Part shown: piece by piece, positions 1 through 64,000 of the stretch
How the letters are laid out: every line of letters begins with the position of its first letter
How positions within the stretch are numbered: the first letter of the stretch is position 1
Assembly: GCA_049322215.1 (NCBI GenBank)
Contig: JBMORU010000001.1
Location: 194,327-258,326, forward strand
Direction of reading: 5' to 3'
Origin: Patescibacteria group bacterium
GTDB lineage: Bacteria > Patescibacteriota > WWE3 > UBA101185 > UBA10185
DNA length: 64,000 nt
The notes under the pieces: generated by a model
Told to the model about the DNA's origin: nothing
What the model saw: the letters and a program-made list of their open reading frames with translations, nothing else
The model's database searches: none
Made by a program: the position numbers and the translations under genes

Positions 1-121
1 AGTTATAAGTTTTTTAAGTTTCTTTTCTTGAAGCTTTTGTTGCTGTTTAGGGGTTAGTTCTTTTTTTTGTTTTTTACTAGTTGCAGACTTTTCAGTTGTA
101 TTATTTTTTTTAGTTTTTGCC
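1..121 (-). CDS. N-terminal fragment of a gene running off the window (MAKTKKNNTTEKSATSKKQKKELTPKQQQKL...); possibly sigma-70 RpoD by dnaG-rpoD synteny
   Basis: ATG at 119-121 (minus) 22 nt downstream of dnaG stop; lysine-rich N-terminus; open frame continues to window edge. Product assignment is synteny-based only. Confidence 0.35.
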
Positions 122-143
122 ATAGTTAATATATTCTTTAAAA

Positions 144-1913
144 TTATACAAGTTTTTCGGAAAGTTCACTAAATTTTTTAGACAGTTCCATTAACAACAC
201 TTTATCATTTTCTAATTCTGCCTGTTTTATTTTCGAACTTATTTCCGTTAATTCTCTCTTAACAGTTTCTTTTTTTATACGATTAAATACTAAGTCTAAC
301 TCCCGTAGTAACAAAGTACTATTGTCATTTAATATACCCAAATCCCACATATACATATTAACGACAAGATCTTTTGTTTCGCTATCAAATTTGTTACTAA
401 AGGAATTAATATTGAAGGCTCTTTTTCTACCAAGTAAATAGTTTTTGAGATTTATAAAAATATTCTCCAGTATTGGATTAGTGAAGTCCTTCTGTCCAAG
501 CTTATACAATAGGGTTTGGGCACTGTCAAGAGGAGCTTTTAGTAACAAAGCTAACATATACTCCTGAGTAGATTTCTTTGACAACATATATTGTGATTTG
601 CCTAACTCCTTTTGCTTTTTAGATTTAATTTTAGACTCATCTATTTCTCCTTTTTTTATCATATTCCTAACAGTAGGCTCTGTTATATCTAACACTTCGG
701 ATAAATGTTTAACATAGTGATCAAAATCAACAGGACTGGAAATTTTAGAATATAAAGGAATAAGCTCTTCCATGATTTTCTTTTTACCTATAGAACTATG
801 CCTGTTATTTTTCTTTAACGTTGCATGTAAGAAAAAATCATACACAGGAACAGCGTCTTTAAAAATAGAAGATACTTTAGAACTATCGGCATGAACAAAC
901 TCATCTAAATCTTTGTATTCATCAGGAATTAAAGCTACTTTTACATTAAAACCTTCCTTTTCTGCCATAGGAACTGCCCTTATTATGGCCTCACGGCCGG
1001 CATTGTCGTTATCAAAGCATAAAGTTACATCTTTTGTGTACCTCGATAGCACTTTAAGCTGCCCTATAGTTAAAGAAGTACCTAAAGGCGCCACCACGTT
1101 TTTTACACCAATTTCGTATGCTGAAATAACATCTAAAGGCCCTTCTACTAAAATAGCGCCGTTTTTCTTTATTTCAATTTTTGCTTTATCTAGTCCAAAA
1201 AGTAGAGCACTTTTAATGAAAATGGGGGTTTCACTAGTATTAATATACTTTGGATCTTCGTTAAAAATGGTCCTTGCTGTGTAGCCAACTACTCTTCCTG
1301 AAGGATCACTAATAGGAAACATTACACGCCCTCTAAACTTATCTATAAAACCCTCGCCGGAGCGTTTTTTCATTACTAAACCTGCAGAAAGCATATCTTT
1401 TGCTGTAAATTTTTTTGAAGACAATGTTTTAAAAAGGCTATCCCAAGTTTTTGGGGCATACCCAATTTTAAATTCCTTTATTGTGACATCACTTAGCCCG
1501 CGTTCTTTTTTTACATATGTTAGAGCTTCTTTTCCCACCTTATGCTTAGTTAATAAATAGTAGTAAAAAGCTGTCGCTACATGATTAATTTCATAAAGTA
1601 TTTCTTTACTGTTTTTTTGCGGATCTATGTTTTTTTTATCTAACTTAACACCAGCTTTTTCGGCCAATAATTCTAATGCCTGACTAAATTCGACACCTTC
1701 AATTTTTTGAATAAAGTTGAAAATATCGCCTGCTTCATTACAACCAAAACACTTAAACATTTGTAGTTCGGGTGAAACCATGAAAGAAGGCGTATCTTCA
1801 GAATGAAACGGACAAACAGCTTTGTAGTTTCTACCTGCTTTTTTTAAAGAGATATATTCGGCAATAAGATCTTCAATATTTATTTTTTGTTTGATTTCGG
1901 CTATTGAATCCAT
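144..1913 (-). CDS. dnaG: DNA primase DnaG
   Basis: N-terminal CHC2 zinc finger (CPFHSEDTPSF...FKCFGC), central Toprim region (EGPLDVISAYEIG, DNDNAG), 589 aa. Confidence 0.9.
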   Translation of the reverse strand: MDSIAEIKQKINIEDLIAEYISLKKAGRNYKAVCPFHSEDTPSFMVSPELQMFKCFGCNEAGDIFNFIQKIEGVEFSQALELLAEKAGVKLDKKNIDPQKNSKEILYEINHVATAFYYYLLTKHKVGKEALTYVKKERGLSDVTIKEFKIGYAPKTWDSLFKTLSSKKFTAKDMLSAGLVMKKRSGEGFIDKFRGRVMFPISDPSGRVVGYTARTIFNEDPKYINTSETPIFIKSALLFGLDKAKIEIKKNGAILVEGPLDVISAYEIGVKNVVAPLGTSLTIGQLKVLSRYTKDVTLCFDNDNAGREAIIRAVPMAEKEGFNVKVALIPDEYKDLDEFVHADSSKVSSIFKDAVPVYDFFLHATLKKNNRHSSIGKKKIMEELIPLYSKISSPVDFDHYVKHLSEVLDITEPTVRNMIKKGEIDESKIKSKKQKELGKSQYMLSKKSTQEYMLALLLKAPLDSAQTLLYKLGQKDFTNPILENIFINLKNYLLGRKRAFNINSFSNKFDSETKDLVVNMYMWDLGILNDNSTLLLRELDLVFNRIKKETVKRELTEISSKIKQAELENDKVLLMELSKKFSELSEKLV

Positions 1914-1974
1914 AGACTTAGTTTATATTCTGTATAGCAAAAACAATCAGCTATAACAATTAAGTGAGTAAAAG

Positions 1975-2340
1975 TTATTTTTCAACAACACAGTCAGCAG
2001 GACAAGATTCAACTGTTTCGGCACAAGGACATCCTGTTCCCAAACAAACTATTTCTTGGCATGTATTGTCGCCACAAAGATTTTCACAAATGTCAGAGGG
2101 TATATCTGATATATCTGCGGGAGGTACTACTTTTGGAGCACTAAGATCAGTAAAAGTTCTACCATCTGGCGTAGTGCATATTGGAGGATATATTAACAAT
2201 GTTTCATAACCCGCTGAAATGCAGGATTCGTAACTGTTTACATTAGCTAGTTTTTTGTTTGTATATACATTGAAAGTTAAAAAAGACACACAAAAAAGTA
2301 AAATAGCGAAAGATAAAGAAAGAATAAGGAATTTAGACAT
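1975..2340 (-). CDS. hypothetical secreted cysteine-rich protein
   Basis: N-terminal signal peptide/TM (FLILSLSFAILLFCVSFL), 14 Cys in 121 aa; no recognisable family. Confidence 0.45.
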   Translation of the reverse strand: MSKFLILSLSFAILLFCVSFLTFNVYTNKKLANVNSYESCISAGYETLLIYPPICTTPDGRTFTDLSAPKVVPPADISDIPSDICENLCGDNTCQEIVCLGTGCPCAETVESCPADCVVEK

Positions 2341-2360
2341 TTGGTAAATAATAACATATG

Positions 2361-2450
2361 TGGCGGAGGGAGGGGGATTTGAACCCCCGTGCCGCTTGCG
2401 CAGCGCGTCGCTTTCCAGGCGAGCCGATTAGACCGCTCTCGCATCCCTCC
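2361..2450 (-). tRNA. tRNA-Ser (anticodon GGA), 90 nt, long variable arm
   Basis: Minus-strand read GGAGGGATGCGAGAGCGGTCTAATCGGCTCGCCTGGAAAGCGAC...GGGGGTTCAAATCCCCCTCCCTCCGCCA: 7-bp acceptor, D arm CGA/TCG, anticodon loop CUGGAAA, long extra arm, T arm GGGGG/CCCCC, encoded CCA. Confidence 0.8.
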
Positions 2451-2473
2451 ACAACGGGACTGAGTATACCAAA

Positions 2474-2869
2474 CTATATTTTGCAATTACACTCTTTATC
2501 TTTATTCAATAACACTGCAGCAGGTTTATAAAGCTTACTTCTGTTTTTGGCTACCCAAGTATAAACAGCTTCTGAAAAACGCGCAAAAGGCTTAACTTTT
2601 GTATACATCCAGGAAAATGGGTTGTAGGGATGATAAACAGAATACAAAGTATAAACAGCTTCTGCCCCTGAATAAACTTGTCCATCAACCCCTATTAATT
2701 TAACAGCATGTGCAAAATCTTCTTTACTAATATGTGGGTATAGGGCAGCCACTGCCTGATAAGGAGAAAAGGCTACTTTGTTATTACTATCTTTTTGCCA
2801 CTTTTCCACCCAAAGCTTGCAAAAAGCACATTCATCATCATAAATTAAGTGCGGTTTTTCAGTGTTCAT
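2474..2869 (-). CDS. DCC-family (DUF393) thiol-disulfide oxidoreductase-like protein
   Basis: N-terminal IYDDECAFC CxxC motif typical of DUF393/DCC; 131 aa. Confidence 0.55.
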   Translation of the reverse strand: MNTEKPHLIYDDECAFCKLWVEKWQKDSNNKVAFSPYQAVAALYPHISKEDFAHAVKLIGVDGQVYSGAEAVYTLYSVYHPYNPFSWMYTKVKPFARFSEAVYTWVAKNRSKLYKPAAVLLNKDKECNCKI

Positions 2870-2886
2870 ATAAATATATTACACCT

Positions 2887-2977
2887 TGGCGGAGGGAGGG
2901 GGATTCGAACCCCCGTGTCACTTGCGCAACGCTTGGTTTTCGAGACCAGCCCGTTATGACCACTTCGGTATCCCTCC
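2887..2977 (-). tRNA. tRNA-Ser (anticodon CGA), 91 nt, long variable arm
   Basis: Minus-strand read GGAGGGATACCGAAGTGGTCATAACGGGCTGGTCTCGAAAACCAAG...GGGGGTTCGAATCCCCCTCCCTCCGCCA; anticodon loop CUCGAAA; acceptor and T arm nearly identical to the Ser-GGA gene at 2361..2450. Confidence 0.8.
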
Positions 2978-3186
2978 GTATGGTTTTATACACTGCAACA
3001 TAAATTCTGCCATGAGTCTAGCTCGAAAGTAAAAAAAAACAAAGCGTATTTAAGCTACATAACATCTTAAAAAATAATAATAAATAGTTACTTGACTTCA
3101 AGAATGGCAATCCCGTAGCATATAAATACCAAATATATTTGGCAGGAATCACAAGAATGTTAAGGTTAGATAAACATCCTATAGGG

Positions 3187-3215
3187 TTGACACGCTGCAG
3201 CTAATAAGCTACAAT
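3187..3215 (+). promoter_or_regulatory. sigma-70-like promoter upstream of the 3251 gene
   Basis: TTGACA (3187-3192), 17-nt spacer, TACAAT (3210-3215), about 36 nt before the ATG. Confidence 0.45.
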
Positions 3216-3250
3216 GCTCATTAATATATTGCCTGCCAATATAAAAGCTT

Positions 3251-4273
3251 ATGAAAAAAAGCGAATTTTTAAACAAACCTGTAAAACATATTGATATTAA
3301 GAGTATAAACTCTACTGAAATCATCAACTCCATGGAACACATGGGCTTTACCTCCCGCGATTTAGCACGAGCCACTAAAATTTACTGCAAAATGCTAAGA
3401 GAAAAAGACTGCACCATAGCTCTTACGTTAGCCGGTAGTACTAGCGCAGCTGGTTGTATGGACATTTACACAGATTTAGTAAAAAACAACATGATAGATG
3501 TAATAGTTGCTACAGGAGCAAGCATAGTAGATATGGACTTTTTCGAAGCACTTGGTTTTAAACACTATCAAGGAACTCAAGATGCAGATGATGCTCAACT
3601 AAGAGATTTATATATTGACAGAATTTACGACACCTACATAAACGAAGAAGAACTACAAAAATGCGATGCCACTATAAAAGATATAGCAAACTCTTTAGAA
3701 CCAAGACCCTACTCTTCGAGAGAATTTATTAAAGAAATGGGTAAATGGTTAACGAAAAATGCAAAAAAGAAAAATTCTTTGGTAGAAACAGCTTATAAGC
3801 ACAATGTGCCAATATTTTGCCCTGCTTTTTCAGACAGTAGTGCCGGATTTGGATTAGTAGAACATCAGGTACAAAACCCTAATAACCATTTAACTATAGA
3901 TTCAGTAAAAGATTTTAGAGAACTTACAGAAATAAAAATGAATGCAAAAACCAGTGGAATGTTAATGATTGGTGGTGGTGTACCTAAAAACTTCTGGCAA
4001 GACACTGTAGTTTGCGCAGAAATCTTAGGAAAAGAAGTTCCTATGCATAAATATGCAATTCAAATAACCGTTGCCGACGTAAGAGATGGCGCATGCTCTA
4101 GTTCTACATTAAAAGAGGCTCAATCATGGGGTAAAGTTGATACTACTTATGAGCAAATGGTTTATGCTGAGGCAACATCGGTATTACCTTTGCTTGCAAG
4201 CTATGCTTACCACAATGTAGATCATGAAAACCGTAAAAAACACGAGTGGGCAAAGCTTTTTGATAAAAAATAG
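3251..4273 (+). CDS. deoxyhypusine synthase-like protein
   Basis: 340 aa; glycine-rich MLMIGGGVPKNF motif and overall layout resemble the deoxyhypusine synthase family; assignment by recall, not alignment. Confidence 0.5.
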   Translation: MKKSEFLNKPVKHIDIKSINSTEIINSMEHMGFTSRDLARATKIYCKMLREKDCTIALTLAGSTSAAGCMDIYTDLVKNNMIDVIVATGASIVDMDFFEALGFKHYQGTQDADDAQLRDLYIDRIYDTYINEEELQKCDATIKDIANSLEPRPYSSREFIKEMGKWLTKNAKKKNSLVETAYKHNVPIFCPAFSDSSAGFGLVEHQVQNPNNHLTIDSVKDFRELTEIKMNAKTSGMLMIGGGVPKNFWQDTVVCAEILGKEVPMHKYAIQITVADVRDGACSSSTLKEAQSWGKVDTTYEQMVYAEATSVLPLLASYAYHNVDHENRKKHEWAKLFDKK

Positions 4274-4282
4274 TGCCTATTA

Positions 4283-5989
4283 CTAGTGATCCGCCCAATG
4301 TGCTGGGTGATTATGTCCTAATTCTTTTCTTTCCTTCAAATATGCAACATGTTTATCTTTTTCTGCAGTAAAACGATCAATATTAAACCAATGCTCTGCT
4401 GCAAGCATAGCTGCAAAATGCCCTCCAATAAAATGAGGCAATATTACATAAGAGGCACCTTTTTCATAAAGCTTTAGCGCTTCATCAATATCGTGGCATA
4501 TTGAAATAATTATTACATCTTCATTCAAGGGCCGTATTTTTGAAATTAGATATTCATTCGTTTCATATTCAGGAATAGTAGATATAACCATTTTGGTTTT
4601 CTCTAAGTTTAAGGAATCTAAAAATTCTCCATCTTCAGCATCACCATAACGGGCATTTATTCCTGTTTTAGACATTTCCGCAACTAAGTCAGGATCAAAA
4701 TCAACAACTAAAAAGCTTTGTCCAAGCTTATTAAATAGTTTTACAAAATCGTATCCAACACGATGTGCTCCAAATAAAACTACTTCATAAGAAGAAAGTA
4801 TGTCAGATTCAGATATAATTTTTTTACGTTCAAAAATACCTAAATATGGAGCAAATAGTGGGTACAGTTTTTCAGAATACATTATTAAGTAGGTTGAAGC
4901 TGCAATTGTGATAATGGCGAGCAAAGTTATAAGAGACAGCACATCGTTATTTATATGACCAACTTCTTTTCCTAATAAAACCAAAATCAGGGAAAATTCA
5001 CTTACTTGCGCCATAGCTAACCCCGATTGAAAACTTGTTTTTCGGTTATAGCCTAAAGCACCCATTAAAGCAAAAATTATTACGGGTTCTACAATTAACA
5101 CAAACACAGATAATACTATAATTGGCCACAATAAGGTTGAAATGCTGTCAAAAGTTAAACTAGATCCTAAAAACACAAAAAACATTATTATGAAGAAATC
5201 ACGTAAAGGTTTAAGTTTAGAGCTGATTTCATGACTATAGGGAGAAACAGATAAAGCTACACCTGCGACTAATGCCCCAATTTCGACCGAGAAGCCGATA
5301 AAATTAAATAAAGAGGCTAATCCAAATCCCCAACCTATTGAAAACAAAAATAAAAATTCTTGAGATTTTGCAAAAAAAGTACTTAACTTTGGAAGAGCAT
5401 AAATACTAATTAAAATTAAAAACGCTCCAATTGCTATACCCTTTAATAACAACAAAAAAGCTAAGTAACCCGCATTTCCACTGGCAGAAGTTGCTGACAC
5501 AAAGATTAGGGCAAATGTAGCAACGATATCTTGCACCAAAAGTAAACCAACAGAAATTTTCCCATATAATTTGTCAATATCACGTTTGTCCGATAAAAAC
5601 TTTAAAACAATAATTGTACTACTAAAAGTTACCGCAGCGGCAATGTATAAAGCTTCCACAGTAGAATAGTTAAAGGCTTTGGCAGCTAAAAATCCCAAAA
5701 AGGATGTGACAAATATTTGCCCTACTCCTGCTATTAAAGCTACCCTACCTACTTCTCTGGCAACTTTAGGACTTAAATGTAAACCTACAATAAAAAGCAA
5801 AATAGAAACTCCGAATTCAGAAAAAACTTCTATAGTTTCTTGGGAGTGCACAAAACCAAAAAATAAAGGCCCTACTATTAAACCGGTTAATATGTAACCC
5901 ATTACAAGCGGTTGTTTAAATAACCGCATCCAAGCAGCTATAACAGTAGCAATAACAAGTAATAGGCTTATTTCTAAAAATATCGACAT
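4283..5989 (-). CDS. Kef-type monovalent cation:proton antiporter (CPA2) with C-terminal RCK/TrkA-N domain
   Basis: About 12 TM helices followed by a Rossmann-like VVLFGAHRVGYDFVKLFNKLGQSFLVVDFD segment. Confidence 0.8.
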   Translation of the reverse strand: MSIFLEISLLLVIATVIAAWMRLFKQPLVMGYILTGLIVGPLFFGFVHSQETIEVFSEFGVSILLFIVGLHLSPKVAREVGRVALIAGVGQIFVTSFLGFLAAKAFNYSTVEALYIAAAVTFSSTIIVLKFLSDKRDIDKLYGKISVGLLLVQDIVATFALIFVSATSASGNAGYLAFLLLLKGIAIGAFLILISIYALPKLSTFFAKSQEFLFLFSIGWGFGLASLFNFIGFSVEIGALVAGVALSVSPYSHEISSKLKPLRDFFIIMFFVFLGSSLTFDSISTLLWPIIVLSVFVLIVEPVIIFALMGALGYNRKTSFQSGLAMAQVSEFSLILVLLGKEVGHINNDVLSLITLLAIITIAASTYLIMYSEKLYPLFAPYLGIFERKKIISESDILSSYEVVLFGAHRVGYDFVKLFNKLGQSFLVVDFDPDLVAEMSKTGINARYGDAEDGEFLDSLNLEKTKMVISTIPEYETNEYLISKIRPLNEDVIIISICHDIDEALKLYEKGASYVILPHFIGGHFAAMLAAEHWFNIDRFTAEKDKHVAYLKERKELGHNHPAHWADH

Positions 5990-6088
5990 AGGCAGTTGTT
6001 ACTAATAATATCAAAAAAATGAGGCCTTTATTCATAATTGGTAAAATTACGAATAAGACCTCAAGTAAAATATAACCGTTAGCTTAAG

Positions 6089-7012
6089 TTAAACACGTTC
6101 TTTTGTATTTTGACTTGTCCCTCTACGCGCCTTAATGCGAAAATAAGCACGCATAAAGATAAACACTGCCGCTAACAAACCTAAACCCGACGCCCAAACA
6201 CTAAGTTTAAACGAAGTTTTTTGCGCCTCAGGAGCTAACAGGTATTGAACTTCGTAGATATCTGCCATGTCAGGGTCGCCCGCTTCGTTGTACACTAAAC
6301 CCTCTTGAGCAATAATGTTGTACTCTACTTGCGTCCAGGCAACATCAAAGGCCAAGTCGGTGGGAAGCTCTGCACTCAACTCGGCAACGATAGTGTTTTC
6401 ATCCCGTAAATTTGGAAAATCACGGTTGGTGTCGTAGCGAGTACCTGTTTTTGGATCTAAACCAAGTGCCTCTAACTCAGCAGCAAACTTTTCAGCGCCG
6501 CCGTGTCTCTTCAATAAACTCAACCAAAGTTCTTCATACTTTGAATTACGTAACATTGAAGTGAGATCAAGGCAATGGCGGGGCACCCATTTACGGTACT
6601 CCACTAAGTAACCTCTATCCCACACTGGTTGGCCGCTGTCATCCATATTTGGGGGAGCATCAATCATACGAGCTCTTTGACCATTAAGCGCTGCTGGCGG
6701 ATCATCGGTATCAGCTTGAATCAGCACGATGTTACCAACTGTGCGAGCAAACACCTTTGTTGGGCGCGCAAACGTACCGGGCCCCCACTGCTGGTATTCT
6801 TGTCTTCCGCATTTGGTACTTTCTTGCACCGAAATGTTTCCAGCCCGCGACAAAGCGTTGAAAAAATCATACGCCACGGGCATAATGCGTCGAACATCAA
6901 GGTAGTTTTGTGCCATTGCAGTTTTTCGTGTACCCTGAGTGTTTAAACCCAAAGTCAGTAGCATAAATGCTAAGACCAAGGCAAAAACCACTCGTGTTTT
7001 TTTAGAGAACAT
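6089..7012 (-). CDS. hypothetical secreted protein with C-terminal TM anchor; compositionally atypical (G+C-rich)
   Basis: Signal peptide MFSKKTRVVFALVLAFMLLTLG; C-terminal hydrophobic helix plus basic tail (GLGLLAAVFIFMRAYFRIKARR); DNA visibly more G+C-rich than neighbours. Confidence 0.5.
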   Translation of the reverse strand: MFSKKTRVVFALVLAFMLLTLGLNTQGTRKTAMAQNYLDVRRIMPVAYDFFNALSRAGNISVQESTKCGRQEYQQWGPGTFARPTKVFARTVGNIVLIQADTDDPPAALNGQRARMIDAPPNMDDSGQPVWDRGYLVEYRKWVPRHCLDLTSMLRNSKYEELWLSLLKRHGGAEKFAAELEALGLDPKTGTRYDTNRDFPNLRDENTIVAELSAELPTDLAFDVAWTQVEYNIIAQEGLVYNEAGDPDMADIYEVQYLLAPEAQKTSFKLSVWASGLGLLAAVFIFMRAYFRIKARRGTSQNTKERV

Positions 7013-7090
7013 AATCTACTCCTTGTTTTGTTGTATTTGTATGAATCTCTGGGTTTTAACCAGCATTAATTATACCATTACTATAGGACA

Positions 7091-8455
7091 TTATAAAGCT
7101 CTAAGTTCACCGGTTTTACCATTTAAAACAACATTGTCACCGCTAAAGTTTTGAATAGACTTGTCTAAAACAATGGCAGGAATACCCATTTCTCTAGCTA
7201 CTATAGACCCATGTGACAAAGGGGAACCTACCTTAAACACTAAACCTTTTGCCTTTTTAAATTGCTCAGTAAATGTAGGAGAGGCATTTGGAAAAACCAG
7301 AATATCACCTTTTACAGTATCTTTTACTGAGTTAACTACCTGCAAAGTACCTTTTACAAAACCAGGGGAACAAGGTATGCCAACAAAAGAAAATGGTTCA
7401 ACAGCCTGTAAACTTTGCTCAGGAATATCAGGTAGTTCAGTTAAAACTGTAGGTAAATTTAAATAAGGTCTATACTCTTTTTTACGAAAAACTGCTAAAT
7501 GGTTAGCAGAAGGCAATTTATTTAATTTACCTAATTCATCTAATGTTAAAAATCCAAAATATTTCACGTTGTTTTTATCTGCAAATTCTCTTAAAGAGTC
7601 GTTTAGTAATGACAACATTAAACCAGTTTTTAGTCTCATATTATTTTTGTAGCATTGAAACAAAACTTCAGCTTTAACAGTTTTTGCAATATTTAAAGTT
7701 AAGTCAGGTAACGTAGAAGGAATTAAATTTGCATTTAGCTGCTGACCTAAATATCTACGCTCCTCTCCTAAATAAAAGTCTGATGAAACCTCATGCTCTA
7801 AAAACCTAACTTTGTCATTTAGCAAATAATCATTAGTATTAACATACTCTTGAATTTCTGCATCTTTAGGTACTATTTTTTTATGATTGTTATATGAAAA
7901 AACCAGTTCGTACAAATACGAAACATAAACTACAGATTCGTATAAATCCAAAAAGTCATTAATTGATAACTCGCGTGATTTAAATTTAGATTCTACAGTA
8001 TCGGAAAAATCTTTGTATTGGCTTGATGCTTCTTCAATATATTCTTCAATGTTATTTAGAATTTTTACTTCTATAAATGTTTTATTCAAAAAACCTTTTA
8101 TAGATTTAATTAAATTGCCTTTCACATGAAACTTTAATACAGAATTATTATTAGAAACAACTAAACGATACCCTGAAGCTTCCCAAATTGCTTTATTTTC
8201 TAGTTCAATATCACTATAAACTTGGCCATATATGTTTTTTAAATAAGAAGGGTATTCTTTGGTGGTACCAAGACCAAAGTTTAGCAAAATATTATTGTAA
8301 GGACCGCCTGAATCAAAAATAAGTTTAAGTAAACTAAAAGTTAATGGATTCGCTACCGTGGCAAGTTCACCTACACGACCTGCTACGTAAACACTATTTA
8401 AATTTACAGGGGGTTCCATATCAATTATCATAATTATATGAACTTTAAAACACAA
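7091..8455 (-). CDS. PEP-utilising-enzyme mobile (phosphohistidine swivel) domain protein
   Basis: C-terminal GSPLSHGSIVAREMGIPAIV matches the phosphohistidine swivel motif of PEP synthase/pyruvate phosphate dikinase/rifampin phosphotransferase-like enzymes; N-terminal 350 aa not recognised. Confidence 0.55.
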   Translation of the reverse strand: MCFKVHIIMIIDMEPPVNLNSVYVAGRVGELATVANPLTFSLLKLIFDSGGPYNNILLNFGLGTTKEYPSYLKNIYGQVYSDIELENKAIWEASGYRLVVSNNNSVLKFHVKGNLIKSIKGFLNKTFIEVKILNNIEEYIEEASSQYKDFSDTVESKFKSRELSINDFLDLYESVVYVSYLYELVFSYNNHKKIVPKDAEIQEYVNTNDYLLNDKVRFLEHEVSSDFYLGEERRYLGQQLNANLIPSTLPDLTLNIAKTVKAEVLFQCYKNNMRLKTGLMLSLLNDSLREFADKNNVKYFGFLTLDELGKLNKLPSANHLAVFRKKEYRPYLNLPTVLTELPDIPEQSLQAVEPFSFVGIPCSPGFVKGTLQVVNSVKDTVKGDILVFPNASPTFTEQFKKAKGLVFKVGSPLSHGSIVAREMGIPAIVLDKSIQNFSGDNVVLNGKTGELRAL

Positions 8456-9061
8456 CTAACTGTCGTGATGAGCATACTAACAGGCTCTTTATTTATAGTA
8501 AAGCCCGTGCACGCATTAGTTGTAGGTCCAATATTTGCAATAGGCTTAGTTAAGTTTTGCTTATTTCTTGTTGGAACACTAGCTGCTCCAATAACTACAC
8601 TAATACTTTTCCTTAAAAAAGGGAGTTTTTTAAAAAAACTTTTAATAACACTAACCGTATTAGTAGCAATATTTAGTATTAGTTATTTTCTTTTTAAAAC
8701 CGTTTTTCCCGAACTAAACTTTATTACATACGAATTGGGTAACGTTGATATGATCGAAACGAATACACAGTTTAAAGCTAAACCTATGAACGGCGCAGCC
8801 CCTGCCGGACTAGTGTTAAAAAACTCGTTTACAAAGGTTGAGATAGCAAAAATGGGTATATTTATTGCATTAGTAACAACTCTATTAACAAGCCCCGTAG
8901 TTGGTGTTATGCAAATAATAATGTATTTGGTACAAAAAAAGCACTTGATACTAAAAAAAGTACTATTAACAAGTATTCTTGTAGGTTTAATTTTGGGTAT
9001 AGCAATTTCTTACTTTTTAATGGGAACCATATTACACACAGAAGGCCTACTAACAATTTAA
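8438..9061 (+). CDS. hypothetical polytopic membrane protein
   Basis: 207 aa, 5-6 predicted TM helices; no recognised motif. Confidence 0.4.
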   Translation: MNFKTQLTVVMSILTGSLFIVKPVHALVVGPIFAIGLVKFCLFLVGTLAAPITTLILFLKKGSFLKKLLITLTVLVAIFSISYFLFKTVFPELNFITYELGNVDMIETNTQFKAKPMNGAAPAGLVLKNSFTKVEIAKMGIFIALVTTLLTSPVVGVMQIIMYLVQKKHLILKKVLLTSILVGLILGIAISYFLMGTILHTEGLLTI

Positions 9062-9067
9062 AAATAA

Positions 9068-9949
9068 TTAATTACCTAAATGTAAGTAAACCCCAACTCC
9101 GCCCGTAGAATCAGTTACATAAGAGCTAAAACCATAGTTATGTGTGCTATAGCGGGACCCCAAATTTAATTCTAAAGCAGTTAAATCAGTTTTGACCAAA
9201 GCACTGTTACTGCTGCTGTGAGCAACCACATCAGGATGCAGAAAATAGGTAACATTTCCCACTTCAGTATCAAAAGACTGAACAGAAAAGAAATCGTGCG
9301 CAGTATAAATAGGGTGAGGCTTAGTCAAAGATGTTTTATCTAGATGATAAAAGTTTTTTGAAGAATCCCAAAACACTAACCAATCCGTTTGAACTCCATA
9401 TTCACTTAAATCTAAATCAAAAATTTGAGTATTATAACCTTTGAGCAAGACAGCACGAGAATTAATTAATTCACCATCGATACTAAAAAAAACATCACTT
9501 TTACTGGTACTTCCCCCAAACTTAACAAAGGGCTTTTCAGCTCTTATAACCATTGACGTATATATTTCGGGAATATTAATATCAAATTTAGTATCTTGAA
9601 TAAAAAAAGATCCTTTAACAGAACTCACATACTGATTTAAAGAATCGACATCAGATATAGCCATTGAATTAGGTTTTAAAACGGTAGATTCCCATACACC
9701 ATCATTGTAAAAATGTGCCCAACCAAAATGACGATTGTTTTCTATAAAGTAGTCTACAACTAATACTTTATAAGGTGTTTCTTCTGAAACTATTACAACA
9801 TCGTATTCCTCTCTAAAGTCGTTAGAATTTTTTGGTATAGGTGGAACTATTTTTATGCCCGAAAAATAAACCCAGGATGTAAAGACACCTAAAGTAAATA
9901 AGCTAACAAAAGATAATATTAATAATGGAATAAGGAGTTTCTTTTGCAT
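9068..9949 (-). CDS. hypothetical membrane-anchored protein
   Basis: N-terminal TM (LLIPLLILSFVSLFTLGVFTSWVYF) followed by a 260-aa extracytoplasmic domain. Confidence 0.45.
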   Translation of the reverse strand: MQKKLLIPLLILSFVSLFTLGVFTSWVYFSGIKIVPPIPKNSNDFREEYDVVIVSEETPYKVLVVDYFIENNRHFGWAHFYNDGVWESTVLKPNSMAISDVDSLNQYVSSVKGSFFIQDTKFDINIPEIYTSMVIRAEKPFVKFGGSTSKSDVFFSIDGELINSRAVLLKGYNTQIFDLDLSEYGVQTDWLVFWDSSKNFYHLDKTSLTKPHPIYTAHDFFSVQSFDTEVGNVTYFLHPDVVAHSSSNSALVKTDLTALELNLGSRYSTHNYGFSSYVTDSTGGVGVYLHLGN

Positions 9950-10030
9950 GAATAAATGTTAGCACGAAAAAAAAGGAGCAAAATAACGATGGTTTTATTT
10001 ATCGTTACAGTGCTCCAATAAGGAAGGCGG

Positions 10031-10402
10031 CTAGTCTTTGGTAGTCAACAAAAGTAAGGCTACCAATGACATTACAAAGGCCAGAACACTGCCCGAGATA
10101 GCGCCGAAAGCGTAGTTGAGGTCAATTATGGCGCGCATTATTTCGGGCGAGGGCATTTGGACTAACATTTCAAAGCCACCCCGAACAAGCCCCAAAACCG
10201 TTACCAAAGCTGCCAATGACACTATTTGGTTAAGAAAAGCAGGAAGCTCTGTTGCCAAAAGTTGATCTGCAGGCATACCCTGGGCATAGTTTAAGACTAC
10301 CTTGAAAGGTTCAAGGGCAGCAATAGAAAACCCAGCGATCAAGACCAGCAATATAACACCGATAACTAGCACCAAGCGGTTACGATTTGTGCGTGTGAAC
10401 AT
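10031..10402 (-). CDS. small hypothetical membrane protein (G+C-rich ORF)
   Basis: 123 aa, 3 TM helices; DNA markedly more G+C-rich than flanks. Confidence 0.4.
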   Translation of the reverse strand: MFTRTNRNRLVLVIGVILLVLIAGFSIAALEPFKVVLNYAQGMPADQLLATELPAFLNQIVSLAALVTVLGLVRGGFEMLVQMPSPEIMRAIIDLNYAFGAISGSVLAFVMSLVALLLLTTKD

Positions 10403-10514
10403 GACAATCTCCTTTTTTTTGTGACACTATGTATCTGATCAGATTTGTTTAATACATATATTATAATACAAAATCAATAAAATTACTATGGGGTATTAAC
10501 GTGCGTGGTTTGTA

Positions 10515-10590
10515 TGGTGCGCCCGGAGGGATTCGAACCCCCGACTTCAACTTCCGCAAAGTTGCGCTCTATCCCCTGAGCTACGGGCGC
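10515..10590 (-). tRNA. tRNA-Arg (anticodon GCG), 76 nt
   Basis: GCGCCCGTAGCTCAGGGGATAGAGCGCAACTTTGCGGAAGTTGAAGTCGGGGGTTCGAATCCCTCCGGGCGCACCA folds as a canonical cloverleaf: 7-bp acceptor, D stem GCTC/GAGC, anticodon stem CAACT/AGTTG, loop UUGCGGA, A20-equivalent present, encoded CCA. Confidence 0.7.
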
Positions 10591-10674
10591 AAAAAAAATT
10601 TCGCTAAAACAAACTTAAGCAAAAAGGTATAGCCTATTATACGACGAAAATGAAATTATTTAAGAGTAAATTAC

Positions 10675-11268
10675 TTAGTTAGAAGTATCGTCAAAGTTGA
10701 AACGTGCTGAAACAAAGTTGCGAGCGTCTGTAATAATGTCGCTTGGTTCTTCTTCTAGTTTAGGTAAATAAGTTCCAAAGTAACCATCTAGAGCTGTTTT
10801 ATCCTTATCATCGATTAAAAAGTATAAACGCCCTGGCAAAGAAGTAACCGTGTCGGCACATAAAACATTAAAAGCATCTTGTTTTTTAAAAAAGTAATAT
10901 TTTAATTCGTGCCAATAGTAAAATTCTCCGGCAAAAGAAACGCCATGAGTAGTAACAACGTGAGTAACTTCTTCTGAAGGAGTAGCTGATAAAACATAGT
11001 AAACAAATATTATGCTTGCTATTAGGCCAATTAGTAAAAATTCTTGCATGGCAATTAAAAGCAAAGCAACTACAACTAAAATTATTACTACATTTTTAGC
11101 AAGTTTAGTATTCATTTTTTTATTCTGTCGGGTAATAGCTTTCCAGGTATGTAAAACCTTTTTTTCTCCAGCTGTAGATAGGTCAAAAACCTTTCCTGAG
11201 GGAATCACAGGCTCGTTTCTTCTGTAATTAGTTATTCCTAAAAAGTTAGTAACGTCGTCTACTTGCAT
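10675..11268 (-). CDS. hypothetical membrane protein
   Basis: Listed ORF 10675..11340 overlaps the tRNA-Ser 3' end; start trimmed to internal Met (MQVDDVTNF...). Contains two TM helices. Confidence 0.45.
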   Translation of the reverse strand: MQVDDVTNFLGITNYRRNEPVIPSGKVFDLSTAGEKKVLHTWKAITRQNKKMNTKLAKNVVIILVVVALLLIAMQEFLLIGLIASIIFVYYVLSATPSEEVTHVVTTHGVSFAGEFYYWHELKYYFFKKQDAFNVLCADTVTSLPGRLYFLIDDKDKTALDGYFGTYLPKLEEEPSDIITDARNFVSARFNFDDTSN

Positions 11269-11284
11269 ATAATTAAAGCTTTCC

Positions 11285-11370
11285 TGGCGGAGGGTACAGG
11301 ATTCGAACCTGTGGACGAAAAAATCGTCACGGCTTAGCAAGCCGCTGCATTACCACTCTGCCAACCCTCC
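11285..11370 (-). tRNA. tRNA-Ser (anticodon GCU), 86 nt
   Basis: GGAGGGTTGGCAGAGTGGTAATGCAGCGGCTTGCTAAGCCGTGACGATTTTTTCGTCCACAGGTTCGAATCCTGTACCCTCCGCCA; anticodon loop UUGCUAA, extra-arm hairpin GACGA/TCGTC, encoded CCA. Confidence 0.8.
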
Positions 11371-11428
11371 AAAAACATTGGGCAGGGTTAATTAATTATA
11401 TATCGTTACTTGCAAAAAACACAAGAAA

Positions 11429-12133
11429 CTAGTGTTTAAATTTGAGTAAAGGCTTTTTTGCTAGAGTGAAGCAGCAAACACTAGAAGCCCCCGCATAAAA
11501 CAAAGCTTCAGTAGCACTTAATAAAGTAGCCCCAGAAGTACAAATATCGTCTACTAATAAAATTCTTTTTTGCTGAATATTTTTAAACGCTTTGAAACTT
11601 TTAGATAAATTAATTATGCGCTCTTTTTTTGATAACTTATGTTGAGGAATAGTATCGCTTGTGCGCACTAAACAATCACTGTAAACAAGATTGAGCTCTT
11701 TACATAAAACTTTGGCAATAAGCGATGCCTGGTTAAAACCACGAACTTTCTTTTTCTTTTTACTCAATGGAACGGCACAAACAAAGTCAAAAGAACTAGG
11801 CAGACCACACTTAGAAAAATACAAAGCTGCTTCTCTTGAAAGAATTTTTAAGGCAGCAAACTCATTAGCACCATACTTAGATTTTAAAATACACTTTCTG
11901 ACGCAATCCTTATAAATAAAGGCAGAAAAAACAAAACTTATACCACCATTATTTATGGTACGGTCTTTGCAAAGTAAGTGCGTTTCTCCATTTATTGAGG
12001 CTTTGTCGCATGTTAGGCAATACGCCTCATTTAAAGGGATTGCTTTATCTAAACATGCTCTACAAAAACTTGAAGAAAAGTTCCCACAAATGACACATGT
12101 GGGAGGAAAAATTGTATTAAATAGCTTTTCCAT
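11429..12133 (-). CDS. comFC: ComF-family protein (double zinc ribbon plus phosphoribosyltransferase domain)
   Basis: N-terminal CVICGN...CRAC...CLTC...C zinc ribbons and C-terminal PRTase signature ILLVDDICTSGATL. Confidence 0.7.
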   Translation of the reverse strand: MEKLFNTIFPPTCVICGNFSSSFCRACLDKAIPLNEAYCLTCDKASINGETHLLCKDRTINNGGISFVFSAFIYKDCVRKCILKSKYGANEFAALKILSREAALYFSKCGLPSSFDFVCAVPLSKKKKKVRGFNQASLIAKVLCKELNLVYSDCLVRTSDTIPQHKLSKKERIINLSKSFKAFKNIQQKRILLVDDICTSGATLLSATEALFYAGASSVCCFTLAKKPLLKFKH

Positions 12134-12285
12134 AAGTTATCCACATAAACACGAACGCTTTAAATACAACAAAATGTTCCTTACTACCCTGTAGTACGTT
12201 TGCTCTATTAGCCTATATAATTATGTGCGAAATACAATCACAGAAATTCTAGCAATACTAGGAATAGAGAGTTATCATCAAGCGT

Positions 12286-13536
12286 ATGGAAATTAATAGA
12301 TTTCAACTGAAAAATGGCCTTCAAATATTGCACTTACCCTACAAAGAAGTTGACTCAGTAACACTGAGCCTTAAAGGCTTTGCAGGAGCTGTATTTGAAA
12401 AGGAAAACGAAATCGGAGTGGCACATTTTCTTGAGCATTTAGTTTTTGATGGAACAGAAAAATACCAAACATCTAAAAAACTAGATGATGTACTAGATAA
12501 CGTAGGAGGTACCTCAAATGCAGGAACATCTAAAGAATATGTAGAATATTGGGCAAAAACACTTTCCCAACATAAAAAATTAAACTTTGACTACATTTCT
12601 CAAATAGTTCTACACCCACTATTAAGACAAAAAGGAATAGACAAAGAAAAAGGTGTTATAGAGCAAGAAATAAACAGATTTAAAGACTCTCCTGAAGCAC
12701 TTAGTCCAAGAATTGCATACAAAATTTTATTTCCAAATCAAAGACTGGGACATTTTATTTCAGGTGACATAGAAGACATTATGAAAATAGACAAAGAAAA
12801 TATAAATTCTTTTGTAAATAGAACTTACAATTCTAATAACTTTGTATTAGCAGTTTGTGGAAATATAGGTTTAGAAGAAACCCAAGATTTAGCTCAAAGC
12901 TTTTTTTCAAATTTTAAGGCAGGAAAAAAACAAACAGCAGAAACGCCAAAAAAAAGTCTTAAGCAAGAAAGCCAAACAATTAACAAAATAAGCTTAAATC
13001 AAGCTACTCTACAACTTGATTATTATGGGTATGACTACAATCAAAGCAAAAAGTACGCACTAGCAGTACTATCTAATATTATAGGTACTGGCTTTTCATC
13101 AAGACTTTTTCAACTAATACGTGAAAGAAACAGCTTGGTATACCACATTGGAAGTTATTTATCTGTTGGTACAAATTATGGTGTTTTTAGCATATTTGCA
13201 GGACTAGACGAACAAAATATTGATAAAACAATTGACCTAATTAACAAAGAATTTAAAAAAATTGTTAAAAATGGAATAACAGCAAAAGAATTACAGAAAG
13301 CTAAAAACACAGTAAAGGCAAGCTTTAGCTTTGGGTTTGAAAGCGCTTCAACAAGGGCATCATATTATTCCAACTTAGCTTTATTTCAACCCAATATAAA
13401 AAGTCATTTAGAAGAACTTGAAAGCTACGAAAAAGTAACGCTAGATGAAGTAAAAAGCGTAGCAAAAGAAATTTTAGAACAAATGCCTAAAATTACCGTA
13501 ATTGCCCCAAATTTTAAAAAAACAAATCAACGCTAG
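12286..13536 (+). CDS. M16-family zinc metallopeptidase (insulinase-like)
   Basis: Inverted zinc-binding motif HFLEHLVFDG (HxxEH) near the N-terminus; 416 aa. Confidence 0.8.
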   Translation: MEINRFQLKNGLQILHLPYKEVDSVTLSLKGFAGAVFEKENEIGVAHFLEHLVFDGTEKYQTSKKLDDVLDNVGGTSNAGTSKEYVEYWAKTLSQHKKLNFDYISQIVLHPLLRQKGIDKEKGVIEQEINRFKDSPEALSPRIAYKILFPNQRLGHFISGDIEDIMKIDKENINSFVNRTYNSNNFVLAVCGNIGLEETQDLAQSFFSNFKAGKKQTAETPKKSLKQESQTINKISLNQATLQLDYYGYDYNQSKKYALAVLSNIIGTGFSSRLFQLIRERNSLVYHIGSYLSVGTNYGVFSIFAGLDEQNIDKTIDLINKEFKKIVKNGITAKELQKAKNTVKASFSFGFESASTRASYYSNLALFQPNIKSHLEELESYEKVTLDEVKSVAKEILEQMPKITVIAPNFKKTNQR

Positions 13537-13539
13537 TGC

Positions 13540-15411
13540 TTGTTCTTCGGGTTATTTTTGGTAAAATCTGGAAATTCAATGAATATAAAAAAAGAAAGAA
13601 AAACCAAGCAGGAATATTTAGAAGACAATAAAAATATATTAATTGCGCTAAAACGCATGATTTCTTATACGTTTAAAATTGCTCCAATTTGGTCTGCGTT
13701 AGTTTTAATTTCAAGCATTGCAAGTGCAATACTGCCTTATTTAGCAACCTGGGTGAACAGCAAAATCATAGATGAACTAGTTACAATTGCCACCTCAGGA
13801 AACTCTGATACTGCTAAATTAATGTACTACGTCGGCGTAATTGTAGCTTATATGATATTTACTAGTTTACTAGGTAGAATAAAAACCTATGCCAGAGTAA
13901 ACATGTACTTTGCTGTATCTAGAGAATTTGGTCACATGGTTACTATAAAGCTCGCACATTTAGATACGGAGCACTATGAAAACCCTGATACTAATGACTT
14001 ACTACAAAAAGTAAGAGAAAACTATACCCACAGGCCACAAGAATTTGCATTTATTGCTTTTAACACAATAGAAATTATAACCTCTGTAATATCTGGAATG
14101 GTAATTATGATCAACTTTTCACCTATAATTGCTGTGATTTTGATACTTGCAACAATGCCTATATTAGTAAACGATATTGTTTACGGAAAAAGAAACTGGG
14201 GCATTTGGGGAGCAAAAGGCGATGTAAGAAGAGATTACCATAGCACTAGAAGTAGTTTAGTAAATGAAAACGAACTAAAAGAATTACGCGTATTTAAAAC
14301 AAGGCCATACTTTTTAAATAGAATATATAACCTTTACTATGACTTTCAAAAAGAAGAAATTAAGCTAGAAAAGGCTAGAACTGTAACTAGAATCGTTTTG
14401 GATTTGGTTAATGTTGCAGGCTTCACCTTTGTATTTTTAACAATTGTACGCAGAGTCATAGCAAAGACTATATCAATTGGTGACTTTAACTTTTATGTTA
14501 GTACCTCTAGAAGTTTAAGAAGCGCGCTTGGTGAATTTTTCGGAAGGCTATCGAGACTATATGAAAATGGTTTATATGTAGTAGACATTTTTAAAGTGTT
14601 AGATTTTGAAAATAAAATAGAGGAAGGTACACAAGAATTAGCCAATAAACAAACACCTCCCTTAATTGAGTTTAAAAACGTTTCTTTCACCTATCCTGGC
14701 ACAGAAAAAGCGATTTTAAAAAACTTCAGTTTAACTATAGAACCAGGAGAACATATTGCTATTGTAGGAGAAAACGGAGCAGGAAAAACTACTCTTATAA
14801 AATTATTAATGCGCTTTTACGATGTTACTGAAGGCGAAATATTACTTGATGGAATTAATATAAAAAATCTTAAATTAGATAATCTATACTCAAAAGTAGG
14901 TACTTTATTTCAAGACTTTAACACTTATCATTTTGACGCAAAGACTAACATTGGAATTGGAAATGTTGAAAATTTAAATAATATTGAAGGAGTAGTAAAC
15001 GCAGCCAAACAGTCAGGAGCACATTCGTTTATAAGTGATTACACAAATGGCTATGAGCAAATACTAAGCAAAGCATTTAAAGAAGGCATAACGCCTTCTA
15101 CAGGACAGTGGCAAAAAATTGCATTAGCGCGCGCCTTTTTCAAAGAAGCACCAATACTAGTTTTAGACGAACCCACCAGCGCAATTGATCCAAAGGCCGA
15201 ATATGAAATTTTTGAAAAATTGTTTGATTTTGCAAAAAATAAATCAGTAATAATAATATCTCATAGGTTTTCTACTGTTAGAAATGCAAACAGAATTCTT
15301 GTTATAAACGACGGAAATATTTTAGAACAAGGTACTCATGAAGAGTTAATGCAAATTGAAGATGGTAAGTACAAACATGCTTTCGAGTTGCAAAAGAAAG
15401 GTTATGAATGA
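13540..15411 (+). CDS. ABC transporter, fused permease/ATP-binding exporter (MsbA/ABCB-like)
   Basis: 6 N-terminal TM helices; Walker A GENGAGKTT, signature STGQWQKIALARA, Walker B ILVLDEPTSA. True start may be the downstream Met (MNIKKERK). Confidence 0.8.
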   Translation: MFFGLFLVKSGNSMNIKKERKTKQEYLEDNKNILIALKRMISYTFKIAPIWSALVLISSIASAILPYLATWVNSKIIDELVTIATSGNSDTAKLMYYVGVIVAYMIFTSLLGRIKTYARVNMYFAVSREFGHMVTIKLAHLDTEHYENPDTNDLLQKVRENYTHRPQEFAFIAFNTIEIITSVISGMVIMINFSPIIAVILILATMPILVNDIVYGKRNWGIWGAKGDVRRDYHSTRSSLVNENELKELRVFKTRPYFLNRIYNLYYDFQKEEIKLEKARTVTRIVLDLVNVAGFTFVFLTIVRRVIAKTISIGDFNFYVSTSRSLRSALGEFFGRLSRLYENGLYVVDIFKVLDFENKIEEGTQELANKQTPPLIEFKNVSFTYPGTEKAILKNFSLTIEPGEHIAIVGENGAGKTTLIKLLMRFYDVTEGEILLDGINIKNLKLDNLYSKVGTLFQDFNTYHFDAKTNIGIGNVENLNNIEGVVNAAKQSGAHSFISDYTNGYEQILSKAFKEGITPSTGQWQKIALARAFFKEAPILVLDEPTSAIDPKAEYEIFEKLFDFAKNKSVIIISHRFSTVRNANRILVINDGNILEQGTHEELMQIEDGKYKHAFELQKKGYE

Positions 15412-15914
15412 TAACAGGCACCTTAATATCTAGTGTGGTAGGCGCTCTACTTGGATTTTTTAGCTCATTAGCAATTTTTTACATACAAGAACGATGGAAA
15501 GATAATTATCAACAAAAGCAACTGCTTAATAACTTTAAGAGAGAATTAAGTTTTAACATAAGGTTTTTCAACCAATATAAAAAGGATTTACAAGATTTAC
15601 TAAACAAAATTGAGGCAGATGAAAAAATAAGTTTTTTCACTTTTAATCATCATAAAATTCAAAAAATATTTTTGTTAAAGGCGCTCAATTTGGGCATTTT
15701 GTACGACCCCTTAGAACCAAAGGACGTAGTTGAAATCGACTACATGCTCACTTTTTTTAGCCAGGCAAGTAATGAAATAGCCAAAACTACGTTAAATGCT
15801 TACACAAGAGGCAATATAGAAAAAGAAGAATTAGTAGAATTTTTAGAACAAGAAATAAATTTTTTGATTAAATATAAAAAACTGCTAAAACGTATATCAC
15901 TAAAATTGGCTTAA
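15408..15914 (+). CDS. hypothetical protein with N-terminal TM helix
   Basis: Start overlaps the ABC stop (ATGA); 168 aa; no recognised motif. Confidence 0.4.
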   Translation: MITGTLISSVVGALLGFFSSLAIFYIQERWKDNYQQKQLLNNFKRELSFNIRFFNQYKKDLQDLLNKIEADEKISFFTFNHHKIQKIFLLKALNLGILYDPLEPKDVVEIDYMLTFFSQASNEIAKTTLNAYTRGNIEKEELVEFLEQEINFLIKYKKLLKRISLKLA

Positions 15915-16004
15915 ATACAAGGGATACATTGCATTTTATAGGCTAAAATGATATATTTCTTTCCAAAGAGCCTTCTTTAAGAAGGCTTAGAATTTCTTGC
16001 AGCT

Positions 16005-16565
16005 ATGATATTATCGGACACAACTATAAAAAAATATATAGAAAGTGGCAAAATCGAAGTTAAACCGGACTTCGATTTTCAAGATATAAGCCCTGTTGGC
16101 ATAAGGGTGTATTTAGATAAAGAGATTTTAATACCAGAACCCAATCAATACGTTAACTTAAGACAACCAACAGAACTTAAATATAAAAGAATAGATATTC
16201 GTGAAAAAGGATACATATTGAAACCAGGCGAATTTGTTTTGGGAGCAACGTTTGAAAGAATACGTACCGCCAGAAATATATTAACTATGCTTGATGGAAG
16301 AAGTACAATTGCTCGTTTAGGTTTAACCACACATATTACAGCGGGAGTAATAGATGGAAAGTACGACACCCCTAAATCCATAGTGTTAGAAATAAAAAAC
16401 GTAGGTAACTTTAACTTTCATCTCAACTACAAAGACCCAATCGGAATGATATATTTTGTTAGATTAACAGAGCCCGTTGTACACCAAATAGAGGATAGAT
16501 ATAAAGCACAATCTAATGGTGGTGTAATGGCACCAAATTTATTTCACAAACCCCTAGGAAAATGA
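16005..16565 (+). CDS. dcd: dCTP deaminase
   Basis: LDGRSTIARLGLTTHITAGVIDGKY matches the Dcd/dUTPase-fold core (E. coli [25 protein letters not shown]); 186 aa. Confidence 0.8.
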   Translation: MILSDTTIKKYIESGKIEVKPDFDFQDISPVGIRVYLDKEILIPEPNQYVNLRQPTELKYKRIDIREKGYILKPGEFVLGATFERIRTARNILTMLDGRSTIARLGLTTHITAGVIDGKYDTPKSIVLEIKNVGNFNFHLNYKDPIGMIYFVRLTEPVVHQIEDRYKAQSNGGVMAPNLFHKPLGK

Positions 16566-16575
16566 GTAAAAGCAG

Positions 16576-16857
16576 TTATAAGCCTAGCCACTTAAAAGCA
16601 GGCGTCATTGCTGGAGTACAATAACCACTAATTAAATTGTTATCCGGATTTTCACTACAGTATGTGGATAAAGGGCATTGTTTAACACCTACAGTACCCC
16701 CACAAAATCCAACAGGAGACTTAGTGTATAAAGCATATTGAACAAAAACTAAAAGCACTAGTAAAAGCAACCCACATAAAAATAAAACTTTAACAATATG
16801 AATATACTCTTTAGGTTCATCTAACATATTAAAATAATACCACTTGATATTCACCAA
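16576..16857 (-). CDS. small hypothetical Cys-containing membrane/secreted protein
   Basis: 93 aa, one TM helix, 5 Cys in the C-terminal half. Confidence 0.35.
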   Translation of the reverse strand: MVNIKWYYFNMLDEPKEYIHIVKVLFLCGLLLLVLLVFVQYALYTKSPVGFCGGTVGVKQCPLSTYCSENPDNNLISGYCTPAMTPAFKWLGL

Positions 16858-16868
16858 ATACTATTAAA

Positions 16869-17504
16869 TTGTTGCTTGAGAAATGTTACACCACTATAAT
16901 AGTTAACAATATGAGGTTTTCAGCAAAATTTATAGAAATAATAAGCTGGTTTTTTGTAGCTCTTTTAGGATTACGCTTTGTGTTAAAACTTTTTGGAGCA
17001 AGCATAGTTGCCCCTTTTGTATTATGGCTATACACTATAACAGATAATTTAATGAAGCCGTTCGCAGGAATATTTCCTAGCCCAAGTTTAGGAGGCGCCT
17101 CAATAATTGATATACCAACAATAGTTGCTATAGTTGTTTACTTTGCAGCAGGATACTTTTTGTCTGTTTTAATAATATCGGCAGATAATAATTTGAAAAT
17201 TAAAGGGTTAAAGCCTCAGCCAAGTGACAAAAATAAATCCACAGAAACACCCTTCACACCAAATAACCCCGCCCCGCAACAACCACATCAGCAAAATTAT
17301 AGCCAACCTACTAATCAGCAACAGTATGTACCTCAGCCACAACCTCAACAATATATGCCCCCACAGCCACAAATTCCGCAACAACCCATGCCTCAACATA
17401 GTCCGCAAGCAATGCCACATCCCGATGATTTGTTACCAAAACCAAATCCAGAGCCCACTACAAATACTATAAATAATAATTACGATGATAACGAATTAAA
17501 TTAA
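16869..17504 (+). CDS. membrane protein (possibly YggT-family) with Pro/Gln-rich low-complexity tail
   Basis: Two hydrophobic segments, then PQQPHQQNYSQPTNQQQYVPQPQPQQYMPPQPQ repeat tail. Start could be the internal Met at 16911. Confidence 0.35.
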   Translation: MLLEKCYTTIIVNNMRFSAKFIEIISWFFVALLGLRFVLKLFGASIVAPFVLWLYTITDNLMKPFAGIFPSPSLGGASIIDIPTIVAIVVYFAAGYFLSVLIISADNNLKIKGLKPQPSDKNKSTETPFTPNNPAPQQPHQQNYSQPTNQQQYVPQPQPQQYMPPQPQIPQQPMPQHSPQAMPHPDDLLPKPNPEPTTNTINNNYDDNELN

Positions 17505-17507
17505 ACG

Positions 17508-17945
17508 TTAGTTACAAACAGAAGAGTTTAAAGCCATATTCGAACATTCCCTAACCTCTCCCCAATCCGAACAATACTTTAGACCTAATCCATTAAGGGG
17601 TTTTTCTAAAAATACACGAACACAGAAAGAATTTCCATCAGAAGAGTAATCGTAGGTTGTGCCGTCTGGAACCCCCGTAGGCCATGTTTGAATATAAGGG
17701 TCTAAACTTGCAGCACTAGTATTTAGCGGATAAGTACCTTCAACAGCTCTATGAGCTTCTAGACCTGAAATAGCCTTGTTTAAATTGGCAGTTCTAACTC
17801 CATCTTGTGCAACGTCTTGCTGCGCAGAGGGACTAATAATCGCAATTAAAATGCCACTTAAGACACCTATTAAAGCAATAACAAGTAAAAGTTCTATTAA
17901 AGTAAATCCAGTGGAACGTATTTTAGGCAGATTTAATACATACAT
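17508..17945 (-). CDS. type IV pilin-like protein (prepilin-type N-terminal cleavage/methylation domain)
   Basis: Leader MYVLNLPKIRSTG then FTLIELLLVIALIGVLSGILIA, the class III signal and hydrophobic helix. Confidence 0.8.
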   Translation of the reverse strand: MYVLNLPKIRSTGFTLIELLLVIALIGVLSGILIAIISPSAQQDVAQDGVRTANLNKAISGLEAHRAVEGTYPLNTSAASLDPYIQTWPTGVPDGTTYDYSSDGNSFCVRVFLEKPLNGLGLKYCSDWGEVRECSNMALNSSVCN

Positions 17946-17993
17946 AACAGTATATATACTGTATCTGTTTAAGGTGTGTTTTTCAATAAAAGC

Positions 17994-18578
17994 CTAGTAT
18001 CCTAAATATGCAAAAATCAAATAGGTTGTAATTATTCCGTTTAAAGCTCCCAAAGCAGCTTGAAGAAAAGTATGATACTTAAGTAGGATACGACAATAAA
18101 TCATTACTACTGTTAATAAAAGACCTAAAATTCCAATAGTAGGACTAAGTAATAAAAATGTTAAAGTAGCACCTGTGGCCAAACTTGCAGTGTGCAGGCT
18201 TATTTTAGTTAATTCGTTAACTAGAGCGTTAATAGCATTAACTCCAAAAACACTAAAAACACCAAGTAGTAGTTCGGTAGGCGCGTTAAATGCGTACATA
18301 ATAGAAGCGGTTATTAAAGTGACTATAAGGCCAAACACATAAAAGTTATCTCTATTTTCTCTTATAGAAATGTTTATATCGGTAATTTGTTTTGTGAATA
18401 TAAGGTACAAAAGAAAAGATGCCACAGGAATAAGTAAAAGAGCACCAAGTACAATAACCCAAAAATAAGCCTCATATATAGAATGAGTGTATTGCACAGC
18501 TATAACTAACAAAACAGCGGGGCACACAAACAAAGGGCCAAATATTGTAGATATAATTTTTGCTAAAGTTTTACTCAT
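17994..18578 (-). CDS. hypothetical polytopic membrane protein
   Basis: 194 aa, about 6 TM helices. Confidence 0.4.
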   Translation of the reverse strand: MSKTLAKIISTIFGPLFVCPAVLLVIAVQYTHSIYEAYFWVIVLGALLLIPVASFLLYLIFTKQITDINISIRENRDNFYVFGLIVTLITASIMYAFNAPTELLLGVFSVFGVNAINALVNELTKISLHTASLATGATLTFLLLSPTIGILGLLLTVVMIYCRILLKYHTFLQAALGALNGIITTYLIFAYLGY

Positions 18579-18922
18579 TATGCAGCTTTTATTATAAGGG
18601 GAATAAACCTTGATTCAAACCTTCAACAAAGTTAAAAGTTTAAGTCAAGGCTCATAAAGAAAATATAGTTGTTTATTTAAACTATACCTTCATAGAGCCC
18701 CAACTTGATTTTAAATTTAGAAATCAAGTTAATTAAAATGTGTGTGCTATCTCAGTTTTCGCCTTCCGATCGAACTAGACACACGCGTACACACCATATT
18801 GTGCACTGAGGCATCGGAATAGCGCCTTCTTTTACTTCCTTAAAACAGAAAGCTTACATTACCTTACGGTTTTGTGTGGGGCATCAGGATAATTCCCCTT
18901 AAAGTTGAAAATTTAAAATCTT

Positions 18923-19603
18923 TTAACGGAATCGTACCAAAAACCAATCGTCGCCTTTGTATTTTTTGGTGAGGTTGGTTTCGAATACTTGGTAACTCAT
19001 CTGTTTCAATGTGCGACTATGTAGCAAAAAAGCACCTTGTGGAACCTCTACATTAGGAGCACCTTCTGTAGAAATTGCACGGTAGCTTGAGGTACCAACG
19101 TTTGCAGTTTCCAACTTGTTATTTCGTACTCGGATTTTTTTATAATTTCCAAGTTGAAGCACGAGTTGGAGACCATAACCTTCTTTGACAGCAACCACGT
19201 GGGTACGACCGTAATGACGATCTTTACCTTCAGACAAAAGCGTATTCCATCCGTATTCTATTTCCACTACTGCGTACCCTTTGGGTAAATAGCGCAAAAA
19301 CAAACCTTCTTGGTCAGCTATTTGCCATCCGTGATGCACTTTGTACGTTCGGCTAACAAAATGTCTTTCCTTCAGTTTTCCGTCGTGGTAAAAAATGGCG
19401 TCTTTGTAAACCATTTTTTCCAAACCAAGAGATTCAAGAAAAGCATTTAACTCTTCGGCATAATCAAATTTCTTGCCCGCAACAGCCATAGCACGTTCAA
19501 TGGGCAGGTGTAAATACATGCTCCCATTAAACTTACTACCATAAGGCAAATGCCATTTACGGGGGTTAAAGCGAACATTAGAAACCAAAAGTTGTTGTGA
19601 CAT
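18923..19603 (-). CDS. hypothetical protein (moderately G+C-rich ORF)
   Basis: 226 aa, soluble, no recognised motif; composition richer in G+C than neighbours. Confidence 0.45.
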   Translation of the reverse strand: MSQQLLVSNVRFNPRKWHLPYGSKFNGSMYLHLPIERAMAVAGKKFDYAEELNAFLESLGLEKMVYKDAIFYHDGKLKERHFVSRTYKVHHGWQIADQEGLFLRYLPKGYAVVEIEYGWNTLLSEGKDRHYGRTHVVAVKEGYGLQLVLQLGNYKKIRVRNNKLETANVGTSSYRAISTEGAPNVEVPQGAFLLHSRTLKQMSYQVFETNLTKKYKGDDWFLVRFR

Positions 19604-19730
19604 GCTAAAATCTCCTTTTATATAAGCATGGTTAAATTTTCAAGTGCAGGTATTATAAAATATTAGTTAAACATAGTCAATGCTATAGGGTATGTAGATA
19701 ATAATACTTAAATAGTCTAAAATCAACATA

Positions 19731-20312
19731 ATGCCCAATAAAAAAGGTTTCACACTTATAGAACTTCTTATAGTAATTAGCCTTATTGCTATGCTTACAG
19801 GTATATTAATTCAAGTAATTGATGTTCAGCAGCTTATGAAAAGAGCAAAAGATGCAGTAGTAAAAGGCACAATTATAAAATTAGCGCTAGTAGTAGAGTC
19901 AAATGTGTCATCAACAGGGCATGTGCCTATTAATGAAGGCTGCAATTGCGATATACCAAATAGTTGCGAAATGATGACACTTTTAAATAATCAAGTAGTA
20001 AACTGCCATAAAACACAAATAACGCCTGATGGAACTAAACTTTGGATGGAAGTAAAAACACTTAAAATGGGCGAAACGCTACTGGGAGGTAATATAGATT
20101 TAGATGATTCCGACGCCATAAGGTATATGGACTTTAGAGATGGCTGCTTAGCGGCAGTTTCTGAGGAAACACCCCCTTGGGTTTATGTATGGTCTCGAAG
20201 TAGAGGTTTAATGTTTTGCCACCCAGGAACGGATGTTCACCCAGGGCTTGTTACCTGCAATAACATTTTGAATGATAGTTTTGTAGCACAACGTTGCGAG
20301 TCTATAGATTAA
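19731..20312 (+). CDS. type IV pilin-like protein
   Basis: MPNKKG/FTLIELLIVISLIAMLTGILI prepilin signal; Cys-rich C-terminal domain. Confidence 0.8.
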   Translation: MPNKKGFTLIELLIVISLIAMLTGILIQVIDVQQLMKRAKDAVVKGTIIKLALVVESNVSSTGHVPINEGCNCDIPNSCEMMTLLNNQVVNCHKTQITPDGTKLWMEVKTLKMGETLLGGNIDLDDSDAIRYMDFRDGCLAAVSEETPPWVYVWSRSRGLMFCHPGTDVHPGLVTCNNILNDSFVAQRCESID

Positions 20313-20380
20313 GAAACCTCTGAGAACGGTGAACTTAATTACGGCATAATACACTATTAACCCATAGTATTTACAGGGAG

Positions 20381-20800
20381 ATGATTCCTTGTTATAATCT
20401 GCACACAAACAAAATCTACCAAAATAAGGAGTTGACCATGGCTCAAAAATTATATGAACCAGATCGTGGGGGCATTAAAAAGTTCAGAATAAAAATTGTG
20501 TGCCCTCACTGTAGTGAAGAAACCGAAATGCCAATAAGTGATCTCACTACGGGTACTGTGATTTATGCGAAACTAACCAAAACGTGCAAATGTGGTAAAT
20601 ACCAGTTCCAGCTGCAGTATCTAAATACGGGTAATGTATTAGTAATGCATCGTACTCGAACGGCAAGATTTCTACAAAAGGACGAGTATGGCAAATGGCA
20701 TCATATGTTCCTGTCACAAGGTTACAGCCAACCATACAGTCCAGACCTGACAAAAACGTACCGATACAAATCAATCGAATACCAATACGTCAGAAAATAA
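20381..20800 (+). CDS. hypothetical zinc-ribbon protein
   Basis: CPHC...CKCGKY pattern; probable true start MAQKLYEP at about 20438. Confidence 0.4.
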   Translation: MIPCYNLHTNKIYQNKELTMAQKLYEPDRGGIKKFRIKIVCPHCSEETEMPISDLTTGTVIYAKLTKTCKCGKYQFQLQYLNTGNVLVMHRTRTARFLQKDEYGKWHHMFLSQGYSQPYSPDLTKTYRYKSIEYQYVRK

Positions 20801-20860
20801 CCTTTAAGGGTATTTACTTTTAGAACTCAACATTCTTCAAGTAAATGCCCTTTTTTTTCT

Positions 20861-23800
20861 TTAAAAGGAAACTTGCGTAACTTCAAGACCGTCTGCCCAT
20901 AAAGTACCAGACCCATTTAGGCTTAATGAAACCCTCATGTATGTGGCATCTGTTGGAGCTTTACCCTCTACCAATGCTTTTACCCATGGTTGTTTTAGCT
21001 GTGCTGAAGATACGGTTGTTTCAAATCTTCCTAAATATGTTGATCCTGATAAACCCCCGTAATAACTCATAGTTAGTACTGCACCATTTGTGATTTCTTG
21101 TCCTTTAAGCCACATTGATAGTGCATAAGTTTGATTTTGTTCTACGGGTATATATTTTCTTATGCTTGTCCAGCTTCCATAGTATCTGCTATCCGTAACG
21201 GTCGTTTTTAAAGAGTAATTGCCTGTATAAGATTGATCGTTTGCCCATGAAAATGTGGCACTTCTACCGCTTGTACTGAAATCTTTGGTTGGGTCTGTTT
21301 CAAAACTTGTGCCAAATACTATGCTTGTAGCTGTTGCAGTTGATGTATTTGTTGATGAAGCAGGCTGCGGCGTTTCTATGGGTTGTTCAGGAACTGTAGG
21401 ATTAGTCGTTACTGTATCTACGTTATCGGTATTTTGCGAAATGGGATCAAATACCGAGGGGGTGTCATTAGTATTAGTGGAAAAATCAACGCTGTTTGAA
21501 GAATTAGCGAATGCAGAATTAGTTACCTCTAAGTAATCCATATTAGGACCCCCAACACTATGTGTTGCAGACAATCTAACTGTGTTAAAACCATTATTTA
21601 AAGAAACCATGCGCTCAAGGGTTCCCCAGTCTTCCCAAGTAGAACCAGTACCAGTGAAGTTAATATTTTCTAAAATGACGCCATTTATAATCAAATCTAA
21701 AGGGCGTCCATTGTTTGGACCCATCCAGGAACTATCTGAATCAAGGGCATAGCCAAAACTTAGTAAGTAATCACCTGCTGTTGGTGCGGAAACCGTCCAT
21801 TCTACGTAACTTCCCTTTCCATCAGGATAATCGCTGTAATCAATAAAACCGTTACCACTGTACCCAGCTTGATTACTTGCCACATTAGTTGTACCTCCAC
21901 CGGCATTGTCTCCAAAAGCAGCTTCTTCTGCCTCATATTTATTACTTGTAGATGTTAAGGGGTTTAGAGTCAAATAGTCTACGTTAGGACCCCCAATTAA
22001 ATCAGTAGCTTCTACTCTTATTGTATTTAGTCCAGAAGTTAGCGATATTGATTTAGTTACTGTTCCCCAGGTTTCCCACGATCCTGTACTTGTGTAAGCT
22101 ACGTTTTCCACTACATTTCCATTTACTATTAAATCCATATTTCTACTATTACGAGATAAGGCATATATTACATCTACGCTATAAGTACCTGCTGTAGAAG
22201 AATTATAAGTCCACTCTACATATCCACCTTTTCCATTAGGACTGTTACTCATATCTACGAAACCGTCTCCGCTGTATCCAGCATGGTTAGTTGCGACTTT
22301 TGTAGTGCCTAAACCTATAGCATCTCCAAAGTTGGCGTTTTCGGCCTCAAGTTTGTTGCTACCACCTGAAGGCGGTGGAGGTGGGGGTGGTACAGGACAT
22401 GCCCCACAATCTGCTGAACAGGTAGAACAAGTTTCATTGCCATTACACTGGTTATCACCGCATGAAGGTGCCGGTGGATCCGGGGGCATAATAGAAACAG
22501 TAGTTACTTTTAAGTAATCTACATTGGGTCCCCCATAAGTGCCTGCAGCAACTAACCTAACGGTAACTTCGCCAGCTGGTAAGTCAACTTCAGCACCAAG
22601 TTCTTTCCAAGTTGTCCATGAACCAGTGCTTGTAAACGATATAGCACCAAGATTTTTTCCGTTCACAATTAAATCCATTGGTCTGTCACCAGATATACCG
22701 TTTGAAAGGGCATACCCAAAATCAAGTGCATATTTGCCTTCATCTATCACATTAAACTTCCACTCAATAAAACCATCGGCACCATTTGGAAAGTCACTTA
22801 AGTCAACAAAACCTGTGCCGCTATAACCAGAATGTACGGTATCTACCTGAGAAGTACCAAGCGAGGTGTCGCCAAATACAGCATCTTCAGCTTCAAGCAA
22901 CATAGTATCTCCGGAAGGTGGTGGTGGCGAAGGGCATTGTCCGCAATCTGCAGAACAAAGCGAGCATGATTCAGTGCTACTACACACCCCATCTCCACAG
23001 CTAGGTGCAGGATCAGGAGGAGGAGAGGTTGAATCTTCCATACAAAAAGAACATAAACTTGCAGGAGCAGTTACCAAAGCAGGGCCGCTCACAGTAAGAT
23101 TTTCTTCCTGAGAACCGTTACAAATAGCCACTGGACTTGAAGTAATAATGTCATCAATACTTACATTATCTTCATAAGAATTATTTAAAAGATAAACCTC
23201 AGTAGAGTTCTCGTCCACCCTAACTACGGGCTTAGCTGCGCTACCGACAGAATTAATAAATTTATTTTGACACCACGTAACATTTTTAGGTGAATGGTAT
23301 ATTCTATAAGTTCTAGTGGCATAGGTGCCAATATTGTCTTCTAGCTTATTGTGATGAACATAAACATTTGTTGCATCAGGAAACTTTGATCCATCAGTGC
23401 GATAAATATAGTTACCAGCAGTTTCTCCAACGTTAGCGTGCGAATCAACCCCTAAACCAGTTAAATCATGTAAGTCATTTGAATAAATAGAATAACTTTC
23501 TGTATATAGTTGCCCAGGAAGTAAATTGCCTGTATCTGAATTATTTAAGGCTTGGTTTAAACACCCATTGTTATCTGCACCATCAGTAATAGAACAATCT
23601 TTAGAACCTACTCCATGAGATGCATTATGCGCCTCATTGTATCGAACTGTTATGTTTTTAGCATATCTAAAGTGAATTGCAGAGTCTCCGTCAGAGTTTT
23701 TGGCTTCTACTCTCTCGACAAGGGCATTATCGGAATACCAAATATTTATAAGTAAGCCTTTTGTGCTAGAACCATCTACAGTTAAATCACGCAAAATTAG

Positions 23801-24442
23801 ATTTTTTTTGTGCTTAAAACGTACAACATCGTTTGTGTAGCCACTTCTTTTCAATATAGTTTTACCAACACCAGCGCCTTGTAAAATAATATTGTTTGGT
23901 AATTCAAGTTTGGCAGTGATAGTTATTGTACAGGCGGGCAAATTAACTGTACCGCCATCTGAACCCAAACTATCTAATAAACTCTGTAAAGCAGAATATG
24001 TACAAGTATCGAGGCTATACACTTTATTACCTACAGCTGCGTTAAACTGATCCCATTTAAAACCGCGTTCAGGAAACTTTAACTTGCGACAAACGTTTGG
24101 AGATGATGATAAGTCAAGATAACTACCTTCGGAGCATGGGTTACTACCCACACCCGATGACATAGATGCTAAAACAGAAGCGTTTTCAGAAGAATCACTT
24201 TCTTTTGTTTGTTTTAGTAAAGACGAAATTTTATAGGAGTAATCAGAAACAGTACCATTAAAATAATATAAAAACCCACCAACTACAGCTAAAACTACAA
24301 CAGCTAATAACACATGAGTAAAGCCTTGGTCTTTTTTATGATCACGTTGCTCAAATGTATTCACGTAAAAAGTGTAACAATCTTTACAATTTGGTGTCAA
24401 TGAATTACATAGATAGTTATCTATTAAACCTTTGGTGGACAT
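20861..24442 (-). CDS. large membrane-anchored surface protein: right-handed beta-helix (pectate-lyase-like) domain, three CBM6/CBM35-like repeats and a C-terminal CBM4_9-like domain, joined by Cys/Pro-rich linkers
   Basis: 1193 aa; N-terminal TM (VLLAVVVLAVVGGFLYY); NxxDGxxxxL-like beta-helix repeats; three about 130-aa repeats each ending GGPNVDYL; linkers PPDPAPSCGDGVCS...CSADCGQCPSPPPPS occur twice. Confidence 0.7.
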   Translation of the reverse strand: MSTKGLIDNYLCNSLTPNCKDCYTFYVNTFEQRDHKKDQGFTHVLLAVVVLAVVGGFLYYFNGTVSDYSYKISSLLKQTKESDSSENASVLASMSSGVGSNPCSEGSYLDLSSSPNVCRKLKFPERGFKWDQFNAAVGNKVYSLDTCTYSALQSLLDSLGSDGGTVNLPACTITITAKLELPNNIILQGAGVGKTILKRSGYTNDVVRFKHKKNLILRDLTVDGSSTKGLLINIWYSDNALVERVEAKNSDGDSAIHFRYAKNITVRYNEAHNASHGVGSKDCSITDGADNNGCLNQALNNSDTGNLLPGQLYTESYSIYSNDLHDLTGLGVDSHANVGETAGNYIYRTDGSKFPDATNVYVHHNKLEDNIGTYATRTYRIYHSPKNVTWCQNKFINSVGSAAKPVVRVDENSTEVYLLNNSYEDNVSIDDIITSSPVAICNGSQEENLTVSGPALVTAPASLCSFCMEDSTSPPPDPAPSCGDGVCSSTESCSLCSADCGQCPSPPPPSGDTMLLEAEDAVFGDTSLGTSQVDTVHSGYSGTGFVDLSDFPNGADGFIEWKFNVIDEGKYALDFGYALSNGISGDRPMDLIVNGKNLGAISFTSTGSWTTWKELGAEVDLPAGEVTVRLVAAGTYGGPNVDYLKVTTVSIMPPDPPAPSCGDNQCNGNETCSTCSADCGACPVPPPPPPPSGGSNKLEAENANFGDAIGLGTTKVATNHAGYSGDGFVDMSNSPNGKGGYVEWTYNSSTAGTYSVDVIYALSRNSRNMDLIVNGNVVENVAYTSTGSWETWGTVTKSISLTSGLNTIRVEATDLIGGPNVDYLTLNPLTSTSNKYEAEEAAFGDNAGGGTTNVASNQAGYSGNGFIDYSDYPDGKGSYVEWTVSAPTAGDYLLSFGYALDSDSSWMGPNNGRPLDLIINGVILENINFTGTGSTWEDWGTLERMVSLNNGFNTVRLSATHSVGGPNMDYLEVTNSAFANSSNSVDFSTNTNDTPSVFDPISQNTDNVDTVTTNPTVPEQPIETPQPASSTNTSTATATSIVFGTSFETDPTKDFSTSGRSATFSWANDQSYTGNYSLKTTVTDSRYYGSWTSIRKYIPVEQNQTYALSMWLKGQEITNGAVLTMSYYGGLSGSTYLGRFETTVSSAQLKQPWVKALVEGKAPTDATYMRVSLSLNGSGTLWADGLEVTQVSF
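21540..23060 (-). repeat. three tandem diverged about 400-450-nt intragenic repeats (CBM-like modules) separated by two near-duplicate Cys/Pro-rich linker segments
   Basis: Protein-level repeat ...AE.A.FGD..G.GTT.V.T..AGYSG.GF.D......G...EW......G.Y......YA...LVNG........TG.W.....GGPNVDYL three times; linker DNA around 22370-22490 and 22900-23060 is similar. Boundaries approximate. Confidence 0.5.
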
Positions 24443-24822
24443 AGACTTTAATACTTGGAACCGCTTTGTTGAATGGGTTTTTGAAGGGGGGCCACAAGTA
24501 CCTGCACTAGCAACGGCATGACAGCAACAATAAATGATAGCGATTAACTAGCACCAACGTGTAATAGAACCACAGGGGTTAAGCACACTGAAAGTTAAAT
24601 AAAAAAGATAAAAAAGGGGTATTTAGTAAAGGTTGTTTTTTTCGAATTTTGAAAAAAGTCACTTCGCAATATTTCAATAGACTACAAACTTGATAATGTA
24701 GGCATACTCAGCACCCATAGATATCAACTGATTATTGATATATAATCCATTACAAACACGGTTGGGTGTTTTATTTCCTATCAGAGTAGACAAATAGTTA
24801 GAAACAAGGAAGGTGAGACTCA

Positions 24823-24984
24823 ATGGATGAAAAAGGTTTTGTTGTACCAGCAGCAACGGCTTATCAAAATCTAGGCAACAGGAGAGTTTCGACAAACCGC
24901 AAAACTTGCAATAAGTGCCAAGGGCCATGTGCGTGTAATTGCAAACGTGCCCCAAACACCACCAACGCAACACTGGTTCGTTAA
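24823..24984 (+). CDS. unlisted 53-aa Cys-rich small ORF, candidate RiPP precursor (SCIFF/ranthipeptide-like): MDEKGFVVPAATAYQNLGNRRVSTNRKTCNKCQGPCACNCKRAPNTTNATLVR
   Basis: ATG 24823 preceded by GGAAGGTGAG (RBS-like); TAA at 24982; five Cys clustered C-x2-C-x3-C-x-C-x-C in the C-terminal third; lies 112 nt upstream of a radical SAM/SPASM gene on the same strand. Confidence 0.55.
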   Translation: MDEKGFVVPAATAYQNLGNRRVSTNRKTCNKCQGPCACNCKRAPNTTNATLVR

Positions 24985-25096
24985 CCCAACGTCGTTGTCC
25001 TTCAAGGGGTTACCTAAGATACTGCCAACCCAGTTTCTGAAAGTAATCCCTCTAGCACTTTTATGTTCAAATAGTATGTAACCCAGGAGAGTAGCA

Positions 25097-26395
25097 ATGA
25101 TAAAACTATCCAAATACACACATGTTATTCCTATTAATAGCGCTACCTTTGCACTTTGGAATAGCTTATGGCTTAGAGTCATTTTCGTTAACGAAAGTAC
25201 ACTCGAAGCAATTAGGACAGGAGACCCCCTAGGAATTCACCCTGCCCTATTACAGGCACTCAATGACAACAACTTCATCGCAGATGATGAAAGAGATCAA
25301 GCGAAGTTAATGGAAGTAAGAAGATCTCTGCCACATCAATCCATTGGACTGATGTATTTGATCGTCACAGAAGGGTGCAATTTTGGCTGCGGGTACTGCT
25401 TTCTAAAAGACATGGTATGTAACGACCACGCCATTGAATCAATGATGACCTTTGAAATTGCAAAGAAGGCAATTGATCTGTTCAAAAAAACAATAGAAGC
25501 ATCAGGAGCCATCGAAGAACCAATGATCATCTTTTACGGTGGTGAACCCTTGCTAAACTGGGAGGTTATTCACCAAGCACTGATATACGCCCGCGAGCAG
25601 ATTCCAAACATTTCATTCACGCTAAACACCAACGGGAGCCTGATAACACATGAAATTGCAATGGTGCTTAAAGAGATGCAGGTGGGAGTGGCACTTTCTA
25701 TCGATGGAAAAAACCACGATGTTTACAGAGTTAATCGAGGTGGAGAAGGAACTCTTGCCCAGGTACTTGCAGGACTCAAGATACTCCAAGAGCATGGATG
25801 TGCAGTTGGTATCTCTTGCACAGTGACCGACGCAAATCTTGAAACACTGGTTGATGATTTCCTATGGATGATCGATGATCTAGGTGCAGACTCAGTTGAC
25901 TTCAATGTACTACTCGGCAAGGAACCAGACGAGCATTACAAAGAAAGAGCTACTGCACAGATTTTGAAGTGTTATCAAATTGGATTAGAAAAGGGAGTGC
26001 CTGTAGAACGTGTAATGCGTACCATTGAACCGATTATAGAAGGTAGGCTTTGCCTAGCTGATTGCGGTGGTTGTGGACAGCAAATAGTATGTGCTCCAGA
26101 TGGTCAATTAGGTAGCTGCCATGCATTCTTAAACGACAGGTCTTTTTTCTTTCAATTTGAAGATGTTCCAAACCCAGATCAACATGAGCTTTGGTTGGAG
26201 TGGAAAACTAGATCGCCATTCAATATACCCGAATGCCTGGATTGCCCAGCATTAGGTGTTTGTGGAGGAGGATGTTTTTACAATTCATATCTCCGAGATG
26301 GAAGTGTGTGGACTGTAGACAAAGTGAACTGCACATTTGTAACAACTATCCTTCAAACAGCTTTAAAAGATATGTGGGAAAGCATGCAACCATAG
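25097..26395 (+). CDS. radical SAM/SPASM-domain peptide-modifying enzyme (SCIFF/ranthipeptide-maturase-like) with N-terminal RRE-like extension
   Basis: CNFGCGYC (Cx3Cx2C) radical SAM cluster; C-terminal CLADCGGCGQQIVCAPDGQLGSC and CLDCPALGVCGGGC (Cx2Cx5Cx3C) SPASM auxiliary-cluster motifs; about 85 aa precede the rSAM core. Confidence 0.85.
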   Translation: MIKLSKYTHVIPINSATFALWNSLWLRVIFVNESTLEAIRTGDPLGIHPALLQALNDNNFIADDERDQAKLMEVRRSLPHQSIGLMYLIVTEGCNFGCGYCFLKDMVCNDHAIESMMTFEIAKKAIDLFKKTIEASGAIEEPMIIFYGGEPLLNWEVIHQALIYAREQIPNISFTLNTNGSLITHEIAMVLKEMQVGVALSIDGKNHDVYRVNRGGEGTLAQVLAGLKILQEHGCAVGISCTVTDANLETLVDDFLWMIDDLGADSVDFNVLLGKEPDEHYKERATAQILKCYQIGLEKGVPVERVMRTIEPIIEGRLCLADCGGCGQQIVCAPDGQLGSCHAFLNDRSFFFQFEDVPNPDQHELWLEWKTRSPFNIPECLDCPALGVCGGGCFYNSYLRDGSVWTVDKVNCTFVTTILQTALKDMWESMQP

Positions 26396-26450
26396 AGTTC
26401 GGAGGGTTTTTGTTAAGCAAACGCTTGATAAAAACTCTCCCTTTTTTGTT

Positions 26451-27182
26451 TTAGGAGCGTACTTTTTCTAAAGTTAAAGAAACAAAATCTTTAATCCCTT
26501 TCGCATCAACATACTCAGATTTAATTGCCAATTTAACTTTCTCCAATTGAGGGTAGTTCTTTAGGTATTGGTCATAACCTTGAGTCTTTTTTGACCACAA
26601 GTCTTTAAAATCAGGATCTAAACCCAACACAGCATTGGTAACTAGCTCATTAAGAGCCCAATACTCAAATACTGGGTTTTCTTCAGAATCAGGAAATAAC
26701 TCCCAAATTACATGCCACATGTGATGCATTAGTAGTTCGTGAGCTGTAATGCGTAATTGATCCTTTGAATCTTCCAAAGCGGATCTAACTACGGTGTCTC
26801 CACACATATTGCTGACCCCTTTGTTTAAAGGACTGATAACCACCTTATATTCTTTGTGAGTCCATTTGTGGCTTGTTAACTCTGTAGTTTTTTCAAAAAA
26901 ATGGTCATTTATTTTGTCCCACTCTTGTTGGTAACCCTTTAAAGCACTAGATATTTGAGCGGAGTGTTTTGCATGCTGCTCTTCTAAAAAGTTAGTTGCC
27001 CATTCCTCAATTTCTTCAAATGCTTCCGCTTGAACAAATTTATCAGCATCCTTTTTTTGAATGCCCATAGAGTCAAGACGGCTTTCTAAACCTGCAGGAT
27101 CTTCCATGTTTAACATATTCCAGGTTGTCATAGCATCATAGTTTGTATCTACAATAAATTTTACTTTTGTCATTGCTAACAT
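26451..27182 (-). CDS. hypothetical protein (convergent with the rSAM gene)
   Basis: 243 aa, His-rich segment TAHELLMHHMWH, no canonical HExxH; function unknown. Confidence 0.45.
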   Translation of the reverse strand: MLAMTKVKFIVDTNYDAMTTWNMLNMEDPAGLESRLDSMGIQKKDADKFVQAEAFEEIEEWATNFLEEQHAKHSAQISSALKGYQQEWDKINDHFFEKTTELTSHKWTHKEYKVVISPLNKGVSNMCGDTVVRSALEDSKDQLRITAHELLMHHMWHVIWELFPDSEENPVFEYWALNELVTNAVLGLDPDFKDLWSKKTQGYDQYLKNYPQLEKVKLAIKSEYVDAKGIKDFVSLTLEKVRS

Positions 27183-27326
27183 TATAGCTTTCTATACACA
27201 AAAATGTATATTCTTCTGAAGTATCATGCTAACCATAACGGCTAACAAAAGCAGACAACCTATAAAAGAGTGACCTCGCGTCTTTCAGTAAACGTTTAAC
27301 TGAGTTTTAGTTGTTGTAACAACCCT

Positions 27327-27732
27327 TGGTGGAGATGAGGAGAATCGAACTCCTGTGTTGAAAGTAAAAACATTCAAGTGTACAAGCTTAGCTGGCCATT
27401 AAATTCAAAAAGACAGGTTGCCAACACACCCTAAACCTTTTCTAGACTTCAGCTAATAAAAGCCTTTACACTTTTTGCGTGTTTGGAGGTTAAGTCAGTC
27501 ACGCTTAACTACCGCATCCCGGTTAGTTTTGACCCAATAATCCATTCCGGGCAAAAGATTAAAGGATCTTCACCTTAAGTTAAAACTTAGGCAAATGCTC
27601 CAACCATTGCTGGTTGAGCTACTAGTACATCTTCGTCTGCACTTATTAACGGCTAGCATTTTTACGAACTTACTAGCAATTTCGGCTTGCTTGCAATGCT
27701 TTAACACTTACAGTCAAAGCCATTACATCCCC
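27327..27732 (-). ncRNA. ssrA: tmRNA (ssrA), about 406 nt
   Basis: 5' GGGGATGTAATGGCTTTGAC... and 3' ...CAGGAGTTCGATTCTCCTCATCTCCACCA form a tRNA-Ala-like acceptor with a G3-U70 wobble and encoded CCA; T-arm-like GGAGTTCGATTCTCC; sits 40 nt downstream of smpB; candidate tag ORF GCAGACGAAGATGTACTAGTAGCTCAACCAGCAATGGTTGGAGCATTTGCCTAA (ADEDVLVAQPAMVGAFA*). Confidence 0.8.
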
Positions 27733-27771
27733 ACATAAAACAATGGGAAGAGCTAAAAGCTCTTTTATGCA

Positions 27772-28233
27772 TTAGTAAACGTATTTACGCGAATCTTTTG
27801 CAGCTTTATCTAGCTCTTTTTTAACTTGACGTTCTTGTGCCACAATCTTTTTTTCGTGTTTTTTACGTCCTTTTACTATTGCGAATTCTAATTTTATCAG
27901 ATTATGTTTTAATAATAAAGCCAATGGAACCGCCGTTTTTCCTTTTTGACTCAACTCTCTTTGCAGTTTTTGTAATTCGTTTTTGGTTATTAAAATTTTT
28001 CTGCTTTTTCTAGAATCATTTTCATCGTAATTTTGACTTTGCTTTGAATACTTGCCAATATGCATATTCACCACATAGGGTTCGTTTTGTATTAAAGTTA
28101 TATAAGATCCGGTCATATTAACTTTACCTTCTTTAATAGCTTTAACCTCATAACCACGTAAAATAATCCCTGCCATAAATTTTTCAAGGATTTCGTGATT
28201 AAATGTAGCTTTTCTGTTTTTTGCTAATAACAT
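27772..28233 (-). CDS. smpB: SsrA-binding protein SmpB
   Basis: 153 aa; sequence (EILEKFMAGIILRGYEVKAIKEGKVNMTGSYI...KLEFAIVKGRKKHEKK) and C-terminal basic tail fit SmpB. Confidence 0.9.
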   Translation of the reverse strand: MLLAKNRKATFNHEILEKFMAGIILRGYEVKAIKEGKVNMTGSYITLIQNEPYVVNMHIGKYSKQSQNYDENDSRKSRKILITKNELQKLQRELSQKGKTAVPLALLLKHNLIKLEFAIVKGRKKHEKKIVAQERQVKKELDKAAKDSRKYVY

Positions 28234-28271
28234 AACGTTGAGAGTCTACAAAAAAGTAAGAATATAAGCAA

Positions 28272-30080
28272 TTATTCTGCTGTATTTTCTTCTTCTACCA
28301 AGGCAGTTTCGTATACTTTACTGCCACTTAATACATAAAGTTTAGTTTCATCTATAGAAACACCTATGCTTTTAATATCATTCCATAAAGGGGACTCTAA
28401 AACTCTTTCGGTAGCGCCATTTTTATTTAAAACAACAATACGATTATTGCCTTTATCTGCAATATACAAACTGTTTAAATCAACATTAGTAACAACTTGT
28501 ACAGGATTTGAAAAAGAAGTGTCTAAACCGGTTATTTCAAAAGTATCTTGAGCACCTTGTGTATAACTTAATAAAGAACCATCATTTTTTAAAACATAAA
28601 TGCTGCCGTCTATAGCCATTGACACAGCATTTTCTAAGTCACTGTCATTAGCCCATACTTCTGAGCTTAAGGTATCTGTTTCTTTTGTGTATTTTGTTAT
28701 TGTAGATCCCGAAATTCCATAAACAAATTCTAAATAAGTAGCAGCTAGTTCTAAGTTAGGTGCAGAGTAACTTTCGTTAACCGAATCAGCAGTTATGTCA
28801 TAAACTTTAAAACCTTCAGTATCTATTAAAGCTAAGTTTTCATCATAAAAACCTAACAAATTTATTCCTACAAAAGATGAATCGTTTTTAGCAAATTTAG
28901 GTGTTTCTAAAGCAGAAAAATATACTGCCCCCGTATTAGAATCAGCTACAACCACGTTATTTTCTAAAACAGCTATAGAAGTTGGCTCGGCAAAAGAGTC
29001 TGTAATTTTCACGTCGTAAAATAATTCGGTTATTTCATCAGAAACTAGCTGATCATCAACTGTGGTCTCCCCTGAGTTTTCAGCAGGGGCTAGACTAGCA
29101 GGATCTATAAAAGATGAGTTATTTGTAGCGTCATTTGATGCAGAATCATCGTTTAAAGACATGTAAGCCGAAACGCCTAACATTAAAGCTAGTACCGGAA
29201 TTAGCAAAATAAGCAAGTTTTTAAACTTGCGCGGTCTTTTAGATATAGGGGAATAATTAATGCCTCCAATTGGTGGAAAAGAAGATAAGTCGGCACTACT
29301 GGTATTTTGCTCTGGCAAAGGGTTTAACTCTTTTTTTGCAACTTTGCTTTTAAACCACTTTAACTTAGGCAGTTTAAACCTGGATTTTGAAGGTTTTACT
29401 ACCTCAGGATCAGCAGATGCACCAAAGTCTACCAATTCTTCATTAGAAAATTTAGTGTCAACAACAAATTTAAGTATTAAGGCTGCGGAATCTAAGGATA
29501 AATCTCCAGATAAAATTGGTTTATCTAAATTTAATAGCTTTTCAGGAGGATACTTAGTTACAAAAGCATTAGTTCCAATTACAGCTACATCATTGTCTTT
29601 TATTACACCCGAAGCTACAGAAAAATTACCCTCAGAGGCAACATTAATAGGCTTAATAGCACCATCTCTAACTAAAAAGCTACCACCATTACCATACTGA
29701 ACTAAGTATAAAACATTTCCCCAAAGTGCGGCTAACAAAATATTAAAGTTAAGGGGGATTTCTTGAGTTTTTGAAGATTCTCTTATTAAACGAGTTATAT
29801 TATCTCTTACAGCTACCGTGGCTTTTTCTAAAGACTGAATAGGTGAAATATTTTCGGAATGAAAATAGGTATCATGTAAAACATCATTAACCATTTTGGT
29901 AACCAACAGCGAATCTACCTCTAGTTCGCTACTAATATCAAACAGGGCATATAAAGTACCTTTTCTTTTAGCCAAAGTTGCATCGTCTGCTTCAATAACT
30001 AAAACATTAGAGGCAGTAGTTGTTTGAGGAGGCATTTTAGAAGTAAGTTTTTGTATTTTTGCTTTTAAACGCTTTTTCAT
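28272..30080 (-). CDS. hypothetical bitopic membrane protein: N-terminal cytoplasmic domain, one TM, C-terminal beta-propeller-like (NHL-type repeats) domain
   Basis: TM LLILLIPVLALMLGVSAYMSL at about aa 290; C-terminal repeats (LYIADKGNNRIVVLNKNG, IYVLKNDGSLLSY). Confidence 0.45.
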   Translation of the reverse strand: MKKRLKAKIQKLTSKMPPQTTTASNVLVIEADDATLAKRKGTLYALFDISSELEVDSLLVTKMVNDVLHDTYFHSENISPIQSLEKATVAVRDNITRLIRESSKTQEIPLNFNILLAALWGNVLYLVQYGNGGSFLVRDGAIKPINVASEGNFSVASGVIKDNDVAVIGTNAFVTKYPPEKLLNLDKPILSGDLSLDSAALILKFVVDTKFSNEELVDFGASADPEVVKPSKSRFKLPKLKWFKSKVAKKELNPLPEQNTSSADLSSFPPIGGINYSPISKRPRKFKNLLILLIPVLALMLGVSAYMSLNDDSASNDATNNSSFIDPASLAPAENSGETTVDDQLVSDEITELFYDVKITDSFAEPTSIAVLENNVVVADSNTGAVYFSALETPKFAKNDSSFVGINLLGFYDENLALIDTEGFKVYDITADSVNESYSAPNLELAATYLEFVYGISGSTITKYTKETDTLSSEVWANDSDLENAVSMAIDGSIYVLKNDGSLLSYTQGAQDTFEITGLDTSFSNPVQVVTNVDLNSLYIADKGNNRIVVLNKNGATERVLESPLWNDIKSIGVSIDETKLYVLSGSKVYETALVEEENTAE

Positions 30081-30310
30081 ATAAGTAACGTTAGGGCAAT
30101 AAGTAAAACAACGATAGCTCCAAGAAAATGTATATAAGCAGCTAATCTAAAAAAACCGCCGGCATTAGTTGTAAAGCTCTTTATCATGTTTGACACCTGA
30201 CGAGTCATTAAAAAAGCATAAAAAGCGTAAAAGGAACAAAGTATTATCATTAATACGCCAAATACTTTTGTTAACAATTCTCCCGTAACTAAAGTGGTTA
30301 AATCAATCAT
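30077..30310 (-). CDS. small hypothetical membrane protein
   Basis: 77 aa, two TM helices; overlaps neighbours by 4 and 8 nt, consistent with an operon. Confidence 0.3.
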   Translation of the reverse strand: MIDLTTLVTGELLTKVFGVLMIILCSFYAFYAFLMTRQVSNMIKSFTTNAGGFFRLAAYIHFLGAIVVLLIALTLLI

Positions 30311-30902
30311 TTTCTGGGCTAATTCGCAAATTTGATACTAGATCGGATATAACATCTTGTACACGTGAAGGGTCAGGCACTGCAATAAAATCAAACTCGC
30401 GGGTTTCACCCGCAGTTTGAATAATAACATCGCCATAGTGAAAAATTACTTGAGCTGCTCCACTAATTCTATTAGTTATGTCTTCAATATTCCTAATTGG
30501 TGCCTCAGATACGTTTCTATATAAAATTCCGTGGAAATCTACATCTATAATTTTTTTGTTGGTTACAATGTAAACGTTGTAGTACCAACCTAAAATATTT
30601 GTCAAAATAAAGCCAAAAGTAAACAAGTACCAAAAAGCTGTTATAGAAAAACCAACACGCGGAGAAATATAAACGTAAGGGTCTATTTTAGTCATTGCAA
30701 ATAAAACACTTAAAAGAACGGGAATTAGCAAAATAATGAATAATAAAAAAACCCAACCCAGGTTTGTAATTAAATGCTTTCTCAGAAGTAAAATAATCTG
30801 TTCGTCGGAGTCTTCACCATCAAAACAAATATTTGTAGGCTTTTCAATATATGAATACCCTTTCATGCCGATATTATAGCGAAATAGCGTGATTTTTTCC
30901 AC
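30303..30902 (-). CDS. membrane-flanked bacterial PH-domain (bPH_2/DUF304-like) protein
   Basis: Two TM helices (WVFLLFIILLIPVLLSVLFAM; FWYLFTFGFILTNILGWYY) followed by an about 90-aa soluble domain. Confidence 0.4.
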   Translation of the reverse strand: MEKITLFRYNIGMKGYSYIEKPTNICFDGEDSDEQIILLLRKHLITNLGWVFLLFIILLIPVLLSVLFAMTKIDPYVYISPRVGFSITAFWYLFTFGFILTNILGWYYNVYIVTNKKIIDVDFHGILYRNVSEAPIRNIEDITNRISGAAQVIFHYGDVIIQTAGETREFDFIAVPDPSRVQDVISDLVSNLRISPEND

Positions 30903-32118
30903 TTAATAATAAATAAGAAAAGAATATAGAAGTAAATAAAATTGAAAATGTTGGTAGCGCCATCCAAAACACTGCAAACATATAAATAAATAAAAACAGA
31001 AGCGTAGTTTTATTAAACTTTATGAGAGACGAAAAACTTGGTTTAGTGGAAGGCAAATAATTAAGTTTAAGCAGTAGTAAACTAGGAAACAACCATAACA
31101 TTAAGTCATAAGAATAAGCGTGTAGAGAAAGTAATAGTGTAAACACTGACGCAATCACAAATAATTCTTCTATATTTAGCTTTTTTCTACTAATCCAAAC
31201 CATTAAGTACACCAATAACACCAATACACTATTTAGAATAAATACATAATTTTTGTTGCCTAATAGTAAATTTAGAGAATGTTGCAATGTCACCAAAGAA
31301 GCAGGCTTACTATAGTAAATAATCTCTTCTGTTAAAAATATGTAATGCGGGTAATATAAAACAGCGTCTAGCCCAGACATGTATACACTTATCAAAAACA
31401 ATACAACACAGGACATAAAAAAACCAAAAGCAAAATGTAATTTCTTTGAAGTGTATAAAAAAATAAAAGGTACAAATATTACATATTGAGGTTTTATTAA
31501 AAGAAGTGCTGCGAAAGCACCACTCACTACTATATGATCCTTTTTTAAAAACAAATAAGTTAGAAATAGGCTAAAAACCATAAACATAGATACTTGCCCG
31601 CCAAACAACATTTGTGTAAACGGGATATACGAAAAACAAAGAAATAAAATAAAGAAAAAGTGATTTCCTTTAAAGAGAAAACTAGAAACCAAATAAGCAA
31701 AAATTATTAACAAGATTATGTTAAAAATTAAAAAAGCATAATAACTACTGTAGTAATTTGTTCCAATAAAGGGTATATAAATTAAACTTACAAAAGGAAG
31801 ACTTCTATAAGGCAAAACACCACTTCTTATTAAGGGAAAGGTAAGCTTATTTTGATAATTTAACTGAGTATTAAGATCATAAAGCAAACTGCCTTCTCCA
31901 GAGTTAATAATTTGTGCTCCTGATAAAAACTGGCCTAGGTCGGAAGCTTCGATAAAAAACGAGTGATGATAATAGCGATAAATTAACACTAAGGCAGACA
32001 ACAACGAAACAGAAATAATAAACAAAAAAATATAAGGAAAACGATTTTCAAGTTTTTTAAATGAAATTAAGTTGTTTACCATAAGTCTTTCCAAATATCT
32101 CATAAAAGAAGTCGACAT
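30874..32118 (-). CDS. polytopic membrane protein, possible GT-C-fold glycosyltransferase (DUF2029/GT87-like)
   Basis: 414 aa, at least 10 TM helices, Tyr/Phe-rich loops; family assignment tentative. Confidence 0.35.
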   Translation of the reverse strand: MSTSFMRYLERLMVNNLISFKKLENRFPYIFLFIISVSLLSALVLIYRYYHHSFFIEASDLGQFLSGAQIINSGEGSLLYDLNTQLNYQNKLTFPLIRSGVLPYRSLPFVSLIYIPFIGTNYYSSYYAFLIFNIILLIIFAYLVSSFLFKGNHFFFILFLCFSYIPFTQMLFGGQVSMFMVFSLFLTYLFLKKDHIVVSGAFAALLLIKPQYVIFVPFIFLYTSKKLHFAFGFFMSCVVLFLISVYMSGLDAVLYYPHYIFLTEEIIYYSKPASLVTLQHSLNLLLGNKNYVFILNSVLVLLVYLMVWISRKKLNIEELFVIASVFTLLLSLHAYSYDLMLWLFPSLLLLKLNYLPSTKPSFSSLIKFNKTTLLFLFIYMFAVFWMALPTFSILFTSIFFSYLLLSGKNHAISL

Positions 32119-32148
32119 GTAAAGAAAACAAGTATATATTTTGCTGTA

Positions 32149-33564
32149 ATGGTGGGAAATAAACTGAATGCATATATTAAAAATTATCTATATTTAGATT
32201 TGAGATCATTAGCCCTAGCACGCATAGGTATCGGGTTTATAATAATTTTTGACCTAGCAATAAGATATAGACAACTAGAGGATCACTATACAATAAACGG
32301 AGTAATGCCTAATTCAGTAAGACTAAAGGCATTAGCTAATCCATTATTTTCAATACATAATTTAAACGAGTCTGCTGCTTTTCAAACAATTCTTTTTATA
32401 GCAGCGGGTTTAGTAGCGTTTACTTTATTAGTAGGGTTTAAAACCAAAATTAGCACAATTGTATCTTGGCTACTTTTAGTGTCGCTGCAAAATAGAAATG
32501 AGCTAATTTTATTTGGTGGCGACATGCTTTTAGCAATGACCCTATTTTGGGGAATGTTTTTGCCCTGGGGAAAAAAGTTTTCTGTAGATGCTCTTAAAAA
32601 TAAAACTTCCGAAACAAAATATGTAGGAATTGCAGGCATCGGATTTATTCTGCAGGTGAGCTATTTATATATTTTATCTGCAATTTTTAAAACAAATGAA
32701 ATGTGGACTACCGAGGGAAGTGCTACCTACTACGCTTTAACCTCAAGAACGCCTCAAAAACCATGGGTAAATTTACTAATACCTCATGCGGATATTCTCC
32801 AAATAGCAACTTATTTAATATACGTTTTAGAACTAGTGGGGCCATTTTTTATATTTTTACCCATATTTAAAGATAAACTAAGATTTGCAGTAGTTAGTAG
32901 TTTAATTGCCCTACATGTTGGTTTAATATCATTCATGTTTTTATTATTCTTTCCTATTTTAAATATTACTGTGTTAATGGCATTGTTGCCTTCTATAGTT
33001 TGGAAACAAAAACCAGATACTAACAACTTTGTGCAAGACCAAAAATGGAAAAACATACTAGCATTTGCGTTTATAGCATTTTTTTATTATCTAAACTTAA
33101 ATTCGTTTAACAGTGCGTTAGCACCGAAACCACAAATAATAGCACAAGTAGAAAGAAACTTTAGACTAAGACAAAAATGGGTTATGTATGCAAGACCCCC
33201 ACATAGAAGCGAATGGGTTGTAGTTAAAGGTAAGACACAACAAGGCAATGATGTAGATTTAAAACAAGGTACTTTAGCAAATATTGACTACAGCAGACCA
33301 AAATATAGCTTTACACTTATACCTCAAAGAGGTTGGGTAAAATTTGAAGAAGTTTTAAAAAGAGACTTGTACCCCGGACAAATGGATTTATATACAAGAT
33401 TTTGGTGTGAGAAATGGAATAAAAACAATGAAGATAAAATTGAAACATTAGAGTTAATAAATGTTTATCAGGAATACGACGCCGCAACACAAAGTAATAG
33501 CGAAATAAAACAGGAGTTGCTAAAAACTACCGAGTGTAGTTTTAATACTTCTTTACAAGGATGA
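32149..33564 (+). CDS. HTTM-domain protein (vitamin K-dependent gamma-carboxylase-like fold)
   Basis: N-terminal LDLRSLALARIGIGFIIIFDLAIRY matches the signature opening of HTTM domains; about 8 TM helices then a soluble C-terminal domain. Confidence 0.6.
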   Translation: MVGNKLNAYIKNYLYLDLRSLALARIGIGFIIIFDLAIRYRQLEDHYTINGVMPNSVRLKALANPLFSIHNLNESAAFQTILFIAAGLVAFTLLVGFKTKISTIVSWLLLVSLQNRNELILFGGDMLLAMTLFWGMFLPWGKKFSVDALKNKTSETKYVGIAGIGFILQVSYLYILSAIFKTNEMWTTEGSATYYALTSRTPQKPWVNLLIPHADILQIATYLIYVLELVGPFFIFLPIFKDKLRFAVVSSLIALHVGLISFMFLLFFPILNITVLMALLPSIVWKQKPDTNNFVQDQKWKNILAFAFIAFFYYLNLNSFNSALAPKPQIIAQVERNFRLRQKWVMYARPPHRSEWVVVKGKTQQGNDVDLKQGTLANIDYSRPKYSFTLIPQRGWVKFEEVLKRDLYPGQMDLYTRFWCEKWNKNNEDKIETLELINVYQEYDAATQSNSEIKQELLKTTECSFNTSLQG

Positions 33565-34987
33565 TAGAAACATCGTCTAAATAAACGGTCTCCCAGTTTT
33601 TGCTAGTACGTAAGTAGGCAACAAGTGAAGAATTAGGTGTATGAATTATCCAATCAATGTTGTATTTCTCTAGTAAATCTAAATTATCTTTAGGAGATGT
33701 TTCTAAGTTTATATAATCTTCAAAAACCGACTCTCCGGTTTCGGTTCTCCACGAGGGCATGCGCCCATCAATAAATGTCTTGTGTGTTGGAAGTTGCCAA
33801 ATTAAAAAACCTCCCCACTGGTAATTGTTATACATATTTCCCGTTAGGGGAACTTCTTTCAAATAAGTGACAGCGTTATAAGGATAGTCTTTTTTTGCAG
33901 CCCAAACTCTTAGGTCTTTACTACCTGCCAAAACATCAGAATAGTTAAATATTCCATATAAAAACAAAAACCCAAAGAAAAACTTGATCACAAAAGATAG
34001 CTTTTTAGCAAAATACACACCTAACCTTCTAGCTAGCAAATTGTGCGCAAAGTAAAACATATCTAATAATGAAAAAACTGAAATAACCAAAAACAAACGA
34101 ATAAAGTATTGCGATCTAAGAGCTAACAAAGCGAAAAATACAGAAATAAGTAAATACCAGGTATTTTGTACACCTTTCTTTCTGTAAAAATTATAAAAAA
34201 CACATATTGAAATCATTAAATATAAAACAATTAAAACCAAATCCTTTGAAAAGCTTAAAGGGGTCCACTCACCAATATAAGTAAACTGAAAAGGATGTGT
34301 TTCTTTTAACAGGGTTAACCAAAGATTAATACCATAAGGATTTATAAAAGTAAGTAAAACGCCTAAGAATACAAAAAGCAAGTTAAAAACGTTTAATTTG
34401 CTAAAATTGCCTTTTTTCCAAAAAGCATAACTGTCAAATAAAACATAAGTTCCAAAAACAAATAGACCAAGTAAAAAATCGGCATGAACATTTGCCCAAA
34501 GCAAAAAAATCAATGGGGTTAAGAAAAAGTACTTTTGTTTGTAAAAAATTAAAAACATGATTAAAACCATTAACACTGTACTAAAACCCAACGGTCTTAC
34601 AGAAACATTAAATAAAGAAAGTAGCAAAAAATATAAAACGAGCACAAAAGATGAAATATACGTGGGATATGAACTCATAATATAAAAAATATAAGTAAAA
34701 GAGGCAGATATGATTAAACTAAAAACTAGGCTAATTAAAAAACTACCACCAAATGAAAAAAATAAGTGCATTAACACTTGTACCAACCAATAGGAATTTG
34801 CCCAATAATAATTTTGAAAAGTATAAGAAAATAAGTTATGTGACGGAACACTACCTGTTTCAGCTATTATTCTTCCAGATACTAAATGCCATCCAAAATC
34901 AGGGTCAAGAGGAAACTCAAGTAAAATAAATGTACCTAAAACAAATAATATGAAAAAGAATATCTTTTTATTCGCGTTTGAGTTCAT
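33542..34987 (-). CDS. polytopic membrane protein, possible GT-C-fold glycosyltransferase (GT39/ArnT-like)
   Basis: 481 aa, about 12 TM helices, early periplasmic loop DPDFGWHLVSGR; tentative. Confidence 0.35.
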   Translation of the reverse strand: MNSNANKKIFFFILFVLGTFILLEFPLDPDFGWHLVSGRIIAETGSVPSHNLFSYTFQNYYWANSYWLVQVLMHLFFSFGGSFLISLVFSLIISASFTYIFYIMSSYPTYISSFVLVLYFLLLSLFNVSVRPLGFSTVLMVLIMFLIFYKQKYFFLTPLIFLLWANVHADFLLGLFVFGTYVLFDSYAFWKKGNFSKLNVFNLLFVFLGVLLTFINPYGINLWLTLLKETHPFQFTYIGEWTPLSFSKDLVLIVLYLMISICVFYNFYRKKGVQNTWYLLISVFFALLALRSQYFIRLFLVISVFSLLDMFYFAHNLLARRLGVYFAKKLSFVIKFFFGFLFLYGIFNYSDVLAGSKDLRVWAAKKDYPYNAVTYLKEVPLTGNMYNNYQWGGFLIWQLPTHKTFIDGRMPSWRTETGESVFEDYINLETSPKDNLDLLEKYNIDWIIHTPNSSLVAYLRTSKNWETVYLDDVSIILVKKY

Positions 34988-36818
34988 ATAATCTGCTCTT
35001 TATAGCTATATAACCTGGGGCACGTAGATTAAACACTGTTTGAAATTCACTGCCATCTATGGAGACATCTCCTTTATCAGTTTTAAACGTTATTTTTGTA
35101 GTACGTCCGTTGTTGCCAATATCTACGTCGACATCACTAACTTTAGAATACTTGCCACCGTATTTATCAGCCTTTTCAGCCATTTCGTCCACAGAGTAAG
35201 GATCTCCTCCCCAGCAACTTGTTGTTACAGGGGTAATGTGTTTATCATCATCATTAGATCCTTTACGCCAAACTACCCAAGCATTTAAAATATCGGCCAT
35301 TTCTTTTTCATTTAGCCAAGGGGAAGATCTACCGCAGGAATCGCTATCGAACCTGGTTCCTTTTGTCCACCATGCCCAGTAAAACCACGGGGAACCTGCT
35401 TTTTTCTCGTACGCGTCTTTTGGCCAGCTACCACTTACATCCCAACCAACGCCATCATCTATATAGCCGCCTGTTGTAGAAGAATACATTGCGTGCGTAT
35501 CACCACCTATTATTTTTCCTTTAGTATCATCAACAGCTTTTTCCCATCGTTCTGGAGGATTATTAGCTTTACTCTTTAAAAACACCTGACAATTTTGGTT
35601 AGTACAAATAGATTTACCTGCTTTCACATAGCGATAAGCATATGTTCTTGCTGCAATAGCTTGTGCTTTTAGTGCATCTTCTGGCCAATCACTAGGCATT
35701 TCTGCAATTCCATATAAATAATACTGAAAGTCTAGTTCACCTTCACCATCAACTTTTACTTTACTTGGGAAATCGTCTGCTTTTTTAACATCATTTTTAT
35801 AATAAAACTTAATAATGTCTTCGTAGCTATCACCAGCTTCAGCACGACCTTTCGCGCCATACTGACTCATACCTCTATAGTGTGTATAAGCACCATAGCT
35901 AAAAGCTGCAAAGGCAGGGCTAAACGAAGGGCTAGGTACGCTCCAATCAGGAGATTCATAATCACCAACTGTTCCGTTTATATCTGCATTTTTTTGATTC
36001 AAAACCTCTTGCTGCTTGGCACTTAAACTTGCAATTTCTTCAGATAATGACTTTAACTCACCTTCATAGTCACCTTCTTTTTCTTCAATATTGCCCAACT
36101 CAGATTGAGCTAACACTTTTTCGCTGCTTAAGTTATCTCTAACTGCAAGTAAATTGGCCTGGGATTCTTCTAAATCTTGTTTTATTTCTTCGGCGGCTGC
36201 TTTATCTGTTTCAAAATTTGTAATTTCCGCATTTAAGATATCAATTAGCCTTAAAGCTTCCGAAGAAACCGCTTTATCAAACATGTAATTTACAGTGGCA
36301 TATTCAAAGCCATTTAAATTATTATTTTGCACATTTGCAGAAAGTATTATTTCTAAATCTGATAAAATTCCCTTTTGGTAATGAGACCTAATAACTTTAT
36401 TTCTTAATGCGGTTTTTTCTTCTAAGGATCCTCTTCTATCTGTCAAATTTTCCTCTATAACTGTTAATTCTTTAACTAAAGAATCTATACTTAGTTGGAG
36501 TGCATCGATTTCTGATTGTTTTATTGATAACTGGGAAGACAGAGTTGATATTTGCGAATTAACTGCATCTTTTTTATTTCTTAAATCGTTTAATTTAGAG
36601 CTTAATGATTGATATTCTTCTTCTTTTTCTTCCTTTTCTTCAGCATAACAAGCAGCTTTGTCGTCTAAATCACTAATGTTTTTACAAGGGTCTTCGGCAC
36701 TAACAGAAAAAGTAAACAAAACGAAAAATAGTGCTATGAAAACAATTAGGACTTGACTCTTAAAGGATGGGCACGGATAATTTTTACAAGACATACACTG
36801 GAAATTATAGCAAAACAA
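34968..36818 (-). CDS. SpoIID/LytB-domain protein with N-terminal signal/TM and long coiled-coil region
   Basis: C-terminal SpoIID-like motifs (GMSQYGAKGRAEAG, EALKAQAIAARTYAYRY); heptad-rich 60-300 region. Confidence 0.65.
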   Translation of the reverse strand: MFCYNFQCMSCKNYPCPSFKSQVLIVFIALFFVLFTFSVSAEDPCKNISDLDDKAACYAEEKEEKEEEYQSLSSKLNDLRNKKDAVNSQISTLSSQLSIKQSEIDALQLSIDSLVKELTVIEENLTDRRGSLEEKTALRNKVIRSHYQKGILSDLEIILSANVQNNNLNGFEYATVNYMFDKAVSSEALRLIDILNAEITNFETDKAAAEEIKQDLEESQANLLAVRDNLSSEKVLAQSELGNIEEKEGDYEGELKSLSEEIASLSAKQQEVLNQKNADINGTVGDYESPDWSVPSPSFSPAFAAFSYGAYTHYRGMSQYGAKGRAEAGDSYEDIIKFYYKNDVKKADDFPSKVKVDGEGELDFQYYLYGIAEMPSDWPEDALKAQAIAARTYAYRYVKAGKSICTNQNCQVFLKSKANNPPERWEKAVDDTKGKIIGGDTHAMYSSTTGGYIDDGVGWDVSGSWPKDAYEKKAGSPWFYWAWWTKGTRFDSDSCGRSSPWLNEKEMADILNAWVVWRKGSNDDDKHITPVTTSCWGGDPYSVDEMAEKADKYGGKYSKVSDVDVDIGNNGRTTKITFKTDKGDVSIDGSEFQTVFNLRAPGYIAIKSRLYELKRE

Positions 36819-37165
36819 TGCTTAAAACTATACGTAATAAAAAAACAATATTAGTTTCATTAGGTATTTACTATTTCAATACTCTATTACTTTTAATGCT
36901 TCCTCAACAAGCATATGCACAATGTACCGATCCTGATACATGCGATCTTGGCGATTTAATTAGATCGGTATATGATGTAGCACGCCCCCTAGCAATAATA
37001 TTTGGTTTTATAATGATATTGGTTGCGGGTTACAAAATAACTACAAGCCAAGGAGACCCTATGAAAGTAAAAGTAGCAAAAGAAGACATGTCTTCTGCTA
37101 TACTTGGTTTAATATTTGTGCTTATTGCTGTGGGATTTTTAAGAATGATACTAAATAATTTATAA
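36818..37165 (+). CDS. small secreted two-helix membrane protein, VirB2/TrbC-like pilin candidate (paralog 1 of 4)
   Basis: Signal peptide ending AYAQ; hydrophobic helix, conserved S/T-x-GDP-x-K-x-A core (SQGDPMKVKVA), second hydrophobic helix. ORF-track start 36767 trimmed to MLKTIRNKK. Confidence 0.45.
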   Translation: MLKTIRNKKTILVSLGIYYFNTLLLLMLPQQAYAQCTDPDTCDLGDLIRSVYDVARPLAIIFGFIMILVAGYKITTSQGDPMKVKVAKEDMSSAILGLIFVLIAVGFLRMILNNL

Positions 37166-37185
37166 AATAAAAGGAGGTGTAAAAA

Positions 37186-37518
37186 ATGATATTACAAGAT
37201 GTATATGCTCAAATACCAACCACGGTAGTACAACCTCAACCTTTAGGTGTTACTACTCTAGCTGATGCTTTTGGTATTGCGACCAACGTTATTTTAGGAG
37301 CAGGTGTAGCTTTAACAGTTATCTTCTTAATTTTAGGAGGTATAAAATACATGTCTGCTAAGGGAGATCAAAAGGCAGCTGTAGAAGCAAGAAGTGCTTT
37401 AACAAACGCAGTTATTGGATTTATCGTAGTTATTGGAGCTTTCACAATTAGAATTGTTGTAACTAGTGTTATCGGTGGTAATGAAAACGTTGCAATACAA
37501 GACGTTGTACCTAACTAA
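37186..37518 (+). CDS. VirB2/TrbC-like pilin candidate (paralog 2 of 4)
   Basis: AGGAGG RBS 9 nt upstream; same helix-KGDxKAA-helix architecture (MSAKGDQKAAVEA). Confidence 0.45.
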   Translation: MILQDVYAQIPTTVVQPQPLGVTTLADAFGIATNVILGAGVALTVIFLILGGIKYMSAKGDQKAAVEARSALTNAVIGFIVVIGAFTIRIVVTSVIGGNENVAIQDVVPN

Positions 37519-37591
37519 AGAAGACTTTTCGGGACCCTGGGAAACCAGGGTCTCATTCAACAGTTTTTAGTTTATTGAATTTAGGATTATC

Positions 37592-37909
37592 ATGGCAGTT
37601 TTTGCACAGTTTGATGAGCATTTGCCTTCGGGATGCGAAGGGTGTGATGCAATAGAAATAGGAGAAATATTAGCAGTAGGCGTAAACTTATTTATGGGTA
37701 TTGCTATTTCAATGTCAACCCTTGGAATGTTATATTCAGGGGTTAAATGGGTTATGTCAAAAGGAGACCCAAAAGCAGTTGCAAATGCCAGAACTTCTTT
37801 GGTTTATAGTATAATTGGTTTCATTTTAGGTATTGGAGCACTATCTTTGAAGGTAGTTGTATTCAACAATATTGGAGATCCAGGAATAGATGATGTACCA
37901 AACTTTTAA
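37592..37909 (+). CDS. VirB2/TrbC-like pilin candidate (paralog 3 of 4)
   Basis: Same architecture (MSKGDPKAVANA). Confidence 0.45.
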   Translation: MAVFAQFDEHLPSGCEGCDAIEIGEILAVGVNLFMGIAISMSTLGMLYSGVKWVMSKGDPKAVANARTSLVYSIIGFILGIGALSLKVVVFNNIGDPGIDDVPNF

Positions 37910-38333
37910 AAAAACTTTAATTACACTTGTTTTAACACTAACATTATTTGCAAATTTTAGTGGAGTTGCCTATGCACAAGATTGTGACATTGGTGATGAA
38001 CCTACCCCTGTACAAATTGTTTGCCCTTTGCAAAAAACTTTAGTAGTTATTTACTACAGCTCAGGAGCGTTTTTTTTAATAATGGTTTTTGTTACTTCTT
38101 ATAAATTCTCAACATCACAGGGTGATCCAAAGGCAATGCAGGCAGCAAAACAGTCTTTAACATATACAGTACTTGGATTTGTTTTAACTATAACTACTTT
38201 TGCAATAACGTTTTTTATAGGAAGACAATTTGACTCGCCTTCACTAGCCGATCCAAATAGTCCTTTTACAAGCTTAACTACAGGAATATGTAATATATTG
38301 CAGTTTGCTAATATAAGCGCTCCGGGCTGCTAA
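37890..38333 (+). CDS. VirB2/TrbC-like pilin candidate (paralog 4 of 4)
   Basis: Signal peptide ending AYAQ; STSQGDPKAMQAA core; C-terminal Cys-containing extension. Confidence 0.45.
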   Translation: MMYQTFKKTLITLVLTLTLFANFSGVAYAQDCDIGDEPTPVQIVCPLQKTLVVIYYSSGAFFLIMVFVTSYKFSTSQGDPKAMQAAKQSLTYTVLGFVLTITTFAITFFIGRQFDSPSLADPNSPFTSLTTGICNILQFANISAPGC

Positions 38334-38349
38334 ACTTCTCAAGTAATAA

Positions 38350-38883
38350 CTAATAGGCTTCTAAAAATTCTCCGGGAGCAGGAGGAGTTGATATCCATAC
38401 GTAACGCACAGGCTCAACAAGCTTTTCTCCATTTGCACCTGTTAGTTCAACAGTAATTACGTACCTGGTATTTGGTTCCCATGGTTTACGTGGAAAAACT
38501 CTAACCTTAGAAGGATCTTCCTCAACAAGTACTTGAGCACCTAATTGAATATCAGGAGTTACAAAAATTTTTACAGAATCTTCTTTCACTGGAGCTGAAA
38601 ATGTCATGTGAATTATTTGAAATTCGTTATAAAAGTATTTATCTAAGTCATTTGCAGGAGGATCTACTTCTAATAAAAAGATTTCACCAACTTCTCCTGG
38701 CTGGGGTTTATCATCAATACCGGGAATACCTCCTGGTGTATCAGGTACCACAACCGGGTTTTGAGGAGTACGTGGCGCTGACGTGGGACGCAGAAAATAA
38801 TAAAGTATTACAAAACCTATTATTAAAACAAGAATTACAACTGCAGCTTTGTACTTTTTTAAACGCTCAATAAAGTTTTTCAT
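38350..38883 (-). CDS. hypothetical membrane-anchored protein with Pro-rich stalk (T4SS-locus associated)
   Basis: N-terminal TM AAVVILVLIIGFVILYYF, Pro-rich linker, about 100-aa C-terminal domain. Confidence 0.4.
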   Translation of the reverse strand: MKNFIERLKKYKAAVVILVLIIGFVILYYFLRPTSAPRTPQNPVVVPDTPGGIPGIDDKPQPGEVGEIFLLEVDPPANDLDKYFYNEFQIIHMTFSAPVKEDSVKIFVTPDIQLGAQVLVEEDPSKVRVFPRKPWEPNTRYVITVELTGANGEKLVEPVRYVWISTPPAPGEFLEAY

Positions 38884-38907
38884 ATTTTAATTATACATAA
38901 ATTTAAA

Positions 38908-41900
38908 TTAATCTTCTGGCCACCAAGAAGGTGCTCCTGGAGGCGTACCAGAACATAATCCTGAAGTTTCAGGTCTTACGGTACTACCACCTGCATCTTG
39001 AGCTTCTATATGAACGTGAGTATTGTTACCCCAGTTAAAAGTAGAGGAAAATGCTTCGCCAGGTAAATAGTCACCACCTTGAGCATTACCTAAATGCTGA
39101 ATTTTAATGGTCAGCCTTGGAGTACCATCTTGTGCAAACCCTTGCGCAGTAACAGCTTGTCCCAATGACAAACTGTAAGGCTCAGATACTGTCCAATAAG
39201 AAACATCCCCTGCAGAGGGTAAACAAACAGTTGAATCCTCTTGATAATCAACAGGGAATACATCCCATGCAAAACCAAATTCATTGCCTTGAGGTACAGT
39301 GCCATTATTGTAACAATAGTTATCTTGTGGAAAAGTACCTCCTCCGGTATCAGCATTTAAATTTGGTGCTCTTAAAGCAACACCAAGCGAAGGAATATAA
39401 GAATTACACAAAGTAATTGGTACTGCATCCCAATAAGTATTTGATCCATGACCACCTCCTGGATGTACAGCAGTGTCATTTCCTCGGTAAGAACCCACTG
39501 TAAAACCGTCTACATCTTTAAAAAAACAAAAGTTTTCGCAATATAGTTCTCCATAATTAACATCCCCCACAGGACCCCCTTCAACTTCTACATCACAGCC
39601 ACCGCCACAACCACCCACTTTTCTTGTAGGATCTATAGGAGAAATAGTAGTGAACATACCCATAATCACTATTATGGTTACTGCCATAACACCGGCCAAG
39701 GGCAAAGTACCTAAAGCTACCCATTTCATAAGTTTAATAAACATTGCTTCGGCACCACTTACTAATGAAGAAAAGTCTAAGTGAATTATTGCTTTACCTA
39801 CGGCTTCTAGAGCGTCAAGTATTTTTATAATCAAATACTGAATGGCAAGCTTTAAAGGAGTAGCAATACCCTCGGAAGCTACTAAAATAGCGTCGGTTAT
39901 TAATTCTGCAAGTATTTTCTTTAAATATTGTATTGGGGCTACAACTGCAGCTAGTTTTGTAAATGCTGCAGATTGTAAAACGTTAAGAGCTGAAGTTAAC
40001 TTTTGTAATGCACCACCATATTCCTCTGTAATTTTTAGTAAATTAATTTTGGAATTTCGCAAACTCAACTTTTGAATCAATTCATATAAAGCTGATTCGC
40101 TTAGCTGAATACCTTGTTTATCTAAAAAGGCACGAAGTTTTTGTATTTTGTCATACAATTCTTCAACTTTAACAGGAACAACTAGCTTCATGTCTTTAAG
40201 CATTTCGGCTAATTCTTCTACACTTTTAGCACCAAAAAGGCGTTGTAGGTTTTCTATTCCACCTTTTTCTCCTAATTTCAAAACTTCGTTTAGTAAATCT
40301 ATATCTTCAAAGTGTTTTCCTCCCTGAAGGGTTAAAGTTGTAACAACACCGTTTATAGTTACATCAACTTTTAGCTTATTTGAAAAAACACCAAGCTTCA
40401 TTAACTGTTGGAACGGAGCATACGCTAAGTCTTTATAATCTGAGTCATAAACTAAGCCGAAGCCATGTGTTCTCTTTATTAAGTATTCTTCAATTAACTT
40501 AGCTGGAGTAATTGGAAAGCGAATTTTAACCTTCATCCAAACTAAGTTGTTAAGAAATATTCCACTGCTTAGTTGTGACGAAATATCGCGGGCGGTTTCT
40601 CTTAAACGCATTACTTGAGCAATATCCATCCATGATGCAATTTTTGCACCACCTTCAATACCAAAAGAATTCAATATTTCTATAACGTAAGGAGCATCAG
40701 GCATTTTACTGCCCTTTAATAAACGCTCTTCCATTAAATATTTCAAAAAGGTGCGCTCTACACCATCACCAAAAAGAGATCCTTTACCTACAACGTCTGC
40801 AACTAAAGACCCACCTGAAAATCTATCTTTAAATACTTCTATTCTCGTAGCTAAAGTACGCAATGCAGCACCATCCCCTGCCATAGCAGCTTCTACTAAA
40901 GGGGTAAACCCTGTGTCGGTACGTTCATCAAAAATTGCTTTTCTAAAGTCATCAACAAAGTTATGTAAAGGTTTGACTGAATTTTCAAAAACCTCAACCA
41001 TTTCAGTCATGCCGCTTATAGTATCTTGCGCATAAGCACCACTTAAAGACGTAGCAAGCCCTTGTGCACTGGTTAGTTGTTTATCTAAAAGCTTCAATGC
41101 TGAATCTAAAGACGCTTCATTACCTTCACGTAAGGCTTTAGACACAGCCTTGTTAGCATTATTTATAGTTTTTCCAATACCACCTAAAGTAGTTGCTAGC
41201 TCAAACTCATCAATTGCAGTATTAATTGTGGTAGATATTTGAGCTAAATCCTCAGCACTATTTAATAAAGGATTGCTACCTAATAATGAGTCAGATAATA
41301 CCTTAACTTTCTTTCCATCAATTGTTCTTTCTACAAAATGGGTATTTTTAATCTCTTCTAAATGAGCCTTGTATATGTCAGCACCTTTTTGTGCAACCCC
41401 TATATAACTGGAATCTCTTGCTGTAGGACTTCTTTTATCGTTAACGAATTTACCAAAAGCAGTAGTAAATTCTTCGTACATATTTATATTTTTATCTACT
41501 TCTGCTACCGAAGAAGCCTGACCTTTCACATACCCTGAATAATCATAAAGTTTTTCTACACGATTAACTGTTTCATCGGCTAAAGATAAATCTTTACCCA
41601 TACGTTGTTGTAACAAGTCTTTTGCAGTATCAAAGCCGAAACCAAGCTTACCTTTACCATTCATCATGGCAACAAACATGTCTCTTTCAGCACGCAAATC
41701 CATGTCGGAATAACTGAAAAACTCAGTGCCCATACTTTTAACAAAGCTAGAAACACCTTTTTGAGGTTGAGTTACCATTTTATGTAAATCAACCTTTAAC
41801 GAAGTTACACCGGCAAGTTCTTCTTCATCTCCCGAAGCTTGAACATCGACCATGTCAAATTTTCTTGGGGCTCCGGTTACACGCAAAGATCTTTTAGCAT

Positions 41901-42111
41901 CGGCAACCATGTTGTTATATACAAATGTAATTGGAGTAGCAGGTAACTTATAAGCTTCTGAAATTTTATCAAAGGCTGCATCAATATCAGCATCTAAATC
42001 TTCGTAGATGCTGAAGTCACTTTCATAAGGTCTTGAATAGAATCTACCTTGTGCAGGTATCTTTCTATCGCCCGGATAGTATCCGATATTAAACGGGTTA
42101 CCACTTGCCAT
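38908..42111 (-). CDS. large (1067 aa) membrane protein with C-terminal extracytoplasmic M23-like peptidase domain (putative T4SS-associated cell-wall hydrolase)
   Basis: About 800-aa cytoplasmic helical region, TM block at about aa 790-830, then Cys/Gly-rich domain with AVHPGGGHGS and THVHIEAQDAGG, resembling the M23/LytM H-x(n)-D and HxH zinc motifs. Confidence 0.45.
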   Translation of the reverse strand: MASGNPFNIGYYPGDRKIPAQGRFYSRPYESDFSIYEDLDADIDAAFDKISEAYKLPATPITFVYNNMVADAKRSLRVTGAPRKFDMVDVQASGDEEELAGVTSLKVDLHKMVTQPQKGVSSFVKSMGTEFFSYSDMDLRAERDMFVAMMNGKGKLGFGFDTAKDLLQQRMGKDLSLADETVNRVEKLYDYSGYVKGQASSVAEVDKNINMYEEFTTAFGKFVNDKRSPTARDSSYIGVAQKGADIYKAHLEEIKNTHFVERTIDGKKVKVLSDSLLGSNPLLNSAEDLAQISTTINTAIDEFELATTLGGIGKTINNANKAVSKALREGNEASLDSALKLLDKQLTSAQGLATSLSGAYAQDTISGMTEMVEVFENSVKPLHNFVDDFRKAIFDERTDTGFTPLVEAAMAGDGAALRTLATRIEVFKDRFSGGSLVADVVGKGSLFGDGVERTFLKYLMEERLLKGSKMPDAPYVIEILNSFGIEGGAKIASWMDIAQVMRLRETARDISSQLSSGIFLNNLVWMKVKIRFPITPAKLIEEYLIKRTHGFGLVYDSDYKDLAYAPFQQLMKLGVFSNKLKVDVTINGVVTTLTLQGGKHFEDIDLLNEVLKLGEKGGIENLQRLFGAKSVEELAEMLKDMKLVVPVKVEELYDKIQKLRAFLDKQGIQLSESALYELIQKLSLRNSKINLLKITEEYGGALQKLTSALNVLQSAAFTKLAAVVAPIQYLKKILAELITDAILVASEGIATPLKLAIQYLIIKILDALEAVGKAIIHLDFSSLVSGAEAMFIKLMKWVALGTLPLAGVMAVTIIVIMGMFTTISPIDPTRKVGGCGGGCDVEVEGGPVGDVNYGELYCENFCFFKDVDGFTVGSYRGNDTAVHPGGGHGSNTYWDAVPITLCNSYIPSLGVALRAPNLNADTGGGTFPQDNYCYNNGTVPQGNEFGFAWDVFPVDYQEDSTVCLPSAGDVSYWTVSEPYSLSLGQAVTAQGFAQDGTPRLTIKIQHLGNAQGGDYLPGEAFSSTFNWGNNTHVHIEAQDAGGSTVRPETSGLCSGTPPGAPSWWPED

Positions 42112-42227
42112 ACATAATATTCTATATATAAAAAAGAAGATTTCAAAGACATGAAAAATTCAAAGTAATAATTTCAATTTTGCAAAGGTGTTGAATTTGA
42201 TAAAAATTTGTGAAAAAATTGCTGTAG

Positions 42228-43610
42228 ATGACAAAGAGACTCTTAACCACAACATTTATAACATTACTAATAACAGGTGTTTTCGTTCTTGTGCCTAGAA
42301 ATGTTTTTGCGCAAGATTCTTGTAATATTGGAGAGGTTAATGGATGTACATTTACACCCGCTCCAGATGGAAATGCAGAAAAATGTTTATTCGAAGGTGA
42401 AAGAGCAAACCATCCCCTTTTAGACATTAGAAGAACAATGAAAAATTCTATAGTTTCTTTACTTGTAGACACTGGTACAAGTGTTGCAACAGGTAGAAGT
42501 TTAAATCAAATCATTGATTGTATTGGACAGGAATATGCAAACATTTGTAATGCAGGTTCTGATCAAGATTATTGGAATGCCGTTGGTGAACAATGTGGTT
42601 TTTCAGTCATCCCTGGTTCTAATGCTGCAGCCAGAGCACGCGGTAGTTTGGCAGGTATTACTTACACAGTAGGTAGTGCTATGAGTGCAGATCATCCTAT
42701 TCCCACAAACTTAGCTCATTATTTTAGATATCAAGTAAGAAACGTACCTGTATTGGGCGATAGAGTTTACGCTCAAGTAGATTACAATATTTTAGGAGCA
42801 GACTTTATACTACAGTTATGGCAAGTGTTTAGAAACGTCGCTTACGGAATATTAGCAATAGTAATGATAGTAATAGGTGTAATGATTATGGTACGCAAAA
42901 AAATCAGCCCTCAGGTAATTGTAACCGTACAAAACGCCTTACCAAGAGTAGTGCTAGGTGTATTGCTTATTACATTTAGTTACCCAATAGGTGCTACAGG
43001 AGCTGCTTTAATTTGGCCATTAAGAACCGTAGTAGACGGGATAATGAATGATCTTGGAGCAGGCTTTGCAGTTTCCGAAGCAGGATTTGGTGCAATTGTA
43101 ATGTTAATAATCACAGCTGTAATAGCAGGTATGTTTTTTGGAGGCCCTATAGGAGTAATGGCAATTGGGCTATCTGCTGTATCTTTGACAATAATGGTAA
43201 TGTTAATATGGATAATAATTCTATTAATTGCCTTAATGAAAACAATAACCGTGTACGTAAGAATATTAATGATGATAGTGTTTGCTCCCGTTCAATTTGC
43301 AATAGGTACTGTGCCGGGCAATGAGAAAATGATTAAGGATTGGTTTAAGTTATTAGCTGCAAGAATAGTAGCCATACCCGCAATGTATTTTATGATTTCA
43401 TTAGCAGGATTCATAATTAATCAATCACTAAACGCAGGTTTTGATCCAGCAGCATCTCCAGCAGGAAGTGAGTTACTAGCTTGGTTAGAAGCATCAGGAC
43501 AAACAGCAGTTATAATGTTATTCGTTCCATTCTTGTCCATTTACTTACTAATAACAGCCGTAGGTATGCCTAAGAAAATAGAAAAGTTATTCATGGGCAT
43601 CAAGAGATAA
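42228..43610 (+). CDS. VirB6/TrbL-like polytopic membrane protein
   Basis: Signal peptide, about 180-aa extracytoplasmic N-domain, then 5-6 TM helices rich in Gly/Ile/Met; position in locus consistent with VirB6. Confidence 0.4.
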   Translation: MTKRLLTTTFITLLITGVFVLVPRNVFAQDSCNIGEVNGCTFTPAPDGNAEKCLFEGERANHPLLDIRRTMKNSIVSLLVDTGTSVATGRSLNQIIDCIGQEYANICNAGSDQDYWNAVGEQCGFSVIPGSNAAARARGSLAGITYTVGSAMSADHPIPTNLAHYFRYQVRNVPVLGDRVYAQVDYNILGADFILQLWQVFRNVAYGILAIVMIVIGVMIMVRKKISPQVIVTVQNALPRVVLGVLLITFSYPIGATGAALIWPLRTVVDGIMNDLGAGFAVSEAGFGAIVMLIITAVIAGMFFGGPIGVMAIGLSAVSLTIMVMLIWIIILLIALMKTITVYVRILMMIVFAPVQFAIGTVPGNEKMIKDWFKLLAARIVAIPAMYFMISLAGFIINQSLNAGFDPAASPAGSELLAWLEASGQTAVIMLFVPFLSIYLLITAVGMPKKIEKLFMGIKR

Positions 43611-43679
43611 ACTCAAGGCAAAACCCCTTTAATTGGAAATCTCAATAAGTATAATGTATAGTAGCTAGTTATTTGATCT

Positions 43680-45776
43680 ATGGCTTTAAAAGACACACAA
43701 AAAGTAAATAAACAGCACGCAGTACCACAAAATATAATGGATGTGGAATTTAAAATAATTGGTGAATTAACTATGCGCCAATTTTTTTACCTTCTTATTT
43801 TTGGGGGAATTGGATATGGAGCATTTACACTTATCAGTAATTCTTTAATTAAATGGCCAATAATTTTGGCTTCAGCAGCATGTGGTTTACTGTTAGCATT
43901 TGTACCAGTGCAAGAACGAAGCATAGACGAATGGGTGGTTAACTTCTTAAGGGCTATATACAGAACCAATCAAATGATTTGGCGAAAAGATCCTACAATT
44001 CCAACCGCCTTCCTATACCAAAGTCTGGATGTAGTAAGACAGGAATTAATTACATTAGCACCTACTTCTAGTAGAAGAAAATTAGAAGAGTATCTGCAAT
44101 TTAAAGATGAACCCAAAGTTAGTGACGATCTTGATATTCCAGAAATTGATTTTATACAAAAAGTACATCAGGCATTTGCATACGATGCTAAACAAACAAA
44201 GAAAGCACAAAGTAGCATTAAAACAACACAATTTAACACACAAGTCACACAGCAAGTACAGGCACCGCCTCAGATAACTACTACGACACAACAACCAATA
44301 GCTATGCCAAAGCAACAAGTGACACCACCTGCCGAAATACCTAATCAATCAGCACCAAAAATTAACCCACATCCTACAATTGTACAGGAGTCTCCTGTAA
44401 CACCATCTAAAAAAGAAACTATATCTCCTATAGAAGTACAACCTGACACTTCATCTAAAAATGACACCGAAAATAAGCAAAATACTAGAGATATGCTTAA
44501 TAAGACCGAGCAACAACCACAAGCACGTACTGTAATCAAGCCTCCAGAATTGCCAAAAAGAGAGACGAAAAATCAAGAACTAAGTAAACCAACTCCTCCG
44601 CAGTTTAATATAGCCAAAAAGCCAGAACCAGAATTACAGCAACAACCTCAATTTAAGCCAGAGCTACCAAAATTTGAAGTATCAAAAGAAACAAATGAGC
44701 CTTCAACACCAAAGGTAGCTACAGAAAAGGAGGAAACACAAGACACTATTAACAGAGTCACACCAGCACCAGCACCAGCACCAGCACCAGCACCAGCACC
44801 AGCACGGCAAGAGGCACCTCCCCAACCTCCAGAGCTAGAGTTGCCAGACATTGAAACGGGACAGGATTTAACACTTGTGCCTATTACTCCCAACAGGCAT
44901 ACTGGAAGAAGATTCACTAGCTTATTACCAACTCAAGGTGAGATATTATTACCCATACGCGGAGAAAGAGTTTTAAAAACCACAGAAGAAGCTAATATAG
45001 AAAATGAAATAGCTGAAAAAGCTAAGCAACTAAGACTAATGATTGAACAAATAAAACAAGACGAAAAATTCAGATCTACTATAACTAAATTTCAAACTGC
45101 TAAGCCTTTGCAGGAAGATGGTTATAAACTACCAAAGATAGAAACAGCAGAACACGAAGCACAGCTAAATAAAGAAGCAAAAGAAGTTATAGAAACAGTA
45201 GAAGAAGAAAATACAAGATTAACAAAAGAAATAGAACAATTAAAAACAGATTTGGAAACCACAAATAAACCACAAGAAGCGCAAGAAAAGAAAGAAGAAT
45301 TAACCAAGTTAGAACAAGAAAAAGCCGAGGTATTAAAAAACTACGAAGCATTAAAGCAAAAAGTACAAGAACTAGAAGAAAAACTAGAAAAAAAACAAGG
45401 CGAACTGCCTAAAATAATAGTTCAAAAAGTTTACGATAACGGAGGCACCGACACACAACCAACAACTAACCCTACAATAGCTCAAATACAACCACTAACA
45501 AATGCGCCTAACATTATATCTGGCGTAGTAAAAAGCACCAATGGTGAAACATTAAGTGGAGTTGTAGTAATAATAAAAAACCAAAAAAATGAACCAGCAA
45601 GGGCGCTAAAAACAAATGCATTAGGACAATTTTCGATAACTACACCTTTATCTAATGGTACCTATATTATTGAAGTAGACAAGTTTAATAAAACTAATTT
45701 AAGCTTTGATATAATAAGCATTGAAGCTAAAGGAGAGGTTCTTCCACCTTTGGAATTTGTAGGAAAACCAGTTTAG
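43680..45776 (+). CDS. VirB3-like membrane module fused to a long Pro/Gln/Glu-rich linker, coiled coil and C-terminal CarboxypepD_reg-like beta-sandwich domain
   Basis: N-terminal about 100 aa with two TM helices (FFYLLIFGGIGYGAFTLI; WPIILASAACGLLLAFV), like VirB3/PrgI; (PA)8 repeat; EQLKTDLE... coiled coil; C-terminal ISGVVKSTNGETLSGVVVIIKN. Confidence 0.4.
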   Translation: MALKDTQKVNKQHAVPQNIMDVEFKIIGELTMRQFFYLLIFGGIGYGAFTLISNSLIKWPIILASAACGLLLAFVPVQERSIDEWVVNFLRAIYRTNQMIWRKDPTIPTAFLYQSLDVVRQELITLAPTSSRRKLEEYLQFKDEPKVSDDLDIPEIDFIQKVHQAFAYDAKQTKKAQSSIKTTQFNTQVTQQVQAPPQITTTTQQPIAMPKQQVTPPAEIPNQSAPKINPHPTIVQESPVTPSKKETISPIEVQPDTSSKNDTENKQNTRDMLNKTEQQPQARTVIKPPELPKRETKNQELSKPTPPQFNIAKKPEPELQQQPQFKPELPKFEVSKETNEPSTPKVATEKEETQDTINRVTPAPAPAPAPAPAPARQEAPPQPPELELPDIETGQDLTLVPITPNRHTGRRFTSLLPTQGEILLPIRGERVLKTTEEANIENEIAEKAKQLRLMIEQIKQDEKFRSTITKFQTAKPLQEDGYKLPKIETAEHEAQLNKEAKEVIETVEEENTRLTKEIEQLKTDLETTNKPQEAQEKKEELTKLEQEKAEVLKNYEALKQKVQELEEKLEKKQGELPKIIVQKVYDNGGTDTQPTTNPTIAQIQPLTNAPNIISGVVKSTNGETLSGVVVIIKNQKNEPARALKTNALGQFSITTPLSNGTYIIEVDKFNKTNLSFDIISIEAKGEVLPPLEFVGKPV
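44759..44806 (+). repeat. hexanucleotide microsatellite (CACCAG/CCAGCA) x about 7.5 encoding (Pro-Ala)8
   Basis: caccagcaccagcaccagcaccagcaccagcaccagcaccag read directly in the sequence. Confidence 0.85.
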
Positions 45777-45777
45777 T

Positions 45778-46482
45778 ATGGCAGCACAAAGTGTAAAAGC
45801 AACAACTCAAGATCATTTAGACATAGAAGATATTAAAGATAACTTCGTTGTGTTGAAAAATGGAACAGTATGTTCTGTATTGCAAACTACAGCAGTAAAT
45901 TTTGATCTTCTATCTGAAATCGAGCAAGATGCTATTATTGCAGCATTTTCTATGTTATTAAACTCAATAACATTTCCTGTTCAGGTTGTTATTAGATCAA
46001 AAAAACTGGATATAACAAAATATATAGAAAAAGTCATAAAGGTAGAAAATAAACTTACAGATCCGCTAATTAAAAGACAGGCAGAATCTTACAGAAAATT
46101 TGTACAAGAAATTATTCAAAAAAATGAGGTTTTAGATAAACAATTTTATGTTGCAGTACCCGCAGGTGACAACATGATTACAGAAGTAGGATCTAATCCG
46201 TTCGACTTTTTAACCAAGTTGTTTGGAGCTCAATCAAAAAGAGTCAATGTTAATGTAGATGCAGCAATAAGTGGCGCACAGGCAAAATTAATGCCAAAAG
46301 TAGATCACATAGTTAATGAGTTTAATAGAATTGGAGTAAAAACTAGGCAATTAACTACACACGAACTGGTAGAATTATATTTCGATATATATAATCCAGC
46401 ATCTGTGCACGGGCAGAAAATAAGAACAGATATAGAAGATTATAAAACAGCTATAGTAGAACCAGCTATATTTGCAGAATAA
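45778..46482 (+). CDS. hypothetical protein resembling a VirB4 N-terminal domain
   Basis: DHLDIEDIKDNFVVLKNGTVCSVLQTTAVNFDLLSEIEQDAIIAAFSMLLNSITFPVQVVI follows the layout that opens VirB4/TraE N-domains; starts 1 nt after the upstream stop. Confidence 0.4.
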   Translation: MAAQSVKATTQDHLDIEDIKDNFVVLKNGTVCSVLQTTAVNFDLLSEIEQDAIIAAFSMLLNSITFPVQVVIRSKKLDITKYIEKVIKVENKLTDPLIKRQAESYRKFVQEIIQKNEVLDKQFYVAVPAGDNMITEVGSNPFDFLTKLFGAQSKRVNVNVDAAISGAQAKLMPKVDHIVNEFNRIGVKTRQLTTHELVELYFDIYNPASVHGQKIRTDIEDYKTAIVEPAIFAE

Positions 46483-48706
46483 AAATACTATGAAATTGTT
46501 TGGCAAGAAAAAACAACAAAATGCGAATACTGAAAATCAAACCCTAGCGCAAAATCAAGCAGGGGCTCAAAAAGTAAATGCAGCACCTCCAATAACAACA
46601 CCAGAAACAAGAGCAAAGAAAAACAAAAATAAAAACGAAGAAAAACCTGCCGAAATGTTGGCTAGAGGAATGGTTAATATCAAAGATATAGTAGCACCAC
46701 CTGCTATCGAGGTGGATTTTAACCATATAAAAATTGGGAATAACTTTTACAGAACATTATTTATTTCAGGATACCCTAGATTTGTAGGCGCAAACTGGTT
46801 ATCTCCAATAATTAATTTTGAACATACTTTAGACATTTCATTTTTTTACTATCCTGTGAAATCAAAAGGTGTTTTAGATGACTTAAGAAGAAAAATAACG
46901 GAAATGGAAGCTACAATGCATTCTGATGAAGATAGAGGTAAAATAGCCGACCCTGGTGTAAAAATAGCATTAGACGATGCAAAAACTTTACAGGAACAAC
47001 TAGTAAAAGGTGTTGAAAAATTTTTCCAGTTTTCCTTTTATATAACTATTAGAGCAAATTCCATGGAAGAATTGGAAAATGCTGCCAGTAAATTAGAATC
47101 AACATTGGGATCACTATTATTAATATCAAAATCAGCAACTTTACAAATGGAGGAAGCTTTTCAATCTACAGTACCTGTAGCCCTAGATAAACTATTAATA
47201 ACTAGAAACATGGATACAACTAGTTTAGCCACTACATTTCCTTTTACATCGTCAGATTTAACATCTGACGATGGAATAATGTACGGACTTAACAAGCACA
47301 ACGGTTCTTTAATTATTTTTGACAGATTCTCTCTTGAAAATGCAAATACAGTAGTATTTGCTAAATCCGGTTCAGGTAAATCGTATTTTGTGAAATTAGA
47401 AGCACTTCGTTTAATAGCATTTGGTGCAGAAATTATTATTATTGACCCCGAAGCAGAATATAAACCAATCGCTGAGGTTATTGGTGGAGATTTTATAAGT
47501 TTTTCTTCTACTTCACCGGATAGAATAAATCCATTTGACCTTTCAGGTATTGCTACAGAAGGGGAAAATGAATTAGGTCAAAAGATTTTATCTTTACACA
47601 CGCTATTTAAACTTGTACTAGGAGATTTAACACCCATTGAAGAAGCTATATTAGACAGAGCACTAATTGAAACATACAGAATAAAAGGAATTACAACAGA
47701 TCCAGATACACAAAGAACAAAAGAACCTCCTGTAATGGAAGATTTATACAAGGTACTTTTAGGTGCAGAAGAACCAGAAGCAAGAAGCATGTCAGAAAGG
47801 TTAGAAAAATATATTAGAGGCTCTCTAGCAGGAATTTTTGACCAACAATCTACATTAAGAATAGACAATAGAATGACTGTATTTTCTACACAAAATTTAG
47901 AAGATGCTTTAAGACCAATTGCTTTTTACATTATTTTAGACTTCGTTTGGACGAAAGTTAAAAAAAGCTTAAAGAAAAGAATTTTAATAGTAGAAGAGGC
48001 TTGGTACTTGTTACAAAACGAAGACAGCGCACGCTTTATTTATGGTATAGCAAAAAGAGCCAGAAAATATTACTTAGGTTTAACAACGATTACTCAAGAC
48101 GTAGATGACTTTTTAGCCTCAGATTATGGAAAAGTCATTGTTACAAATTCATCTATCCAAGTGCTTTTAAAACAGCACCCTGCAGGAATTGATAGACTAG
48201 CTGATACATTTTACCTATCTGAGGGAGAAAAGCGTTTACTGCTCGCTGCAGAACGCGGAGAAGGACTATTTTTCGCTGGAGCTAATCACGTAGCCATTAA
48301 AATCATGGCTTCCGAAGAGGAACACAACTTAATTACTACAAACCCTGAAGAAATTTTAAGAATGAAGGAACAACGAGAACAAGCTCAATTACAAGCGGCA
48401 CAACCACAACCAGGAAGTACAGATAAAAAGTATGAAAGATTTGAAAGATTAGACCCAAATAGATACACTACAAACCCAAATGATTCAACACGTCCTGCAC
48501 AAGCACCAAATCCTATGAGCAGCCCTATGCAACCTGGGCCTTTGCCAAATCAAAACCCAATAGTACAACCAACAATGCCTATGCAATCACCGCAACCCAC
48601 ACAAACTCCAACACCGCCACAAAACAACGCTGAAACAGTAAGTTTAAATACTGAAGACCCACAGGATAATACAGGAACAATTTCGCTTTCAAATAATCAA
48701 GTTTAA
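46472..48706 (+). CDS. VirB4/TraE-family type IV secretion ATPase with Gln/Pro-rich C-terminal tail
   Basis: Walker A VVFAKSGSGKS, IIIDPEAEYKP and Walker B-like RILIVEEAWYL segments typical of VirB4; N-domain YRTLFISGYPRFV; last about 110 aa low complexity (QAQLQAAQPQPGS...PQPTQTPTPP). Confidence 0.75.
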   Translation: MQNKNTMKLFGKKKQQNANTENQTLAQNQAGAQKVNAAPPITTPETRAKKNKNKNEEKPAEMLARGMVNIKDIVAPPAIEVDFNHIKIGNNFYRTLFISGYPRFVGANWLSPIINFEHTLDISFFYYPVKSKGVLDDLRRKITEMEATMHSDEDRGKIADPGVKIALDDAKTLQEQLVKGVEKFFQFSFYITIRANSMEELENAASKLESTLGSLLLISKSATLQMEEAFQSTVPVALDKLLITRNMDTTSLATTFPFTSSDLTSDDGIMYGLNKHNGSLIIFDRFSLENANTVVFAKSGSGKSYFVKLEALRLIAFGAEIIIIDPEAEYKPIAEVIGGDFISFSSTSPDRINPFDLSGIATEGENELGQKILSLHTLFKLVLGDLTPIEEAILDRALIETYRIKGITTDPDTQRTKEPPVMEDLYKVLLGAEEPEARSMSERLEKYIRGSLAGIFDQQSTLRIDNRMTVFSTQNLEDALRPIAFYIILDFVWTKVKKSLKKRILIVEEAWYLLQNEDSARFIYGIAKRARKYYLGLTTITQDVDDFLASDYGKVIVTNSSIQVLLKQHPAGIDRLADTFYLSEGEKRLLLAAERGEGLFFAGANHVAIKIMASEEEHNLITTNPEEILRMKEQREQAQLQAAQPQPGSTDKKYERFERLDPNRYTTNPNDSTRPAQAPNPMSSPMQPGPLPNQNPIVQPTMPMQSPQPTQTPTPPQNNAETVSLNTEDPQDNTGTISLSNNQV

Positions 48707-49812
48707 TCTTGAATTCTCATTGGCATAATAATATGTAAGTAATCATTTTCACTAGGCGAGGTTAAAACACCAGGGGCTAAGTTTCCATTTGATTTAAAAA
48801 TAATTTCAGTTACCTTTAAACTATTTAACAACTCTAATAAGTATTTGGCACTAAAAGCAGACTCTACGCGATCACCTTCAACTTTAGCTTCAAGTGAACT
48901 AACATTTTCACCGGATTCTTTTGAAACTGAACTTACTGTAATTGTTCCAGAAGGATCAAAAGCACAACGAATAACATTATCATCTTCTTTTGCAAAAATA
49001 TGTGCCAACTTAACTGCTTCAAGTAAAGCTGTAGAATCAAAAGAAGCTGTTAAAACACTTGAACTTGGAATAATTTTTTTATATTCAGGAAAATCACCAT
49101 CTAGTATTCTAGTAGCTAATAGAATATCTCCAGACTCGAAAAGAGCTAAATTATCATCGTTATTAATTATTAATTTCACAGGTTCTGTGGAAGAAGCAAA
49201 TATGCGAGATACTTCCAAAATTGTCTTTGCAGGTATTACAACAGAAAAGCTTACAGTATCGGATTTTAGAGGAATTGATTTTTCAGACAATCTAAAACCA
49301 TCTGTAGATGCAAAAGTTAATGTATCACCATCGTAAGATAGTAAAACTCCTGATAGTACGGGACGGGTGTCATCTATAGCAGATGAAAATACTACTTTCG
49401 ATACAGCAGATGAGAATAATGATGGTTCTAAGTCTAAAGTTTTATCACCATTTATAGTTGGTAAAGGCGGAAACTCTGTTGCAGATACACCATTAAACTT
49501 AGAAGAATTCTTACCTGCTTTAACATGTAACACGTCTTTTTTTAGTTCAATCTCTACTGTATCTGCAGATAAATTAGATATGAATTCTGAAAACATTTTC
49601 GCAGGAACAGTTATTGAACCTTCTGCTTCTATTGAAGCACCTACATATGTTGTAATAGCAGTTTCAAGATTATTAGTAGATAATTTTAAACGTCCATCCT
49701 CAGTAGTTAACAAAACATTAGAAAGTATAGGCAATGATGCTTTAGTAGGAACGCCTTTAGAAACAATAGCTAAACCACTGGCTAACTTTTCCCTTAAGCA
49801 GGTAAATTTCAT
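48703..49812 (-). CDS. dnaN: DNA polymerase III beta sliding clamp
   Basis: 369 aa; MKFTCLREKLASGLAIVSKGVPTKASLPILSNVLL opening and three-domain length typical of DnaN. Confidence 0.9.
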   Translation of the reverse strand: MKFTCLREKLASGLAIVSKGVPTKASLPILSNVLLTTEDGRLKLSTNNLETAITTYVGASIEAEGSITVPAKMFSEFISNLSADTVEIELKKDVLHVKAGKNSSKFNGVSATEFPPLPTINGDKTLDLEPSLFSSAVSKVVFSSAIDDTRPVLSGVLLSYDGDTLTFASTDGFRLSEKSIPLKSDTVSFSVVIPAKTILEVSRIFASSTEPVKLIINNDDNLALFESGDILLATRILDGDFPEYKKIIPSSSVLTASFDSTALLEAVKLAHIFAKEDDNVIRCAFDPSGTITVSSVSKESGENVSSLEAKVEGDRVESAFSAKYLLELLNSLKVTEIIFKSNGNLAPGVLTSPSENDYLHIIMPMRIQD

Positions 49813-49838
49813 AAGTTTGTAAATTCCAAATAAATAAT

Positions 49839-50333
49839 TTAGTTATCCTCTTCTTCTATTTGTTCTACAAAAGAGGCAGTTGGTCTTAAAATCACGCGTC
49901 TATTCAAACCTTCGCCACGGCTTTCAGATTCAATATCATCGTATTCGCTTACAAACATGTGTACTAAACGGCGTTCGAAAGCAGGCATTGTAGGTAAATG
50001 AACTTCATCACCAGAAAAGCGTGTGCGATCAATATAGTTTTTCACCATCTCTTGCAGCTTTTCTTCACGTAAACTTCTATAACCATTTATATCTACAGTT
50101 ATAGGATACCATTCTTCAAACTCATTGTTTAAAATTAAACCCAATAATGTTTGTAACGCATTTAAAGAATTACCATGATACCCGATTAAAAAGTTTAAAT
50201 CCTTACCCTCAATCAAAACAGAATAGTTAAATTCATCATCAAGTTGCTCTTCAGTAACAGTTATGTCTGGAGAAATGCCCATTAAATTTAATAACTCTTG
50301 TACTTTATTTTTTATTAATTCTGGTCTATCCAT
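49839..50333 (-). CDS. jag: Jag/KhpB RNA-binding protein (KH plus R3H)
   Basis: KH-like GKDLNFLIGYHGNSLNALQ and R3H-like RRLVHMFVSEYDD...GEGLNRRVIL; located after yidC as in the canonical cluster. Confidence 0.8.
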   Translation of the reverse strand: MDRPELIKNKVQELLNLMGISPDITVTEEQLDDEFNYSVLIEGKDLNFLIGYHGNSLNALQTLLGLILNNEFEEWYPITVDINGYRSLREEKLQEMVKNYIDRTRFSGDEVHLPTMPAFERRLVHMFVSEYDDIESESRGEGLNRRVILRPTASFVEQIEEEDN

Positions 50334-50377
50334 AATTTCCTAAAAATTTCTTAAAAACTAACTAAATTACACAAATC

Positions 50378-51196
50378 TTATTTTTTCTTTTTTGCAGGTT
50401 TTGATACCTTAACAGGGGCAGATTTAACACCAATTTTTTCTAACCATGGAGTTAAACCACCAAATCCAGATACATAGTACTGCTGAAACACTGAGAAAAT
50501 GGTAGTTGTCAAAATATAAAGAGTAACTCCTGCAGGCAATCTAACACCAATTAACACAGTCATCAAGGGCATTAAATACAACATTTGACTTTGCATATTG
50601 TAAGCAAAGTCATCAGCTTTACCGGGAGTACGCTCTGCTGCTTTTTGTCCTACTTCGGTATATGGTTGCGTCATTTTAGATACTATTAGCTGAAAAAGAC
50701 CCGCAAGTATAGCTAAAACAAATAAAGGGTCAGGTTCCCCCAATTTTAACCAAAGAAAATTGCTGTGTATGTTTTCTAATGCAGTAAATTTTAGAGATTC
50801 AAAATATATTAAGCTATTTATTTCAGACAAAGAGGTAGCCCTTGTAAGCGTATTTATAACGTTAAATAAAGCAAATAATACTATAAGTATGGGAATTTGA
50901 GTTACACACCCTGATGCAGGATTTATACCATGTTCTTTAAATAATTCCATTTGCATTTCAGCTTGCTTTTTCTTATCGTGACGAAACTTCTTTTTAATTT
51001 TTTCTAATTCTGGTTGAAGATCACGCTGTTTTTTTGCACTTTTTAAACTATTTAACATTAGTGGCAATAGCGCAGATCTGATTGTAAGGGTCAATAAAAT
51101 AATAGCTAAACCTAAACTTCCTGCAAGGCTATCAAAAAATACTAAAACATTAAACAGGGGATTCACTAACAATGTATTCCAAATTGTACTTAACAT
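50378..51196 (-). CDS. yidC: membrane protein insertase YidC (short Gram-positive/Oxa1 type)
   Basis: 272 aa, 5 TM; conserved TIRSALLPLMLNSLKSAKKQRDLQPELEKIKKKF segment; C-terminal KKKK tail. Confidence 0.85.
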   Translation of the reverse strand: MLSTIWNTLLVNPLFNVLVFFDSLAGSLGLAIILLTLTIRSALLPLMLNSLKSAKKQRDLQPELEKIKKKFRHDKKKQAEMQMELFKEHGINPASGCVTQIPILIVLFALFNVINTLTRATSLSEINSLIYFESLKFTALENIHSNFLWLKLGEPDPLFVLAILAGLFQLIVSKMTQPYTEVGQKAAERTPGKADDFAYNMQSQMLYLMPLMTVLIGVRLPAGVTLYILTTTIFSVFQQYYVSGFGGLTPWLEKIGVKSAPVKVSKPAKKKK

Positions 51197-51197
51197 A

Positions 51198-51428
51198 TTA
51201 TTTTTGATCAGCTAAAGGCACTGGATCATAACCTCCTTTACCAAACGGGTTGCATCGCAAAACACGATAAATTCCCAATAAACTACCTTTTAATACACCA
51301 TGAATGCTTATAGCCTCGTATGCATATTTGGAACAACTAGGTTCAAAACGGCATACTTTTAACCCATACCTACCAGGAGAAAGGTACGTTTTGTAAAGCC
51401 TTAACATACTCAGAAGAAATTTCTTCAT
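51198..51428 (-). CDS. yidD: membrane protein insertion efficiency factor YidD
   Basis: YKTYLSPGRYGLKVCRFEPSCSKYAYEAI matches the YidD/haemolytic-domain signature; overlaps rnpA 3' end. Confidence 0.8.
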   Translation of the reverse strand: MKKFLLSMLRLYKTYLSPGRYGLKVCRFEPSCSKYAYEAISIHGVLKGSLLGIYRVLRCNPFGKGGYDPVPLADQK

Positions 51429-51735
51429 AGCCTTTTTCTATAGATTCCTTCCTTGGGTATATAACCACCCAATAGCCACTTTTTATTCTATCAAAATTAT
51501 TTCTAATTGCTTCTCTAAAAAGTCTTTTTACTCTATTTCTTGTAGGAGCTACTTTGCTAAATTTGTTTGATACTACAATGCCAAAACGAGTTGCGTTGTC
51601 TTCTTCAAGCAAACGTAAATAATACATATCAAAAAGTGGGTTAGAAAATTTCACACCCTTTCTGCGCGTTTTATTGAATTCGTAATTAGTGAGAAGACGA
51701 TGTGGCTTTTCTAGCATTATAAAAATTGTACACAA
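51370..51735 (-). CDS. rnpA: ribonuclease P protein component
   Basis: 121 aa basic protein with RNR-like motif (APTRNRVKRLFREAIR) directly downstream of rpmH. Confidence 0.8.
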   Translation of the reverse strand: MCTIFIMLEKPHRLLTNYEFNKTRRKGVKFSNPLFDMYYLRLLEEDNATRFGIVVSNKFSKVAPTRNRVKRLFREAIRNNFDRIKSGYWVVIYPRKESIEKGYEEISSEYVKALQNVPFSW

Positions 51736-51769
51736 AAGAGACTAAAAGCATTTCTCAATGATTTTAGTT

Positions 51770-51921
51770 TCATTTAGTTTTTTTAAGGCGAGCTAACACT
51801 TTACGACCTTTACTCATTCTTCTTTTAAGCACACGTCTACCAGCTTTTGTAGACATTCTCTTCATAAACCCGTGCTTCCTCACTCTTTTTCTTTTTTTAG
51901 GTTGGTATGTTCTTTTTGGCA
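51770..51921 (-). CDS. rpmH: 50S ribosomal protein L34
   Basis: [50 protein letters not shown]; listed ORF trimmed to this Met. Confidence 0.85.
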
Positions 51922-52076
51922 TAACACTGGGAATTTTAGAGGAAAAGGCTGATATAGTCAAATAAACACGTAACAAATGAAACAACAAGCAACATTGCTT
52001 AATTATTGTGGATAACTTAGGTAAAGTTATACACAATATTACCCACTGTCCAATAAAGTAATTACTTTTAAAAACC
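51922..52076. promoter_or_regulatory. rpmH-dnaA intergenic region with DnaA boxes (oriC-associated / dnaA promoter region)
   Basis: Perfect TGTGGATAA at 52007-52015; TTATACACA (1 mismatch) at 52027-52035. Confidence 0.5.
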
Positions 52077-53459
52077 ATGCCTAATACATTAAATGAAAAA
52101 AAATTATGGGATGCAGTACTAGCAGAGTTGCAATTGACTCTGTCTGAACTAAACTACCAAACCTGGGTAGCTAACACCAAAGCAAGAAATTTAACTAACT
52201 CATCTGTAGAAGTTATTTGTCCATCACCTTTTGTTAAAGACAGATTACAAAAAAGTTTATTTTCCTTAATACAAAACAGCGTAAATAAAATAGGAAAAGG
52301 TGAATACGAAATATTTTTTAAAGTTGGAGATACACAGGATAAAAAAGAAACTAGCTTAAATATAGGTCCGCTTTTTGAAACCAGTGCTACTAACGACACA
52401 AATGCAAAATCTGCAGGATTATCTCCAAAATTCACATTTGATAACTACGTAATGGGCTCTAACAATAGACTTGCCTTTGCCATAGCCACAGCTGTGGCCG
52501 AAAACCCCGGAAAAGCATACAATCCTTTTTTCATATATTCTGGAGTTGGTTTAGGAAAAACACACTTAATGCAGGCAATTGGTAATAAAATTTTGCAAGA
52601 TAATCCAAAATCTAAAGTTATTTACGCAACAGGAGAAGCTTTTATGAATGAAATGATAGAGGCAATTCAAAGTGGCAGAGGTAAAGGTAGATACAACACA
52701 AACCAATTTAGAAACAAGTATAGAAATGCCGATGTATTGCTAATTGATGATGTTCAATTTATTGCAGGAAAAGAAACCACACAAGAAGAATTCTTCCACA
52801 CATTTAATACTTTATATTTAGCTCAAAAGCAAATAGTCTTAACGTCTGATAGACCTCCAAAAGACTTCACAGATTTAGAAGACAGAATTACTTCAAGATT
52901 TAGTAGCGGAATAATTGCAGATATTCAAACTCCCGACATAGATACTAGAATCGCAATTCTCAGAAAAAAACGCACAGACACACATGACAGCATTAATGAT
53001 GACACAATAAACTTTATTGCAGAAAAAATAAATACAAATATAAGGGAGCTTGAAGGTGCTTACCTACAAGTATTAACTTATGCAAAAGCTATTGGAGAAA
53101 GCCCCGAAATACAAATTGCAGCAGAGGCTTTAGGACAATCTATTAAGGAAGAAAAAAGAAAACCAATTAATATTAACCAAATAATTAAAACAGTATGCAA
53201 CTATTATTCTATTAGGCTTACAGACATTAAAGGTAAAAGACGAACAAAAAATATAGTACTTCCTAGACAAGTAGCTATGTACTTAATACATAACATGACC
53301 GAAACTCCATATATGAGTATTGGAGAAATTTTAGGAGGAAGAGACCATACAACAATTATGCATGGAGTTAGAAAGGTAGAAGAAGAAGTTGAGTTTGAAG
53401 GTAAACTAAAACAAGATATAAACAATATTAAACATGCATTGTTGATAGCAGACAAATAA
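52077..53459 (+). CDS. dnaA: chromosomal replication initiator DnaA
   Basis: Walker [16 protein letters not shown], Walker [26 protein letters not shown]-terminal DNA-binding domain ([13 protein letters not shown]). Confidence 0.9.
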
Positions 53460-53773
53460 TGTGGATACAAATATGTTTTCTATAGGGTCTGTGGAAAAAT
53501 AGCTATATTTATACACATGCTTTTGCACAAATGCCAGATAATTATCAACAATGAAATTTGTTATCACAAAAAGGTTTTTGCATAAGCAAACTTTCAAATA
53601 AGGTGCAGGTAAGAGCAAATCGAATTATAAACAAAAGCGACACTAGTAAAAAATGTTAATGACAAGTAATTATTAAGTAATACACATATCAACAATTACT
53701 ACTATTAACTATTAATTTGAAAATAACTTAAAATATTAATTGAACTAGTATGTGGATAACAAAATCATAAATT
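53460..53773. promoter_or_regulatory. AT-rich dnaA-downstream intergenic region with DnaA boxes (candidate oriC with unwinding element)
   Basis: TGTGGATAC 53460-53468; TTATCAACA 53542-53550; TTATCACAA 53561-53569; perfect TGTGGATAA 53751-53759; extended A+T tract 53640-53750. Confidence 0.5.
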
Positions 53774-54925
53774 ATGAGATTTTATATTGCATTATATGCA
53801 GCAAAAATAACAAACTTTTGTATAAATTTTTTCAATCTTGGTGCTGGGTATACTTGGCCAGGTCATGTAGCTTTAAAAATTTATCCAAAAATATTGCAAA
53901 ATCCAAGAATTCAATTTTCTAATGGAATAGTTTTAGTTACTGGTACCAATGGAAAAACTACTACATCAAAATTAATTAGAAGTATTTTAGCAAGAGCTAA
54001 AGTAACCTTTACTCATAATCTGACTGGCGCTAATTTACTTAATGGTATTGTTTCTGCAACTTTGTTGAATATGAGTTTAACAGGAAAACAACAAGCTAAA
54101 TTAGGTTTGTTTGAAGTTGATGAATTTACGCTTCCTGTTGTTTTAAATCAATTACATCCCTCTATTTTAGTACTATTAAACTTATCTAGAGATCAGTTAG
54201 ATAGATATGGCGAGGTTGATATTATTATTCAGCGTTGGGAAAAGGCCTTACAGAAATTAAATTCTACTACTCAAGTTGTATATGATGAGAATCAACCTCA
54301 TATAGAAACTCTTGTAAAGGTTTCAAACCTAAATGCGCACAGTTTTAATTCGAATGAAACTAATTTAAGCTATACTCATCTTTATGGTTCTTTTAATGCA
54401 AGAAACGCAAACGCTGCGTTTATAGCCGCTTCTCTTTTAAAAATAAATGAACAAGATATTATTGATGGCTTAAAATCCTTTAGGCCTGCCTATGGTAGGG
54501 GTGAAGTTTTAAGTAAAAATCATACAGATTTTCAAATATTTTTGGCAAAAAACCCTGCAAGCTTTAATAGTAATTTAGATATGCTTTTACAAGGTAAACT
54601 GGCTTTTGATTCTATTTTATATGTTTTAAATGATGAAGTTCGTGACGGACGTGATGTTTCCTGGATATATGATATAAATCCAAACAAATTAAAAAAATGT
54701 TCTGCTGACGTTAGTGTTTTTGTTGCAGGTACCCGTGCGTTAGATATGGCGGTTCGCTTAAAGTATGCAGGGGTGAATGTTCCTTCATCAAATATTTTTG
54801 ATAGTTTAACTAATGCTGTGTCTTTGCTTTCTTCTAACGAAGCGTTAAGTAAAATAATTTGTTTTCCAAATTATTCAGCTATGTTGTCTTTACGTAAAGA
54901 ATTAAAAGGGCGCGAAATATTATGA
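53774..54925 (+). CDS. murT: lipid II isoglutamine synthetase subunit MurT (Mur-ligase-domain protein)
   Basis: ALKIYPKIL...VLVTGTNGKTTTSKLI (Mur-ligase P-loop); followed with 4-nt overlap by a GatD-like gene. Confidence 0.75.
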   Translation: MRFYIALYAAKITNFCINFFNLGAGYTWPGHVALKIYPKILQNPRIQFSNGIVLVTGTNGKTTTSKLIRSILARAKVTFTHNLTGANLLNGIVSATLLNMSLTGKQQAKLGLFEVDEFTLPVVLNQLHPSILVLLNLSRDQLDRYGEVDIIIQRWEKALQKLNSTTQVVYDENQPHIETLVKVSNLNAHSFNSNETNLSYTHLYGSFNARNANAAFIAASLLKINEQDIIDGLKSFRPAYGRGEVLSKNHTDFQIFLAKNPASFNSNLDMLLQGKLAFDSILYVLNDEVRDGRDVSWIYDINPNKLKKCSADVSVFVAGTRALDMAVRLKYAGVNVPSSNIFDSLTNAVSLLSSNEALSKIICFPNYSAMLSLRKELKGREIL

Positions 54926-55689
54926 ATTTAAAAATAGGTTATTTTTATCCTGACTTACTGAATTTATACGGTGACAACGGGAATGTTGAAATTTTGGCTT
55001 TTAGAGCAAATGCTCGAAATATTAATGTTTCTATAGAACATATAACTTTAAACACTACACTTACATTAAATACTATGCAGTCACTAGACCTTATTTTTAT
55101 GGGAGGTGGCCCTGATGCTAAGCAAAAAGCTTTATTTGAAGATTTACTAAAAATAAAAGGCTCTTACTTGCTAGATTACTTAAACAATGGAGGTGTAGGC
55201 TTGTTTATATGTGGATCTTATCAGTTATTGGGTCATTATTATAAAACTGCCCTGGGAGAAGAGCTCCCTGGTCTTGGTTATTTTGACTTGTATACGCAGC
55301 ATTTTGGAAATGACAAGCCTCGTTGCATAGGTAATGTGATTTGCGAATTAAATGAAGCTTTAGTCGATGATACGTATTTTAATAAATCATCCTCTTTTGG
55401 AGACACGTTAGTTGGCTTTGAAAATCATGGGGGACGTACTTACTTGGGGATTGCAGAAAAACCTTTGGCGACAATAAAAATTGGGCATGGAAACAATGCT
55501 GAGGATTTTACCGAAGGTGCTTATAGAAAAAATGCTTTTGGTACCTATTTACATGGCCCTGTACTATCAAAAAATCCCCAGTTTGCAGATTACCTAATTG
55601 CTAAAAGCCTAAAGATTGCTAATCTTAGTTCACTTAATGATGTTTTAATAGCTAAAGCACATACTGCCTCAAAGAAACTAAATCAATGA
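54922..55689 (+). CDS. gatD: lipid II isoglutamine synthetase glutaminase subunit GatD (CobB/CobQ-like)
   Basis: IFMGGGPD and LFICGSYQLLGHYY (nucleophile Cys) and later H; 255 aa; paired with murT. Confidence 0.75.
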   Translation: MNLKIGYFYPDLLNLYGDNGNVEILAFRANARNINVSIEHITLNTTLTLNTMQSLDLIFMGGGPDAKQKALFEDLLKIKGSYLLDYLNNGGVGLFICGSYQLLGHYYKTALGEELPGLGYFDLYTQHFGNDKPRCIGNVICELNEALVDDTYFNKSSSFGDTLVGFENHGGRTYLGIAEKPLATIKIGHGNNAEDFTEGAYRKNAFGTYLHGPVLSKNPQFADYLIAKSLKIANLSSLNDVLIAKAHTASKKLNQ

Positions 55690-56954
55690 CGTTTGAAAAA
55701 CTGCATAAGAAAATATTTTATCTAATAATTTTGTTTCTTCCTGTAAACATGGGCTATCACTTTAGTTCTATAAATTCATATGTAGAAGGTTACTTGGTTG
55801 ATTACTTAATTCCCACCCTATTTTTACTTGATTTATTAATTTTACTTTTAATCTTCACTTGGATGTTATCTATAAGATTTAAAGTAAAAAGCTTAGGGAA
55901 CATTTTTTTAGTTAAAGAACCCCTTATTTATTTTTTTGTTGCTGCCCTTTTGTCGACCTTACTTTCGATACGTTTTTCGGTTTCATATCATTACTTTTTG
56001 CGTTTGTGTTTATACCTCTTATTTTTTGTTTATACACAATTTAACTTTAATCAAAAAAAAGATTTTCCAGTGCTTATGCGCATTTTAAGCTTGAGCCTAA
56101 TGCTTTTAACTTTTTTGGGGTTTTTGCAGTGGGTTAATCAATCTTCATTATTTAACAATTATTTGTTTTTTGGTGAGCAGCCCTACAATGCCAATACTAA
56201 AGGCGTCGTTACCGACAATATTTTTGGTCGTGTAAAAATTCCCCCATATGGGTTATTTAGGCATCCAAATGTATTTGGCGGCTTTTTATCTGTAATAATA
56301 GTGTGGCTTATTTACTATTGGTATAAAGTACCTAAATTAATGTTTTTATTTATAGCTAGTATTTTTGTATTAGTTTTAACCTTAAGTCAAATGGCTTGGA
56401 TATCCTTTATTGTAGGCTTGTTGCTTTTAATATTATTCACAACACGTTTCAAATATATGAATAGCTTTTATAAAATACTTGTCTTTTTAATTTTAGTAGC
56501 AGGTTTGTTAGTACCGTTAGTTTCTCAAAATAAACTAGTTTCTAGTTATTCCTCTTTATATAGACGAGTTGATTTAGCAAGAGGGAGTTTAGAAATAGTT
56601 AAGCAATACCCTTTGTTTGGAAGTGGTCTAAACACTAATACCACTTTAATTGAAAAATATATTTATAAAGTTGAATCTGTAAGGTTCCCTCAACCTGTGC
56701 ACAATGTTTTTCTATTATTAATCTCTGAGGCAGGTGTTATTGCTTTAGTGAGTTTTTTATTTATGTTTGTAAGAACGTTACACCACTTGCTTAATAGAAA
56801 AGATAATTTTGCTAAATTAATGTTGGTTTCTCTTGCCCAATTCATTATTCTTGGAAGTTTTGATCATTATATTTTCACAATTTTACAAACCCAGGTTTTA
56901 TTTTGGTTGACGCTGGGAATGAGCCTAGCATATAATGACGTAGATGAGACATAG
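55686..56954 (+). CDS. O-antigen ligase/Wzy_C-like polytopic membrane protein
   Basis: About 11 TM; VHNVFLLLISEAGVIALVSFLFMF resembles the Wzy_C H-N...E-G motif. Confidence 0.5.
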   Translation: MTFEKLHKKIFYLIILFLPVNMGYHFSSINSYVEGYLVDYLIPTLFLLDLLILLLIFTWMLSIRFKVKSLGNIFLVKEPLIYFFVAALLSTLLSIRFSVSYHYFLRLCLYLLFFVYTQFNFNQKKDFPVLMRILSLSLMLLTFLGFLQWVNQSSLFNNYLFFGEQPYNANTKGVVTDNIFGRVKIPPYGLFRHPNVFGGFLSVIIVWLIYYWYKVPKLMFLFIASIFVLVLTLSQMAWISFIVGLLLLILFTTRFKYMNSFYKILVFLILVAGLLVPLVSQNKLVSSYSSLYRRVDLARGSLEIVKQYPLFGSGLNTNTTLIEKYIYKVESVRFPQPVHNVFLLLISEAGVIALVSFLFMFVRTLHHLLNRKDNFAKLMLVSLAQFIILGSFDHYIFTILQTQVLFWLTLGMSLAYNDVDET

Positions 56955-58239
56955 GATAAAAACACTTGCCCTTTTGATAGTGCTACCTTTTGTTATAACT
57001 GCCTGTACTGTGCAGGATATTCCCGTTATTGGCGGTTTAATTGGTGGGGGTGGCGGCACTAGCGATGATCCCGTAACGCTTACTTGGTGGGGACTTTGGG
57101 AAAGCCAGGAAGTTATAGATCAACTAGTGGCTGCATATCAAACGGCTAATCCTAATGTTACTATTGCTTATGAGGACAGATCTGTTTTAGATGTATTAAG
57201 CTACAAAGACAGAGTTTATACACGTGCTGTAGAACCTGATAGCCCAGATATTATGCGAGTTCATAATACTTGGGTAAAGCGTATGCATGCCAATGGTTTT
57301 CTTTCCGCTATGCCTTCAAATTTAATGGATACTTCTACTTATAATAGTACTTTTTATCCTGTTGCTTCTGAAAGTGCTGTTATAAATAACCAAATTTATG
57401 GAATACCTTTATTTTACGATGGGTTAGTTCTTGTTTATAATAAATCTCACTTTAACGAAATAGGTCAGGTAGAACCTCCCTCTGCTTGGGAAGAATTTAG
57501 ACGCTTAGCTTTAGAATTAACGATTAGGGGTGGTAATAGAGGTAACGAAGTAATACGTGCAGGCGCCGCCGTGGGTTCTGCTGATAATGTTGATCATTTC
57601 CCTGATATTTTAGGATTAATGTGGGCACAGGCAGGTGTTTCTGTTCCCGAAGATTTGAGTAGTAAATCTGCTCAAGATGCTTTAACTTTTTACACAAACT
57701 TTTTGACCGAAGATAAAGTATGGCGTGCTGATTTTCCTGAATCTGTAGACGCTTTTGTAGAAGGGCGTGTATCTATGGTTTTTGTTCCTACATGGAGAAT
57801 TTTAGACATATTAAAAGTTATGGATGATGCCACTATTGTAGGTGTGGCTCCTGTTCCGCAGGCACTTGCCGATAATCCTGCAAACTGGGGTACTTTTTGG
57901 ATGGAAGTTGTTCCTGTTGGAAGTCAAAATCAGCCTGAAGCATGGAAGTTTTTGAAATTTTTAACTGAACAAGAGCAACAGCTATTAATGTTTAGTGAAA
58001 ACTCTAAAGCAAGATTTTTTGGATCTCCTTACAGTAGAGCCGATTTAGGTAATGAGTTATCTACAAATCCATTTTTAGCTCCTGCTGTTGAAACAGCTCC
58101 AACAGCTAAGGGTGTTGCAGAAATTGCAGGACGTGCCGGTAATAATAGGCAAAACACCGCCTTAGGTGATGCTATAAGCAGTGTAATTTCTGGAACTAGT
58201 GCCAAAGAAGCTTTAGAGCAATTCAAAACTGAGTTTTAA
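56944..58239 (+). CDS. ABC-transporter solute-binding lipoprotein (family 1, sugar-type)
   Basis: Lipobox LPFVITAC; 431 aa; Trp-rich binding-protein-like sequence. Confidence 0.6.
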   Translation: MRHRIKTLALLIVLPFVITACTVQDIPVIGGLIGGGGGTSDDPVTLTWWGLWESQEVIDQLVAAYQTANPNVTIAYEDRSVLDVLSYKDRVYTRAVEPDSPDIMRVHNTWVKRMHANGFLSAMPSNLMDTSTYNSTFYPVASESAVINNQIYGIPLFYDGLVLVYNKSHFNEIGQVEPPSAWEEFRRLALELTIRGGNRGNEVIRAGAAVGSADNVDHFPDILGLMWAQAGVSVPEDLSSKSAQDALTFYTNFLTEDKVWRADFPESVDAFVEGRVSMVFVPTWRILDILKVMDDATIVGVAPVPQALADNPANWGTFWMEVVPVGSQNQPEAWKFLKFLTEQEQQLLMFSENSKARFFGSPYSRADLGNELSTNPFLAPAVETAPTAKGVAEIAGRAGNNRQNTALGDAISSVISGTSAKEALEQFKTEF

Positions 58240-58343
58240 GAAAAATATAGAGGAATAAGAACAGCGTTACATTTTTGATAATAGCTACCTACTTTTCACA
58301 CACACAATTATAGGTCTATAAATATGTTGTTAATATCGTTATA

Positions 58344-59381
58344 ATGCGGTTTGTAATGATTATATTTGCATTAGAAACATCTTGCGATGAAACAGCTGCT
58401 GCAATTGTAGAGGATGGTACTCGTGAAATAAGTAGTGTTCTTGCTACTTCTGAAGCGTTTCATCAAAAAACTGGAGGTATAGTTCCTGAGGTAGCTGCTC
58501 GCAAGCAGGTAGAAACTGTTATACCCGTTATAGAAGAAACGTTAACCAAGGCAGTTGATGTATTAGGTGTTTCTTCAACAAATGACGTAATTAATAAAAT
58601 AGATGCTGTTGCAGCTACAGTTGGTCCAGGTTTAATAGGATCTTTAATTGTAGGTGTGGAAGCAGCTAAAGCTTTAGCTCTTGCCTGGAATAAGCCCTTA
58701 GTTCCTGTAAATCATTTGGTAGGGCATATTTATGGAAATTTTGTAGGTTCTCAAAAAGAAATTATATTTCCTGCAATTGCTTTAATAGTTAGCGGTGGGC
58801 ACACAGACTTAGTATTAATGAGAGGTCATAATGATTTAACTTATTTAGGTGGTACTTTAGATGATGCTGCCGGGGAAGCTTTTGATAAAACAGCTCGCTT
58901 ATTGGGTATTAAAGGCTATTATGGTGGTAAAGCTTTATCTGATTTAGCTGCAACTTGTAAAGAAAATACGATTTTAGGTAAGTTGCCTCGTCCAATGCTT
59001 GATAAGGATGGTTTTGATTTTTCTTTTTCGGGTTTAAAAACTGCAGTACGTAATTTAGTGGAAAAATCAAATGTTCCTGTTGAAGTAATTTCGAAAGAGT
59101 TTGAAGATGCTGTGGTAGATGTTTTAGTTGCAAAAACGCTAAATGCTGCTCATAAATACAACGTGAGTTCAATATTACTAGCGGGTGGCGTATCGGCAAA
59201 CTCTCAATTAAGAACTAGAATGGAACTTGAATCAGGTCATTTTAATTTACATGTTCCCCCAATTCACTTGTGTACAGATAATGCTATTTATATAGCGTCT
59301 GCAGCTTTTTTTAATTTTAACCCTAAGCCATTTGCTTCTGTTAAAGCCGACCCTTCTTTATCTGTAATGGACAAAGCGTAG
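58344..59381 (+). CDS. tsaD: tRNA N6-adenosine threonylcarbamoyltransferase TsaD (Kae1/Gcp)
   Basis: IIFALETSCDETAAAIVEDG opening, GVEAAKALALAW, HxxGH-type metal motif region (VNHLVGHIYG); probable start Met at 58356. Confidence 0.85.
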   Translation: MRFVMIIFALETSCDETAAAIVEDGTREISSVLATSEAFHQKTGGIVPEVAARKQVETVIPVIEETLTKAVDVLGVSSTNDVINKIDAVAATVGPGLIGSLIVGVEAAKALALAWNKPLVPVNHLVGHIYGNFVGSQKEIIFPAIALIVSGGHTDLVLMRGHNDLTYLGGTLDDAAGEAFDKTARLLGIKGYYGGKALSDLAATCKENTILGKLPRPMLDKDGFDFSFSGLKTAVRNLVEKSNVPVEVISKEFEDAVVDVLVAKTLNAAHKYNVSSILLAGGVSANSQLRTRMELESGHFNLHVPPIHLCTDNAIYIASAAFFNFNPKPFASVKADPSLSVMDKA

Positions 59382-59491
59382 TGTTTTACACAAGTTTTCC
59401 ACAGTAGTGTCAGTGTCAAGAATGCTGATATTGTGTTAAAAATGTGTTAGTGTTTGACAAGTAATCCACAGGTGTGGAAAACTATATTTAA

Positions 59492-60070
59492 ATGGCAAAA
59501 GATTATCCAATAATGCTAACTGAAGATAAAATACCCGCTATGCTGGATAAAATTTCTAAAGCAAGCACGCCAAAAAAATTCACTTATAGATTTTTAGCCA
59601 GTTTAGGTTTTGCCAGTTCTAATGATCGTGCTTTTGTAAATTTGCTTAAAGAGTTAGGTTTTATAGATGCGTCAGGAGTTCCTACAGGTTACTATGACGA
59701 GTTGCGTAATGTAATTTCTGCTAAAAATGTGTTAGCGCAACGTGTCAAAAGCTTATATGATGCACTTTTCTTAATTGATTCTGCCATTTATGACGCTCCT
59801 TCAGATTTCATAAAAAATGCAATTAGTAATGTGACCGGAATGAATGAAGAAAATTCATTGCAAGCTACGCGTACCTTTCTACGTTTATGTTCCCTATCTA
59901 ACTTTGATTATTTGCCACACGTTAGCGAGTCTAACAGCAATTCCACAATAAAAGCCTCTAAACTTGATAGTGTTACATATAATATAAACATAAATTTACC
60001 TGAAACCACTAATCCGCAAGTTTACGAAACAATACTTCGCATTTTAAGTGAATTTAAGAATTTGCCTTAA
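59492..60070 (+). CDS. hypothetical protein
   Basis: 192 aa, soluble; no recognised motif. Confidence 0.4.
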   Translation: MAKDYPIMLTEDKIPAMLDKISKASTPKKFTYRFLASLGFASSNDRAFVNLLKELGFIDASGVPTGYYDELRNVISAKNVLAQRVKSLYDALFLIDSAIYDAPSDFIKNAISNVTGMNEENSLQATRTFLRLCSLSNFDYLPHVSESNSNSTIKASKLDSVTYNININLPETTNPQVYETILRILSEFKNLP

Positions 60071-60087
60071 TAATCTATAATTACTAC

Positions 60088-60534
60088 ATGCTGGATTTAA
60101 TAGAAAACTATAAACAAGCTCGCATGGACTTTTTGGTGCTAGTACAAAGGTTTCCAAAAGACCAACGCAATGCTTCTTTAATGGGAGGAATGTCGCTTAA
60201 AGACTTGCTGGTGCATTTAGCGTCATGGGATTTGTTATATGCTGATCATTTGGAAGAATTTAGCCAAGGTATCAATCCAACAATAATAGAAGACAAAGAT
60301 ACATTAAATGCTAAATTTCTCGAAGAAGGTAAAGATCAAGATTGGGAAGAATCATATGAAAATCTTTTAGAAAGTGGTGCCGTATTTATTGAAACTCTTA
60401 AGGAATTTCCCACAGAATTAGAAACTAAATTTATTTACGAAGGTTATAACATAACTCCAAAAGATTTGGTTATAGAAAATATAAACCACTATTCAAAAGA
60501 ACATTTAGCTCTTGTGGAGAGTATTTCTATCTAA
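60088..60534 (+). CDS. hypothetical four-helix-bundle-like protein (possibly ClbS/DfsB or DinB-like)
   Basis: 148 aa; DLLVHLASWDLLYADHLEEF resembles DUF1706/ClbS-type helices; weak. Confidence 0.3.
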   Translation: MLDLIENYKQARMDFLVLVQRFPKDQRNASLMGGMSLKDLLVHLASWDLLYADHLEEFSQGINPTIIEDKDTLNAKFLEEGKDQDWEESYENLLESGAVFIETLKEFPTELETKFIYEGYNITPKDLVIENINHYSKEHLALVESISI

Positions 60535-62254
60535 AAAGATTGGCTGCTTTGGTAACAAATTCTTCTAGGTTAACTAATTCGCTGGCATTTTCTGTACGTT
60601 TTTTTATTTCTATCATTCCTTCAGGTGTTTTTTTAGATACAACTATTCTGTAAGGGCACCCTATTAAATCAGCGTCTGCAAACTTTTCACCTGCAGAAAC
60701 ATCTACCCTATCATCAAATAAAACATCTAGCCCTGCTGAGTGCATTAGTGTATATACTCCTTTTACTTTGTGTCTTGTTTCTTTATCTTCCATGCCCAAC
60801 CCAACCACATGGTACTTAAAAGGTGCAATATTTTCTGGCCATATAATACCTTTTTCATCATTATGCATTTCTACTACAGCTGCCATTGTTCTGCCTATTC
60901 CTATGCCGTAACATCCCATATAGTACTTTTCATCTTTACCCGTTTCGCTAGTAAAAGTAGCGTTATTCATTTTTTGTGAGTAGTGATACCCTAACTGAAA
61001 AATATTTCCTACTTCTATTCCTCGTTTACTTATTAATTTTTGTGAACCCTCCTCTGTTAAATAACCATTTTTTGCTAGTGCAATATCTGCAAGTGTCTCG
61101 CACTCAAAATCTTTTCCATAGTTAACATTTATAGAATCAGTTTTTTCTTCTTTTTGACCCCCAATAAAGTTTTTTACTGTAGTTAAAGACAAATCACCTA
61201 TGTATGTTATTTTAGTGCCTTCAGTATGCTTATGTCCCCATGAGTGTACATAACCTGGTTTGGTATTCATTTTTGCTAAATCTTCTTCTGTAGCATCTTC
61301 TAGTTGCCCTACAGCGTTTAAAACGTGCTCAAGTTTGGTTTTGTTTACTTCTAAATCACCTCTTATCACAGCTATCACTATGTCACCTTTAGTTCTATGC
61401 TTATATACAACGTTTTTTAAAAATCTTGCAGGTGGTAATTTATAATGCTTTTCATTATCTTCCATTGTTTTTACCCACTCAGGTTGTTCTATTATTTTCA
61501 TTTGTTTTACTTCTTCGTTTGGATTTATATCTTCTCTTTTGAACTTTGCTACATCTTCATGTGCTATGTAACTGTTATCTTCACTTACAAAATAATCACT
61601 TTCGCCAACTTCAGTATCAGTTACAAATTCATGACAAAAGTCACCCCCAATGTAGCCGTTGTCTGCCAGTACTTTATTTGTGGTTAAACCCAGTTTATTA
61701 AATATACGCTCGTAAGTTTTTGCCATATTTTCGTATTCTTCTAAAAAGTCTTCTTCGCTTGAATGAAACGAGTAAGCGTCCTTCATGGTAAATTCTCTAA
61801 CTCTTAATAATCCACCTCTTGCGCGTAATTCGTCTCTAAATTTTGTAGAAAATTGATATATGTTTATTGGCAAATCTTTATATGAAAGTTGAAATTGCCG
61901 AACTAAAGCAACCATCATTTCTTCGGCCGTACCTCCTAATGCAAATTTTGCACCTCGTCGGTCTTCAACTGTTGTTAGTTCAAATCCGGCTTCGTTGGTT
62001 CTGTTTGTTTCTTCCCAAAGCTCTAAAGGATGTAGCACCGGAGTTAATAGTTCTTGGGCACCTGTCCTGTTCATTTCAGTCCTTATTAGCTCAATTATCT
62101 TGTGACGCACGCGCATTCCTAAAGGCAAAAAGTAGTATCTTCCTGCTGTACTTTCTCTTATAAAACCTCCCTGATATAACAACTTATGTGAAGTTGCACT
62201 CATATCTTTTTTAGGTTCTTTTACTGTTTTTCCAAATAGTTTTGTATAAAGCAT
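60527..62254 (-). CDS. proS: prolyl-tRNA synthetase
   Basis: 575 aa; N-terminal SHKLLYQGGFIRESTAGRYYFLPLGMRVRHKIIELIR, class II motifs, C-terminal anticodon-binding region; bacterial-type length with insertion domain. Confidence 0.85.
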   Translation of the reverse strand: MLYTKLFGKTVKEPKKDMSATSHKLLYQGGFIRESTAGRYYFLPLGMRVRHKIIELIRTEMNRTGAQELLTPVLHPLELWEETNRTNEAGFELTTVEDRRGAKFALGGTAEEMMVALVRQFQLSYKDLPINIYQFSTKFRDELRARGGLLRVREFTMKDAYSFHSSEEDFLEEYENMAKTYERIFNKLGLTTNKVLADNGYIGGDFCHEFVTDTEVGESDYFVSEDNSYIAHEDVAKFKREDINPNEEVKQMKIIEQPEWVKTMEDNEKHYKLPPARFLKNVVYKHRTKGDIVIAVIRGDLEVNKTKLEHVLNAVGQLEDATEEDLAKMNTKPGYVHSWGHKHTEGTKITYIGDLSLTTVKNFIGGQKEEKTDSINVNYGKDFECETLADIALAKNGYLTEEGSQKLISKRGIEVGNIFQLGYHYSQKMNNATFTSETGKDEKYYMGCYGIGIGRTMAAVVEMHNDEKGIIWPENIAPFKYHVVGLGMEDKETRHKVKGVYTLMHSAGLDVLFDDRVDVSAGEKFADADLIGCPYRIVVSKKTPEGMIEIKKRTENASELVNLEEFVTKAANLFR

Positions 62255-62515
62255 AGATTTCTTTTTAATTATATATTAAAAAAGCCCCATCATTGCCAAA
62301 CCATCTCATGCTCTGCATGGTCAGATTTGGCAAGGACGAGGCTCTTTAAGCAGTGCCACGTGGTACCACCTTGCTTTGCATTCATCTTTCAATAAATGTC
62401 TTACCAACTAGTTTTAGTTGCTCTCATTTTGTTTTTGGCTTTAGTTGAGTATCTAAAAAAAGTTACCTTGTTTATAACAAGTTTCCTCCATCGCTCCAGA
62501 CTAGGAATCCTTCAT
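62255..62515 (-). promoter_or_regulatory. T-box riboswitch-like leader of proS with intrinsic terminator
   Basis: Minus-strand RNA contains AGCAAGGUGGUACCACGUGG (T-box consensus AGGGUGGNACCGCG; forward 62345-62364), then an about 18-bp hairpin AGCCUCGUCCUUGCCAAA...UUUGGCAAUGAUGGGGCU followed by UUUUUU (forward about 62277-62345). Minus-strand promoter TTGACA/TATAGAAT at forward 62521-62548. CCU triplets present in the 5' stem region. Confidence 0.55.
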
Positions 62516-62555
62516 CGCGAGCCTATGAGTATTCTATACCTGAATGATTTGATGT

Positions 62556-62584
62556 CAACTCAGTTTTGACGTATGTGTTTATTT
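62556..62584 (+). promoter_or_regulatory. sigma-70-like promoter for the DUF1232-valS transcript
   Basis: TTGACG (62556-62561), 17-nt spacer, TATAAT (62579-62584); back-to-back with the proS promoter. Confidence 0.5.
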
Positions 62585-62589
62585 TTACT

Positions 62590-62783
62590 ATAATTTCACT
62601 TAGTTAAAAGCGTTTAAGTAGAGAAGTAATGTCCCTCTACAAGCTGCGGAAAGAAAAGTTAGTCACTTAGTAGAATCTGCCGGATGAGTCCGTAAAAGCT
62701 AAAAATTAAGTATAGAGAAGGTTGGTACCTTCTGTTTGCCAAGTAAGGCAAGTAGAACCTCTCGCATTTGCGGGAGTTTTTTT
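62590..62783 (+). promoter_or_regulatory. structured leader ending in an intrinsic terminator immediately before the start codon (possible second T-box/attenuator)
   Basis: AGAGA motif (GUAGAGAAG), T-box-like GAAGGUUGGUACCUUC at 62717-62732, hairpin UUGCCAAGUAAGGCAA, then terminator CCUCUCGCA-UU-UGCGGGAG plus U7 at 62759-62783 abutting ATG 62784. Confidence 0.35.
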
Positions 62784-63005
62784 ATGTCTAACAAAACTAA
62801 AAAATTTTTAAGAAAAAACTGGACTTTAGTATTAGCTATAGTTTATTTACTAAGTCCTATAGATTTTATACCAGACGTATTACCTGTCTTTGGGTTTTCT
62901 GATGATATATTACTTTTGATTGCAACATTAATTTACAGATATATAAAGTTTAGAGATGCCAAAAATGATGAAGTTATTGAAGGAGAAATTGTAAATGATG
63001 AATGA
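62784..63005 (+). CDS. DUF1232/YkvA-family small membrane protein
   Basis: MSNKTKKFLRKNWTLVLAIVYLLSPIDFIPDVLPVFGFSDDILLL matches the DUF1232 core; listed ORF start 62736 (TTG) overlaps the terminator, so trimmed to ATG 62784. Confidence 0.55.
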   Translation: MSNKTKKFLRKNWTLVLAIVYLLSPIDFIPDVLPVFGFSDDILLLIATLIYRYIKFRDAKNDEVIEGEIVNDE

Positions 63006-64000
63006 AATGGAAAAAAAATATAATCATAAAGAAGTAGAACCCCGCATTTATGAAATGTGGGAAAAAGGTGATTTTTTTAAAGCAAAAAGAGATCCTGACA
63101 AAAAACCATATACCATAGTGCTACCTCCTCCGAATGCTAGTGGCAAAATGCACACAGGAAATGTGTTAATGATAGCTATAGAAGATTTATTAATTAGGTG
63201 GAAGCGCATGCAGGGTTATTCTGCACTGTGGATTCCAGGTACCGATCATGCTGGTTTCGAAACTCAAATCACCTTTGAGCGAAAGTTAAAAAAAGAAGGA
63301 AAATCCCGTTTTGATTTTGACCGTGAATCTTTATACAAAGAAATATGGAATTTTGTACAAGAAAATAAGAGCCTTATTGAACAGCAAATTAAGCAAATGG
63401 GGGCAAGTGTAGATTGGTCTAGATACAAGTTTACTTTGGATGAAGATGTTGTAAACACAGTAATGGGTACTTTTGAAAAAATGTACCAAGAAGGCTTAGT
63501 TTATAGAGACAATTACATGGTTAACTACTGTCCTAAATGCGGCACTACCTTTGCCGATTTAGAAGTTAAACATGAAGAAAGAAAAGACCCTTTGTATTAC
63601 ATGAAGTATGGTCCTTTTGTTCTTGCTACTGTTCGCCCTGAAACCAAATTTGGTGATACTGCTGTGGCTGTAAACCCTGACGATGATCGTTACAAAGAAT
63701 GGATAGGTAAAGAAATTGAAGTAGAAGGTTTAAACGGTAAGTTTAAGTTAAAAGTTATTGCAGATGCTTACGTTGACCTTGAGTTTGGCACAGGTGTTGT
63801 TAAAATGACTCCTGCTCACGATAAAAATGACTATGAAGTAGCAAAAAGGCACAATTTAGAAATTAAATCAGTAATAAACTTAGATGGTCGTTTAAACGAA
63901 TTAGCTGGTTCTTACGCGGGTATGAAAGTTATGGAAGCACGAAAAAAGGTTGTAGAAGATTTAGAAGCCAAAGGTTTATTAGAGCATGTAGATGAAAATT
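62995..64000 (+). CDS. valS: valyl-tRNA synthetase (N-terminal about 335 aa; continues beyond window)
   Basis: MMNEMEKKYNHKEVEPRIYEMWEKGDFF...TIVLPPPNASGKMHTGN (class I HIGH-region) ... CPKCGTTFADLEV ... MTPAHDKNDYEVAKRH typical of ValRS; start overlaps the DUF1232 stop. Confidence 0.8.
   Translation, partial: MMNEMEKKYNHKEVEPRIYEMWEKGDFFKAKRDPDKKPYTIVLPPPNASGKMHTGNVLMIAIEDLLIRWKRMQGYSALWIPGTDHAGFETQITFERKLKKEGKSRFDFDRESLYKEIWNFVQENKSLIEQQIKQMGASVDWSRYKFTLDEDVVNTVMGTFEKMYQEGLVYRDNYMVNYCPKCGTTFADLEVKHEERKDPLYYMKYGPFVLATVRPETKFGDTAVAVNPDDDRYKEWIGKEIEVEGLNGKFKLKVIADAYVDLEFGTGVVKMTPAHDKNDYEVAKRHNLEIKSVINLDGRLNELAGSYAGMKVMEARKKVVEDLEAKGLLEHVDEN

Follow-up and report, generated by a model that had tools for sequence, protein, structure and literature searches.

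The two divergently transcribed leaders that precede proS and the DUF1232-valS operon in the window, which is the whole 64,000-nucleotide stretch of Patescibacteria group bacterium DNA that we analyzed, are probably T-box riboswitches that adjust synthetase expression to the charging state of the cognate tRNA; judging from sequence, we put the probability of this reading at about 0.85. The proS leader (minus strand) is 270 nt and the DUF1232-valS leader (plus strand) is 183 nt long, each starts a few nucleotides downstream of a near-consensus promoter, and a hairpin plus U-tract closes each. We observed T-box anatomy, mutually exclusive folds, conservation and covariation in relatives, and matches of codon to gene and of bulge to discriminator. 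The original prediction of back-to-back promoters driving two synthetase leaders with intrinsic terminators was borne out, with all of its features in place. The suspicion that the organism belongs to a CPR lineage was also correct, as its ProRS is 100% identical to MFZ5424423.1 ('Patescibacteria group bacterium').

Both leaders lie 5' of amino-acid-related genes (ProRS, DUF1232-ValS), on the same strand as those genes and with a promoter upstream. The proS product scored 589 bits against the NCBIfam proline--tRNA ligase model NF006625 (cut-off 558), and the 331-residue ValS fragment scored 429.7 bits against TIGR00422 versus 153 bits for ileS. The DUF1232-valS gene pair is also present in related loci L027, L030, and L044. 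The divergent promoters span 62553-62594, with 7 bp between the two -35 hexamers, and from spacing transcription would start near 62524 for proS and near 62601 for the valS operon. Shuffled sequence contained 1.9 +/- 1.6 promoter-like sites even at a far looser 9/12 cut-off. Compared with shuffled sequence, the proS and valS leaders also folded more stably (z = -4.8 and -2.5, respectively). No tRNA-Pro or tRNA-Val gene was found within the window, none of the ten large window ORFs checked encoded another synthetase, and a regular-expression scan of the window for more T-box cores recovered just the proS/valS pair in intergenic DNA.

Genes, promoters, and leader elements of the divergent proS/valS locus (window coordinates; proS rows read on the minus strand)
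Feature	Position	Strand	Details
proS (prolyl-tRNA synthetase), predicted regulated gene	60527..62254	-	ATG at 62254
DUF1232 small ORF, first in predicted regulated operon	62784..63005	+	Pfam DUF1232, 43.9 bits
valS (valyl-tRNA synthetase)	62995..64000	+	continues beyond window end
proS promoter -35 TTGACA	62553..62558	-	11/12 consensus positions together with -10
proS promoter -10 TAGAAT	62531..62536	-	16-nt spacer to -35
valS-operon promoter, TTGACG (62566-62571), 17-nt spacer, TATAAT (62589-62594)	62566..62594	+	11/12 consensus
proS Stem I: basal helix UCGC/GCGA, K-turn (GAUGAA / GGA), 3-bp helix GGA/UCU, 7-nt loop UUCCUAG	62491..62520	-	
proS specifier CCU, then A, in Stem I terminal loop	62505-62503	-	
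proS Stem II GGAG-GAAA-CUUG...CAAG-GUAA-CUUU	62459..62489	-	basal helix covaries at 4/4 pairs (hand-pruned alignment)
proS Stem IIA hairpin (62456-62441) and IIB pseudoknot	62423..62456	-	IIA covaries at 3/3 pairs, IIB at 4/4
proS Stem III CAUUUAU/AUGAAUG, purines on either side (..UAAGA, CAAAG)	62379..62398	-	RNAalifold; RF00230 alignment
proS antiterminator: A1 CAAGG/CCUUG, 7-nt bulge UGGUACC (62368-62362), A2 ACG-U-GGC/GCC-U-CGU	62331..62373	-	
proS intrinsic terminator: 28-bp hairpin and U6	62278..62346	-	5' arm = A2 and A1 3' strands
valS Stem I: basal GC/GC, degenerate K-turn (GUUUAA / AA), helix GUAGAG/CUCUAC, 11-nt loop AAGUAAUGUCC	62610..62644	+	
valS specifier GUC in Stem I terminal loop	62631-62633	+	
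valS Stem II, S-turn-like internal loop (GAAAGAAA / AGUAGA)	62646..62680	+	outer helix covaries
valS Stem IIA hairpin CGG-AUGAGU-CCG and F-box-like CCGUAA	62681..62695	+	invariant in 12 sequences
valS purine-rich unstructured linker, ending AAGUAUA, at usual Stem III position	62696..62714	+	without hairpin
valS antiterminator: A1 GAG-A-AGG/CCUCUC, bulge UUGGUACC (62722-62729), 11-bp A2 (62730-62757)	62715..62763	+	
valS terminator CUCUCGC-AUUU-GCGGGAG (62759-62776) and U7 (62777-62783)	62759..62783	+	abuts ATG 62784

The proS K-turn aligns to the K-turn of the Rfam T-box family RF00230, and proS Stem I covaries in the basal helix (automatic alignment) and in the upper helix (hand-pruned alignment). 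Stem II is variable among proS leaders and has no clear S-turn. The IIB pseudoknot pairs loop CUCA (62449-62446) with UGAG (62426-62423), with partners picked by hand 5-15 nt 3' of IIA. Stem III is a covarying helix of 7 bp. The near-consensus T-box sequence AAGGUGGUACCACGUGG does sit beside a strong terminator before proS, as had been predicted, and the two 3' structures exclude one another. When folded alone, the 43-nt antiterminator segment adopted exactly the A1/bulge/A2 structure as its minimum-free-energy fold (-12.0 kcal/mol), and the complete 3' domain adopted the terminator (-45.9 kcal/mol, minimum free energy). A simple terminator scan missed this hairpin because its stem is long.

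The valS leader is more strongly reduced. Its Stem I helix covaries and the loop motif AUGUC is invariant in 7/7 valS leaders; its K-turn is degenerate in the window (UAA/AA, not UGA/GA), with the canonical UGA/GA present in L042 and L044. The Stem II outer helix covaries at 4/4 pairs in a covariance-model alignment and at 5/5 in a MAFFT/RNAalifold alignment. For the valS/ileS-type IIA loop, no IIB partner paired consistently among leaders. A Stem III hairpin was absent in 6/7 valS leaders, where the linker folds at just 0 to -2 kcal/mol. The RNAfold best fold of the valS leader included a long-range closing helix (5'-end AGC with linker GCU) that was unsupported across homologues; the GC/GC pair is part of the base of the K-turn. 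The predicted T-box-like element GGUUGGUACC was confirmed at 62720-62729, as was a terminator U-tract running into the start codon of the operon. The AGAGA motif picked out earlier is likewise present (62713-62717), where it forms the 5' strand of antiterminator helix A1 and not a Stem I AG bulge. The antiterminator segment alone folded as A1/bulge/A2 (-15.6 kcal/mol), the A1 and A2 helices covary, and the 5' arm of the terminator overlaps the A1 3' strand.

Two other accounts of the valS leader deserve consideration. The element could act mainly or only on translation, with the 62759-62776 hairpin serving as a sequestrator of GGAG, as in actinobacterial ileS leaders, and the U-tract being incidental. 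The 3' arm of the hairpin does contain an SD-like GGAG (62773-62776), 7 nt upstream of the DUF1232 ATG; the same layout occurs in L027, L042, and L031, and ultrashort Stem I domains have so far been tied to translational T-boxes (PMC7583486). We nevertheless regard this account as unlikely, as the hairpin (7 bp, 5 G-C, 4-nt loop) runs straight into U7 and passes the terminator scan, and the U-run is kept even where the start codon is more distant or the arm has no SD-like sequence (L001, L041, L044); indeed, every one of the seven valS leaders keeps a run of at least six U. Moreover, termination and translational modes can coexist in this leader. It is less probable still that the valS leader descends from a T-box and no longer senses charging, acting instead as an attenuator that is constitutive or otherwise controlled, for example by a bound protein or by ValS itself. 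The degenerate K-turn and missing Stem III hairpin fit this idea, and a review reports that an antiterminator without Stem III binds no tRNA appreciably (PMC7583486). The valS leader also has no G·U sensor pair, as the A2 pair adjoining the bulge is U-A. Yet GUC, the UGGU bulge, the purine motif RAGUA..A usually found beside Stem III, A1, and A2 are conserved or covary in seven genomes, which is hard to explain without tRNA binding, and the design lacking Stem III is kept in all valS leaders seen.

The T-box assignment derives from anatomy and from comparison among leaders rather than from Rfam. At the RF00230 gathering score (93 bits), there was no match in the window or in 19 loci. With relaxed filters, the RF00230 search that had been proposed for both strands gave a full-length but weak alignment to the proS leader, below gathering (23.3 bits, E = 0.005), and no match to the valS leader at E <= 10. 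Homologous leaders scored 31-61 bits overall (E from 4e-3 to 7e-11), with proS leaders at 31-60, aspS at 42.8, and ileS at 54-61. The concern that the plus-strand element might be a different attenuator is better answered by a reduced T-box, as its valS homologue in L044 matched RF00230 at 43.8 bits (E = 2e-6 to 1e-8). In that alignment, Stem II matched RF00230 Stem II, IIA/CCGUAA matched the 'CGg..cCGUUA' element, and the distal part of Stem I and Stem III were deletions. Of the Stem III region in the valS leader, just the flanking purine motif AAGUA-UA persists. Both window leaders lack the AG bulge and distal loop that make up the Stem I platform, and their Stem I terminates at the specifier loop; the distal Stem I of RF00230 (72-78 nt in the model) is replaced by 7 nt in the window proS leader and by 6 nt in the L044 valS leader. 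Because scores of 23-61 bits fall below the 93-bit threshold, standard Rfam annotation misses such leaders, and counts of T-box regulation in metagenome-derived genomes are probably too low.

Multiple comparisons with related leaders support the assignment. First, the architecture recurs with compensatory changes in seven proS and seven valS leaders from related genomes, and similar leaders occur 5' of ileS, aspS, and lysK in other CPR and metagenome contigs. In a scan of metagenome sequence for the pattern, four of eight stretches (L033, L035, L037, L038) were discarded as chance matches in coding or GC-rich DNA. Second, a covariance model (R1) built from six valS leaders found all seven valS leaders (75-178 bits) plus the lysK, ileS, and aspS leaders but did not detect proS leaders, and the two window elements therefore represent distinct sub-families. 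MAFFT alignment of all seven valS leaders misplaced L041, which has a ~70-nt insertion, and these leaders were therefore realigned with the covariance model. In a 12-sequence valS-type alignment, 87.7% of cells pair, compared to 35-50% when the partners are slid, 21/28 pairs change on both sides, and 0/500 shuffles reached the observed values. RNAalifold applied to a plain MAFFT alignment of valS leaders independently recovered Stem I, Stem II, IIA, and the terminator. Third, for proS leaders automatic alignment and RNAalifold recovered the basal helix (3/4 pairs compensatory) and, from a MAFFT alignment, Stem III (9 pairs) with A1 (12/15 pairs compensatory), the latter being predicted with covariation, and in a hand-pruned alignment 98.5% of cells pair and 25/29 pairs change on both sides, pseudoknot included. 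Finally, in 14/14 leaders the terminator is built with the A1/A2 3' strands, and the truncated 3' domain folds as the antiterminator in most of the 14. The leader is present at just ~6 of ~30 related proS loci and is thus dispensable in relatives.

These comparative data refute the notion, to which we assign almost no probability, that the resemblances arose by chance in AT-rich intergenic DNA and that the hairpins are nothing more than ordinary terminators or structures near the promoters. The motifs are short, to be sure: GGTDGGTACC with at most one mismatch matched the window 6 times versus 4.1 expected, with just one exact match, and the Rfam scores are under threshold. Chance would have to account, however, for a full-length architecture, covariation in every helix, specifiers that agree with the gene in five amino-acid classes, and conserved synteny.

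The specifier codons and the bulge that would receive the tRNA 3' end agree with the identity of the downstream gene. Specifiers of the form CCN for proS and GUN for valS had been anticipated, to be identified by folding Stem I, and CCU and GUC were found; conventional Stem I domains were not, as each codon sits in the loop that caps a 3-6-bp hairpin. The specifier is CCU or CCC in 7/7 proS leaders and GUC in 7/7 valS leaders, and the correspondence extends to the ileS (AUC, 5/5), aspS (GAC), and lysK (AAG) leaders. Counting one leader per class and allowing for codon-family sizes, the chance of a cognate loop triplet in all five classes is ~2e-7. The specifier is followed by a purine in proS (CCU-A) and by C in the window valS leader (GUC-C), a position occupied by A in 5/7 valS leaders. 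GUA-A was rejected as the valS specifier; GUA varies among homologues and GUC is conserved. The bulge begins UGGU in Pro, Val, Ile, and Lys leaders and UGGC in the Asp leader. The discriminator of tRNA-Asp is G73, and the tRNA-Pro gene in L015 has A73. As read from these sequences, the bulge base matches the tRNA discriminator, with one exception, the L031 valS leader, where the bulge is UGGA. The window valS bulge is 8 nt long; in L044 it reads UGGUACC. The basal G·U wobble of A2 has been described as the aminoacyl sensor; in the window proS leader, the A2 pair adjoining the bulge is A-U.

From this anatomy, we infer tRNA binding, charge sensing, termination efficiency, and a translational component for the two leaders. 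During transcription of the proS leader from near 62524, the RNA would form the K-turn mini Stem I, with CCU-A displayed in its 7-nt loop, followed by Stem II, the IIA/B pseudoknot, and Stem III. Uncharged tRNA-Pro would base-pair with the leader at two sites, its anticodon reading CCU and its 3' ACCA end the UGGU of the bulge, and once bound would stabilize A1 and A2, allowing polymerase to read into proS. Charged tRNA-Pro would be unable to stabilize the antiterminator, and the A1/A2 3' strands would then become the 5' arm of the 28-bp terminator. The valS leader would operate an analogous switch with GUC in an 11-nt loop, an S-turn-like Stem II, IIA/F-box, and the UUGGUACC bulge but no Stem III hairpin. 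Because the 3' arm of the valS terminator contains the GGAG ribosome-binding site, the hairpin could also block translation of read-through transcripts. By analogy with the actinobacterial ileS T-boxes, the codon-anticodon helix in these leaders may be braced from the side by Stem II and the pseudoknot, which would replace the missing elbow-gripping platform.

T-boxes are textbook regulators of Gram-positive bacteria, and current thinking holds that co-transcriptional decisions need fast capture of tRNA by the Stem I platform. CPR bacteria cannot synthesize most amino acids and have to tune synthetase levels to what they obtain from hosts. T-boxes in these organisms would bring RNA-based tRNA sensing to an enormous, little-understood branch of life. 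We give even odds to a wider proposal, that CPR genomes contain undescribed, widespread minimal T-boxes that terminate transcription without the platform and that the valS class senses charging without Stem III. If true, the platform in transcriptional T-boxes and Stem III in any T-box would be dispensable in nature. In open-access literature, we found no report linking T-boxes or riboswitches to CPR, Patescibacteria, Saccharibacteria, or Microgenomates, although an earlier description elsewhere is possible, and none on T-boxes lacking Stem III. The leaders are natural deletion experiments, in which an ultrashort Stem I is paired with a terminator output and, in valS, Stem III is missing as well. 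Should they prove functional, they would set a more compact minimum for the T-box, of value to structural studies, and could provide a basis for tRNA-responsive switches, including genetic tools for Patescibacteria.

Known T-boxes provide several points of comparison, for which we drew background from a review (PMC7583486) and TBDB (PMC7778990). Transcriptional T-boxes generally need the Stem I platform, and Stem III has been called indispensable, with a role in binding the 3' end of the tRNA (PMC7583486). Translational ileS T-boxes with an intermediate or ultrashort Stem I occur in Actinobacteria (Nocardia farcinica, Mycobacterium; Sherwood et al. 2015, via PMC7583486). Like these, the window leaders have a Stem I reduced to K-turn and specifier without an elbow-binding platform, retain Stem II and Stem IIA, with the IIB pseudoknot in the proS leader, and conserve the discriminator core, and the CPR ileS leaders L036, L046, and L047 share the actinobacterial layout, their 7-nt terminal loop displaying AUC-A. 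Unlike the actinobacterial elements, the window leaders end in a hairpin and at least six U, rather than in SD sequestration without a terminator, and the valS leader would add SD sequestration to termination instead of exchanging one for the other. Patescibacteria elements also precede proS, valS, and aspS, the valS class lacks Stem III, and the proS class lacks a clear Stem II S-turn. With transcriptional T-boxes of Firmicutes (B. subtilis tyrS, glyQS), the leaders share their position upstream of a synthetase gene, the K-turn, specifier plus purine, F-box/IIA, the T-box sequence AAGGUGGUACCACG as a 7-nt bulge, and competition between antiterminator and terminator. They differ in that the ~70-80-nt distal Stem I (AG bulge, distal loop) is gone, the A2 basal G·U pair is not conserved, and in the valS variant the bulge is 8 nt and the Stem III hairpin is missing. 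T-boxes of the glyQS type are themselves naturally reduced, having lost the Stem II domain and kept a long Stem I and Stem III. The Patescibacteria leaders resemble them in that an entire T-box domain has been lost in nature, in glyQS with function kept, but the losses fall elsewhere: the Stem II/IIA domain is kept, and what is missing is the Stem I platform, along with Stem III in the valS class.

Each of the divergent proS and DUF1232-valS genes, separated by a 529-bp interval, is preceded by its own T-box-like leader, and the -35 hexamers of the two promoters lie 7 bp apart. The DUF1232 ORF overlaps the start of valS, and the 331-residue valS fragment scored 429.7 bits with TIGR00422 versus only 153 bits with the ileS model. 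All of the motifs listed in the original prediction were present, and its conditional placement of the host in a CPR (Patescibacteria) lineage was confirmed by a ProRS identical to MFZ5424423.1 ('MAG: Patescibacteria group bacterium'); the nearest named relatives were WWE3 and Roizmanbacteria. In the window and in L027, L030, and L044 (L numbers denote loci from other genomes or metagenome contigs), the valS operon opens with a conserved DUF1232 ORF of 73-90 residues, immediately 3' of the T-box terminator.

Elsewhere in the window, a tmRNA gene (27327-27732, minus strand; Rfam 110.8 bits) encodes the tag peptide ADEDVLVAQPAMVGAFA. At 43680-48703 (plus strand), a PrgI-family protein adjoins a TraG/VirB4-like P-loop ATPase, a pair that appears to belong to a type IV secretion or conjugation-like cluster. 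Two minus-strand ORFs, at 38911-42111 (1067 residues) and 33545-34987 (481 residues), had no Pfam match at E <= 1e-5.

Genes, promoters, and leader elements of the proS/valS locus (window coordinates)
Feature	Position	Strand	Remarks
proS	62254 down to 60527	-	NCBIfam proline--tRNA ligase NF006625, 589 bits (cut-off 558)
DUF1232 small ORF	62784-63005	+	ATG at 62784; Pfam PF06803, 43.9 bits
proS promoter	62558-62531	leftward	TTGACA-16-TAGAAT; 11/12 consensus positions (consensus scan)
valS-operon promoter	62566-62594	rightward	TTGACG-17-TATAAT; 11/12 consensus positions (consensus scan)
proS basal helix and K-turn		-	UCGC/GCGA, then GAUGAA/GGA; 5'-most elements
proS Stem I upper helix		-	GGA/UCU, 3 bp; closes 7-nt loop UUCCUAG
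proS Stem II	62489-62459	-	
proS IIA hairpin	62456-62441	-	
proS extra hairpin	62420-62405	-	between IIB and Stem III
proS Stem III	62398-62379	-	
proS antiterminator		-	AAAG-CAAGG-UGGUACC-ACGUGGC...GCCUCGU-CCUUG
proS terminator	62346-62278	-	28-bp hairpin + U6
valS basal pairs and K-turn		+	GC/GC around degenerate GUUUAA/AA
valS Stem I helix		+	GUAGAG/CUCUAC; closes loop AAGUAAUGUCC
valS Stem II	62646-62680	+	GAAAGAAA facing AGUAGA
valS IIA hairpin		+	CGG-AUGAGU-CCG + CCGUAA (F-box-like)
valS linker		+	19 nt, purine-rich, unstructured; 3' end AAGUAUA
valS antiterminator		+	A1 GAG-A-AGG, bulge UUGGUACC, A2 11 bp, A1 3' strand CCUCUC
valS terminator	62759-62783	+	CUCUCGC-AUUU-GCGGGAG + U7

Both leaders present a cognate codon in a loop, carry a UGGN bulge that fits the discriminator base (tRNA base 73), and can form an antiterminator or a terminator that are mutually exclusive, with the terminator as the more stable fold. 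This combination is the logic of a T-box, from which we infer that proS and valS would both be controlled by tRNA-dependent antitermination. In the proS leader, CCU occupies positions 3-5 of the Stem I loop (62505-62503) and A occupies position 6, a layout like that of an anticodon loop, and the IIA loop CUCA is predicted to pair with UGAG at 62426-62423 to form the IIB pseudoknot. When the stretch bounded by the two A1 strands, the outer strands around the T-box bulge, was folded by itself, the result was precisely a T-box antiterminator with a 7-nt bulge; adding the downstream arm shifted the fold to the terminator (-45.9 kcal/mol), which took up the 3' strands of A2 and A1. In the valS leader, the A1 3' strand (62758-62763) shares nucleotides with the 5' arm of the terminator, which starts at 62759, and a search for an IIB pseudoknot partner in the valS class found none. 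The 3' arm of the valS terminator, GCGGGAG, contains GGAG 7 nt upstream of the ATG, placing the ribosome-binding site inside the arm directly 5' of the start codon, as is also the case in L027, L042, and L031; this arrangement suggests that the same hairpin may also keep full-length mRNA from being translated. With such a translational role, the valS leader would combine the transcriptional and the translational T-box class in one element. The valS T-box sequence (62715-62735, plus strand) is predicted to fold, in the OFF state, into a 6-7-bp hairpin of its own, AGAAGG/CCUUCU, with UGGU in the loop, and RNAalifold across homologues gave the same hairpin.

At the gathering threshold (a score of 93), the Rfam T-box family RF00230 matched nowhere in the window. 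Under relaxed filters, a search of 751 nt aligned the model to the minus strand at 23.3 bits (E = 0.005) and returned no T-box match on the plus strand at E <= 10. The proS alignment was full-length, with the K-turn, Stem II, IIA, Stem III, and antiterminator aligned and 7 nt replacing the 78-nt distal Stem I. Because the window leaders were weak or absent in the Rfam search, we made the assignment from anatomy and comparison. Matches of RF00230 to homologous ileS (54-61 bits) and proS (31-60 bits) leaders were significant but sub-threshold, as were those to the aspS leader of L021 (42.8 bits) and the valS leader of L044 (43.8 bits). The L044 match, in which distal Stem I and Stem III align as deletions, connects the valS group, whose window member Rfam does not see, with the T-box family. 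Both window leaders share the core that defines this family, fall short of the curated Rfam score, and lack the Stem I platform; the valS leader lacks the Stem III hairpin as well.

A protein-guided scan of species-representative genomes yielded 26 loci, and look-ups of individual homologues added more. valS leaders of the same design occurred at every locus with a captured valS upstream region: the window, L001 (WWE3), L027, L030/L031, L041, L042, and L044. Their Stem I helices vary (GUAGAG/CUCUAC, GCUUGG/CCAAGC, UUUGG/CCAAA, UCUGG/CCAGA, CCUGG/CCAG), and every loop ends in AUGUC plus one base (A in 5/7 leaders, C in the window, G in L041). The constant AUGUC identifies GUC as the specifier, the Stem I codon read by the tRNA anticodon, in agreement with the GUN anticipated for valS; GUA, our first suspicion, was dropped on the same grounds. 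The bulge is UGGU in six of these leaders and UGGA (GCUGGAACC) in L031 (259-432, minus strand; L030 has the same leader), which would imply a U73 discriminator on that genome's tRNA-Val. For proS, the expected CCN was found as CCU in the window and as CCU or CCC, followed by A, in all seven leaders (window, L001, L031, L041, L015, L020 from Dojkabacteria, and L002, which has a Stem I of intermediate length); Stem II in this class is very variable. Most other related proS loci had no leader, and the element is therefore sporadic among them. Upstream of proS in L040 (2780-2880), a near-consensus promoter is directly followed by a hairpin and U-run (AACCUCUUCAUCGCCAAAC...GGUUUGGCGGUGCAGGGGUUUUUU). 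This hairpin is similar to the terminator of the proS T-box, but Stem I, Stem II, and a T-box sequence are all missing 5' of it, and it may be what is left of a T-box that was lost.

A metagenome DNA-pattern scan built on valS Stem II returned leaders of other synthetases instead: ileS leaders whose 7-nt loops contain AUC-A (L032, L034, L036) and a lysK-like leader with AAG (L039). The IleRS of L036 is nearest to Parcubacteria and Moranbacteria proteins, and two named genomes of Parcubacteria/Moranbacteria type (L046, L047) have the same kind of ileS leader. The aspS leader of L021 (WWE3; 6121-6298, minus strand) has an ultrashort Stem I whose loop, CUGACA, contains the Asp codon GAC; its bulge is UGGC, which fits the G73 discriminator of tRNA-Asp. 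Given these leaders in diverse CPR and before several synthetases, the design is spread over the CPR and at least five synthetases.

A covariance model trained on six valS leaders gave 75-178 bits for all seven leaders of valS and 43-70 bits for those of lysK, ileS, and aspS. In a 12-sequence valS-type alignment, itself fitted to the covariance model, 87.7% of cells were paired versus 35-50% with slid partners, 21/28 pairs showed two-sided changes, and none of 500 shuffles attained any observed measure. As an independent check, RNAalifold on a plain MAFFT alignment recovered the valS terminator as well as Stem I, Stem II, and IIA; 13 pairs were compensatory. RNAalifold on automatic alignments likewise recovered the proS basal helix (3/4 pairs compensatory) and Stem III plus A1 (12/15). 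A second proS alignment, of hand-picked helix strands from seven leaders with artificial constant spacers holding the MAFFT register, gave 98.5% paired cells, two-sided changes in 25/29 pairs, and covariation in 4/4 IIB pseudoknot pairs; because these strands were chosen by hand, the short helices, and IIB in particular, are less well supported by this alignment than by the automatic results.

In full-text searches of open-access literature, no paper paired T-box riboswitches with CPR group names, and none matched the wording 'lacks Stem III'. The TBDB class II model was applied only to Actinobacteria and to class I matches with truncated Stem I (PMC7778990). Because the primary literature on ultrashort Stem I may already include terminator-coupled leaders with short Stem I, we make only a moderate claim of novelty. 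Stem I of intermediate or 'ultrashort' length is a trait of the translational class, mostly identified in Actinobacteria (PMC7583486), whereas both window leaders join an ultrashort Stem I to a terminator. Stem III has been called 'indispensable', as an antiterminator without it binds no tRNA appreciably (PMC7583486); compared with T-boxes as reviewed there, the valS class lacks the Stem III hairpin and retains the flanking purine motif, and the proS class lacks a clear S-turn. Finally, the basal pair of A2, a G.U described as the main steric sensor for the aminoacyl group (PMC7583486), is replaced by A-U in proS and by U-A in valS.
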